NCBI RefSeq assembly: GCF_006345805.1
Contig: NC_043025.1
Span: forward strand, 2,604,001 to 2,668,000
Length of the DNA: 64,000 nt
Direction: 5' to 3'
DNA from: Octopus sinensis
Taxonomy: Eukaryota
This document shows positions 1 through 64,000 of the stretch, in pieces. A model generated the notes under the pieces. It had not been told where the DNA came from. It did not search any database and saw only the letters and a program-made list of their open reading frames with translations. The position numbers were made by a program, and so were the translations under genes. Each line of letters opens with the position of its first letter. Position 1 is the first letter of the stretch.

Positions 1-5
1 ATATA

Positions 6-78
<73 letters not shown>

Positions 79-241
79 GTTATCGCCATACTAATATGTC
101 ATTCTTATAAAAATAAGAATAAAGCTGTCCGCTTATTAGCTCCATGAGGCCATCGCCTTAAGTTAGCTATTTGATACACAAACTGTATCCATATAACCTT
201 CGAACAAGGGAGGTTAGTCGCTCCACACTACTTGACCGGCA

Positions 242-288
242 GCTACAGACGCGTTTCGGGGTATTGCCCCTTTTCAATGCAGCGTAGC
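242..288 (-). ncRNA. Hammerhead ribozyme, identical inverted copy of 589-635
   Basis: Exact reverse complement of the 589-635 motif. Confidence 0.7.
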
Positions 289-588
289 CAGACCAGTAGG
301 TGTCGCTTCTGACAATCTCTGTTCGAAGGTTTTATTTACCAGCTTCGGTGGAATACATCCACTTGTTTTCAATAATAGAAATATTAAAATTACTAAGTCT
401 TTCTAAAAGAGAACAACGGCAGCGTTTCCGGAAAATAATAGTTATCGCCATACTAATATGGCATTCTTATAAAAATAAGAATAAAGCTGTCCGCTTATTA
501 GCTCCATGAGGCCATGGATGTATTCCACCGAAGCTAGGTAAATAAAACCTTCGAACAGAGATTGTCAGAAGCGACACCTACTGGTCTG

Positions 589-635
589 GCTACGCTGCAT
601 TGAAAAGGGGCAATACCCCGAAACGCGTCTGTAGC
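589..635 (+). ncRNA. Minimal type I hammerhead ribozyme, U3-A8 core variant
   Basis: GCTACGCTGCA-TTGAAAA-GGGG caata CCCC-GAAA-CGCGTC-TGTAGC: 4-bp stem II, GAAA, palindromic ACGCGT stem III, GUC site. Confidence 0.7.
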
Positions 636-859
636 TGCCGGTCAAGTAGTGTGGAGCGACTGACCTCCCTTGTTCGAAGGTTATATGGATACAGTTTGTG
701 TATCAAATAGCTAACTTAAGGTGATGGCCTCATGGAGCTAATAAGCGGACAGCTTTATTCTTATTTTTATAAGAATGCCATATTAGTATGGCGATAACTA
801 TTATTTTCCGGAAACGCTGCCGTTGTTCTCTTTTAGAGAGACTTAGTAATTTTAATATT

Positions 860-919
<60 letters not shown>

Positions 920-999
920 TATATATACATATATATATTTGTAAAAAATGAAGTTCGAAAATGCTGCTATATTATACAATTTTTATTTTTATATATACA

Positions 1000-1045
1000 T
1001 TATAACATGTTTCAGTTCCTGAAATGAACCTTATCAAAAAAAGTT
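1000..1045 (-). ncRNA. Degenerate hammerhead-like motif at the Penelope 3' end
   Basis: Minus strand TTGATAA-GGTTC atttcag GAACT-GAAA-CATGTT: stem II and palindromic ACATGT present, stem I poor. Confidence 0.4.
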
Positions 1046-1380
1046 ATATATAAAAAAAGATAGTTCGTGCTATCAATCACAAGAAAATCATTTATAATAC
1101 ACAACGGTGTCATACATCATAAAGTTCATATATATAGATTTTGAAGTGAGTTCGTTCATGCTATATGTTTAAAGTGCATGATGCAGCGGTTCACGGTGGT
1201 GACATGCATCCAATACAAAAAACAGATCAAATCGGCGATATGTAGTCAATACAAAAAACTGATGTTCCTGAAAGAGAGAGGAATTCATTTTTACCTTGAG
1301 CAACTGTGGTGTTCGCTGGATGATTCTGGCGAATCTTGTGAATTGTTCAGTTTTTATAACACTGGTCAGTCCAGCGTAAC

Positions 1381-1740
1381 GTGATGTCATCAACGTTTTG
1401 ACCAATCGTTTCGTTAGGTGGCTTAGTCAAGCAGAACGGGACGTTATCAACATTCTGACCAATCGTGACCTATCGCTGTATTATAACTGCCTCTTGTCTG
1501 TATTCCTGTTTTGACCAATCGTTTCGTTAGATGGCTTAGTCAAGCAGAACGGGACGTCATCAAAATTCTGACCAATCACGACCTATAGCTGTATTAGATC
1601 TGCCCCTTGTCTGTACCTGTTAGGTGACTAGTCAAGCAGAAAAGGACGTCATCAATATTCTGACTAATCTCTGCCCCTTGTCTGTATCCTGTCCAGTCTA
1701 GCAGAATTAGACGTAATCAACATGTTGACCAATCAGAATC
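1381..1740. promoter_or_regulatory. Degenerate tandem module with repeated CCAAT and CRE/ATF-like motifs in the Penelope 3' region
   Basis: ACCAATC at ~1401, 1459, 1515, 1572, 1728 (variant ACTAATC ~1663); most are preceded at similar spacing by GACGTCATCA-like motifs. Function inferred only. Confidence 0.4.
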
Positions 1741-1928
1741 GGGTCTGACCCTTAGCTGTATCGTACGTGGTCAGTCCATCAGGGTTAGATTTGTACGAAG
1801 AGATCTTTTTATAAATTTTTTTCCCCTTTTTTCCTAAGGCATATTTCCGTCAGTGTGAGTGACTGTTTAAGGTAGCGGCCCTGGTGGAATTTTGCTTCTC
1901 CTTTTCGGAGGACCTATCTTTTGTTTTA

Positions 1929-2399
1929 TTATTCCTGGCCCAGGGTGTTTAAACTTGGTTTAAATTTTTTTATGAAATGCAGTTCTTTATTTTGGCGTTG
2001 CGTGAAGGTTGCGTTGTCACTGAATTTATAGAGCGGGTTAGTTGTAAATTTCGGATTTACATTTCCAGCACATCTATCTATGTGTCCGCTGACCGGTATT
2101 TTCCGGTAATCAGGGTTTCTAATTTGTGATTTATGCACCGCCATCCTGTTACGTAAGCTATTTTTTGTATGGCCTATATACTGCCTATTGCAGCCTGCGC
2201 ATGTTATGACGTAAATTAAGTTTTCTGATGCGCAGGTGAAGTTTTTTCTAACGGTGAACTGGTGGCCTTGTTCCAGTATAAATTCTGATCCTTCTTTCAA
2301 GATGTCGCAGATTCCGCAGTTGGGCCTTCCACATTTTCTAACTGCTGGTTTTGTGGTTGATGTTGAGTGCAGTGTAGCTTGGGTTAAGATCCTTTTCAA
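1929..2399 (-). pseudogene. GIY-YIG endonuclease domain of the Penelope-like element
   Basis: CGRPNCGIC linker, then FTCASENLIYVITCAGCNRQYIGHTKNSLRNRMAVHKSQI, a typical Penelope GIY-YIG signature. Confidence 0.9.
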
Positions 2400-2667
2400 G
2401 GATTTTGGTTGCCGTTTACTTTTAATGATGGTGTGTTTCGAGGATCCGGTTCATCTTTGGGTCTCCCTTAAGTAGGGCTGTGCTTTGTAGTATGGTGTTG
2501 AAGGCCTCATTGTTGAGTGGGTTGTGTGTAGAGATGTAGGGAAGGGTTTTTAATTGTTCTTTCTTTTTTGGTTTTGTTTGTCTAGGTCTTCTATACTTAA
2601 TTTAAGTACCCGTTGGATTGCACTGTCTATTAGGGGCTGTGGATAATTTCTATTTGTGAGTGTGGTT

Positions 2668-4222
2668 CTAAGTTCCTGGAGACGTGTGTGTCGGGTGTTT
2701 GTGTCTGATATTATGGATGCAAATCCTTCTAGCTAAACAAAAAGTGACATTCATTCTAGTGTGTCGTGGGTGGCATGAATCAAAGGGTAGGTACTGTTTG
2801 GAGTCTGTCGGTTTATAGTAGATATCTGTCTCTATTTTGTTGCCGGTTTTCTTAATGAGGATGTCTAAAAATGGTAATTCGTTATCGTTGTGGTCCATCG
2901 TGAATTGTATATTGTCATTTATTCCATTTAATAGTATTTTAAATTCCTCAAGTTTCTCTATACCTTTGTCCCAGATGATGAAACAGTCATCGAGGTATCT
3001 TTTCCAGTTGTTATGGATTTAGGTGGCGAAGGTGTTTCCATATTTCTCGAGTGTTATCCGGTAGAGTATTTTCTCGAGGTATCCCATCACTAGGTTGGCA
3101 AAAGATGGTGCAGTACGCGTGCCCATCGCTGTTCCCGATCTTTGTCTGTAGAAATCATTGTCAAAAATAAAATAATTGTTCTCTAAAATAAATCTAAGTC
3201 CTTCTATTATAAGGACTTTGTTTATGCGAGTTGGGAGTTCAAAGGGGTAGTTATTCAGCCAGAAGGTGATCGCTTCTATTCCTAGGTTGTGGGGGGATGT
3301 TAGAATAAAGATTAACTACGTCGAATGATACTAGAAGGGTTTTCTCATTGACTGTTTTAGGGAGGTGGTTGAGCATATCTATATCGTCTCTTACGTAGCT
3401 TTTGATGTGTTTTAGGAAAGGTTTAAGAAGTGTGTCTAAGAAATTGCTGAGGCGGTGGGTTTCACATGCTGGCCCTGCTATTATCGGTCTTAGTTTAAGA
3501 TCATTTGGTGAAGGGATTTTGATGAGTATGTCGGTGGATGTTTTGCACGTTTCTCTAATTATTTGGCTTTTGTGTACCTTAGGGATACCATAGAAGAAAC
3601 TCGATTTGCATTTGAAGTTAGTGATGTATTCATACTCCTTGTTCGTGAGTCCTTCTTGGTATGTGTTGATTAATGTCCTAAGGTTATGCATTATTTTTTG
3701 CTGATTATACTGTTGGGCCCTTTCATAATACGTTTCATCTCTTAATAGGGATAGCACTAAATTTTTATAATCGTTTGTATTCATTATTACTATCGCGTTG
3801 CCCTTATCTGCCTCCTTAATTGTTATTGTTTTGTCTTCTCTTAGTTTGATGAGGTCGTTCCATTCTCTTTTGTTGAAGTTAGGGCTGTGTTTTTGTTTCT
3901 TGATGAATTGAAACGGGAAATTAGTTATGTAGTCACAATAGCGGTCTAAGGCTTTATTCTTTCCCTTGGTGGGGGTGTAATTGCTCTTGTTTCTAGCTAT
4001 TGAGTCCTCCTCTATTTGTTTGTCTTGAAATGCCTCGGTGAGTCTTAGTTTTCTGCAAAATTCCGAAATATCATCTTTCATTTCATAGTAATTAGAACGT
4101 TGTGGGGTAGGTGTAAATTTAAGTCCTTTGGAGAGTATGCTTATTTCGTTAGGTGTAAGTTCTTTGTTTGAGAGATTGATTATCTTAATTACCTGAGGTT
4201 TCTTTTGTTTGTCTTTTGCCAT
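2668..4222 (-). pseudogene. Penelope-type reverse transcriptase, disrupted
   Basis: Motifs IKEADKGNAIVIM, FYGIPKVHK, LRPIIAGP, LVSFDVVNLYSNIP, QKIGTAMGT, WKRYLDDCFII, LPFLDILI, split over several frames. Confidence 0.9.
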
Positions 4223-4559
4223 CGTGTGTCCCTGTTCCTGTGTGTAAGGTCTAAAAAATGGTTGGTGTAGTTATGTTCAAAACTACTATTTATCTGTCTC
4301 ATGTTGTTATAATTGTCAGAGTGAGTTTGTGGTGCTCTGTTCTGGAGTGTGTTGTTGTACCTAGTGTTCCGTCTTAGTTCATCAGGTATATTGTGTTGGT
4401 AGTTGTTTCCTCCGTAGTGCATTTGTTGTTTATTATGTTTGTATGGTTGGTTCCTGGGGTGGATGTTTGGTAGTAGCGTTTTGATTTGGTTATGTGGATT
4501 GTATTTCATAGTATTGTATGTTGTGGCTCTTGGGTTCGTGGAATGGTGTGGTGGGACCC

Positions 4560-4800
4560 TGTAAGTGTTTTGGAGTTGGTGTAGGTAGTGTGGGGTGCGT
4601 TTTAAATGTATTTTACTGGTGTAGAGTGTGTTTGGATTTCTTGGTGGTTGTTCTGCTCTATTGGTATGTCTATTTTCGAACTGGTGTGGTGAGGCTCTGT
4701 ATGTGTTTTGGGGTTGGTGTAGGTAGTGTGGGGTGTGTTTTAGGTGTACTTTTCTGGTGTAGAGTGTGTTAGGATTTCTTGGTGGTTGTTCCGTTCTGTT
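4560..4800 (-). repeat. 135-bp (45-aa) tandem duplication within the Penelope N-terminal ORF
   Basis: EQPPRNPNTLYT..HLK.TPHYLHQ.QNTYR occurs twice in the 4189-5334 translation. Confidence 0.8.
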
Positions 4801-5264
4801 GGTATTTGGTTTTGATTTACTTAATTTTATGAAGGGGTTGTTGGATATGTATTCATTTTTGAAGTTGGTTTCATAATCTAAAAACCAGATGGCGCTCTTT
4901 TCCCATCGTTGGAGGGACTTGAGTTCCTTTTTATTACATTCTTCATTCCATAGTGCTGGTAATGTTTCAGTATTGATGTCGTCTATTAGTTTGATGACTT
5001 CTTCGTTGATTTCCTCGTCTATGGTTTTAACTTTTTCTTCATTCGTCTTAGCTCTCAGCTTGAGTAGTTCTATTTCCATCTTCATTTTTTCTAATGACAT
5101 TTTTTCTATAAGTTTTCTTTGTTCTTCTGGTTCTTCCGAGATGGGCTTGATTTGTAATTTACGGGGTATGACTAGGAGTGTTGAGTCTAGCCATTTTTGG
5201 TAAATCTCAGCTTTATTCTGATTTTGTATCATTTTCCAAAAAGCGAATTTTCTGTTTCGCTGTA

Positions 5265-5315
<51 letters not shown>

Positions 5316-5323
5316 ATATATAT

Positions 5324-7181
5324 ATGGATCTCATCCATAATGTGAAAGTGAAACCGACACTACTCTCGGATCACAACATGTTAGATCTGACCATGTACGG
5401 GCCAAATGAAAGCATGGACATGCAGCCTACAAGAAACTCTGAGAATCTTTCCAGCTTGAACTTCCATAAGGCAAACTGGAAACAAATTGAGAAAGAGATC
5501 CTCAAACAAAACTGGCTTGAATGTCTCTCCTCGCTTGACATCGACGTGAAACTTCAATAATTCATGTCTGTAATGCAAGCCATATGCTACAAATGTGTCC
5601 CAGAGAGAAAGGCCACTGTGCACAAGAACCAAATCCCCAGAGAGCGGAAAATGTTAATGAGACGGCGCACAAAAATTTCAAATCGCCTAAACAAACAAAT
5701 TGAAAGCAGTGAAAAGTACCGCCTGAAAATAAAACTGTTGGAAATTGAAAAATGTCTGCAACTCTCCCATGAAAAGGAAAGAGCAGACAAAGAAGCCTGG
5801 GCTATAGACAACATAAAACCTAACCCCAGAGATTTCTACAAGTATGCCAAAGAAACAGCTACGGTGCATTGTAGGATAGGGCCACTCCTTGAAAAGGATG
5901 GCACACTCACAGGAAATCCAATGAGGGTAAGTGAAATACTGAATGAGCAATTCATGGAATGATATGTCACAAACTGCGTGATCTTAGCATAGTTGGAAAA
6001 CTGGGAGAATGGCTTCATGACTTTCTGAAGGATAGAAGTCAGGTGGTAGTAGCCAATTGGGCCACTTCCATTAACACGCAAATAGTGAGCGGTGTTCCGC
6101 AGGGCACTGTTTTGGGACCACTACTTTTCATAATGGCCCTCTCAGACATGCCCTCAGCCACGCAGAGAGCCACGATCACAAGTTATGCAGATGATACAAA
6201 AGTTTCACAGGCAATACAGAACCCTGAAGACACTAAACGCCTGCAATGTGAGCTGGACGAAATATACAAGTGGGCTGAAAAGAATAGCATGCAGTTCAAT
6301 GCTGAAAAGTTTCAAGCTTTATGCTATCAGCATGCAAAACTAAATGCAATACCCAATGAATACACTGGACCCGGAGGAATTGCAATCCCAGGGGCACAAT
6401 CAGTGCGTGACCTGGGTGTTTACATGAGTGATGATGCAACCTTCCGTGTACATGTTGCTAAATTGGCAATGAAATGTAGACGACTGGCCGGATTGATTCT
6501 TAGAACCTTCAGAACAAGAGTACAAGAAACCATGATGGTCCTCTGGAGGACACTTGTCCTAAGCCACTTTGACTATTGCACTCAGCTATGGTCACCATCC
6601 AGTTGATCACAGAACTTGAGGCGATCCAACGTAGCTACACGAAGAAGATAGACTCTGTGCAGCATATAAGCAACTGGGAAAGACTCACGAGATTAAAACT
6701 CTATTCCTTGGAGCGTAGGCGAGAAAGATATGCCATAATATACATCTGCAAGTTTCTGGAAGGACTTGTCCCAAACTTTGGCATCGAGAGTTACACAAAT
6801 GCCAGAACTGGGCGCCACTGCGTGGTGCCAAGGACTCCAACTTTGCCATCAAGATGTAGGACAAGATACTATGATAGCCTGGGCTTCCGAGGCCCACAGC
6901 TCTTCAATATCCTCTCGAAGAACCTAAGAGACCTGCATGGGGTGGATGCAGATGTCTTTAAAATGAAACTGGATCTCTTCTTGTCAGGTATCCCAAATGA
7001 ACCAACTTCACGGCAGGAGGTGCAGATGAGGGCAGCTGCATCGAACTCTCTCATGCACCAAATGGCAGTTGCTAAAAAGCATTCGTGAAGTAAACCATAT
7101 AGCAACACCAAATGGCGGTGACCCAGCAAGGCCACAGCTCGTGAGCTGAAACTAGATAAAATAAAATAAAGTAAAATAAAA
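5324..7181 (+). mobile_element. CR1/L2-group LINE, 5'-truncated, internally deleted pseudocopy (copy 1)
   Basis: End of APE domain (LSDHNML), RT motifs GVPQGTVLGPLLF and SYADDTK, C-terminal SLGFRGPQLFN, (TAAAA)n tail. About 575 bp missing at ~5955 relative to the 12.6-16.3 kb copy. Confidence 0.85.
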
Positions 7182-7304
7182 TATATATATACATATATAT
7201 ATATTACATATATATATATATACATATATTATAGATATATATACATACACATATATATATATAATATATATATTATATATATATACTACATATCTATATA
7301 TGAC

Positions 7305-7386
<82 letters not shown>

Positions 7387-7437
7387 CATATATATATACA
7401 CATATATATATATATATAATATATATATATATAATAT

Positions 7438-8953
7438 TTGAAAGAGGGGGTAATATGCCCTATCCATAAGGGAGGTAGCAGAGCAGATGCTAAAAATTAT
7501 AGGCCTATCTCTCTGACCTCACAAATCAGCAAAGTCATGGAACGAATAGTCCGTAAGAACTAATCATGTTCCTTGAAGAAAATGACTTGCTGTCTGACAC
7601 CCAGCATGGATTTCGACCAGGTAGAGGCTGCCTAACACAGCTCCGGCAACACTATGACTGGGTGTGTGAAACACTACTAAATGGCTCAAATGTGGATGTA
7701 ATATATCTCGACTTTGCAAAGGCCTTTGATAAGATCGACCATGGTATGATCTGTCACAAACTGCGTGGTCTCGGCATAGGCGGAAAACTTGGAGAGTGGC
7801 TGCAGAACTTCCTAAAAGACAGAAAACAGGCAGTTGTGAGCAATGGAGCCACCTCCAAGGAAACGCAAATAACAAGCGCTGTCCCACAGGGCACTGTCTT
7901 GGGGCCACTGATGTTCATAGTTGCCCTTTCAAACATGCCTTCAGTTACTACGATGACCTAGCTATGCAGATGACACAAAAGTCTCCCACGCAATACAAAA
8001 CCCTGAAAATATTGCGCATCTGCAACAGGAGCTGGACACAATATACAGGTGGGCTGAGGACAACAACATGCAGTTTAATGCAGGTAAGTTCCAGGCCCTA
8101 CCCTACTGGCACACAAAGGTAAACGACGTGCAGACTGGATACACTGGCCAAGGAAGAATTGCAATCCCTGAGTTAAAATCAATGCGTGACCTGGACATTG
8201 ACATGAGCAATGATGCATCTTTCCAAGTGCATATTGCTAATCTGGTGATAAAATGCAGACGGCTAGCTGGATGGATTCTCCGAACTTTCAGAACAAGAGA
8301 GAAGGAGACACTGATGGTCCTATGGAAAACATTCGTCCTCAGCCGCTTGGACTACTGCTCCCAACTGTGGTCACCACACAATATAAAACTAACAGCAGAA
8401 CTCGAAGCAATTCAGAGAAGCTACACAAAGAAAATCCTCTCAATGCAACATATCAGCTACTGGGAAAGACTGAAGGTATTAAACCTCTTCTCCCCAGAGC
8501 GGAGGTGGGAGAGATATGCGGTGATATACATCTGGAATATCCTGGAGGGTCTTGTCCCAAACTTTAGCATTCAAAGTTTCCACAACCGCAGAACGGGGCG
8601 CCACTGCATGGTGCCAAGGATTCCAACATCACCATCAAAATACAGGTCCAGATACTGCAACAGCTTGGGTTTCAGAGGACCACAGCTCTTTAACAACCTC
8701 CCTAAATGCCTGAGAGACTTACATGGTGTGTAGATGTGGTTTCTTTAAAACTAAACTGGATCTCTTCTTGTTGGGAGTCCAGATGAACCTACCTCACGAC
8801 AGGAGACGCGGATGCGGGCAGCAGCATCGAACTCCCTTGTTGATCAAGTGCCACGTATCAGAGTGGATTCACAAATTAGTGTAGCTCATTCAGCGGTGGT
8901 GCCCCAGCATGGCCGCGGCCTTCGGCTAAGACATTTTTAACGATATAAGGATT

Positions 8954-8956
<3 letters not shown>
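7438..8956 (+). mobile_element. CR1/L2-group LINE, 5'-truncated (copy 2)
   Basis: NYRPISL, HGFRPGR, YLDFAKAFDKIDH, PQGTVLGP, frameshifted YADD; near-identical to the reverse complement of ~12606-14125; (TA)n on both sides. Confidence 0.9.
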
Positions 8957-9004
<48 letters not shown>

Positions 9005-9032
9005 GTATACTATATATATATACATACATATA

Positions 9033-9666
9033 CCAATTAAGGACTGAACACGAAAAGTGGACAGTCAACATTTTATATAAAATTAATTAAAGGTAGAAAT
9101 TGATGTTAGTCAATTATAACCAGTGGTCTAGCATATTAAAAAGAATCCGAAGATTAATATCAATTTCTACCCTTAATTAATTTTATATAAAATATATGAT
9201 CTTTAACCGATAAATTGACTGGATTTTCGGGTCCCAGCGCGCCAAAGTAAAGGCATTTGAAAGATACATTCGAAATTAATTGGTTCTACTTTATGCATGC
9301 GACATACCGGTATCGTTTTTTGCATCTAGTCCAGCAAATTATGTTCATAACAGACCATGCTGACGAAGTTACAGATATCCTTGCGGATATTAATAACTGG
9401 AACTGATCGGTACATGGGTAATTATTTCATTTCGTATATTTTCATTTGTCTTATATATTGCTTTGGTTTTGTGCTGAGTTTTATTTGAGAACATAATCTT
9501 TGTGGAGAATGGCGATTTGACGTCTATATCTAGCATGTTGACTGTCCACTTTTCGTGTTCAGTCCTTAATTGGGATATATAAATATTTTAATCTTCGGAT
9601 TCTTTTTAATATGCTAGACCACTGGTTTTAATTGACTAATATCAATTTCTACCCTTAATTAATTTT
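9033..9666. mobile_element. (TA)n-bounded non-coding element with interleaved inverted repeats and a hammerhead motif
   Basis: 39-bp perfect IR 9033-9071 / 9535-9573; ~80-bp IR ~9080-9160 / ~9586-9666. Confidence 0.65.
9354..9417 (+). ncRNA. Type I hammerhead-like motif with slightly decayed core
   Basis: CCATG-CTGACGA-AGTTA..ATATCC ttgc GGATAT..TAACT-GGAA-CTGATCGGT-A-CATGG: stems I, II and III all pair; GAAA is mutated to GGAA. Confidence 0.55.
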
Positions 9667-9678
9667 ATATATATATAC

Positions 9679-9739
<61 letters not shown>

Positions 9740-9808
9740 TATACATATATATATATATATACATATATATACATATATATATACATATATATACATATAT
9801 ATATATAC

Positions 9809-9890
<82 letters not shown>

Positions 9891-9923
9891 ATATACATAT
9901 ATATCATATATATACATATATAC

Positions 9924-9974
<51 letters not shown>

Positions 9975-9978
<4 letters not shown>

Positions 9979-10832
9979 TAAACAGTAAAAATAATTACAG
10001 ACATGGACAAGAACATGAAACACCACAGAGACGACACAAGAACCACAGGACGGGACATTCGAAGCCCTCAGTCATCAGTCAAGAACCAGATCATCTTAGC
10101 AATTTCGGCTGATTAATCTTGAGATTGCTCCGATATGGCCAGCCCGCCAAGGGAAATCTAAGCCAAGCGCATTAGATCCCCTGGAAGAAAGCTTCGAATG
10201 TATACAACGAAAGGACGGAAAACGAACGAAGTACACAAACAAAAATACAGAATACGTGACACCAATAAGAATACAAAAACGTAAAAACAATAACGGTAAA
10301 AATAAAAAATAAACAACAAAACAAAACCAGGACGTAGGACAAGGGTCTTTCGACAGGACGAGTTGAGTATGGGGCTGGCTTGTGAAGTTGTGCCTAATGG
10401 CCACGGGGAGACGAACAAATACGTGTTGCTTCTGCGACTGCTGAAAACGAAAAGAGCGCTCAACAGCGGCTAGCGGTCACGTGAGAACAAAAGACAGGAG
10501 AAAGGGACAGATGAAAAGAGAGAGAAGGTGGACGAGGGAGGAGAAGAAAGAGACAGATCGAGGGGGCTGTGAGGTGAGAGAGATAGAGAAACGTAGAAGG
10601 GGGGGAGACGGATGGAGAGGGAAAGAAAGGAGGGGAATAAGGGAGGAGAGAGAGAGAGAAAAAGAGACAGATTAAGAGTCGTATCAATGCTAGAGAAAAA
10701 ATATACTTATCGTATAAGGACAATTGTGGATACGTAGCCGCCGATTATATAGGTAAACAGTAAAAATAATTACAGACATGGACAAGAACATGAAACACCA
10801 CAGAGACGACACAAGAACCACAGGACGGGACA
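9975..10832. mobile_element. (TA)n-bounded non-coding element with 83-bp direct terminal repeat (probable Penelope-type terminal-repeat derivative)
   Basis: TAGGTAAACAG...GGACGGGACA at 9975-10057 and 10750-10832 (period 775 bp); internal GA-rich tract; no credible ORF. Confidence 0.55.
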
Positions 10833-10844
10833 TATATGTTTGTT

Positions 10845-11683
10845 GAAATGGAAAGATGAATTTTCTTGTTACGGATTATTCAAAAGTTTAACCGATACCT
10901 GGGTAGCAAATATCACAGCAGAAAAAACGGTTGGAGATAAGACCATATGGTGTTGCAACCGTGCGTTGGTGCGGATAATTGAAGTTTAATATAATTAGTG
11001 AATGGAAGAAATGGAGTTGAACGAAGATTGTACAGAATTCCTTTTATTACATTCTACACATGTTTCAAAGGCCACAATTTTCCAAATTCTGATTAAATAA
11101 GGATACCATATTGCAGCTTTCTCTTCAGGAAAAACCAGGAATTACGTTGTCAGAACAAAACAAAACAGAGGCGCAGCAAAGCAATTCGAACGAGGACGTT
11201 CCTTAAGAGCCCATGGGTAAACTGTTTATCAATGTACGTTGAAATCGGGGGGTTGGTGGGGGTCGACAAAAGGTCCGTTGGAATAAATCCAGGTCAGGCC
11301 GCGGTCAAATCTAGTAGGTGAGGAATTAATGAGAACAAGGGGTGTGGAGATGCTCTGTGTGACCAAAACTAACGTTCTGAATATTTTAAGAATACAGGGT
11401 ATATTTTTTGTCGGCCCCCACCAACCCCCCGATTTCAACGTACATTGATAAACAGTTTACCCATGGGCTCTTAAGGAACGTCCTCGTTCGAATTGCTTTG
11501 CTGCGCCTCTGTTTTGTTTTGTTCTGACAACGTAATTCCTGGTTTTTCCTGAAGAGAAAGCTGCAATATGGTATTCTTATTTAATCAGAATTTGGAAAAT
11601 TGTGGCCTTTGAAACATGTGTAGAATGTAATAAAAGGAATTCTGTACAACCTTCGTTCAACTCCATTTCTTCCATTCACTAAT

Positions 11684-11685
<2 letters not shown>
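10845..11685. mobile_element. Palindromic remnant of the 49.4-50.9 kb element family, with paired hammerheads
   Basis: Arms ~10990-11270 and ~11405-11685 are near-perfect reverse complements; 10990-11400 matches 49435-49800; 10845-10950 matches the reverse complement of ~50790-50890. Confidence 0.75.
11534..11643 (+). ncRNA. Type I hammerhead ribozyme with long stem II (inverted copy at ~11036-11145, minus strand)
   Basis: TTC-CTGAAGA-GAAAGCTGCAAT..ATTGTGGCCTTT-GAAA-CATGTGT-A-GAA: canonical core, GUA site after 11622, distal AATTCC/GGAATT pairing. Confidence 0.7.
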
Positions 11686-11736
<51 letters not shown>

Positions 11737-11813
11737 GTGTATATATATATATATGTATATATGTCTATATATGTATATATATGAATATATATATATATAT
11801 ATATATGTATATG

Positions 11814-11891
<78 letters not shown>

Positions 11892-11899
11892 ATATATAT

Positions 11900-12445
11900 A
11901 TTTCTTAGATTTTCTATGTTAAAATATCTTCAAGATTTCATTGTGCCATATATTTACTCTTTGTATATTTTTCCCTCACGGGCTATTCTTTACTGGAAAG
12001 CAAACTCTAGTATTGCATTACTAATTTATTCACCGTTCTCGTGCTGTTAGCGTTTCGGCGTTTCAGTCGAGTTTAATGGCATTAATGTGGTAACATCTGA
12101 AATTTTGTTGTGGTATATGTTTGGCTGATGAAGATAGATCAATTTATGGGTGCAGACATATCTTGAAAAATCTGAAACCTGCGCAGGTCCCACATTATCC
12201 TTTTCCAGGTATTTCGTCTTTCAGATGTTCTCCCTGGAGGTAAGACAATTTTTTCTAGTTTGTTGCACACACGCACCTTTGCTAGTACATACGCGGTGAA
12301 GCTATACATTAGCGTCGTATTGTTACGTTCGCTATTTCCAGTAAATATCGGTACTTCGTTGTGCCATATATTTACTCTTTGTATATTTTCCCTCACGGGC
12401 TATTCTTTACTAGAAAGCAATGCTCTAGTATTGCATTACTAATTT
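11900..12445 (+). mobile_element. (TA)n-bounded ~1.2x tandem unit (period ~418 bp) with one hammerhead; retrozyme-like
   Basis: ~86-bp direct repeat 11941-12026 / 12359-12445 brackets the hammerhead at 12113-12200. Confidence 0.65.
12113..12200 (+). ncRNA. Canonical type I hammerhead ribozyme
   Basis: ATGTTTGG-CTGATGA-AGAT..ATCT-GAAA-CCTGCGCAGGT-C-CCACAT: full core, perfect 12-nt palindrome ACCTGCGCAGGT as stem III, GUC site at 12189. Confidence 0.8.
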
Positions 12446-12523
12446 ATATATACATATATATACATATATATACATATATATACATATATATATATATACA
12501 TATATATATACATATATATATAC

Positions 12524-12605
<82 letters not shown>

Positions 12606-12609
<4 letters not shown>

Positions 12610-15600
12610 CCTTAAATCCTTAAAAATGATTTAGCCCGATGGCCGCGGCCATGCTGGGGCACCACCGTTGAATGAGCTACACTAATTTGTGAATCCACCT
12701 CTGATACGTGGCACTTGATCAACAAGGGAGTTCGATGCTGCTGCCCGCATCCGCGTCTCCTGTCGTGAGGTAGGTTCATCTGGGACTCCCAACAAGAAGA
12801 GATCCAGTTTAGTTTTAAAGAAACCCACATCTACACCATGTAAGTCACTCAGGCATTTAGGGAGGATATTAAAGAGCTGTGGTCCTCTGAAACCCAAGCT
12901 GTTGCAGTATCTGGACCTGTATCTTGATGGTGATGTTGGAATACTTGGCACCATGCAGTGGCGCCCCGTTCTGTGGTTGGGGTAACTTTGAATGCTAAAG
13001 TTTGGGACAAGACCCTCCAGGATATTCCAGATGTATATCACCGCATATCTCTCCCACCTCCGCTCTGGGGAGAAGAGGTTTAATACCTTCAGTCTTTCCC
13101 AGTAGCTGATATTTTGCATTGAGAGGATTTTCTTTGTGTAGCTTCTCTGAATTGCTTCGAGTTCTGCTGTTAGTTTTATATTGTGTGGTGACCACAGTTG
13201 GGAGCAGTAGTCCAAGCGACTGAGGACGAATGTTTTCCATAGGACCATCAGTGTCTCCTTCTCTCTTGTTCTGAAAGTTCGGAGAATCCATCCAGCCAGC
13301 CGTCTGCATTTTATCACCAGATTAGCAATATGCACTTGGAAAGATGCATCATTGCTCATGTCAATGCCCAGGTCACGCATTGATTTTAACTCAGGGATTG
13401 CAATTCTTCCTTGGCCAGTGTATCCAGTCTGCACGTCGTTTACCTTTGTGTGCCAGTAGGGTAGGGCCTGGAACTTACCTGCATTAAACTGCATGTTGTT
13501 GTCCTCAGCCCACCTGTATATTGTGTCCAGCTCCTGTTGCAGATGCGCAATATTTTCAGGGTTTTGTATTGCGTGGAGACTTTTGTGTCATCTGCATAGC
13601 TAGGTCATCGTAGTAACTGAAGGCATGTTTGAAAGGGCAACTATGAACATCAGTGGCCCCAAGACAGTGCCCTGTGGGACAGCGCTTGTTATTTGCGTTT
13701 CCTTGGAGGTGGCTCCATTGCTCACAACTGCCTGTTTTCTGTCTTTTAGGAAGTTGTGCAGCCACTCTCCAAGTTTTCCGCCTATGCCGAGACCACGCAG
13801 TTTGTGACAGATCATACCATGGTCGACCTTACCAAAGGCCTTTGCAAAGTCGAGATATATTACATCCACATTTGAGCCATTTAGTAGCTGTTTCAACACC
13901 CAGTCATAGTGTTGCCGGAGCTGTGTTAGGCAGCCTCTACCTGGTCGAAATCCATGCTGGGTGTCAGACAGCAAGTCATTTTCTTCAAGGAACATGATTA
14001 TTTTCTTACGGACTATTCGTTTCATGACTTTGCTGATGTGTGAGGTCAGAGAGATAGGCCTATAATTTTTAGCATCTGCTCTGCTACCTCCCTTATGGAT
14101 AGGGCATATTACCCCCTCTTTCAATTTGACTGGGAGCTTACCACTTGCAAGAAAGCTCTGACAAAGAAGCTGTTGCGGTTTTGCAAGGGCTCGTTTGCAC
14201 GATTTGAGAAGGATCGCTGGGAATCCATCAGGTCCAACAGCTGAGGTTGTGTCAATCACATCTATGGCTAGTGTGATATCATCATCTTCCATGTTGATGT
14301 ACTCAATTTTTGCCTCTTTGGCTGCAGGTAAAGTGGCAAAGAATTCTTCTGGGTTGTGTACTTGCCTGTGTCCTAGAGGTGTAGTAAACACACTTTGGAA
14401 CTGTTCGTTCAGTATTTCACTTATCCTCAAGGGATTTCCTGTGAGAGAGCCATCTTTTTGGAAGAGAGGACCTATTCTCTGGCGCACTGTGGCTGTCTCT
14501 TTGGCAAACTTAAAGAAAGCTTTAGGGTTTGATTTTATATTTTCTATTACCCAAGCTTCTTTATCTGCTCTCTCCTTTTCATGGGACTGATGTAGACTTT
14601 TCTCAGTTTCCATTAGCATTCTTTCGAGCCGAGACTTCTCACCACTTTTGGTGTGCTTGCTCAGGCGGTTCGCAATCCTTGTCCGTCGTCTCACAAGAAT
14701 CCTCCTTTCTCTAGGGATCCTGTTTTTGTTCTTGTGTGTGCTGGCCCTGCACACTGGGACATATTTGTCACATATGGCTTGTATTATGGACATGAAGTGT
14801 TTGTGTTTCATGTTTTTATCCGGTGTGGAGAGACATTCAGGCCAATCCTGTTTGAGGATCTCTTTCTCAATCAACTTCCAGTTGGCTTTATGAAAGTTGG
14901 AGAGATTGTGGATGCTTCGTATAGGCTGTGTGTCTACGGGGGCTTTTGTTCCATACATAGACAGCTCTATTATGTTGTGATCCGAGATCATTGTCGGCAT
15001 CACATTAACATTATGGATAATATCCATATTGTTTGTGAAGCAGAGATCCAGTATATTATCTGTCCTTGTTGGTTGCAGAACTATTTGCTGCATGAAAGAG
15101 GCATTTGTGAGATGGAGCAGGGACTCCACCTGTTCTTGCTGATGGTGTGTTATCCTGGGAGCATCTGCCCCCCAGGCCATTCCACATTGGGGAGGTTAAA
15201 GTCACCCATGAAGAATACACTGTTGTGTTGTTCAAGGTTAGTGAGGACTTCTCCTATTTTTGTTAGGCAGTCTTCAAACATGCCTGAGTGTTTTGGGGCA
15301 TCTGGTGGGCGATATGTAGTGCATATGACGATTTTCAGTTGTCTTATGTGTACAATTTGAGTTTCACATACTGAGTTTGAATATGACAGCAGGACCTGGG
15401 GCGTGAGGTAATCTCGGATGTACATTGCAACTCCACCATGGCTCCTCCCTTTTCTATCTGTGCGTATGACTGCATATTGCGGCATGTGTATTTCTGCATC
15501 ACCTATATCGGGTTCAAGATGCGTTTCTGTGAGTGCCATGCATATAGCTTGATTGCATGTCACAAGGTCTCTCAGGAATGAGATTTTCCTTTTACAGTTT

Positions 15601-16270
15601 CCGCGCAGCAGCCCTCCAACATTCAGTAGAAATATTTTTGTGGTGTGTGTGTTGGTGTTGGTGTCTGTGGTGGCCATCTTGCATCTGTTGGTGGTGGCCT
15701 TATGTGGTGGCCTTATGTGGTGGCAGTTCCAGCTTTGTGTTTGTAGCCAGGTCAGCTGCTGAACAATTTTTTGTGTCATGCACAAAAATGATTGCTGTTC
15801 AGCTGCTGCCCTTCTCACATCTGGGTGAAACTAGCCATTTTTTGGGTTACCGCGCACCACATCCGCATATCGTCTTCCAGGAGTGGTCAGTGCGCTTTTT
15901 TCCCTTCTTTTATATTTTTCTTTTTGTTCTCCCCGAGGGAGGGACCCCTGTCTCGCGTCCGTGCGGTTTTGGTAGGGCCTCTGATGTGCAAAACGACACT
16001 TCGCACCTTCGACGCCGTACCAGCAGTCCCCCTTCAGGTAGAATTTGCAGATGTTTCTTTCTTTGCCCTTATAATTCTTGCTGGGATCCTTTTGTTTTCT
16101 CTGGACAGGGTTTCTTTTAGCTTTGATTTTGTCCCCTTTTACCTCCTGTTTCCCATCAATTTTAGGGTGCTTTTCTTTTCTTGCGGCCATCGCACCTCTT
16201 TGGTCTTTAGTTCCGGTGTTGGGAGCTGGACATGTGTCATTGTTTCCCTGTGTTCTAGGTTTCTCAGTTT
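12606..16270 (-). mobile_element. CR1/L2-group LINE, longest copy (copy 3): ORF1 remnant plus frameshifted APE-RT ORF2
   Basis: ORF1 end with CCCH finger ([22 protein letters not shown]); APE motifs LNVGGL, LTETHL, GGVAMYI, GDFNLP, SDHN; RT motifs; (TTTAAGGA)-type tail; (TA)n on both sides. Confidence 0.92.
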
Positions 16271-16304
16271 TATATACATATATAGTTATATATAATATAT
16301 ATAT

Positions 16305-16351
<47 letters not shown>

Positions 16352-16438
16352 TAGTTATATATATATACATATATACATATATATATATATATGCATATAT
16401 ACATATATACATAAATATATACATATATATATATATAT

Positions 16439-16476
<38 letters not shown>

Positions 16477-16486
16477 ATATATATAT

Positions 16487-16572
<86 letters not shown>

Positions 16573-16576
16573 TATA

Positions 16577-17290
16577 TAAATATACAATTAAAAATGACAC
16601 CACCATGCCGAAATAGCAGTCGAAAATCTGACTATAAAATCCACGTTAAATGTTCATATCGTACCATGAGATAAGACAGATGGACAAAATAGACAAGCAA
16701 AAGTTATTGAATAATTCAAGATCCAGGATTTCTGGTTTTGCTTTAAATAAGCTTTACCGTCATCAATTGAATATATCAAGGGTACATAAAGACAGATATA
16801 TATATATATGCAGAGCAAACGATATACTTACATATACAAACGTCCATACATACATACATATGTACGTATGCACACGGCCAGTTAAATTGCCCGCCAAAAC
16901 ATCCCATAAGCACGATATGGTTAAAATAAACACCGCAGTGAATATAATAACGAATTATATAAATTTATAAATGAGGATTATATCGATATTTAAATATCGA
17001 TATTATCAAGTGGCCAGCATGGGAAAGATAACCGTAGAAAGGTAATAATTTTTTACAATTAAAAATGAGGGTGTCATTCAATAACTTTTGCTTGTCTATT
17101 TTGTCCCTCTGTCTTATCTCATGGTACGATATGAACATTTAACGTGGATTTTATAGTCAGAGTTTCGACTGCTATTTCGGCATGGTGGTGTCTCTCAGAC
17201 ACCCTCAATTTTAATTGTAAAAAATTATTACCGTTGCACGGTATTCTTTCCCATACTGGCCACTTGATAATATCGATATTTAAATATCAT
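16577..17290. repeat. Interleaved inverted repeats adjoining a Penelope RT fragment
   Basis: ~16590-16712 is the reverse complement of ~17077-17195; ~16985-17075 is the reverse complement of ~17198-17290. Confidence 0.7.
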
Positions 17291-17645
17291 CCAAATGAAG
17301 CAATCATCCAAATACCTCTTCCAGTTCTCCTTTAAATAGCAATTAAAAGAGGTGCCATAATTTTCTAGTGATGATTTGTATAACTTAAGTTCTAGGTAAC
17401 CCATTACAAGCTCTGCAATCACTACAGTATCTCTGGTTCCCATTGCAATTCCACATTTTTGTCGATAGTAAGTTATATCGAACATGAAGTAGTTGTTCAG
17501 CAAGAGGAATTTGAGAGGCTTCGATTATGAATCTGTGGTTGATGCATCCTGAGATCTCTTCTGGGTATTTTTCTAGCCGGAATGTGATTGTTTCTCTACC
17601 ATAGTCATGTGGGGTATTGGTGTACAGATTCACCACATCGACAGA
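17290..17645 (-). pseudogene. Penelope-type RT fragment
   Basis: VNLYTNTPHDYG, NNYFMFD..YRQKCGIAMGT, WKRYLDDCFIW; related to the RT at 2.9-3.3 kb. Confidence 0.85.
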
Positions 17646-20195
17646 AATTTATTAAATAACCGTATAAAATTAGGTTTGTCTTGTTTCCACTCAAAATTCA
17701 AAACTCTAAAATATTTTAAATAAAAATCGTATAGAATAACCGTATAGAGTTAGGTTCTATCTTGTATTCACTCAATAATAAAAACTATAAAATAATTTAA
17801 ATAGTAATCTGTGAGCTCTTCCACTGGTGTTCTTTCTTTCTAACTGTACCTGTTTAAAACATAAAAATAAATAGTATTTGTACGATGCTAAGTTTTAATT
17901 GACTATATAGGCAATTTAATTAACCTAACTTAAATAAAATAAACTGCTAATATTTCCTAATTCTATTCTAAATTTAATAGTTAATACAATTCCCTTAATG
18001 ATACAAGTAATTTTCACTATATACTTTGAATGAGTAAAATTCTCCCACCATTTACTATAGAAGTTGACCTCTAGATGTTGACCTAAATTCTTTCTTACAA
18101 TATATAAACATAAGTTAAAATAGAAACAATAATAAATAAATAAGCTTCTATTCTAGTGTTACCCTTAACTTTCTTACTGTATCTTCCTCTGCTGATAGCC
18201 TTTGACCCCATTAATGTTTTCCTTTGATCTCTCTGTATTCTTTATCCTACCATTAACTCTGTGAGCGTCTCAGTTCATAGCTGTTGCTGGTCAAAATTAA
18301 TGTTCCTTTGTAATTCACAGATTCCTGCAACACTGACCTAGATTTTCTGTCACCACAGAAATAAACTAAACTTTGTCTGTGGTATAATTATGCCTTCTTA
18401 CTCCCCTACTTCCTTCCTCCCATAATGTCCTTAATTGGGCGGATTCTGCTTCATTGACTTTCTCGCAACTACAACCAAATCTTTTTTGCAACAACTTAGT
18501 TGTGAAATGAATAGGTGTGTGTTCAACATCTTTCCTCATGTCTCCGGAAATTACATCTGCATTATTATGGATGGATTCACCTTCTCTGAGAAGTTAACAA
18601 TCATTTTAAAAACTTTTTATAAAACTGTGCATCATTAGAAAACATTTTATGTCTGCTTATAATCTGACTTTAAATTTCATAGAACACACTCCTAATACTT
18701 CATAAGGATAGCCACACTCTCTAGGATGTCTGGAAAACAAATATGTGATTTAGCTGATGAATACGGGACATTTCTATTTGCTGCAATATTTGCGGCTTTA
18801 AATAAAATTCTTCTTAGGATGAAACAATTGTACTAGACTACTAATCCATTCTTGATGCTTTTTTCTAGGTTATAATCACACCCCATTATTCTTTGGTTAA
18901 TAACATAAAGAATTCTGGTGCATCTAAGTTAAGTACCACATTCACTTGAATTCATTGGAATTCACTTGAATCTTAATTGTTTTACTGAAATTATATATAT
19001 ATATATTTAATCCAAACAAGAAAGCACAAAAAACACAACAACGCGAGGACGTGGAACAAATATAGTATTATATATCTATACCTGTTTGCGTGTGTGTGTG
19101 TATTTGTGTATACATAATTATATTAAGTAACGAACTGATGGATCTGGTATTAAATTTTATTCTGTACAACGTTTGTTTCGACCCGTCTTGCTATTGTTCT
19201 TTATGCGTGGGACTCTGTTCAACGTGTTGTGCTGCATCGATCAGTCTGGATCCCATCAGGCACATCGATAAAGTTGTGTGTGGCTAAAGATTTCGAGTGT
19301 CAACTGGCATGTTCTTATATTGCCATCTAGTTGGGGAACGAATAAAATACAAATAAGACTGCAGACATGCAAAAGATTCAAATATGAACGAGGAAGTCTT
19401 GCGTTCCTCTTTAGATAAAGTGACCTAATGAGCTTTCGCTTTCATAACTGCTTAGAGGGAAAAGAAAGTAGTAGAAGAGAAAGAAGAAAGAAAATAGGGA
19501 GAAGAGGAAAACGAATACTCAGTCAAAAATAAATGTAATTAGTGGAGATCTTATTCCTTGTCTCTCTGCAGTGGAGATCTTATTCCTTGTCAGCCGTGTA
19601 TACCTCTGTTCCTCACTCTGAGATGCTCTGGCTTTTTCGTAGTGCACAGTCTGTTCGTTTCTTGGTATGCTTCCCTTTCTGCAGCTGTCTCTCTTTCCCT
19701 GGACAGAGACATTCTTTTGGCTTTACCTTGACATTTTAGACAAATTTGACACCTTCCTTCTAGGCATGGTTATACAGAAATACACGGCCAAGAAGATAGT
19801 AAACAATGAAAATAAACTGGGTAACGAAAATTATATTTCTTAATACAACGAGCAGAACATTAACAAGATAGTTTTACGGACAATAAAGAATTGTACGTGT
19901 TGAAGTGAAATTTGTCACTAACTTAACCAAAGTGCCAGTATCGAAGGAACCAGAAAAAAGCCATTAACAACAGATAAACAAAAAACCGGCGCAAAAGTAA
20001 AAAAGAAATTTTTAGGGAAATTAATTATGTGCTCGGGTTTAAGTGAAATGTTTGAAGTTACTCCTGTCAGTAAATTATGAACTTACATTTAACAGTAATT
20101 CCGTCAACAACAACAAAAACAAAACACAGAACGTTGCAAAATTAAATAAGAAATTTACCGAAGTGTACGGATTGAAGTGGAATTTATGAAGTTAA

Positions 20196-21234
20196 AGCCT
20201 CCAGGAAAATCTACAGAGAAATAGAAAGATTCCAGCATCTCACCTCAAACTTTTCTTACCAACTGTCTTTAATGACTGCATCAGTGATCCCTTTCTGCTC
20301 ATTGGTAATGGTTGCAATGAGTGTGTGGTTCATGTCATCTTTCTGCTCAACCCGTAACATTCCAATTGGTTCAAGCAAGCTAATATTAAACCAACTAGTG
20401 CAATTTTCAATTAACACAGAATTTATGGAGTGTAGAGTCTGCATTCAGCCCTCGCTGAACATAATCTTCCTTCATAGAATTCTTGTCAGTATTCCACAGG
20501 CGAAGAACATTGGAAGGATTTGCATAGTTTCAGAGGACAGGAAAAGTAATACGCAACTGAAATGGCATCCGATACGCAGCAGCTTCAAGTAGAGTATGCT
20601 CCAAACCCTCATCATTTTGGAGGAGACCAACTCATATGGACGCATCTTTAAATGTTGCATAGATTTCACCTCCTACAGTGCTCACTTCTTCAAAGCTCTT
20701 AGCACCTGGAACATCCAAAATAGCAATCGTAAATGAAATATTTCTACGTCCTTAGGACTCACTGTGTTCATTCTGCAGCCGATGTTATTGTTTCTTCTCC
20801 TGAGTGTTCATGATTTTGTACGTTCATTAAACACATAACTTTTAGGAATTTTAGGGTAGAAGTACTTCCGTTAATCGTACTCATTCAGTTTGAACCATGC
20901 AGTGAGAGTATTGTCACGATCTCTCTGTTCTTGAGCAGGTTGCTAAGTGCTACCTCTGTGAAAGCTCAGTCTCCGCTGGTCTTCAAAGTGAACTGCTAAA
21001 CTGTAGACAGTGTGGGACTAGTCATGCAGCTTCTACGTAGGCATTCTCCACATGGCTTCAGAAGGTGAAACATATCAACACGCAAAATAATTTCTGATTT
21101 AGCCTTGGGGTTGCTGAGTCTGTCCACCTTCTGCAACTGCATCATTCCTTACTTCAACTGAAGCGCTATCACGACCGTTGTAGACATTATTGCATATGTA
21201 GTTGATATTTTTACGGAGGAGCAAACTTCTACAT
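20196..21234 (-). pseudogene. Helitron RepHel fragment: end of Rep domain, linker, up to the helicase Walker A region
   Basis: Manual translation: VEVCSSVK, YNGRDSASV, IRNYF..YVSPSEAMWR, SHTVYSLAVHFEDQ, TLTAWFKLNE, TNEQKGITDAVI, VDFPGG; many stops and frameshifts; cut by the N gap. Confidence 0.85.
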
Positions 21235-21334
21235 NNNNNNNNNNNNNNNNNNNNNNNNNNNNNNNNNNNNNNNNNNNNNNNNNNNNNNNNNNNNNNNNNN
21301 NNNNNNNNNNNNNNNNNNNNNNNNNNNNNNNNNN
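21235..21334. other. Assembly gap (100 N)
   Basis: Run of N. True size and relative orientation of the two flanks are unknown. Confidence 0.99.
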
Positions 21335-24300
21335 TGCTGAAACATACGGGCACTCGCAATACACAGAACGCTGCTGCTACTGCCAAAGCAAGAGCCTCGA
21401 GACGCTGAAGACTGGGCACTCTTGCATACACAGAACGCTGCTGCTACTGCAAAGCAAGAGGCTCCGAGACTGCTGAACAATGGGCACTCCGCAATACACA
21501 GAACGCTGATGCTACTGCCAAGCAAGAGCCTCCGAGACTGCTGGAACAATGGACTCCGCAATACACAGAAGCGCTGCTGCTACTGCCCACAAAGCAAGAG
21601 GCTCTCCGAGACTGCTGAACAATGGGCACTCCGCAATACACAGAACGCTGCTGCTACTGCCAAGCAAGAGACTCCGAGACTGCTGAACAACGGGCACTCC
21701 GCAATACACAGAACGCTGCTGCTACTGCCAAAGCAAGAGCCTCCGAGACTGCTGAACAATGGGCACTCCGCAATACACAGAACGCTGCTGCTACTGCCAA
21801 AGCAAGAGCCTCCGAGACTGCTGAACAATGGGCACTCCGCAATACACAGAACGCTGCTGCTACTGCCAAAGCAAGAGCCTCCGAGACTGCTGAACAACGG
21901 GCACTCCGCAATACACAGATTTCGCTGCTACTGCCAAAGCAAGAGCTCCGAGACTGCTGAACAATGGGCACTCCGCAATACACAGAACGCTGCTGCTACT
22001 GCCAAAGCAAGAGCCTCCGAGACTGCTGAAACAATGGGCCACTCCGCAATACACAGAACGCTGCTGCTACTGCCAAAGCAAGAGCCTCCGAGACTGCTGA
22101 ACAATAGGCCACCCGCAATATACAGAACGCTGCTGCTACTGCCAAAGCAAGAGACTCCGAGACTGCTGAACAATGGGCACTCCGCAATACACAGAACGCT
22201 GCTGCTACTGCCAAAGCAAGAGCCTCCGAGACTGCTGAACAATGGGCACTCCGCAATACACAGAACGCTGCTGCTACTGCCAATGCGAGAGCCTCCGAGA
22301 CTGCTGAACAATGGGCACTCCGCAATACACAGAACGCTGCTGCTACTGCCAAAGCAAGAGCCTCCGAGACTGCTGAACAACGGGCACTCCGCAATACACA
22401 GAACGCTGCTGCTACTGCCAAATAAGAGCCTCCGAGACTGCTGAACAACGGGCACTCCGCAATACACAGAACGCTGCTGCTACTGCCAAAGCAAGAGCCT
22501 CCGAGACTGCTGAACAACGGGCACTCCGCAATACACACAACGCTGCTGCTACTGCCAAAGCAAGAGCCTCCGAGACTGCTGAACAAAGGGCACTCCGCAA
22601 TACACAGAACGCTGCTGCTACTGCCAAAGCAAGAGCCTCCGAGACTGCTGAACAACGGGCACTCCGCAATACACAGAACGCTGCTGCTACTGCCAAAGCA
22701 AGAGCCTCCGAGACTGCTGAACAACAGGCACTCCGCAATACACAGAACGCTGCTGCTACTGCGAAAGCAAGAGCCTCCGAGACTGCTGAACAACGGGCAC
22801 TCCGCAATACACAGAACGCTGCTGCTACTGCGAAAGCAAGAGCCTCCGAGACTGCTGAACAACGGGCACTCCGCAATACACAGAACGCTGCTGCTACTGC
22901 CAATGCGAGAGCCTCCGAGACTGCTGAACAACGGGCACTCCGCAATACACAGAACGCTGCTGCTACTGCCAATGCGAGAGCCTCCGAGACTGCTGAACAA
23001 CGGGCACTCCGCAATACACAGAACGCTGCTACTGCCAATGCAAGAGCCTCCGAGACTGCTGAACAACGGGCACTCCGCAATACACAAACGCTGCTGCTAT
23101 GCCAAAGCAAGAGCCTCCGAGACTGCTGAACAACGGGCACTCCGCAATACCAGAACGCTGCTGCTACTGCCAATGCGAGAGCCTCCGAGACTGCTGAACA
23201 ATGGGCACTCCGCAATACACAGAACGCTGCTGCTACTGCCAAAGCAAGAGCCTCCGAGACTGCTGAACAATGGGCACTCCGCAATACACAGAACGCTGCT
23301 GCTACTGCCAAAGCAAGAGCCTCCGAGACTGCTGAACAATGGGCACTCCGCAATACACAGAACGCTGCTGCTACTGCCAAAGCAAGAGCCTCCGAGACTG
23401 CTGAACAACGGGCACTCCGCAATACACAGAACGCTGCTGCTACTGCCAAAGCAAGAGCCTCCGAGACTGCTGAACAATGGGCACTCCGCAATACACAGAA
23501 CGCTGCTGCTACTGCCAAAGCAAGAGCCTCCGAGACTGCTGAACAACGGGCACTCCGCAATACACAGAACGCTGCTGCTACTGCCAAAGCAAGAGCCTCC
23601 GAGACTGCTGAACAACGGGCACTCCGCAATACACAGAACGCTGCTGCTACTGCCAATGCGAGCCTCCGAGACTGCTGAACAAGGGCACTCCGCAATACAC
23701 AGAACGCTGCTGCTACTGCCAAAGCAAGAGCCTCCGAGACTGCTGAACAATGGGCACTCCGCAATACACAGAACGCTGCTGCTACTGCCAAAGCAAGAGC
23801 CTCCGAGACTGCTGAACAATGGGCACTCCGCAATACACAGAACGCTGCTGCTACTGCCAAAGCAAGAGCCTCCGAGACTGCTGAACAATGGGCACTCCGC
23901 AATACACAGAACGCTGCTGCTACTGCCAAGCAAGAGCCTCCGAGACTGCTGAACAATGGGCACTCCGCAATACACAGAACGCTGCTGCTACTGCCAAAGC
24001 AAGAGCCTCCGAGACTGCTGAACAATGGGCACTCCGCAATACACAGAACGCTGCTGCTACTGCACCAAAGCAAGAGCCTCCGAGACTGCTGAACAATGGC
24101 ACTCCGCAATACACAGAACGCTGCTGCTACTGCCAAGCAAGAGCCTCCGAGACTGCTGAACAATGGGCACTCCGCAATACACAGAACGCTGCTGCTACTG
24201 CAAAGCAAGAGCCTCCGAGACTGCTGAACAATGGCACTCCGCAATACACAGAACGCTGCTGCTACTGCCAAGCAAGAGCCTCCGAGACTGCTGAACAATG

Positions 24301-27300
24301 GGCACTCCGCAATACACAGAACGCTGCTGCTATGCCAAAGCAAGAGCCTCCGAGACTGCTGAACAATGGGCACTCCGCAATACACAGAACGCTGCTGCTA
24401 CTGCCAAGCAAGAGCCTCCGAGACTGCTGAACAACGGGCACTCCGCAATACACAGAACGCTGCTGCTACTGCCAAAGCAAGAGCCTCCGAGACTGCTGAA
24501 CAACGGGCACTCCGCAATACACAGAACGCTGCTGCTACTGCCAAAGCAAGAGCCTCCGAGACTGCTGAACAACGGGCACTCCGCAATACACAGAACGCTG
24601 CTGCTACTGCCAATGCGAGAGCCTCCGAGACTGCTGAACAACGGGCACTCCGCAATACACAGAACGCTGCTGCTACTGCCAAAGCAAGAGCCTCCGAGAC
24701 TGCTGAACAACGGGCACTCCGCAATACACAGAACGCTGCTGCTACTGCCAAAGCAAGAGCCTCCGAGACTGCTGAACAACGGGCACTCCGCAATACACAG
24801 AACGCTGCTGCTACTGCCAAAGCAAGAGCCTCCGAGACTGCTGAACAATGGGCACTCCGCAAACACACAGAACGCTGCTGCTACTGCCAAAGCAAGAGCC
24901 TCCGAGACTGCTGAACAATGGGCACTCGCAATACACAGAACGCTGCTGCTACTGCCAAAGCAAGAGCCTCCGAGACTGCTGAACAACGGGCACTCCGCAA
25001 TACACAGAACGCTGCTGCTACTGCCAAAGCAAGAGCCTCCGAGACTGCTGAACAATGGGCACTCCGCAATACACAGAACGCTGATGCTACTGCCAAAGAG
25101 AGCCTCCGAGACTGCTGAACAACGGGCACTCCGCAATACACAGAACGCTGCTGCTACTGCCAAAGCAAGAGCCTCCGAGACTGCTGAACAATGGGCACTC
25201 CGCAATACACAGAACGCTGTGCTACTGCCAAAGCAAGAGCCTCCGAGACTGCTGAACAACGGGCACTCCGCAATACACAGAACGCTGCTGCTACTGCCAA
25301 AGCAAGAGCCTCCGAGACTGCTGAACAAGGGCACTCCGCAATACACAGAACGCTGCTGCTACTGCCAATGCGAGAGCCTCCGAGACTGCTGAACAATGGC
25401 ACTCCGCAATACACAGAACGCTGCTGCTACTGCCAAGCAAGAGCCTCCGAGAATGCTGAACAAGGCACTCCGCAATACACAGAACGCTGCTGCTACTGCC
25501 AAAGCAAGAGCCTCCGAGACTGCTGAACAATGGGCACTCCGCAATACACAGAACGCTGCTGCTACTGCCAATGCGAGAGCCTCCGAGACTGCTGAACAAT
25601 GGGCACTCCGCAATACACAGAACGCTGCTGCTACTGCCAAAGCAAGAGCCTCCGAGACTGCTGAACAATGGGCACTCCGCAATACACAGAACGCTGCTGC
25701 TACTGCCAAAGCAAGAGCCTCCGAGACTGCTGAACAACGGGCACTCCGCAATACACAGAACGCTGCTGCTACTGCCAATGCGAGAGCCTCCGAGACTGCT
25801 GAACAACGGGCACTCCGCAATACACAGAACGCTGCTGCTACTGCCAAAGCAAGAGCCTCCGAGACTGCTGAACAACGGGCACTCCGCAATACACAGAACG
25901 CTGCTGCTACTGCCAAAGCTAGAGCCTCCGAGACTGCTGAACAATGGTCACTCTGCAATACACAGAACGCTGCTGCTACTGCCAATGCTAGAGCCTCCGA
26001 GACTGTTGAACAATGGTCACTCTGCAATACACAGAACGCTGCTGCTACTGCCAATGCGACAGCCTCCGAGACTGCTGAACAATGGTCACTCCGCAATACA
26101 CAGAACGCTGCTGCTACTGCCAAAGCAAGAGCCTCCGAGACTGCTGAACAATGGGCACTCCGCAATACACAAAACGCTGCTGCTACTGCCAATGCGAGAG
26201 CCTCCGAGACTGCTGAACAACGGGCACTCCGCAATACACAGAACGCTGCTGCTACTGCCAAAGCAAGAGCCTCCGAGACTGCTGAACAACGGGCACTCCG
26301 CAATACACAGAACGCTGCTGCTACTGCCAAAGCAAGAGCCTCCGAGACTGCTGAACAACGGGCACTCCGCAATACACAGAACGCTGCTGCTACTGCCAAA
26401 GCAAGAGCCTCCGAGACTGCTGAACAATGGGCACTCCGCAATACACAGAACGCTGATGCTACTGCCAATGCGAGAGCCTCCGAGACTGCTGAACAACGGG
26501 CACTCCGCAATACACAGAACGCTGCTGCTACTGCCAATGCGAGAGCCTCCGAGACTGCTGAACAATGGGCACTCCGCAATACACAGAACGCTGATGCTAC
26601 TGCCAAAGCAGAGCGTCCGAGACTGTAACAACGGGAACTCCGCAATACACAGAACGCTGCTGCTACTACCCATAGCAAGAGCCTCCGAGACTGCTGAACA
26701 ACGGGCACCGCAATACACAGAACGCTGCTGCTACTGCCATAGCAAGAGCCTCCGAGACTGCTGAACAACGGGCACTCCGCAATACAGAACGCTGCTGCTA
26801 CTGCCAAAGCAAGAGCCTCCGAGACTGCTGAACAATGGGCACTCCGCAATACACAGAACGCTGCTGCTACTGCCAAAGCAAGAGCCTCCGAGACTGCTGA
26901 ACAATGGTCACTCCGCAATACACAGAACGCTGCTGCTACTGCCAAAGCAAGAGCCTCCGAGACTGCTGAACAATGGGCACTCCGCAATACACAGAACGCT
27001 GCTGCTACTGCCAAGCAAGAGCCTCCGAGACTGCTGAACAATGGGCACACGCAAGCAATACACAGAACGCTGCTGCTACTGCCAAAGCAAGAGCCTCCGA
27101 GACTGCTGAACAATGGGCACTCCGCAATACACAGAACGCTGCTGCTACTGCCAAAGCAAGAGCTCCGAGACTGCTGAACAATGGGCACTCCGCAATACAC
27201 AGAACGCTGCTGCTACTGCCAAAGCAAGAGCCTCCGAGACTGCTGAACAATGGGCACTCCGCAATACACAGAACTTGCTGCTACTGCCAAAGCAAGAGAG

Positions 27301-30300
27301 CTCCGAGACTGCTGAACAATGGTCACTCCGCAATACACAGAACGCTGCTGCTACTGCCAAAGCAAGAGCCTCCGAGACTGCTGAACAATGGGCACTCCGC
27401 AATACACAGAACGCTGCTGCTACTGCCAAAGCAAGAGCCTCCGAGACTGCTGAACAATGGTCACTCCGCAATACACAGAACGCTGCTGCTACTGCCAAAG
27501 CAAGAGCCTCCGAGACTGCTGAACAATGGGCACTCCGCAATACACAGAACGCTGCTGCTACTGCCAAAGCAAGAGCCTCCGAGACTGCTGAACAATGGTC
27601 ACTCCGCAATACACAGAACGCTGCTGCTACTGCCAATGCCAGAGCCTCCGAGACTGCTGAACAATGGGCACTCCGCAATACACAGAACGCTGCTTCTACT
27701 GCCAAAGCAAGAGCCTCCGAGACTGCTGAACAATGGGCACTCCGCAATACACAGAACGCTGATGCTACTGCCAAAGCAAGAGCCTCCGAGACTGCTGCTG
27801 AACAATGGGCACTCCGCAATACACAGAACGCTGCTGCTACTGCCAAGCAAGAGCTCCGAGACTGCTGAACAATGGTCACTCCGCAATACACAGAACGCTG
27901 CTGCTAATACAAAGCAGAGCGTCCGAGACTGCTGAACAACGGGCACTCCGCAATACACAGAACGCTGCTGCTACTGCCAAAGCAAGAGCCTCCGAGACTG
28001 CTGAACAACGGGAACTCCGCAATACACAGAACGCTGCTGCTACTGCCAAAGCAAGAGCCTCCGAGACTGCTGAACAACGGGAACTCCGCAATACACAGAA
28101 CGCTGCTGCTACTGCCAAAGCAAGAGCCTCCGAGACTGCTGAATAACGGGCACTCCGCAATACACAGAACGCTGCTGCTACTGCCAATGCGACAGCCTCC
28201 GAGACTGCTGGAACAACGGGAACTCCGCAATACACAGAACGCTGCTGCTACTCCAAAGCAAGAGCCTCCGAGACTGCTGAACAACGGGCACTCCGCAATA
28301 CACAGAACGCTGCTGCTACTGCCAAAGCAAGAGCTCCGAGACTGCTGAACAACGGGCACTCGGCAATACACAGAACGCTGCTGCTACTGCCAAAGCAAGA
28401 GGCCTCCGAGACTGCTGAACAATGGGCACTCCGCAATACACAGAACGCTGCTGCTACTGCCAAAGCAAGAGCCTCCGAGACTGCTGAACAATGGGCACTC
28501 TGCAATACACAGAACGCTGCTGCTACTGCCAAAGCAAGAGGCTCCGAGACTGCTGAACAATGGCACTCCGCAATACACAGAACGCTGCTGCTACTGCCAA
28601 GCAAGAGCCTCCGAGACTGCTGAACAATGGGCACTCTGCAATACACAGAACGCTGCTGCTACTGCCAAAGCAAGAGCCTCCGGACTGCTGAACAATGGGC
28701 ACTCCGCAATACACAGAACGCTGCTGCTACTGCCAAAGCAAGAGCCTCCGAGACTGCTGAACAATGGGCACTCCGCAATACACAGAACGCTTTGCTACTG
28801 CCAAAGCAAGAGCCTCCGAGACTGCTGAACAATGGGCACTCTGCAATACACAGAACGCTGCTGCTACTGCCAAAGCAAGAGCCTCCGAGACTGCTGAACA
28901 ACGGGCACTCCGCAATACACAGAACGCTGCTGCTACTGCCAAAGCAAGAGCCTCCGAGACTGCTGAACAATGGGCACTCCGCAATACACAGAACGCTGCT
29001 GCTACTGCCAAAGCAAGAGCCTCCGAGAGTGAACTGAAACGGGCACTCCGCAATACACAGAACGCTGCTGCTACTACCATAGCAAGAGCCTCCGAGACTG
29101 CTGAACAACGGGCACTCCGCAATACACAGAACGCTGCTGCTACTGCCAAAGCAAGAGCCTCCGAGACTGCTGAACAATGGGCACTCCGTATTACACAGAA
29201 CGCTGATGCTACTGCCAAAGCAAGAGCCTCCGAGACTGCTGAACAATGGGCACTCCGCAATACACAGAACGCTGCTGCTACTGCCAAAGCAAGAGCCTCC
29301 GAGACTGCTGAACAATGGGCACTCCGCAATACACAGAACGCTGCTGCTACTACCATAGCAAGAGCCTCCGAGACTGCTGAACAACGGGCACTCCGCAATA
29401 CACAGAACGCTGCTGCTACTGCCAAAGCAAGAGCCTCCGAGACTGCTGAACAATGGGCACTCCGTATTACACAGAACGCTGATGCTACTGCCAAAGCAAG
29501 GGCCTCCGAGACTGCTGAACAACGGGCAATCCGCAATACACAGAACGCTGCTGCTACTGCCAAAGCAAGAGCCTCCGAGACTGCTGAACAATGGGCACTC
29601 CGTATTACACAGAACGCTGATGCTACTGCCAAAGCAAGAGCCTCCGAGACTGCTGAACAACGGGCACTCCGCAATACACAGAACGCTGCTGCTACTGCCA
29701 AAGCAAGAGCCTCCGAGACTGCTGAACAATGGGCACTCCGCAATACACAGAACGCTGCTGCTACTGCCAATGCGACAGCCTCCGAGACTGCTGAACAATG
29801 GTCACTCCGCAATACACAGAACGCTGCTGCTACTGCCAAAGCAAGAGCCTACGAGAATGCTGAACAATGGGCACTCCGCAATACACAGAACGCTGCTGCT
29901 ACTGCCAAAGCAAGAGCCTCCGAGACTGCTGAACAATGGGCACTCCGCAATACACAGAACGCTGCTGCTACTGCCAATGCGACAGCCTCCGAGACTGTTG
30001 AACAATGGTCACTCCGCAATACACAGAACGCTGCTGCTACTGCCAAAGCAAGAGCCTACGAGAATGCTGAACAATGGGCACTCCGCAATACACAGAACGC
30101 TGCTGCTACTGCCAAAGCAAGAGCCTCCGAGACTGCTGAACAATGGGCACTCCGCAATACACAAAACGCTGCTGCTACTGCCAATGCGACAGCCTCCGAG
30201 AATGCTGAATAACGGGAACTCCGCAATACACAGAACGCTGCTGCTACTACCATAGCAAGAGCCTCCGAGACTGCTGAACAACGGGCACTCCGCAATACAC

Positions 30301-33300
30301 AGAACGCTGCTGCTACTGCCAAAGCAAGAGCCTCCGAGACTGCTGAACAATGGGCACTCCGCAATACACAGAACGCTGCTGCTACTGCCAATGCGACAGC
30401 CTCCGAGACTGTTGAACAATGGTCACTCCGCAATACACAGAACGCTGCTGCTACTGCCAAAGCAAGAGCCTCCGAGAATGCTGAACAATGGGCACTCCGC
30501 AATACACAGAACGCTGCTGCTACTGCCAAAGCAAGAGCCTCCGAGACTGCTGAACAATGGGCACTCCGCAATACACAAAACGCTGCTGCTACTGCCAATG
30601 CGACAGCCTCCGAGAATGCTGAATAACGGGAACTCCGCAATACACAGAACGCTGCTGCTACTACCATAGCAAGAGCCTCCGAGACTGCTGAACAACGGGC
30701 ACTCCGCAATACACAGAACGCTGCTGCTACTGCCAAAGCAAGAGCCTCCGAGACTGCTGAACAACGGGCACTCCGCAATACACAGAACGCTGCTGCTACT
30801 GCCAAAGCAAGAGCCTCCGAGACTGCTGAACAATGGGCCCTCCGTATTACACAAAACGCTGATGCTACTGCCAATGCTAGAGCCTCCGAGACTGCTGAAC
30901 AACGGGCACTCCGCAATACACAGAACGCTGCTGCCACTGCCAATGCGAGAGCCTCCGAGACTGCTGAACAATCGGCACTCCGTATTACACAGAACGCTGA
31001 TGCTAATACCAAAGCAGAGCGTCCGAGACTGTAACAACGGGAACTCCGCAATACACAGAACGCTGCTGCTACTACCATAGCAAGAGCCTCCGAGACTGCT
31101 GAACAACGGGCACTCCGCAATACACAGAACGCTGCTGCTACTACCATAGCAAGAGCCTCCGAGACTGCTGAACAACGGGCACTCCGCAATATCAGAACGC
31201 TGCTGCTACTGCCAAAGCAAGAGCCTCCGAGACTGCTGAACAATGGGCACTCCGCAATACACAGAACGCTGCTGCTACTGCCAAAGCAAGAGCCTCCGAG
31301 ACTGCTGAACAATGGTCACTCCGCAATACACAGAACGCTGCTGCTACTGCCAAAGCAAGAGCCTCCGAGACTGCTGAACAATGGGCACTCCGCAATACAC
31401 AGAACGCTGCTGCTACTCCCAAAGCAAGAGCATCCGAGACTGCTGAACAATGGGCACACCGCAATACACAGAACGCTGCTGCTACTGCCAAAGCAAGAGC
31501 CTCCGAGACTGCTGAACAATGGGCACTCCGCAATACACAGAACGCTGCTGCTACTGCCAAAGCAAGAGCCTCCGAGACTGCTGAACAATGGGCACTCCGC
31601 AATACACAGAACGCTGCTGCTACTGCCAAAGCAAGAGCCTCCGAGACTGCTGAACAATGGGCACTCCGTATTACACAGAACTTTGCTGCTACTGCCAAAG
31701 CAAGAGCCTCCGAGACTGCTGAACAATGGTCACTCCGCAATACACAGAACGCTGCTGCTACTGCCAAAGCAAGAGCCTCCGAGACTGCTGAACAATGGGC
31801 ACTCCGCAATACACAGAACGCTGCTGCTACTGCCAAAGCAAGAGCCTCCGAGACTGCTGAACAATGGTCACTCCGCAATACACAGAACGCTGCTGCTACT
31901 GCCAAAGCAAGAGCCTCCGAGACTGCTGAACAATGGGCAGTCCGCAATACACAGAACGCTGCTGCTACTGCCAAAGCAAGAGCCTCCGAGACTGCTGAAC
32001 AATTGTCACTCCGCAATACACAGAACGCTGCTGCTACTGCCAATGCCAGAGCCTCCGAGACTGCTGAACAATGGGCACTCCGCAATACACAGAACGCTGC
32101 TTCTACTGCCAAAGCAAGAGCCTCCGAGACTGCTGAACAATGGGCACTCCGCAATACACAGAACGCTGATGCTACTGCCAAAGCAAGAGCCTCAGAGACT
32201 GCTGAACAATGGGCACTCCGCAATACACAGAACGCTGCTGCTACTGCCAAAGCAAGAGCCTCCGAGACTGCTGAACAATGGTCACTCCGCAATACACAGA
32301 ACGCTGCTGCTAATACCAAAGCAGAGCGTCCGAGACTGCTGAACAACGGGAACTCCGCAATACACAGAACGCTGCTGCTACTTCCAAAGCAAGAGCCTCC
32401 GAGACTGCTGAACAACGGGAACTCCGCAATACACAGAACGCTGCTGCTACTGCCAAAGCAAGAGCCTCCGAGACTGCTGAACAACGGGAACTCCGCAATA
32501 CACAGAACGCTGCTGCCACTGCCAAAGCAAGAGCCTCCGAGACTGCTGAATAACGGGCACTCCGCAATACACAGAAAGCTGCTGCTACTGCCAATGCGAC
32601 AGCCTCCGAGACTGCTGAACAACGGGAACTCCGCAATACACAGAACGCTGCTGCTACTTCCAAAGCAAGAGCCTCCGAGACTGCTGAACAACGGGAACTC
32701 CGCAATACACAGAACGCTGCTGCTACTGCCAAAGCAAGAGGCTCCGAGACTGCTGAACAACGGGCACTCGGCAATACACAGAACGCTGCTGCTACTGCCA
32801 AAGCAAGAGGCTCCGTGACTGCTGAACAATGGGCACTCCGCAATACACAGAACGCTGCTGCTACTGCCAAAGCAAGAGGCTCCGTGACTGCTGAACAATG
32901 GGCACTCTGCAATACACAGAACGCTGCTGCTACTGCCAAAGCAAGAGGCTCCGTGACTGCTGAACAATGGGCACTCTGCAATACACAGAACGCTGCTGCT
33001 ACTGCCAAAGCAAGAGCCTCCGAGACTGCTGAACAATGGGCACTCTGCAATACACAGAACGCTGCTGCTACTGCCAAAGCAAGAGGCTCCGTGACTGCTG
33101 AACAATGGGCACTCTGCAATACACAGAACGCTGCTGCTACTGCCAAAGCAAGAGCCTCCGAGACTGCTGAACAATGGGCACTCTGCAATACACAGAACGC
33201 TTCTGCTACTGCCAAAGCAAGAGGCTCCGTGACTGCTGAACAATGGGCACTCTGCAATACACAGAACGCTGCTGCTACTGCCAAAGCAAGAGCCTCCGAG

Positions 33301-36300
33301 ACTGCTGAACAACGGGCACTCTGCAATACACAGAACGCTGCTGCTACTGCCAAAGCAAGAGCCTCCGAGACTGCTGAACAATGGGCACTCTGCAATACAC
33401 AGAACGCTGCTGCTACTGCCAAAGCAAGAGCCTACGAGAGTGCTGAACAGTGGGCACTCCGCAATACACAGAACGCTGCTGCTACTGCCAAAGCAAGAGG
33501 CTCCGAGACTGCTGAACAACGGGCACTCCGCAATACACAGATCTTCGCTGCTACTGCCAAAGCAAGAGCATCCGAGACTGCTGAACATTGGGCACTTTCC
33601 AATACACAGAACGCTGCTGCTACTGACAAAGCAAGCGCCTCCGAGACTGCTGAAAAATGGGCACCCCGCAATACACAGAACGCTGCTGCTACTGTCAAAG
33701 CAAGAGCCTCCGAGACTGCTGAACAATAGGCACCCCGCAATACACAGAACGCTGCTGCTACTGCGAAAGCAAGAGACTCTGAGACTGCTGAACAATGGGC
33801 ACCCCGCAATACACAGAACGCTGCTGCTACTGCGAAAGCAAGAGCCTCCGAGACTGCTGAACAATGGGCACTCCGTATTACACAGAACGCTGATGCTACT
33901 GCCAATGCGAGAGCCTCCGAGACTGCTGAACAATGGGCACTCCGCAATACACAGAACGCTGCTGCTACTACCAATGCGAGAGACTCCGAGACTGCTGAAT
34001 AACGGGCACTCCGCAATACACAGAACGCTGCTGCTACTGCCAAAGTAAGTGCCTCCGAGACTGCTGAACAACGGGCACTCCGCAATACACACAACGCTGC
34101 TGCTACTGCCAAAGCAAGAGCCTCCGAGACTGCTGAACAACGGGCACTCCGCAACACACACAACGCTGCTGCTACTGCCAAAGCAAGAGCCTCCGAGACT
34201 GCTGAACAACGGGCACTCCGCAATACACAGAACGCTGCTGCTACTGCCAAAGCAAGAGCGTCCGAGACTGCTGAACAACGGGCTCTACGCAATACACAGA
34301 TTGCTGCAGCTACTGCCAAAGCAAGAGCGTCCGAGACTGCTGAACAACGGGCTCTACGCAATACACAGAATGCTGCAGCTACTGCGAAAGCAAGAGCGTC
34401 CGAGTCTGCTGAACAACGAGCACTCCGCAATACGCAGGACGCTGCTGCTACTGCGAAAGCAAGAGCCTCCAAGACTGCTGAACAACGGGCACTCCGCAAT
34501 ACACACAACGCTGCTGCTACTGCCAATGCGAGAGTCTCCGAGACTGCTGAACAACGGGCACTCCGCAATAACAGAACGCTGCTGCTACTACCAATGCGAG
34601 AGCCTCCGAGACTGCTGAACAACGGGAACTCCGCAATACACAAAACGCTGCTGCTACTACCAATGCGAGAGCCTCCGAGACTGCTGAACAACGGGCACTC
34701 CGCAATACACAAAACGCTGCTGCTACTCCCAATGCGAGAGCCTCCGAGACTGCTGAACAACGGGCACTCCGCAATACACAAAACGCTGCTGCTACTACCA
34801 ATGCGAGAGCCTCCGAGACTGCTGAACAATGGGCACTCCGTATTACACAGAACGCTGATGCTACTGCCAAAGCAAGAGCCTCCGAGACTGCTGAACAATG
34901 GGCACTCCGCAATACACAGAACGCTGCTGCTACTGCCAAAGCAAGAGCCTCCGAGACTGCTGAACAATGGGCACTCCGTATTACACAGAACGCTGATGCT
35001 ACTGCCAAAGCAAGAGCCTCCGAGACTGCTGAACAACGGGCACTCCGCAATACACAGAACGCTGCTGCTACTGCCAAAGCAAGAGCCTTCGAGACTGCTG
35101 AACAATGGGCACTCCGTATTACACAGAACGCTGATGCTACTGCCAAAGCAAGAGCCTCCGAGACTGCTGAACAACGGGAACTCCGCAATACACAGAACGC
35201 TGCTGCTACTGCCAAAGCAAGAGCCTCCGAGACTGCTGAACAAAGGGCACTCCGCAATACACAGAACGCTGCTGCTACTGCCAATGCGACAGCCTCCGAG
35301 ACTGTTGAACAATGGTCACTCCGCAATACACAGAACGCTGCTGCTACTGCCAAAGCAAGAGCCTCCGAGAATGCTGAACAACGGGCACTCCGCAATACAC
35401 AGAACGCTGCTGCTACTGCCAAAGCAAGAGCCTCCGAGACTGCTGAACAATGGGCACTCCGCAATACACAGAACGCTGCTGCTACTGCCAATGCGACAGC
35501 CTCCGAGACTGTTGAACAATGGTCACTCCGCAATACACAGAACGCTGCTGCTACTGCCAAAGCAAGAGCCTACGAGAATGCTGAACAATGGGCACTCCGC
35601 AATACACAGAACGCTGCTGCTACTGCCAAAGCAAGAGCCTCCGAGACTGCTGAACAATGGGCACTCCGCAATACACAAACGCTGCTGCTACTGCCAATGC
35701 GACAGCCTCCGAGAATGCTGAATAACGGGAACTCAGCAATACACAGAACGCCGCTGCTACTACCATAGCAAGAGCCTCCGAGACTGCTGAACAACGGGCA
35801 CTCCGCAATACACAGAACGCTGCTGCTACTGCCAAAGCAAGAGCCTCCGAGACTGCTGAACAATGGGCACTCCGCAATACACAGAACGCTGCTGCTACTG
35901 CCAATGCGACAGCCTCCGAGACTGTTGAACAATGGTCACTCCGCAATACACAGAACGCTGCTGCTACTGCCAAAGCAAGAGCCTCCGAGAATGCTGAACA
36001 ATGGGCACTCCGCAATACACAGAACGCTGCTGCTACTGCCAAAGCAAGAGCCTCCGAGACTGCTGAACAATGGGCACTCCGCAATACACAAAACGCTGCT
36101 GCTACTGCCAATGCGACAGCCTCCGAGAATGCTGAATAACGGGAACTCCGCAATACACAGAACGCTGCTGCTACTACCATAGCAAGAGCCTCCGAGACTG
36201 CTGAACAACGGGCACTCCGCAATACACAGAACGCTGCTGCTACTGCCAAAGCAAGAGCCTCCGAGACTGCTGAACAACGGGCACTCCGCAATACACAGAA

Positions 36301-39300
36301 CGCTGCTGCTACTGCCAAAGCAAGAGCCTCCGAGACTGCTGAACAATGGGCACTCCGTATTACACAAAACGCTGATGCTACTGCCAATGCTAGAGCCTCC
36401 GAGACTGCTGAACAACGGGCACTCCGCAATACACAGAACGCTGCTGCTACTGCCAATGCGAGAGCCTCCGAGACTGCTGAACAATCGGCACTCCGTATTA
36501 CACAGAACGCTGATGCTAATACCAAAGCAGAGCGTCCGAGACTGTAACAACGGGAACTCCGCAATACACAGAACGCTGCTGCTACTACCATAGCAAGAGC
36601 CTCCGAGACTGCTGAACAACGGGCACTCCGCAATACACAGAACGCTGCTGCTACTACCATAGCAAGAGCCTCCGAGACTGCTGAACAACGGGCACTCCGC
36701 AATACCAGAACGCTGCTGCTACTGCCAAAGCAAGAGCCTCCGAGACTCCTGAACAATGGGCACTCCGCAATACACAGAACGCTGCTGCTACTGCCAAAGC
36801 AAGAGCCTCCGAGACTGCTGAACAATGGTCACTCCGCAATACACAGAACGCTGCTGCTACTGCCAAAGCAAGAGCCTCCGAGACTGCTGAACAATGGGCA
36901 CTCCGCAATACACAGAACGCTGCTGCTACTGCCAAAGCAAGAGCCTCCGAGACTGCTGAACAATGGGCAGTCCGCAATACACAGAACGCTGCTGCTACTG
37001 CCAAAGCAAGAGCCTCCGAGACTGCTGAACAATGGTCACTCCGCAATACACAGAACGCTGCTGCTACTGCCAATGCCAGAGCCTCCGAGACTGCTGAACA
37101 ATGGGCACTCCGCAATACACAGAACGCTGCTGCTACTGCCAAAGCAAGAGCCTCCGAGACTGCTGAACAATGGGCACTCCGCAATACACAGAACGCTGCT
37201 GCTACTGCCAAGCAAGAGCCTCCGAGACTGCTGAACAATGGGCAAGAGCCTAACAAGCTGCTTCAAAGCAGCTCCGAGACTGCTGAACAATGGGCACTCC
37301 GCATACACAGAACGCTGCTGCTACTGCCAAAGCAAGAGCCTCCGAGACTGCTGAACAATGGGCACTCCGCAATACACAGAACGTGCTGCTACTGCCAAAG
37401 CAAGAGCCTCCGAGACTGCTGAACAATGGGCACTCCGCAATACACAGAACGCTGCTGCTACTGCCAAAGCAAGAGCCTCCGAGACTGCTGAACAATGGGC
37501 ACTCCGCAATACACAGAACGCTGCTGCTACTGCCAAAGCAAGACCTCCGAGACTGCTGAACAATGGGCACTCCGCAATACACAGAACGCTGCTGCTACTG
37601 CCAAAGCAAGAGCCTCCGAGACTGCTGAACAATGGGCACTCCGCAATACACAGAACGCTGCTGCTACTGCCAAAGCAAGAGCCTCCGAGACTGCTGAACA
37701 ATGGCACTCCGCAATACACAGAACGCTGATGCTACTGCCAAAGCAAGAGCCTCCGAGACTGCTGAACAATGGGCACTCCGCAATACACAGAACGCTGCTG
37801 CTACTGCCAAAGCAAGAGCCTCCGAGACTGCTGAACAATGGTCACTCCGCAATACACAGAACGCTGCTGCTACTGCCAAAGCAGAGCGTCCGAGACTGCT
37901 AACAACGGGCACTCCGCAATACACAGAACGCTGCTGCTACTGCCAAAGCAAGAGCCTCCGAGACTGCTGAACACGGGAACTCCGCAATACACAGAACGCT
38001 GCTGCTACTGCCAAAGCAAGAGCCTCCGAGACTGCTGAACAACGGGAACTCCGCAATACACAGAACGCTGCTGCATGCCAAAGCAAGAGCCTCCGAGACT
38101 GCTGAATAACGGGACTCCGCAATACACAGAAAGCTGCTGCTACTGCCAATGCGAAGAGCCTCCGAGACTGCTGAACAATGGGCACTCCGCAATACACAGA
38201 ACGCTGCTGCTACTGCCCAAAGCAAGAGCATCCGAGACTGCTGAACAACGGGCACTCCGCAATACACAGAACAACGCTGCTGCTACTGCCAAAGCAAGAG
38301 CCTCCGAGACTGCTGAACAACGGGCACTCCGCAATACACAGAACGCTGCTGCTACTGCCAATGCAAGAGCCTCCGAGACTGCTGAACAAGGGCACTCCGC
38401 AATACACAGAAACGCTGCTACTGCCAAAGCGAGAGCTCCTCGAGACTGCTGAACAACGGGCACTCCGCAATACACAGAACGCTGCTGCTACTGCCAATGC
38501 GAGAGCCTCCGAGACTGCTGAACAACGGGCACTCCGCAATACACAGAACGCTGCTGCTACTGCCAAAGCAAGAGCCTCCGAGACTGCTGAACAATGGGCA
38601 CTCCGCAATACACAGAACGCTGCTGCTACTGCCAATGCGAGAGCCTCCGAGACTGCTGAACAACGGGCACTCCGCAATACACAGAACGCTGCTGCTACTG
38701 CCAAAGCAAGAGCCTCCGAGACTGCTGAACAATGGGCACTCCGCAATACACAGAACGCTGCTGCTACTGCCAATGCGAGAGCCTCCGAGACTGCTGAACA
38801 ACGGGCACTCCGCAATACACACAGAACGCTGCTGCTACTGCCAAAGCAAGAGCCTCCGAGACTGCTGAACAACGGGCACTCCGCAATACACAGAACGCTG
38901 CTGCTACTGCCAATGCGAGAGCCTCCGAGACTGCTGACCAACCGCAACGGAACTGCTTACGCAACAAGCCTCCCGCTGCTGAACAAGGGTTCCGCAATAC
39001 ACAGAACGCTGCTGCTACTGCCAAAGCAAGAGCCTCCGAGACTGCTGAAAACAACGGGCACTCCGTACACAGAACGCTGATGCTACTGCCAAAGCAAGAG
39101 CCTCCGAGACTGCTGAACAATGGCACTCCGCAATACACAGAACGCTGCTGCTACTGCCAAAGCAAGAGCCTCCGAGACTGCTGAACAACGGGCACTCCGC
39201 AATACACAGAACGCTGCTGCTACTGCCAATGCGAGAGCCTCCGAGACTGCTGAACAACGGGCACTCCGCAATACACAGAACGCTGCTGCTACTGCCAAAG

Positions 39301-42300
39301 CAAGAGCCTCCGAGACTGCTGAACAACGGGCACTCCGCAATACACAGAACGCTGCTGCTACTGCCAATGCGAGAGCCTCCGAGACTGCTGAACAACGGGC
39401 ACTCCGCAATACACAGAACGCTGATGCTACTGCCAATCAAGAGCCTCCGAGACTGCTGAACAACGGGCACTCCGCAATACACAGAACGCTGATGCTACTG
39501 CCAATGCGAGAGCCTCCGAGACTGCTGAACAACGGGCACTCCGCAATACACAGAACGCTGCTGCTACTGCCAAAGCAAGAGCCTCCGAGACTGCTGAACA
39601 ACGGGCACTCCGCAATACACAGAACGCTGATGCTACTGCCAAAGCAAGAGCCTCCGAGACTGCTGAACAACGGGCACTCCGCAATACACAGAACGCTGAT
39701 GCTACTGCCAATGCGAGAGCCTCCGAGACTGCTGAACAACGGGCACTCCGCAATACACAGAACGCTGATGCTACTGCCAAAGCAAGAGCCTCCGAGACTG
39801 CTGAACAACGGGCACTCCGCAATACACAGAACGCTGATGCTACTGCCAAAGCAAGAGCCTCCGAGACTGCTGAACAAAGGGCACTCCGCAATACACAGAA
39901 CGCTGCTGCTACTGCCAAAGCAAGAGCCTCCGAGACTGCTGAATAACGGGCACTCTGCAATACACAGAACGCTGCTGCTACTACCATAGCAAGAGCCTCC
40001 GAGACTGCTGAATAACGGGCACTCTGCAATACACAGAACGCTGCTGCTACTGCCAATGCCAGAGCCTCCGAGACTGCTGAACAATGGGCACTCCGCAGTA
40101 CACAGAACGCTGCTTCTACTGCCAAAGCAAGAGCCTCCGAGACTGCTGAACAACGGGCACTCCGCAATACACAGAACGCTGCTGCTACTGCCAAAGCAAG
40201 AGCCTCCGAGACTGCTGAACAACGGGCACTCCGCAATACACAGAACGCTGCTGCTACTGCCAATGCGAGAGCCTCCGAGACTGCTGAACAACGGGCTCTA
40301 CGCAATACACAGAATGCTGCAGCTACTGCGAAAGCAAGAGCGTCCGAGTCTGCTGAACAACGGGAACTCCGCAATACGCAGGACGCTGCTGCTACTGCGA
40401 AAGCAAGAGCCTCCGAGACTGCTGAACAACGGGCACTCCGCAATACGCAGGACGCTGCTGCTACTGCCAAAGCAAGAGCCTCCGAGACTGCTGAACAACG
40501 GGCACTCCGCACTACGCAGGACGCTGCTGCTACTGCGAAAGCAAGAGCCTCCGAGACTGCTGAACAACGGGCACTCCGCAATACACAGAACGCTGATGCT
40601 ACTGCCAATGCGAGAGCCTCCGAGACTGCTGAACAACGGGCACTCCGCAATACCAGAACGCTGCTGCTACTGCCAATGCGAGAGCCTCCGAGACTGCTGA
40701 ACAACGGGCACTCCGCAATACCAGAACGCTGCTGCTACTACCAATGCGAGAGCCTCCGAGACTGCTGAACAACGGGCACTCCGCAATACACAGAACGCTG
40801 CTGCTACTGCCAAAGCAAGAGCCTCCGAGACTGCTGAACAACGGGCACTCCGCAATACACAGAACGCTGCTGCTACTGCCAATGCGAGAGCCTCCGAGAC
40901 TGCTGAACAACGGGCACTCCGCAATACACAGAACGCTGATGCTACTGCCAAATCAAGAGCCTCCGAGACTGCTGAACAACGGGCACTCCGCAATACACAG
41001 AACGCTGATGCTACTGCCAATGCGAGAGCCTCCGAGACTGCTGAACAACGGGCACTCCGCAATACACAGAACGCTGCTGCTACTGCCAAAGCAAGAGCCT
41101 CCGAGACTGCTGAACAACGGGCACTCCGCAATACACAGAACGCTGATGCTACTGCCAATGCAAGAGCCTCCGAGACTGCTGAACAACGGGCACTCCGCAA
41201 TACACAGAAACGCTGAGCTACTGCCAATGCGAGAGCCTCCGAGACTGCTGAACAACGGGCACTCCGCAATACACAGAAACGCTGATGCTACTGCCAAAGC
41301 AAGAGCCTCCGAGACTGCTGAACAACGGGCACTCCGCAATACACAGAACGCTGATGCTACTGCCAAAGCAAGAGCCTCCGAGACTGCTGAACAAAGGGCA
41401 CTCCGCAATACACAGAACGCTGCTGCTACTGCCAAAGCAAGAGCCTCCGAGACTGCTGCAACGATACGGGCACTCTGCCACAATAATACATAAGAAAGCA
41501 AGGCTGGCCCGCTATCTGCTAAAAAATGAAGCAGAAGAGCCTCCGAGATGCTGAAAAACGGGCACTCGCAATACACAGAACGCTGCTGCTACTGCCAATG
41601 CCAGAGCCTCCGAGACTGCTGAACAATGGGCACTCCGCAATACACAGAACGCCTGCTTCTACTGCCAATGCGAGGAGACCTTACCTCCCGAGACTGCTGA
41701 ACAACGCTGCTCTATACGCAATACACAGATGAATGCACAGCCACACGCACCTGTACTGCCAAAGCAAGAGCTCCGAGGCTGCTGAACAACGGGCACTCCG
41801 CAATACGCAGGACGCTGCTGCTACTGCGAAAGCAAGAGCCTCGAGACTGCTGAACAACGGGCACTCCGCAATACACAGGAACGCTGCTGCTACTGCCAAA
41901 GCAAGAGCCTCCGAGACTGCTGAAACACGGGCACTCCGCACTACGCAGGACGCTGCTGCTGCTACTGCGAAAGCAAGAGCCTCCGAGACTGCTGAACAAC
42001 GGGCACTCGCCCAATACACAGAACGCTGATGCTACTGCCAATGCGACGAGCCTCCGAGACTGCTGACAAACGGGAACTCCGCAATACACACCGAAACGCT
42101 GCTGCTACTGCCAATGCGACAGCCTCCGAGACTGCTGAACAACGGGCACTCTGCAATACCAGAACGCTGCTGCTACTACCAATGCGAGAGCCTCCGAGAC
42201 TGCTGAACAACGGGAACTCCGCAATACACAGATCTTCGCTGCTACTGCCAAAGCAAGAGCATCCGAGACTGCTGAACATTGGGCACTTCCCAATACACAG

Positions 42301-43547
42301 AACGCTGCTGCTACTGCCAAAGCAAGCGCCTCCGAGACTGCTGAACAACGGGCACTCCGCAATACACAGAACGCTGCTGCTACTCCCAATGCGAGAGCCT
42401 CCGAGACTGCTGAAAAATGGGCACCCCGCAATACACAGAACGCTGCGCTGCCTAATGCAAGCACGAGGGCCTCACGAGACGCATGCCCCCTGCCGAAACA
42501 ATAGGCACTCCGCAATACACAGAACGCTGCTGCTACTGCGAAAGCAAGAGACTCTGAGACTGCTGAACAATGGGCACTCCGCAATACACAGAACGCTGCT
42601 GCTACTGCGAAAGCAAGAGACTCTGAGACTGCTGAACAATAGGCACCCCGCAATACACAGAACGCTGCTGCTACTGCGAAAGCAAGAGACTCTGAGACTG
42701 CTGAACAATGGGCACTCCGCAATACACACAACGCTGCTGCTACTGCCAAAGCAAGAGCCTCCGAGACTGCTGAACAATGGGCACTCCGCAATACACAGAA
42801 CGCTGCTGCTACTGCGAAAGCAAGAGCCTCCGAGACTGCTGAACAATGGGCACTCCGCAACACACACAACGCTGCTGCTACTGCCAATGCGAGAGCCTCC
42901 GAGACTGCTGAACAACGGGCACTCCGCAATACCAGAACGCTGCTGCTACTGCCAAAGCAAGAGCCTCCGAGACTGCTGAACAACGGGCACTCCGCAATAC
43001 ACAGAATGCTGCTGCTACTGCCAATGCGAAAGCCTCCGCGACTGCTGAACAACGGGCACTCCGCAATACACAGAACGCTGCTGCTACTGCCAAAGCAAGA
43101 GCCTCCGAGACTGCTGAACAACGGGCACTCCGCAATACACAGAACGCTGCTGCTACTGCCAAGCAAGACTCTCCGAGACTGCTGAACAACGGGCACTCCG
43201 CCAATACACAGAAGCGGCTGCTGCTACTGCCAAAGCAAGAGCCTCGAGACTGCTGAACAACGGCACTCCGCAATACACAGAACGCTGCTGCTGCTATGCC
43301 AAAGCAAGAGATCCGAGACTGCTGACAATGGGCATTCCGCAATACACAGAACGCTGCTGCTACTGCCAAAGCAAGAGACTCCGAGACTTCTGAACAACGG
43401 GCATTCCGCAATACACAGAACCCTGCTGGTACTGCCAAAGCAAGAGACTCCGAGACTGCTGAACAACGGGCACTCCGCAATACACAGAACGCTGCTGCTA
43501 CTGCCTATGCGAGAGTCTCCGAGACTGTGGAACAACGGGCATTCCGC
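21335..43547 (+). repeat. 69-bp tandem array (~320 units) encoding a 23-aa STPR-like repeat; Helitron-associated satellite
   Basis: Unit GAGACTGCTGAACAAYGGGCACTCCGCAATACACAGAACGCTGCTGCTACTGCCAAAGCAAGAGCCTCC; frame ETAEQ(R/W)ALRNTQNAAATAKARAS; abuts a Helitron helicase. Confidence 0.97.
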
Positions 43548-44595
43548 GTTTCAACAAACTTGCAACATTGGAAAAAATTCAGAGGAAGCTGAACTTCTTA
43601 GACAGTGCCGTCTCATTGTAGGGGATGAATGCACAATGGCCAATAAGGGTGCCCTTGAGGCAGTGGACCCGTCACTGAAAGATATAAGAGATTCTACAGC
43701 TTTTATGGGTGGTGTAACTCTTTTGCTTTCAGGACATTTCCGGCAAACCCTTCTCGTCATCCCGAAAGGGAACAGGGTTGATGAAGTGCGCGCATGCCTT
43801 AAGTCATTCACGTTGTGGCCCCAGGTTAAGACGTTAAGCCTAAGCACAAACATGCGTGTGCACTTGCTTGGTCCCTAGGAATGATAGGGGTGACATATTC
43901 ATCTCTGAACTGTGGGCAACCCTTCCGATCTTTTAGAAACAGCGTTCCCCAATATGGAATGTAATTAAGCAGACATCAATTGGCTCAGTAAAAGAAACAT
44001 GCTGGCCCCTAAAAACGTAACTTTCTGTGCTATCAACGACCAGCTCATAAGCTGAATTACGGGTGAAGAGCGCATCTACAAATCGATTGACCGGACCTTT
44101 GACCCCCAAGACATTGTCAATTACCCTATCGAGTTTCTCAACTCATTGGAGCCAGAAGGTCTTCCATCTCACATTCTTAGGCTAATGGTTGGATGCCCAA
44201 TTATGCTAATCAGAAACTTGCTTCCGCCTAAACAGTGCAACGGGACCCGCTTAATAGTCAAGTCCCTGACTCCCCACTTGATTGAGGCCACCATTGTTAC
44301 AGGGTGCGGGAGGGGTGAAAATGTTTTCATTTCAAGGATGCACCTTTATCCCTCGGGATCAGACATGCCGTTTAACTTCCGCAGATCGCAGTTCCCGGTG
44401 AGACCATGCTTTGCCATGTCCATCAACAAATCCCAAGGCCAAACACTATCGGTGACAGACATCCATTTGGGGGAGCCATGTTTTTCACATGGGCAACTTT
44501 ATGTGGCCTGCTCCCGTGTGGGGAGTAGAAACGCTCTTTTTGTGTATGCTCCTCAGGGCAGAACACGCAATGTTGTCTATAGCGAAGTTTTATAG
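43529..44595 (+). pseudogene. Helitron PIF1-family helicase, C-terminal part, decayed
   Basis: TCNIGKNSEEAELL, IVGDECTMANK, LLLSGHFRQTL, LSTNMRV, YPIEFLNSLEPEGLP, MLIRNL..CNGTRL, RRSQFPV..FAMSINKSQGQTL, FSHGQLYVACSRV; in-frame stops between the two ORFs. Confidence 0.93.
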
Positions 44596-45661
44596 ACAAG
44601 TCGTCATTACAGCCGATGTGGTTATAAACAGGTGATCCGGAAGCATTGGCCGGACACATTCTCAGAACATGGACTCTTCCGCTTTTTTATTGGACAATAG
44701 TGACGTCCACAACAATGCTCACCTGGCCGATATCAGTGCTTGTCTAAGTTGCTCATAGAGTTAGGCTAGAAGGTCCAGGCCCTTTTTGGGGGGGTTAAGG
44801 CTGTTGCTAAGCTTTCCTAAGTTACTCCAATCCAGATCTCCAATGCAAACTTTTGGATCAACCTTCTCCTATGCAGATCTTTAATGCAACTTATCCAATC
44901 CAAATCTTTGAGTCACGCATCTTCACTGTAGATCTCCAATGTAAACCTTCGATTCAACCTTCTCCAATACAGATTTCCAAGGTACCCTTCACCAATGCAT
45001 ATCTTCGATGCAGCATTGACTGATAGTACACATAGAAGGGGTTAGGACTAGATTAGGATTAGTCGCTGCCTTGCCGGAGGGGTTCCTAACTCATAGGCCA
45101 AGGGGGTTAGATGATATGATTGGTGTCTTCAAAAGGGCCGGCATGTGCAGCCTGATCACCTCTGCCGGTTAAACTCCCAACCCATGCGTTCCCGTCGCGA
45201 CACTGATTCTGCAGAACTGGGTTGGGTGTGAAAACCAACTTTAAAGTATAAATATAGATTTTTTTGAATCAGCAATGTTGTTCTCGGTTAAGTCCTATTT
45301 GGGGCGAAAAATCAATAAACTGATAAACCGATTCCTTATAGGATTTCCCACTAAAATTGGCTACACCCCATTTTCAACTCTAACTTATGCCAATTTTGAC
45401 ATATTTTGTTCAAACTTGATGCCAACATTACTTAGGACTCATGGGAACTTTGAATGCTTTAAGTTCTCAAAAAAAAATACAGTCGATGAGTGGAAATAAT
45501 CAATAAACCAATTCCTTATAGGATTTCCTAATTAAATTGCCTGCAACCCATTTTCAGCGAAACGTTCACCAATTTCAACCGATTTCGCTCAAATTTGATG
45601 TCGGTGCTACTTATTTTGGTTTGAAATAAAGCGCTCGATCACTTAATAATCCTAACGTAAT

Positions 45662-45690
45662 CCCGGGCAACGCCGGGCTATACTGCTTGT
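45662..45690 (+). terminator. Probable Helitron 3' terminus: GC hairpin plus degenerate CTAG|T
   Basis: CCCGG gcaacg CCGGG hairpin, then 8 nt later CTTG-T (one change from CTAG-T), about 1.1 kb after the helicase stop. Confidence 0.65.
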
Positions 45691-46326
45691 ATCAAATAAA
45701 CCTGAACACTAAAAACACTCACCTACATACACAAACACACATACATACAGAGATAAACACAACTCTACACATTCACACGCAGTAACCATACTTAGTGGAT
45801 CTTCTATAAAATTAATGAACCGTAAATTTTGTGTACTGTAAAAATGTGTTGCCCCTAAACCCAGTTGGGCTGCTAAACCCGATGGGTCCCCACAAGCAAC
45901 TGCATTGTAACGAATGATTTCTTTTTTATGCATCCCGGGTTTAGAAGCGTTCATACAAATTCTTCATCAAATATGCTTTGATGATTTCATTTTACTAACT
46001 TTTTTCTCCAAAACGAGAGCAAAGAATGAAGATAGATTTCCATGAAAATAATGTTCCTTCACATTCCTTTATTACTACTACTACTACTACTACTATTGTT
46101 GCTGTTGCTGCTGCTGCTGCTATTGTTGTTATTGTGACAGTGAAGTGGAAGAATCGTTATTACGAAATGTTTAATCGCATTTCTTTCGACTTTGTACGTT
46201 CCAAATTCAAGTTATACTAATACATCTGTTTGTTTTCTACACCACCTGTCTTCGTCTTTTGTTTTTTTTTTCGTGAATTCTCCCTGTAAACACACACATA
46301 TATATATATACATATATATGTATATG

Positions 46327-46369
<43 letters not shown>

Positions 46370-46483
46370 CATATATATGTATATGTATGTATGTATATAT
46401 ACATATATACCGGAATAAACACATAAATGTGAAACAAGGTGGAAAAAAGAGTACTCAAATACCAGTGGTAGAGTAATATGCTT

Positions 46484-46826
46484 TATATTAAGCAGCAGAA
46501 AATTCAACAAAATCTGTTACTCTGAGTTTCTCGTTGCCGTTCATCAGACAGTTTTTGCTAGAATGGAACTGATATATCAATTCAATCTATACTCTTACAA
46601 ACGCTACACCTTTAAAAAGAAATGGACTTGTTTGATTGGCCCTTTAGAAAAAACGGTCAATCTTCGAGCGATCAAACAATTCCATTTCTTTTTAAAGGTG
46701 TAGCGTTTGTAAGAGTATAGATTGAATTGATATATCAGTTCCATTCTAGCAAAAACTGTCTGATGAACGGCAACGAGAAACTCAGAGTAACAGATTTTGT
46801 TGAATTTTCTGCTGCTTAAAATAAAG

Positions 46827-46828
<2 letters not shown>
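46484..46828. mobile_element. Near-perfect palindrome (~155-bp arms, ~30-bp spacer) with two hammerheads, next to (TA)n
   Basis: 46484-46639 is the reverse complement of ~46671-46828. Confidence 0.85.
46749..46800 (+). ncRNA. Canonical minimal type I hammerhead (identical inverted copy 46507-46558, minus strand)
   Basis: CAAAAACTGT-CTGATGA-ACG gcaa CGA-GAAA-CTCAGAGT-A-ACAGATTTTG: full core, GUA site at 46789, long stem I, short stem II with GCAA loop. Confidence 0.8.
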
Positions 46829-46874
<46 letters not shown>

Positions 46875-46907
46875 ATTAAATGCCTACATACATATAAAGT
46901 GTATATA

Positions 46908-47734
46908 CAGGATGCCTCAGTTTTTGATGACACCTCTCGAGAAAGCTCTAACATCTGTCTATTTTCTACCTCACTTTTCAGATAATATCAGACATCAGGT
47001 TGACACTGTAAATGAAAAAGCATGCGGTAATCATTACTTTCAAAGCGCAACTTTGTGACACAGAGTTAGCATGCTTCCTGAAAGTTGTCAGATCCTTCGC
47101 TGTCAAAGTTTGAAAGTGGATGAAAGCTGCTGAAGAGGATCCAACATCAAAAGCTAAGCGCAAAATGCATCATGCCTGGCTTCTAATGCACTCAGAGCAA
47201 ATAACTTTCTACAAACTGTTCAAGAGATAATCGATAAACATCTCGGAAAGTTAATCGAATCCATTGCCAAGGACCTCAAGGCTTCAGAATGCACCATCAG
47301 AGGACCGTACGTCTTCCAACAAGACTTTGCACTGTCTCATAAGGCCAGGAAATTCAAGTGTGCATGCGTGCCAATCACATGATCATATTCTCCAAGTCAC
47401 ATGTCCTTCTAACTCATCAGACCTCATCTATTGGACTATTACTTATTGGGAGTAGTTCACAGAGAGGTAAATCAACAACGCCATAACACCATACAATCTC
47501 AGAAGTCCGCCATAACCAAAACTGAGAAAGACTATCTAATTCGGACATGTCGATAATTTCGACCCTGCATTGAAGCAGCCATTAATGTTAATGATGGATT
47601 CATTGATTAGGTGTGATAAAAGGTTTCTCTAGATTATTTGTACGGATTTGTTTTCATATACAGCTTTTGATAGATGAGATACGTATCTTTTGTCTACATT
47701 CATACAAATGACCCTTAAAAACAGACGCACCCTG
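46908..47734 (+). mobile_element. Internally deleted Tc1/mariner-superfamily transposon with TIRs and TA target duplication
   Basis: TA|CAGGATGCCTCAGTTTTT ... AAAAACAGACGCACCCTG|TA (18-bp TIR, 3 mismatches); decayed YVFQQD..SHKAR and PSNSSDL motifs. Confidence 0.8.
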
Positions 47735-48204
47735 TACATACATACATATAAATACATACGTAGACGTGTATATATATATATACATACACACACATACATA
47801 TATATATACACATACATACATAGATACATGCAAAGATAATGCATACTTACACATATATATAGACACGTGTACATAGACACATGCAAAGATACATGCATAC
47901 TTACACATACTGTTGTAGCAAGAGTCATTGCGATTGGAAGAATGGACTAGCCGGACTGCTATAAAGAGTAGCGTATTGATAGAGACAGAGGAAGTCTTAG
48001 GAAGTCGTTGAGAGTTTGTATTTATTGGAGTATCGTGTTTAGTGGACTAATTTGAAGTACGTCCCGTGAAGACAGTTGTGTCTTTCCTCCCTCCGTTGAA
48101 TCTCTACATCCAACGTATTGAAGGATATGAATGTGGCGACGAGTTTATTCGAAGCTTACGTTAACATTTTATTTTAATAGAAAATCAAAGAAAAATTAAT
48201 TAAC

Positions 48205-49130
48205 GTGGAAAACTTATCAGCCTCCGTTCAACAGATGCAAAAGCATCAGCAACAACAGCCACAGCAGCAATTACAACGACAACAATTCCATCAGTTGTTG
48301 AAGTCCAAAAATACTTCAGGTTCGTTCTCACCAGACGGCGTAGCAAACGCAATTTCAGAATTTAGTTATAACTCAAAAAAAGGTCTTCCTTTTTCTGCAT
48401 ATTTCTGAAGATATGAAGAAATCTTCATATTTTGAAGGTGAATGCAAAAACTGAACATACAAGGAAATAGTACGACGGCACTTAAGAAAATTATCCCTTG
48501 CCGAACACGAAAACTACTGTAAATTCTTTCTGTCAAAAAGAAAACATTTTTCGATGAAACAATTAAAATGTTATCGAAACTTTTCAGTGAGAGTAGTTCC
48601 TTGTTCAATACACGCCGGAAGTGTTTGAATTTAGTAAAAACAGATGAAAATTTCGTCACCTATGCCGGAAAATCAAACTTAAAGAATCAACCTCGGACAT
48701 GTTTAAATGTCTAAATTTTGTTTAGGGGTTAACTGCAAGAAAAGATGCAGAGATGCGTACCCGGGTACTGACAAAATTAGAACAGGACTAGAAATTGAAT
48801 CTGCAGGCAGTTGCAGAGGAATGTCAAAGAACTATTAATCTTCGCCTAATAAAATCGAAGAATAGGATTACGCGCGTCGACTTGTAACGGATAAGGATAA
48901 AGAAAAACACAGATCAATACCCAATCCATTCTATGGATTTATGTCAAAAACTGAAGATAAAAGCTCACATTACAGAGTAAAAAAAAAGGGTCGAACGAAG
49001 AAATTTATGGAAATGTTCCTTCAACATAAAGTTAGGTAAGGCTCAGAAAAGAAAGTGTGTCTTCATTAAAATTAATGAAGTGAACGTGAAGTTACAGCTA
49101 GATACGGGCAGTGATATTACAATTATTAAT
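48205..49130 (+). pseudogene. Ty3/Gypsy-type gag and aspartic protease remnant
   Basis: FSPDGVANAISEFSY, SLFNTRRKCLNLVK..FVTYAG, DMFKC..GLTARKDAEMRTRVLTKLEQD, VKLQLDTGSDITII; many stops; no LTRs seen. Confidence 0.75.
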
Positions 49131-49388
49131 ACTGGTCCACACACACGGCGTAGATGGAGTGGTTAGGGAGTGTTACTACTACTACTACTACTATTACATA
49201 TTTGTGTGTGTGAGTGTATGTGCATATGGATATCTGTATATATATGCGTACATATGCATATATATATATATGTATATGTGGTTGAGAGAAAGAGGGGGAC
49301 AATAACTTACCAAGCGCGTATAAGTAATGCATTTACATATATCTATATATGAATGTGTGAGTATACGTGTGTATATATAGATGTGCTT

Positions 49389-49431
<43 letters not shown>

Positions 49432-49435
<4 letters not shown>

Positions 49436-50905
49436 ATTGAAGAAATGGAGTTGAACGAAGATTGAACAGAATTCCTTTTATTGCATTCTACACATGTTTC
49501 AAAAGCCACAATTCTCCAAATTCTGATTAAATAAGGATACCATATTGTGGCTTTCTCTTCATAGGAATTCCGTTGGCAGAACAAAACAGAACAGAGGCGC
49601 AGCAAATCAATTTGAACGAGGAGGCTCTTTAAGAGCCCATGGCTGAACTGATTATCAATGTACGTTGAAATCGGGTGGTGGGTGCGTTGAAGATATTTAC
49701 AGGTCAGGCGGCGGTCAAATCCAGTAGGTGAGAGCAAGGGGTGTGGAGATGTTCTGTGTGACCAAAACTAAAATTCTGAATATTTTAAGAATACTGGGTG
49801 TATTTTTGGGGGGCGAGACAAAAACTACCTAGAATCATGTATGTGTGTACTGGCCTATGTGTGCGCGGCCGTATGTTGGTAAAAGGCGCTACATAATGGT
49901 CACTGCTCAAAAATTCGTCAGGCGGCAGAAAATATTTTTTGTGTTCGTGTGTTCGTCTAGGCCTGCTTGTCAAAAAATTAACGTCGTCAAAGAATCCTAA
50001 GGGTATATAAAATTCCTGCGTTTGCTTCCAAAACAAAACACCATTCGCCTAATGGGAGTAATTTCCCCTTGCAAGGGTTATTCATATATTTCTTAAAAAG
50101 CTTTTTCAAAAATTATTTCCAAGGATTGTTGGTGCTAATTATCTTAGGTATCATTTATAAGCAAGATAAGTATAACGCCGCCAATGGGGACATCGAAAAG
50201 CCGACTGTAAAAGTCCGTTTACCAACCGGTCTCTGGCGAACAATATGTGAAAAAGCTCAGAGACACAAAGATTGCACTTCCTTCTGCCCCTATCAAATGG
50301 GAGGGCCACCGACAAAATCGACCATTCCAGCCTGAAACCTGAGTTCGCGTTCTTCAAACCCCATATAAGCTTGCTAAGTCACGTAGCTTGGTATTTATTC
50401 ACGTCGCGAAAAGTTGCGAAATGGTTGGAAATTCGCAAGGCCAATTTTGACGATGAGGCCCTGACATACGAGTAGACATCTGAGTCCGTGTAAACCTTAC
50501 ATTGGTAAATGGCATTTCTGATCTTGGAGTTATTCGACAAGAACCTTATTCTATTGGGATTAGCTTCTGAAATTAGAACTGCGTTACTGTTACTATATTG
50601 ATTGCGAGAACTGCGGGGGCTTACTACTTTATATTCCTCAAATTCACTATTAATTAACGGACCAACCCCTGAGTCTTCCCTATCACTGAGAGCGCTGTAA
50701 TTGCTAGTATCCGTGGGCCTGCTATTGCCGGAAACGACGCTGGAGTTGCTATTAGGACTCTCTACATTAATGACCCAAGCTGCGCTCACCTCACTATTGG
50801 TTTTATCTCCAACCATGCTTTCTTCTGCTGTGATTTTTGCTACCAAGGTATCGGTTAAACTTTTGATTAATCTGCAACAAGATTATTCATCTTTCTATTT
50901 TACCA
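49432..50905 (-). mobile_element. (TA)n-bounded Penelope-family element with a GIY-YIG ORF and 3' hammerhead but no RT
   Basis: 50846 to 50151 reads IYQCKV..NHFATF..T*LSKLIWGLK..WSILSVA..RKCNLCVSE..CPHW (one TGA at 50379-50381); hammerhead-like motif at ~49480-49570 with C3 changed to A. Confidence 0.7.
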
Positions 50906-50989
50906 AATATGTATATATATATATATATATATATATGAATATTTATGTATATATTTATATGTATGTTACGTTTATATATTTGTGGTGCA

Positions 50990-53515
50990 AGAATTTGTAT
51001 GTGAAATCGTGTGTTGAAACAGATATTGTTGTATTTAGGAATGGTCATTTTGCCAATAAAAACACACGCTCTATATATTTGGTGTTATTTTGTTTCAGTG
51101 CTATTTATTTTTTTACATTAATCTTAATCTTATTTCGGCCATAGTTCTTTCGTCACACTCCTGTGACCGCATCAGTGGTCCTTTGCTTTCGTTTTTCTTA
51201 TTTGTGTGTTTCTCCTTACTAACCGTCAGTTATTTTGTATTTCTATTGAAAGTCTTCATTTGCGCATGTGTATATCTCTATGAGCACCTATGCTAGCGAT
51301 AATAATAATATGTTGTTCATTGAGCCCCCGTGTTCCTGCTCGGCGTGTTGGTACAGAACCTATGAGCTCTTTCCTTCTTTAAGTTCTCTCCAATGTACAT
51401 TTACCCGTTCTCCTATGCTTCGTGCCGTTTCCCCTACATATGCCGCTGTCTTGTTACTGCATCGTCCCTCTATACATCTTATACTACATACTACATTTCT
51501 GGCTTTACAGTTTGTTTGTGGGCTAAATCTACACACAGTACAGTACCTATCCGTACAGGGGTTTCTACTAAAACGGTAGGTTCTACCGATTATGGATTTG
51601 ATAGGGTTGCCTGGCTTTCTATCAACCTTAATCCTTAGCTTAAGTTTGTCTAGGGTCCTTCTAAAGCGGTACGCCAGTTCACCTCTTGGGGTGGTGGCAA
51701 CGAACATGACACTCTGGTATTTGTGACTATCATACCAAGAGTTGGCCTTCCCTATTTTCTTCTTTGTCCTTTCTATAGTGTTCCATGACTTGTTCCTATA
51801 GAGTGGGCAAATCCCATTCCTATCATTACATAAGATGGCTCCTTTGTATACTCTGATCCTTTCTTTATGGCTGTAACCTGAGAACTGCATGCGGTGAATG
51901 AAATGTTGTATGAGTCTCTTTAACTCTGTAGGCTCGCACATGCGGGACACATTTCGCATTATTCTGACGAAGTCTGCCATCAAAATATTGAATTTGGCAT
52001 TGCCTGCCAGAGCTGATACGAAAGTAACAACTTTACAGGCGCATGAGGAGAGAGAAAAGGTCCTCAACGCCCACATGATGTTGTGGACAATTGTTCTGGG
52101 ACCCCAAAAACGCACAGCTAACAATTTCCAAGCCTGGAACAACGATATCCCGACATTGTATGGACTTCTCAAGGACCATAAAGTAACCACTGTCTCTGTA
52201 GCCGGACCACCTACAAGACCAGTCTGTGGAGCGAATATCGCTAGCAACTACACAATCTCCTACTTCCTCTCAATCATACGCCATACGATGTATGGTGGGT
52301 AGCATGGATGTGCTATCCCTATACCCATCGATCGACGTGGATTTTGCGGTTGAGAAGTGCGTGGAGATGATCAATGGGAGCGAGGTGGAGTTCCGCAATG
52401 TCAACACAGAGGAACTGGGCCTCCAACTTAGACTGACATATGACAATGAATGCCTAGATAAACATGATCTTAATAATTTCTGCACCAGTAGACGTTTAAG
52501 AGGTAGACCACCCACAATTACTTCTATGACTAGGAAGACCCATATAGAGAGATGGAGCGGATGGGCCAGAGCCATACGGAGCCCCACAAATGTCTATCAG
52601 GTAAAGAAAATGATCGCACGTGCACTAGGGGCTAGTATAAGAGTTACCCTAAAAGGCCACACGTTAAAGCTTAAAAATAAAACATATGCCCTGGACGAAT
52701 GGGTAGCCATCGGCGTTAGTATCGACAGTGATGTGGCCAACCTTTTCATATGGTGGGACAGAAGGCTTAAAGCACGCCTAACACAGAACTCCATACTCAT
52801 TAACCTGTACTCTCGCTATGTTGATGATATGAACATAGTGGTAAAGGCACCCCGCAAGAGAGTAATGTTGAAATAGAAATAGAAAATAATACTATGGAGA
52901 GCATCCTGCAAATAGCTAACTCCATCCACCAGAGTATTAGGGTCACAATAGACTACCCCGTTAAACACCATAACCATAGACTACTAGTACTAGACACAGA
53001 ACTCTGGCTGGAAACTGAGAATAATAAAACCCGAATCTTTCATTCGTACTATACCAAACGTATGGCCTCCAAATACTTGATCCACCAGAACTCAGCTATC
53101 GCGGACAATGCCAAATTCAATATTTTGATGGCAGACCTCGTCAGAATAATACGAAATGTTATTTATTTAGAAATTACACGAACGTATATAAACTGAAGAT
53201 ACAAATATTATAGGCATTCCCCCTCCCCACTAAGTAAACATAGACGCTCATAGAGATATACACATGCGCAAATGAAGACACATACAATAGAAATACAAAA
53301 TGACTGACGGTTAGTAAGGAGAGACACACAAATAAAAAAACGAAAGCAGAGGAGCACTGATGCGGTCACAGGAGTGTGACGAAAGAACTGTGGCCGAAAT
53401 AAGATTAAGATTAATGTAAAAAATAAATAACGCTGAAGTAAAGTAACACCAAATGTATAGAGCGTGTGTTTTTATTGGCTGAACTGGCAAAATGACCATT
53501 CCTAAATACAATATT
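50990..53515. mobile_element. Rearranged Penelope-like element: two outward-facing segments, each ending in a hammerhead-bearing terminal repeat
   Basis: Plus-strand RT ~52005-53160 (PTLYGLLKDHK, TRPV, SMDVLSLYPS, YSRYVDD, LLVLDTEL); minus-strand RT C-terminus and GIY-YIG ~52003-51330 (YVGETARSIGERVNVH); repeats ~50990-51295 and ~53235-53515 are inverted. Confidence 0.85.
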
Positions 53516-53560
53516 TATATGTATGCTTATGCATATATATATATATATATATATATATGC

Positions 53561-53739
<179 letters not shown>

Positions 53740-54272
53740 TTGGAGAAAGAAAAGAATGACTTCACTTGTAGTTGTAATCAGTGTAATTTTATATTTTTGA
53801 TGCTTTTAATAATATATACTTTAGTTCATAGGTCTAAAACGTTCTTTGTTAACTTGGGTGTGGAGATTTTTCAAGAAATTCCTTAACTTTTTGGGAGTAA
53901 TTTCTCGCATTCCTTGAGGAACAGATCCGAGGTTTTGGGGCTTTGTGACTCCATATTTGAGGTTTGGGTGTGTTGGGGGTATGGTGGGGTGTGTTAATCA
54001 GTATAGAAGTGATAGGAGTGAATGGTCAACAAAATATACTTGATTGGGGTGGCGTTGGGAGGTGGCAGGGTGTTAAAGGAGTGTTTTCTGAAGCATTTGA
54101 ATAGTTGAACTTTGGTCACAAATCTAATGACCATGGTTTTCCAAGATCTTTCTGTTAGTGATTTTCTATGATTTAGGTGTGTGTCTGGGGGCGGTTAATG
54201 ATGTGTAAGACACATGACTTTGGATGAAAATGTTTGTTGATAGAAGTATTTTATCTATATACATACATGCAT

Positions 54273-54313
<41 letters not shown>

Positions 54314-54334
54314 CATATATACACACACACACAC

Positions 54335-54378
<44 letters not shown>

Positions 54379-54481
54379 TTGGACAGGTCGCTTCAACCGT
54401 GTTTCTGACGTGAATTTGCTACCCAGGTTTCGGTTAAACGAATTTTCCATGCTGACGATAAACATAGGATAATTCATTCAC

Positions 54482-54520
<39 letters not shown>

Positions 54521-54581
54521 CAAATATATCTATATATATATCTATATATATATATATACATACAAATATATCTATATATAT

Positions 54582-54655
<74 letters not shown>

Positions 54656-54657
<2 letters not shown>

Positions 54658-55430
54658 TGTTATATTTAGGAATAGTCATTTTGCCAGTTTAGCCAATAAA
54701 AACACACGCACTATATATTTGGTGTTACTTTGCTTCAGTGTTATTTATTTTTTACATTAATCTTAATCTTATTTCGGCCAGAGTTCTTTCGTCACACTCC
54801 TGTGACCGCAGAAGTGGTCCTTTGTTTTCTTCTCACTTATTTGTGACTCTCCTTACTAACCGTCAGCCATTTTGTATTTGTATTGTATGTCTTCATTTGC
54901 GCATGCTTATATCTCTATATGCGTTTATGTTTATTTAGTGTGTGTGGGGTGGGGGGGATGCCTGTAATATTTGTATCTTCTGTTTATATATGTTCATGTA
55001 ATTTGTATTTTGTTTTTGTTTTTGTTTTTGTTTATTCTTATTTTGTTCATGTGCTTACATCCACCCATTATTATCATTACATACACACACTAAATAAACA
55101 TAAACGCATATAGAGATATAAGCATGCGCAAATGAAGATATACAATAGAAATACAAAATGGCTGACGGTTAGTAAGGAGAGTCACAAATAAGTGAGAAGA
55201 AAACAAAGGACCACTGATGCGGTCACAGGAGTGTGACGAAAGAACTATGGCCGAAATAAGATTAAGATTAATGTAAAAAATAAATAACACAGAAGCAAAG
55301 TAACACCAAATATATAGTGCGTGTGTTTTTATTGGCTAAACTGGCAAAATGACCATTCCGAAATATAACAATATCTGTTTCAACACACGACTTCACATAA
55401 AAAATCTTGCACAACAAATATTTAAACGTA
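54656..55430. mobile_element. Palindromic pair of the same terminal repeat as at 51.0 and 53.3 kb, within (TA)n
   Basis: ~54656-54942 is the reverse complement of ~55083-55373; ~140-bp spacer. Confidence 0.8.
55208..55252 (+). ncRNA. Hammerhead-like motif with non-canonical CUGAUGCG core (also 51137-51181 minus, ~53352-53395 plus, ~54775-54822 minus)
   Basis: GGACCA-CTGATGCG-GTCACA ggag TGTGAC-GAAA-GAACT-A-TGGCC: stems I, II and III pair. Confidence 0.55.
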
Positions 55431-55554
55431 CTATGTATATATACATATTTACATTTATATTTATATAGATATGTATTCACCCATGCACGGGTATACTCAT
55501 ACACACATATATAAACATTCTATCTCTATATATGCATTTATATACACATAGACA

Positions 55555-56068
55555 CATCATCATCATTGTTCGACCGTGGTCGAGACAATGGAATTTACGA
55601 CGCTACACCAGTCTTCTCGGTCCATCATGGCATTACGGAGGTTGCTGGATGGCTGGATCCCTGGAGAATACATCAGGGTATGAGAGTGTGCGCCCTCTGG
55701 TATCGCGAGTAGAAAGCTTCCACAGGAGAAGACTAGTAATTACTTCGTTTTCAGCTCTACAACAATGTCCAGCAAACTGGACCCTTCTACCTTTCACAAG
55801 AGATGATACAGGTGGTAGTTTCCCATATATTTGCATTTTGGTTGGATGGCGCTTCCACGAGAGATTTTGAGCTCTCATAAGGAGGCGAGTGTACGTTCCA
55901 TCCAACCGCCTCTCAAGCTTCTTTGATAACGTCCAGGTTTCTGAGTCATAGAGTAGAATTGGTTCGACTGTGGCTTTGAAGATTTCAAGTTTGAAGTCTC
56001 TACTTAGATTTGATGACCAGATCTTATGCATGTCATTACAGGCTGACCAGGCCATACCCTTTCTAGTT
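55555..56068 (-). mobile_element. RTE-clade LINE 3' fragment
   Basis: KLEIFKATVEPILLYDSETWTL..LDGTYTRLLM..SWK..RRVQFAGHC; ends in a (GAT)n tail. Confidence 0.85.
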
Positions 56069-56112
56069 AGAAACATACATACACACATAGATATATACAT
56101 ATACATTCATGC

Positions 56113-56171
<59 letters not shown>

Positions 56172-56844
56172 AACCTATATGTATACACATATGCATGTAT
56201 GCACACATAATATCTACATACACATGTACATGTGCATATATACATATATATATATACACACACGTACACTCATACGCATTAATATCCTCCTACAGATCAT
56301 ATGCCCCCACACCCCGCCCATGCACCCACCACCATCATCATCATCGCCGCCCAATCTCCATTTTGCAGGTGGATGTTGAACGATGACGATGAGGAAAATT
56401 ATGGATGCATTCATAAACATATGGGCACCCATAAGGCAGGAAAATAGCCACGTGTGGGTATGTGTGTGTATATTTACATATTTACACATATATATCCACA
56501 CACACATGTATACGCACGTGTATGCACCCATATACTTGCGCATGTATCGCATCTGTATATTTACATATAATGTACCAATGATCTCACACATATACAAATA
56601 TATATATATATACACGTTAGATATATATATATATATGCCTGTGTCTGTCTATATTTAAATGTATCAGCTAGCAAAATCGTTAGCGCTTCAAGTAAATGTC
56701 TTAGCAAAATTTCGTTCGTCTTTAATTTCTGCGTTCAAATTCCGCCGAAAATGTGTAGAAAATAATAGAGAATTAACAAAAATCAAGAAAGACGAAAAAA
56801 TCTCAGCAAAAAATTAATTAAAGGGTTATATAATGAGACAGAAT

Positions 56845-56986
56845 GTGTGTATGTATGTAAGTATGTATGTATGTATGTATGTATGTATGTATGTATGTAT
56901 GTATGTATGTATTATGTATGTATGCATGCATATACGTGCATACATGCACACATACAAACAGACAAACAGATTGCTGAAATCTACAT

Positions 56987-57023
<37 letters not shown>

Positions 57024-57198
57024 ATTTTCTCTTATTCCTTTCAGTTGTAGAGCGTAGGCTCGAAACGTAAAAGACATTTCCAATTCACTTGCTCGTTGTT
57101 CGTACACCTGTTTTTGTCTTGACTTTTCTAAGAACGACAGCTATATATATATATATATATATATACATTGTTAGATAGAAAGATAGATAGATAGATAC

Positions 57199-57269
<71 letters not shown>

Positions 57270-57300
57270 TACATATATATATATATGTGTGTGTGACTGT
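56845..57300. repeat. Microsatellite cluster: (ATGT)n, (TC)n, (TA)n, (GATA)n
   Basis: Directly visible. Confidence 0.95.
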
Positions 57301-58554
57301 GTGTGTGTATGTGTGTAAGTAGAAAGATAGAGAGGGAAAGAAATAAATAAATAAATCATATATACGTGTGTGTATAAATATAAATATTAAATCTTCAAAG
57401 AAAAGTAACAAAAATTGTTTTACCTCTATAATACCGGCTTCAAATATCTCTTCAGTTTAAATTTTTTTACTTATCTGAATATTCTATTGCCTCATATAAG
57501 TTATTGTCACACAGTGAAGCTGGTATCCAAATATGTCTTCAGTTTTTAATTTTTTACAGAAGTTAAATAAGTTTTATCCACTGATCTGTATATTCTATTG
57601 CCTCATATAAGTTTTTGTCTAACAGTGCAGCTGGTATCCTATAAGCATACTGAATTTTAATAACACTTCAAGTGCTTTAATAATGCTCCAAGTATTTTTT
57701 TAATGTGAGTGGTAGTACTTTCTGTTGATGTATATTATTGGTTGTACGTCTTTAATGTCCGGGAAATAAATCCGCTTCCCAGATCTTCACCATTCTTACA
57801 CGTCAGGTGTCGGTCGCAGGGCAACATGAGATGAAACATTTTACTAAAGGACATAATACACCTCCTCCCGTTCCACAATTGAAACCACGACTTCGTTTTC
57901 GTGAGTACAGCACATTTAACCATGAGATCAAGTGCCCTGGACACAATTGATATTACCAAAATGATATTTGTAATATAAAGGCCGGTTAACATTTCAGAAA
58001 CCATTTACTGAAGAAAAGTGTTAGTGTTTTATCGATTATTGGGATGGCTATATCTGCTCAAAGACATGGCCTCATCTCTCAAGTTACTAAAATGCAAACT
58101 CAACGAATTTTCCTCGTTTCCCAGAAAAGATTTAAAAGTTGGTTATAAGTGATATTTGTTGTTTACTGATGGCGCTTCAGTCGTAATAATCTTCTCGATT
58201 TACTTACATATTCCATTGTGTGTTGTGTAATTTTCTGACTTAAGACGATAGAGTGTGAGACAATGGAAGTTGGCTATTATTACTTAACATTTCGAGCGGC
58301 AACGTATATCATTGTCACAAATACTCACCGTTGCGCAAATGCTAAAGTGATGAACATTCATTAGTCTTGAAACCCATATCTACAATAATTATTGTAATAC
58401 ACCACATGATGTAGATGCTAATTTTCACCAGATTTTTGCAATGTTTTAAATTTTTGTAACATTTTTTTTACAACTGTCTGATAATAATGACACATACTTG
58501 CCCAACTGCATCAATAAATTAACATTGATTTTTTTCTCACCGTTGTTAGAATTA

Positions 58555-59639
58555 TATGAACTGGAACTGTCAAAGAGCGATATTCGAGTAAATTTGCTAT
58601 TCAACTTCAAAAAAAGGATGTAAAGTAGCTGAAACTGTTCGAGATATCAACGAAACTTTGTGTGAAGAAATGACCAGTGAATGGTCAGCTCGAAAATGGT
58701 TTAAACGATTTTCCAGTTGAGGCCTGAGCTTTGGAAATCATGAGCATAGTGGACACCCATCTGTCATTGATGACAGTTCAGTCAATTAAAGACCATCATT
58801 AAGAAAGATACCCGTAAAAGCAGACGAGAATTCTCAAAAGATCTTCAAGTTAGCCAGAAAACGGCATGCAACCGTTTTCATGCGAACGGAAAATCAAAAG
58901 AGTTCGGCAATTGAGTACTACATGATTTGAATGAAAATCAGAAAATGCGCAGATATGAAATTTGCTTGTCGCTTCTTCTCCGTAACTTGCGATGAAAAGT
59001 GGATTCTGTACAATAATAAAAATCATATTTCGCAGTGTTTGGATCAAAATGAAGAACCTAAAATCTTCCCTCACCCCAAGGTCTTTAAAAAGAATGTTAT
59101 GGTGACTGTCTGATGGTATACTGCTGGACTTATTCACTATAACTTCTTAAAACCCGGAAAACATATCACTGCAGAAACATAGAGCCAAGAAATTGCCAAA
59201 ATGAACGAAAGATTGCTATTCTTCCGTCCCAGACAGGTCAACAGATGAGAGCCAATCGTTCTTCATGACAATGCTCGACTACACGTTTTACTAATGACGC
59301 TCCAGAAGTTGAGGAAACTTGGCTACGAAGTTCTTCCCCACCCACATTATTCCTCTGACCTTTCTCCAACCGTTTCCCAATGTTTCAAGCACCTTGATGA
59401 TTTCCTGCGAGAGAAGAATTTCAAAAATCAAACCGATACTCAAAGTGCGTTCAAAGAGTTCATCAACTCCAGAACTCCAGACTTTTATTTGACGGGAATA
59501 AACAAACAACTTGTAACTCGTTGGCAGAAATGTGCTGACTGTGATGATACTAACTGTTATGAATAAAATTTTCGCATTCTTGAAATATATTGTGACGAAT
59601 TTCGTGTTTCAAAAGGTTGCTAACTTCTTACTCAGCCTG

Positions 59640-59641
<2 letters not shown>
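58555..59641 (+). pseudogene. Mariner-family transposase pseudogene
   Basis: ELSKSDIRV..WSARKWFKRF, VTCDEKWILYNN, IVLHDNAR, YEVLPHPHYSSDLSP, RWQKC; stops and frameshifts; matching 5' TIR not found. Confidence 0.9.
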
Positions 59642-59689
<48 letters not shown>

Positions 59690-59820
59690 ATATATCTGTG
59701 TGTGTGTATGTGTGTGTGTGTATGAATGTATGTATATATATATATATCTAAATATATATATATATATATACGTGTGTGTGTGTATATGTATGTATTTTTA
59801 TATATATATATATATATATA

Positions 59821-60300
59821 GGATGCCCCCAAAAAACAGAACCCGTAAAAAAATTTATTATATACTACAAAGAGCCAGCAAATTTTTTGAAATTTACTGG
59901 ACTTTAACTTCGGTCTGTGTTCGATTCTTCCCTTTGCATAAAAGTCATGTTCTTTTCAAAATATGCTCCAAATGGCACACTGCATACATCGTGCAAAATT
60001 GTTAAATACTCGGACACATTCCTCTTCGGGGATTTCCCTGATTTCTGCTGTGATGGCTGCCTTCAGTTCCCCAATCGTTTGAAGGTTGTTCTGATAAACA
60101 TCATCCTTGAGATACGCCCACAAATAAAAAGATTCTGGGGGATTCAAGTCCGCTGAATGCGGTGCCCACTCAACGTCACACTTCCTGCTGATCAGTCTCC
60201 CCTGAAATCGCTCACTCAGCCGGGCTTGGGAGCCATTTGAAGCGTGAGGAGGTGGGTGGCCCCGTCTTGCTTGAACTACTGTTCATCTCGATCTATCGCG
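59821..60300 (-). pseudogene. Tc1/mariner-superfamily transposase 3' fragment with one terminal repeat
   Basis: FKQDGATH, GRLISR..WAPHSADLNPP, YLWAYLKDDVYQNN..TIGELKAAI; end GGATGCCCCCAAAAAA next to (TA)n. Confidence 0.75.
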
Positions 60301-60451
60301 AAATTTGCTGGACCTTTGTATGGTTTAATACAATTTTTATGGGTTCCGTTTTGGGGGTGGGGATCACCGTTTGTATTCTGTATATGTGAAGAGAAATCTT
60401 TCGGTTTCCTGTACTTTACTTTCATTTTTGGGCCGATTTTTAACTCCAGAT

Positions 60452-60496
60452 GATAATGATGATGATGATGATGATGATGGACGTGTAACAGCCTAT

Positions 60497-60546
<50 letters not shown>

Positions 60547-60567
60547 CCATCATCATCATTATTATTA

Positions 60568-60635
<68 letters not shown>

Positions 60636-60636
60636 G
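60452..60636. repeat. Compound trinucleotide microsatellite (GAT)n/(CAT)n/(TAT)n
   Basis: Directly visible. Confidence 0.95.
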
Positions 60637-61170
60637 AGTGAGAGATCAGTGCATGCCATCAAAGTGACACTGGGGTAAAATATACGAAGCCCAGTATACC
60701 CATCCGGACTACCCATCTGATAAGGGTGCACCAGGCACATGCATCACAACCATATGTGCGCAACATGGTGATCTCATATCAAGATAAACAGCACATGACC
60801 TTGCAGGTGGAGCCCAGCTAGAATTTTCTTCAGGTCGAGTAACCCATCCTACTCAAAAGGTCCCTGAATAAGGGTTGTTTAAGGATGATGAACGAAACGC
60901 CCATGTTTCCAGAAGTGAATTACTCAAACCCCAAAGAATCCCTCTCAACACATGGCTATGATGCTCCCCCACTACTTCTGCTCGTGATCAGAGATGCACA
61001 TATCATCAGCCACAAAGGGACATGCTCAACTGGTTAAGGTCAAACAACTGACAAGCAAATCTGTGGTATTGAGCAGAATATTTGCTGTAGCCCATCTTTT
61101 ATACCAAAACAAAACAATGTACATGATAACACTTCCAATCATTTAAGATCAGAGGCCATGAGAGCCACTG
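60637..61170 (-). mobile_element. Non-coding SINE-like interspersed repeat ending in (AAT)n
   Basis: ~530 bp without an ORF between two trinucleotide tracts; resembles an abundant octopus repeat from memory, not verified. Confidence 0.45.
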
Positions 61171-61228
61171 CCTGGAACTGTTGTTATTATTATTATTGTT
61201 GTTGTTGTTGTTGTTGCTGTTGTTGTTG

Positions 61229-61266
<38 letters not shown>

Positions 61267-61412
61267 GTTATTGTTATTGTTATTGTTATTGTTATTGTTG
61301 TTGTTGTTGTTATTATTGTTGTTAGCATTATTATTATTATTAATTATTATTATTATTGTTATTATTATTATTGTCGTTGTTGTTATTGTTGTTGTGTTTG
61401 TTGTTGTTGTTG

Positions 61413-61447
<35 letters not shown>
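61171..61447. repeat. Compound (TTA)n/(TTG)n microsatellite; tail and probable target of the R4-like LINE
   Basis: Directly visible; abuts the LINE 3' end. Confidence 0.95.
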
Positions 61448-61448
<1 letters not shown>

Positions 61449-64000
61449 TATGTTTGACTTTTGCTTTATATTTGTACAAGTTGGCTCCAAGTCTCACCCA
61501 GAAACCTCAAGAGACAACAGGTTGGAAGTTCATGTTGTTGTTATGCCTAGTGTGCCATATATTTGGGGTGGGGGGAGTTTTTGGTGTTGTACTAATGAAT
61601 GTCTAAAAAAAAAAATTTTTTTAAACCGAAAATTATGTTTGTTTTAAACCTTGAGATTACATAGAAAGTATTTTGCGTATGATATGAGCAGTTCCCATGA
61701 GCACTATCTTTTGAATTTCTGCCATTTTGGGGTTTCCTGGTATCTGAGTTAGGTAGCTATCAGCCCCTTTTGCTGTCATTCCCAGGGCACCTATGACAAC
61801 AGGTATTGTTTTAGTCTTCAGCTTCCACCTTTTGCTGATTTGTATATCAAGATCTTTATACTTGCTCAGTTTTGGTAGGTCTTGACAGATACGTTTATAT
61901 CGATTGGGACAGTCATATCAATGAGGAGGCATGTTCTTTGTTTGAAGTCTTTCAATATGATGTCTGGCCTATTTGCATCTATCTTTCTGTCAGTTTGAAT
62001 GGTGAAGTTCCAGAGGAGTGAGATGTGGTCATTTTCAAGTACTGGAGGTGGTTTGTGTTCCCTCCAGTTTTTTTCATGGAGCAAATCCAGGTTTTTGCAG
62101 ATTACCCAGTGAATATATTGTGCAGCTCTATCATGCCTGTTGAGATACTCTGTAGGCGCAAGAAGACTGCAGTTGGAGACAACATGATCAATGGTTATAT
62201 TTTGTTGTTGACATACACGACATGTTGGGCTACTGCCGTTCTTTAATATGTTTGCCTGGTAGTTTCTCCCTGGTAGGCATTGATCTTGTGCTGCTATGAT
62301 AAACCCTTCTGTTTCAGATTTTAAACCAGAGGCCATTAGCCATTGATGGCTCAGGGCTTTGTCAACGTCTGCATTAATCACTCTCTTTGGATATTTGCCA
62401 TTGAGAGGTTTTTCTTACCATTTATCATTCAGAATATCTAAGGCAGCTGTTTTAGCACGGGTTTTCTTAGCTTTTTCTGTGCTTGTTTCTTGTGTGTCTA
62501 TCTCTAATTCCGGAATTCGTTGTATTCAGAATTCACTAAGATATTCCTTTGCCTGTTTTGTTATTGAGTATGATGCTTTCTCGTTTCCATTTTTTGAGAC
62601 AAATTTTAACATCCAGTCCTCAGAGTTTTTCCGATAGATCTCTAGGCCAATTGTAACAACCTTCATTGTTATTGCCAGTTGTAAAAGCCCACGGCCTCCC
62701 TCCTTTCTTGGTAGATAAAGTCGATCTATATCTGCCTTAGGGTGGTGCATTCTATGCATTGTCATCGGTTTTCGTATTTTTCTGTCAAGATTACATATTT
62801 CAGTAATTGACCAGTTAACGATATTGAAACTATAAGTCACAACTGGTATGGCTAATGCATTGATCGCTTCGATCCTGTTTCTCGCATTCAGCTCTGTCTT
62901 GAGTATTGCTCTTATTCTGCGATAACAGTCTCTCCTTGTCCTTTCCTTCATCATTGAATGCCTTATTCCGTCCGCGCCAGTTACCCCTAGGTACTTGTAG
63001 CTCTCCACTGGGTCTAACTCTTTTATGACATTCTGCTGGTCGAGGTAAACGTTAGATGTTTGTATCATTTTTCCTTTGATAAAAGTAGCTTTTGCACATT
63101 TATCGAGGCCAAATTGCATTCTGATATCATCACTGAATTGTTTAACAATCGCTCGTAAGCCCTTGAGTTGTTGGTTATTTTTTGCAAAGAACTTTAAATC
63201 ATCCATGTAAATGAGATGATTTATATTTTTATCCAACATTTTATTATATCCGCACTGTGCATCATTGAGCAATTTTGAGAGAGGTATTAAGGCTAAACAA
63301 AAGAGGAGTGGTGATCGTGTGTCACCCTGGAAGATGCCATATGAAATATTTACATCACCAGCATTTAGAAATTCATCGTCACTGTTCAAAGTTAGTGCGG
63401 TTCTCCATGATCTCATACTTACAGACAAAATGTTTCGCAGAGTAGGCGCTATTTTGTACATTTCTATGCATTTCTTTATCCAGCTATGTGGTAGGCTATC
63501 AAAAGCCTTTTTATAGTCTATCCAGGCTATTGACAAGTTTTTGTGTCGTTTGTGACAATGTTCTAAGATCATCTTATTGATGAGTAGCTGATCTTTCCAA
63601 CCATAGGATCCACATTTACATCCTTTCTGATCATTAGGGAATATGCTGCTGTCTATTACAAAACTATAGGTATATTCCGTCAGGACATATGTTAGCATTT
63701 TATACTTAGTTGTTAAGCAGGTTATGGTTCTATAGTTTTTTGGTTCATTTGTTTCTTCACGTTTTGGGAGCAAGAATGTTAAACCATTAACTAGCCAAGC
63801 AGGCAACCTACTAGGGTGTTTCAAAACATCATTGTACTGTTCTGTTAGCAGTCCATGGCTCTCTGGGAAGGCATTCAACCAGAAGTTAGGAATTTTATCC
63901 TTCCCTGGAGACTTCCATTTGCTTGACCTCCCGAGAGCAGATCTTACATCCTCTACCTTAACACCCACCCACTTTTGCTCCTCTAAGGAGTACAAGTTTT
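61448..64000 (-). mobile_element. R4/Dong-like non-LTR retrotransposon (RT, CCHC knuckle, restriction-like endonuclease), frameshifted, continues past the window edge
   Basis: NYRTITCL, DQKGC, WIDYKKAFDSLPH, GIFQGD.SPLLFCL, HLIYMDDLKFF; CRVC..TIDHVVSNC; NRPDIIL..LIDMTVP; (AAT)n tail. Confidence 0.9.

What the first reader, a model, noticed from the sequence alone, without database searches (positions are those of the whole stretch)
21335..43547. A 22-kb satellite built from a protein-coding STPR-like repeat of a Helitron
Seen: the unit is exactly 69 bp (23 codons), about 320 copies, and one frame reads ETAEQRALRNTQNAAATAKARAS. The array runs directly into a Helitron helicase with a Helitron-type 3' end, and more RepHel sequence lies across the gap. 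Knowledge: STPR (score-and-three-residue peptide repeat) is a 23-aa DNA-binding repeat starting E(T/S)xE(E/Q)RxxR. The silkworm FMBP-1 repeat, recalled as ETSEERAARLAKMSAYAAQRLAN, gives 9/23 identities with no gaps, and FMBP-1 has only four copies. From memory, similar repeats occur at the N-terminus of some animal RepHel proteins. Inference: a coding repeat of a rolling-circle transposase was amplified ~80-fold into a satellite. This would be a route from transposon exon to satellite DNA, and a possible template for very long basic/alanine-rich helical peptides.
Basis: partly seen in the sequence, partly recalled or inferred. Interest (0 to 1): 0.82.

Follow-up and report, generated by a model that had tools for sequence, protein, structure and literature searches.

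The report
Satellite DNA born from Helitron STPR repeats
A 22-kb block of 69-base tandem repeats arose by runaway copying of two neighbouring DNA-binding (STPR) repeat units from the start of a Helitron transposase gene; it no longer codes for protein, and intermediate stages survive elsewhere in the same genome.

Summary
Window 21335-43547 holds about 322 head-to-tail 69-bp units. The left edge is a 100-N assembly gap, so 22 kb is a minimum.

The frame ETAEQ(R/W)ALRNTQNAAATAKARAS matches Pfam STPRs (PF21107) well above its cut-off.

- A full-length, decayed Helitron of the same family as the flanking helicase (C13383) carries two adjacent native STPR units in frame with RepHel. They are 82% identical in DNA to the monomer.
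- A second locus 400 kb away on the same contig keeps the Helitron 5' leader and ATG, which run in frame into a 12.7-kb array. It also shares the same array-to-helicase deletion junction.
- An 11-unit intermediate lies on C9.
- A free-standing 169-kb array with more derived monomers lies on C18.

Three caveats apply:
- The array is now non-coding. Most indels are 1 nt, there are in-frame stops, no codon-position bias and no ATG, and the longest open run is 17 units.
- The RepHel fragment across the gap belongs to an unrelated, inverted Helitron.
- The array abuts the helicase only because an internal deletion removed Rep.

STPRs in Helitrons and satellites derived from transposons are both published. 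This is a new variant of a known kind, with an unusually complete series of intermediate stages.

The parts
20410..21212 (-). Fragment of a different, diverged Helitron RepHel (the region between Rep and helicase). It reads away from the gap and is not part of the satellite-bearing element.
   Evidence: tblastn of intact RepHel proteins of this genome matches residues 838-1109 of H58 at 29% identity, E 2e-22, on the minus strand.
21235..21334 (.). Scaffold gap of 100 N. The left end of the array, and any Helitron 5' leader, is not assembled.
   Evidence: N run found. The sequence next to it is rich in indels.
21335..43547 (+). Satellite array of 69-bp units, about 322 copies. The plus-strand frame is an STPR repeat, now decayed.
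   Evidence: TRF; wrap-around alignment; Pfam PF21107 at 131 bits; no coding constraint; internal multi-unit duplications.
43521..43557 (+). Last, partial unit and the deletion junction. The unit keeps the native codons ACT GTG GAA (ETV). The next 10 bases, GTTTCAACAA, correspond to the native AATTCAAAAAA (NSKN) stretch and then join the helicase.
   Evidence: Alignment with the second junction copy L063 and with the native units of L062. Homology to other Helitron copies begins at 43558.
43558..44592 (+). Remnant of the C-terminal half of the Helitron PIF1-type helicase, from just before motif II (LIVGDE) to the C-terminus. It is a pseudogene with stops and small deletions.
   Evidence: Pfam PIF1 at 89.5 bits and Pif1_2B at 52.6 bits; tblastn 61% identity to H60 residues 1158-1517; 46 gap positions relative to the C6 copy.
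44593..45690 (+). Non-coding 3' tail of the Helitron, with a short GC hairpin (45662-45677) about 12 nt before the end.
   Evidence: About 40 family copies stop matching at window 45690-45700. The hairpin fold is weak, z = -1.1.
45691..46310 (+). Flank shared only with the second C29 locus. The two loci are therefore related by a local duplication, or by a transposition that read through the 3' end.
   Evidence: 271 of 277 bases are identical beyond the 3' end. The match to C29:3051022-3051728 covers query positions 1-620 and then stops.

Best explanation
The array is a non-coding satellite. It arose in place, inside a Helitron, by tandem amplification of a 69-bp stretch of the transposase gene that encodes STPR repeats.

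Source (shown). The source family has about five 23-aa STPR units at the N-terminus of RepHel. Units 3 and 4 carry an 18/19-nt direct repeat (AATTCAAAAAA[C/T]GCTGCTG) exactly 69 bp apart.

First step (inferred). Slippage or unequal exchange between these two repeats duplicated the interval. That created a chimeric unit made of the first third of unit 4 and the last two thirds of unit 3. This chimera is the satellite monomer.

Growth (partly shown). Further unequal exchange, including duplications of many units at once, expanded the array to hundreds of copies.

Loss of Rep (shown). One internal deletion, from inside a unit to helicase residue about 1158, removed Rep. The element was then duplicated on contig C29, giving the window's locus and a second locus 400 kb away. 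The two arrays have turned over independently since.

Spread (shown as a result; the route is unknown). A free-standing 169-kb array with more derived monomers now lies on C18.

Present state (shown). The frame is no longer maintained, so the sequence now evolves as satellite DNA and not as a gene.
For: - STPR identity: Pfam PF21107 at 131 and 49.6 bits against a cut-off of 27.
- STPR in frame with RepHel in intact ORFs of this genome.
- Source family: L062 (C13383) is colinear with RepHel residues 1-1282 and 88-89% identical to the window's helicase and tail. Its STPR units at L062:2901-2991 are 82% identical to the monomer. The direct repeat 69 bp apart can be read.
- Array inside the element: C29-b has the Helitron leader with its ATG (L064:594) running in frame into the array at about L064:831. 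The first unit keeps the native first third of unit 3. C29-b also has the same junction to the helicase.
- Edge units keep native codons, while interior units carry the derived AATACACAGAA.
- Graded series of identity to the native chimera: C9 61/69, C29 59/69, C18 53/69.
- Intermediate: 11 diverged units on C9, preceded by 157 nt of the Helitron leader at 86% identity.
- Independent instability: another Helitron family carries 5 to 21 copies of its own 69-bp STPR-like coding unit across 8 loci.
- No coding constraint: of 207 indel events, 161 are 1 nt and only 11 are 3 nt. Divergence by codon position is 0.039/0.028/0.034. Eleven of 227 indel-free units have stops. There is no in-frame ATG, and the longest open run is 17 units. 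The consensus of the C18-left subfamily has an in-frame TGA.
- Growth by blocks: 25861-28612 matches 30267-33021 at 97.5%, against a background of about 95.6%.
- Census: 2280 units match the core pattern, all on the plus strand. The three arrays account for about 2264 of them.
Against: - The left end of the window's array lies in a gap, so the 5' leader is shown only for the sister locus.
- The C18 array has no Helitron sequence at either edge. How it was seeded is unknown, and the order C29 then C18 rests only on monomer similarity.
- Single-base indels cluster in patches. This looks like unpolished long-read sequence, so the number of frameshifts is inflated.
- Divergence between the two C29 loci is uneven: 87-90% at the junction, about 93% over the helicase and 97.8% at the 3' end and flank. 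This is unexplained.
- The slippage step is an inference from sequence geometry and was not observed.
Confidence: 0.85

Rival explanations
1. Reverse direction. The 69-bp repeat is an older host satellite, or a fragment of a host STPR gene, that this Helitron family captured, so the Helitron is the recipient and not the source.
For: Helitrons are known to capture host sequence, and the HELIANO paper treats STPRs as a captured domain. The largest array, on C18, has no Helitron flanks.
Against: - STPR repeats sit at the N-terminus of several distinct Helitron families here, diverged at protein level and in frame in intact ORFs.
- The native units 3 and 4 differ from each other outside the short direct repeat, and the monomer is a chimera of the two.
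- Array edges keep native codons.
- C18 monomers are the most derived, and one subfamily has a stop codon.
Confidence: 0.05
2. The array is still a gene, or is translated, and produces very long STPR polypeptides.
For: The STPR frame is recognisable in 275 of 323 units. Runs of 17 stop-free units (391 aa) exist. Some frameshifts may be assembly errors.
Against: - No unit has an ATG in the frame.
- Eleven of 227 indel-free units carry stops made by substitutions.
- There is no excess of third-position change.
- Even the indel-poor stretch of 100 units switches frame.
- The sister locus has a stop between the ATG and the array.
- No predicted protein in a 5.8-billion-sequence collection matches the array closely.
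Confidence: 0.03
3. Assembly artefact. The array is inflated or collapsed, or it was wrongly joined to the helicase, or the two C29 loci are one locus assembled twice.
For: - The contig begins inside the array at a gap.
- Indels come in patches.
- An unplaced contig (C13183) duplicates window 48904-53500 at 98-99% identity, so uncollapsed haplotigs exist in this assembly.
- The flank is 97.8% identical between the two C29 loci.
Against: - The junction occurs twice, with 30 differences in 300 nt, 29 of them substitutions.
- The arrays differ in their dominant variants and are not colinear at any offset.
- Homology to the right stops after about 620 nt.
- The exact copy number remains uncertain, but the structure does not depend on it.
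Confidence: 0.05

Closest known systems
STPR domain (Pfam PF21107; silkworm FMBP-1 type)
   Same: The period is 23 aa, the unit starts E-T/S-x-E-Q/E-R, and the match lies above Pfam's gathering score.
   Different: Here there are hundreds of near-identical, decayed copies in non-coding DNA. Known proteins have a few diverged copies. DNA binding was not tested.
Helitron (HLE1) transposons with an STPR domain, as catalogued by HELIANO (PMC11417382)
   Same: STPRs lie upstream of RepHel in canonical Helitrons. The same arrangement is seen in this genome.
   Different: That paper says 17 accessory domains, STPRs apparently among them, lie in ORFs other than RepHel. Here the STPRs are in the same ORF as RepHel (L058). 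In the two sections read the paper does not mention amplification into a satellite.
Satellites carried by or derived from non-autonomous Helitrons or Helentrons (Drosophila DINE-TR1 central tandem repeats; oyster Helentron-borne repeats; PMC9659126, PMC7492417)
   Same: An internal tandem repeat of a rolling-circle transposon expands into long arrays (the oyster paper PMC7492417 from its abstract only).
   Different: In those cases the repeats are non-coding and many short arrays are dispersed by transposition. Here the seed is a coding repeat of the transposase, and only three large arrays and one relic exist, with no dispersal.
Satellites derived from ORFs of other transposons (CR1 ORF2 and HinfI repeat; L1 ORF2 and PROsat; gag and E3900; CACTA Tnp2 and CficCl-61-40; review PMC9659126)
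   Same: Coding sequence of a mobile element becomes the satellite monomer.
   Different: As the review lists them, those are ORF fragments; whether any was already periodic was not checked. Here the source was already a 69-bp periodic coding repeat, which explains why amplification started at that spot.

Membership tests
STPR repeat (PF21107) | Match to the curated HMM above the gathering score | tested here: met
   131 bits on window:28761-30209 and 49.6 bits on five consensus units, against a cut-off of 27.
STPR repeat (PF21107) | Tandem units of 23 residues | tested here: met
   69-bp period; majority unit ETAEQRALRNTQNAAATAKARAS.
STPR repeat (PF21107) | Expressed, sequence-specific DNA-binding protein domain | tested here: not met
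   Expression and DNA binding cannot be tested with these tools. What the sequence shows is that the array cannot encode an intact protein: frameshifts, stops, no ATG and no codon bias. It is a relic of STPR-coding DNA.
Helitron (HLE1) element | HUH Rep domain (Helitron_like_N) | tested here: not met
   It is absent from the window's element, because the array joins the helicase at residue about 1158. It is present in the family's full-length copy L062 (C13383:11488-12030).
Helitron (HLE1) element | PIF1-type helicase | tested here: met
   PF05970 at 89.5 bits and PF21530 at 52.6 bits, C-terminal half only, decayed.
Helitron (HLE1) element | 3' hairpin close to a CTRR end, and a 5' TC end | tested here: inconclusive
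   Family copies end at 45690-45700. The hairpin has a 5-bp stem and z = -1.1. The end reads CTTG rather than CTRR. The 5' end (about L062:2460 and L064:376) is defined by three copies only and cannot be placed to the base.
Satellite DNA | Long head-to-tail arrays of one monomer at more than one locus | tested here: met
   At least 22.2 kb in the window, 12.7 kb at C29-b and 169.1 kb on C18. There are 2280 pattern matches, all in one orientation.
Satellite DNA | Non-coding, with array-specific homogenised variants | tested here: met
   Each array has its own majority monomer. The QW variant makes up 49% of the window's units and is almost absent from C29-b.
Satellite DNA | Location in heterochromatin or at a centromere | not testable with these tools
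   This needs FISH or ChIP.
Transposon-dispersed satellite-like arrays (DINE-TR1 or Helentron type) | Many short arrays spread by transposition of a non-autonomous carrier | tested here: not met
   The leader occurs at only 5 places. The array-to-helicase junction was seen only at the two C29 loci, which also share about 0.6 kb of flank; no dedicated search for the junction elsewhere was run.

The most novel reading that the evidence does not exclude
The free-standing 169-kb array on C18, and perhaps the C29 arrays, may have gained a chromosomal role. One possibility is a centromeric or heterochromatin-nucleating satellite. Another is a binding sink for the STPR domains of active Helitron transposases, if that domain recognises the DNA that encodes it. 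In either case a transposase DNA-binding module would have produced both a protein domain and its own tandem target.
Probability: 0.06. Interest if true: 0.75.

Novelty: new variant of a known kind. Interest (0 to 1): 0.45.

Why it matters
This genome documents the birth of a satellite stage by stage:
- the native two-unit coding repeat;
- copy-number instability of 5 to 21 units inside otherwise intact elements;
- an 11-unit relic;
- arrays of 184 and 322 units still embedded in a gutted Helitron;
- a 169-kb free-standing array.

It also points to a simple rule. Coding tandem repeats whose DNA period is preserved, here 69 bp, are ready-made seeds for satellite formation. This could help predict where new satellites arise.

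It does not change what is known about Helitrons or STPR function. The satellite makes up only about 0.008% of this assembly.

Tried and rejected
- Comparing the window's array with the C29-b array unit by unit at every offset found no colinearity (best 0.932 against a mean of 0.918). The arrays are therefore not simple copies of each other.
- CpG decay was rejected as the cause of the R/W polymorphism. Only one of the four CpGs shows excess C>T, so it is a single variant that spread through the array.
- A regular higher-order repeat was not found. Identity falls smoothly with lag, and only irregular block duplications appear.
- No Helitron leader or helicase lies at the edges of the C18 array.
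- No DNA-level match of the monomer was found to the STPR regions of the other Helitron families (L036-L061). Only L062 and the C29-b and C9 loci match.
- Pfam does not call STPRs on the 69-bp repeat of the L056/L057 family. tblastn gives 44-49% identity to the satellite peptide with composition correction switched off. I treat that repeat as STPR-like only.
- One right-flank search was swamped by interspersed repeats and was repeated with a cleaner segment.
The C1 full-length copy, the right flank of C29-b and the rest of its array could not be read.
- A protein search with a 391-aa array translation found no close gene model, only weak hits that include cephalopod proteins.
- Genome identity: the size (2.72 Gb) and 30 large scaffolds fit the published Octopus sinensis PacBio/Hi-C assembly. 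This is an inference and was not verified.
Full report
**1. What is in the window**

Tandem Repeats Finder reports one array of 69-bp units from 21335 to 43547. Copies match at 94% in the left 16 kb and at 83% in the last 4.6 kb. G+C rises to 54-56% inside the array, against 30-42% outside.

A wrap-around alignment to the consensus resolves 323 units, 227 of them without indels. The majority unit translates on the plus strand to ETAEQRALRNTQNAAATAKARAS. Position 16 is C in 154 units and T in 152, so half the units read QR and half read QW.

The consensus has no stop in four of the six frames. An open frame is therefore not evidence of coding here.

The left border is a 100-N scaffold gap (21235-21334), so the array is at least 22.2 kb long. 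The contig that carries it starts inside the repeat.

The genome has 2.72 Gb in 13,516 contigs, 30 of them very large. This fits the published PacBio/Hi-C assembly of Octopus sinensis. I did not verify that identification.

**2. The flanks**

Right flank. From 43558 the plus strand encodes the C-terminal half of a Helitron helicase.
- Pfam gives PIF1 at 89.5 bits (profile positions 86-189) and Pif1_2B at 52.6 bits.
- tblastn gives 61% identity to residues 1158-1517 of an intact RepHel of this genome.
- The remnant has stops and small deletions.
- About 40 other copies of the family stop matching between 45690 and 45700, which places the 3' end there.
- A 5-bp GC hairpin lies about 12 nt upstream, but its fold is no better than shuffled sequence by much (z = -1.1).

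Left flank. Bases 21212 to 20410 on the minus strand match the central part of RepHel (residues 838-1109) at only about 29% identity. This piece reads away from the gap. If the array were its N-terminus, the STPR frame would have to lie on the minus strand, and it does not. It is a fragment of another Helitron and plays no part in the story.

The rest of the left side holds a Penelope-like element and non-LTR retrotransposons.

**3. Is the unit an STPR repeat?**

Pfam STPRs (PF21107, gathering score 27) gives 131 bits (E 2e-38, eight stretches) on a real 483-aa translation of the array. It gives 49.6 bits on five consensus units.

**4. Is it derived from a Helitron?**

Five lines of evidence say so.

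(a) This genome has at least 1,310 candidate Helitron Rep domains. Intact RepHel ORFs carry 23-aa STPR repeats at the N-terminus of the same ORF. In L058, STPRs (52 bits), Helitron_like_N (177 bits) and PIF1 (212 bits) lie in one 1,645-aa frame starting at its Met.

(b) The family that supplied the window's helicase has a colinear full-length, decayed member on C13383 (L062). It matches RepHel residues 1 to 1282 in order and is 88-89% identical in DNA to the window's helicase and tail. Its N-terminus reads MPPKK...ETSLARSARNSKNAAATAKVRTS-ETVEQRAVQNSKNAAVTTTTRSA-ETPLQRRG..., in the same frame as the conserved region that follows. L062:2901-2991 is 82% identical to the satellite monomer (E 1e-22).

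(c) A second locus lies 400 kb downstream on the same contig (C29-b). There the Helitron 5' leader with its ATG (90% identical to L062) runs in frame through the native first third of unit 3 into the array. The array fills C29:3036131-3048816, which is 12.7 kb. It ends in the same junction to the helicase.

(d) On C9, 157 nt of the same leader (86% identity) precede 11 diverged units.

(e) The edge units keep native codons. The first unit at C29-b and the last partial unit at both junctions retain the native AATTCAAAAAA (NSKN). The window's last unit also keeps ACT GTG GAA (ETV). Interior units have AATACACAGAA (NTQN) and GCT (A) at these places.

**5. How the monomer was made (inference from geometry)**

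In L062, units 3 and 4 share an 18/19-nt direct repeat, AATTCAAAAAA(C/T)GCTGCTG, exactly 69 bp apart. Slippage or unequal exchange between the two copies duplicates the interval between them. The result is a chimeric unit made of the first 24 nt of unit 4 and the last 45 nt of unit 3.

That chimera reads ETVEQRAVRNSKNAAATAKVRTS. Its identity to the array consensus sequences is graded:

| Array | Identity to the native chimera |
|---|---|
| C9 consensus | 61/69 |
| Both C29 consensus sequences | 59/69 |
| The two C18 consensus sequences | 53/69 |

The order native, C9, C29, C18 is what amplification out of the Helitron predicts.

A different, young Helitron family (L056/L057) shows the same instability at an early stage. 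Its own 69-bp STPR-like coding unit is present in 5 to 21 copies per element at eight loci. One copy carries 12 units inside an intact 1,763-aa ORF.

**6. Why the array touches the helicase**

Other family members continue upstream of 43558 with the normal N-terminal half of the helicase. The C6 copy, for example, reads ...DLVRTEVPTCNIGKNSEEAE. In the window, and in C29-b, the sequence upstream of ACTTGCAAC (TCNI) is the partial STPR unit instead.

One internal deletion of about 3.2 kb therefore removed the rest of the N-terminal region, Rep and the first half of the helicase. Both loci share this breakpoint (270/300 identity across it). The deletion thus predates their separation, and the junction is not an assembly chimera.

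At the junction the window's helicase frame is offset by one base from the STPR frame. In C29-b the two frames are aligned but a TAA lies between them. No fusion protein is encoded.

**7. Relation of the two C29 loci**

They also share the DNA beyond the Helitron 3' end. Of the first 277 bases, 271 are identical. The match runs for about 620 nt and then stops. The two loci are therefore related either by a local duplication or by a transposition that read through the 3' end. The window's left side is in the gap, so I cannot tell which.

Long colinear haplotigs are unlikely for four reasons:
- the flank homology ends after about 620 nt;
- the junction region differs by 10%, almost all substitutions;
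- the arrays are not colinear at any offset;
- the arrays have different dominant variants. The window has AAA GCA with 49% QW units. C29-b has AAT GCG with almost no QW units.

Each array has therefore turned over independently.

Inside the window's array, blocks of tens of units recur. For example, 25861-28612 matches 30267-33021 at 97.5%, against a background of about 95.6%. This indicates growth by unequal exchange of multi-unit segments.

**8. The family in the whole genome**

A 35-nt degenerate core pattern finds 2,280 units, all on the plus strand, and none for the reversed control pattern. Extrapolating from the sampled pieces gives about 1,940 on C18, 218 in the window and about 106 at C29-b. 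That totals 2,264, so no other large array exists in this assembly.

The C18 array spans 17,345,172-17,514,314, which is 169.1 kb. Every sampled 10-kb piece is fully repeat. It has abrupt edges without Helitron sequence.

It has at least two monomer subfamilies. The consensus of the left one carries an in-frame TGA (EIAEQRAFRNTQNAAASNNA*AS).

**9. Is it still coding?**

No.
- Of 207 indel events, 161 are single bases and only 11 are 3 nt long.
- Divergence from the majority by codon position is 0.039, 0.028 and 0.034, so there is no third-position excess.
- Eleven of the 227 indel-free units have a stop created by substitution.
- No unit has an ATG in the STPR frame.
- The longest stop-free run in that frame is 17 units, or 391 aa, at 25447-26619.

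The single-base indels cluster in patches (units 0-120, 220-260 and 280-320). Other stretches of 100 units have almost none. This pattern suggests incompletely polished long-read sequence, so the frameshift count is an overestimate. The substitution stops and the flat codon-position profile do not depend on the indels.

A search of 5.8 billion predicted proteins found nothing close to the array translation. The suggestion that the array could be a template for very long helical peptides is therefore not supported.

**10. Comparison with what is known**

STPRs are listed among the accessory domains stably associated with canonical Helitrons (HLE1) in the HELIANO survey (PMC11417382). That paper says all but a few accessory domains lie in ORFs other than RepHel. 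Here STPRs and RepHel share one ORF.

Satellites derived from transposons are well documented. They include Helitron or DINE central tandem repeats, Helentron-borne arrays in oysters, and cases where part of a transposon ORF became a monomer (CR1, L1, gag, CACTA transposase; PMC9659126 read; PMC7492417 seen only as an abstract).

Two things differ here. The seed is a coding repeat of the rolling-circle transposase that was already periodic. And the intermediate stages are all preserved in one genome. I rate this a new variant of a known kind.

**11. What remains open**

- The left end of the window's array.
- How the C18 array was seeded.
- The uneven divergence between the two C29 loci: 87-90% at the junction, about 93% over the helicase and 97.8% at the 3' end.
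- The exact Helitron termini.
- Whether any of the arrays is transcribed or has a chromosomal role.

Noticed in passing
L056:3373-4677 and L057:5943-6763 (C12599, C12605), plus C1794, C2533, C9004, C9082, C11249 and C12411: A second, young Helitron family carries its own 69-bp coding repeat (ETQEQREHRQEQDRMATAISREQ) in 5 to 21 near-identical copies per element. One copy sits inside an intact 1,763-aa RepHel ORF. Pfam does not call it STPRs.
   Followed up: partly
L058:2402-7336 (minus strand; C4:158755001-158765000): STPRs, Helitron_like_N and PIF1 lie in one uninterrupted ORF. The HELIANO paper states that most accessory domains, apparently including STPRs, lie in ORFs other than RepHel.
   Followed up: partly
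L035 and L066 (C18:17345172 to about 17360000): The left part of the 169-kb C18 array is a distinct monomer subfamily whose consensus has a TGA in the STPR frame. The right part (L031-L033, L067) is another subfamily, with 52/69 identity between the two.
   Followed up: partly
L067:3515-4200 (C18:17514315 onward): The C18 satellite ends abruptly and is followed directly by another tandem repeat of roughly 190 bp (GAGTCGAAAGAGTTATGCGGCCGGTTGATTGCCGGGG...).
   Followed up: no
window 48904-53500: An unplaced 6-kb contig (C13183) matches this stretch at 98-99% identity. It is probably an uncollapsed haplotig, so the assembly contains duplicated haplotypes.
   Followed up: no
window 21335-29500, 36470-39170 and 40550-43380: Single-base indels in the array come in patches, while the stretches between them have almost none. 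This looks like uneven polishing of long-read sequence rather than biology.
   Followed up: partly
window 1929-4270 (minus strand): Probable Penelope-like retroelement remnant: an ORF with a GIY-YIG endonuclease domain (Pfam 30 bits) sits next to ORFs (2668-4270) whose reverse-transcriptase look was judged by eye from the translations; Pfam found no family in 3251-4270.
   Followed up: partly
window 7557-8733 (plus strand) and 12682-15830 (minus strand): Two copies of the same non-LTR retrotransposon (AP endonuclease and RT) lie in inverted orientation about 4 kb apart. Their C-terminal ORF segments are nearly identical.
   Followed up: no
L062:2250-2400 (C13383:9750-9900): A 145-160-bp element just upstream of the Helitron 5' end occurs at 94-99% identity at very many loci. 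It looks like a SINE and is probably recently active.
   Followed up: no
window 43558-45967 compared with C29:3048818-3051300: Divergence between the two sister loci is uneven: 87-90% next to the array, about 93% over the helicase and 97.8% at the 3' end and flank. Gene conversion or local sequence error could explain it, but neither was tested.
   Followed up: no
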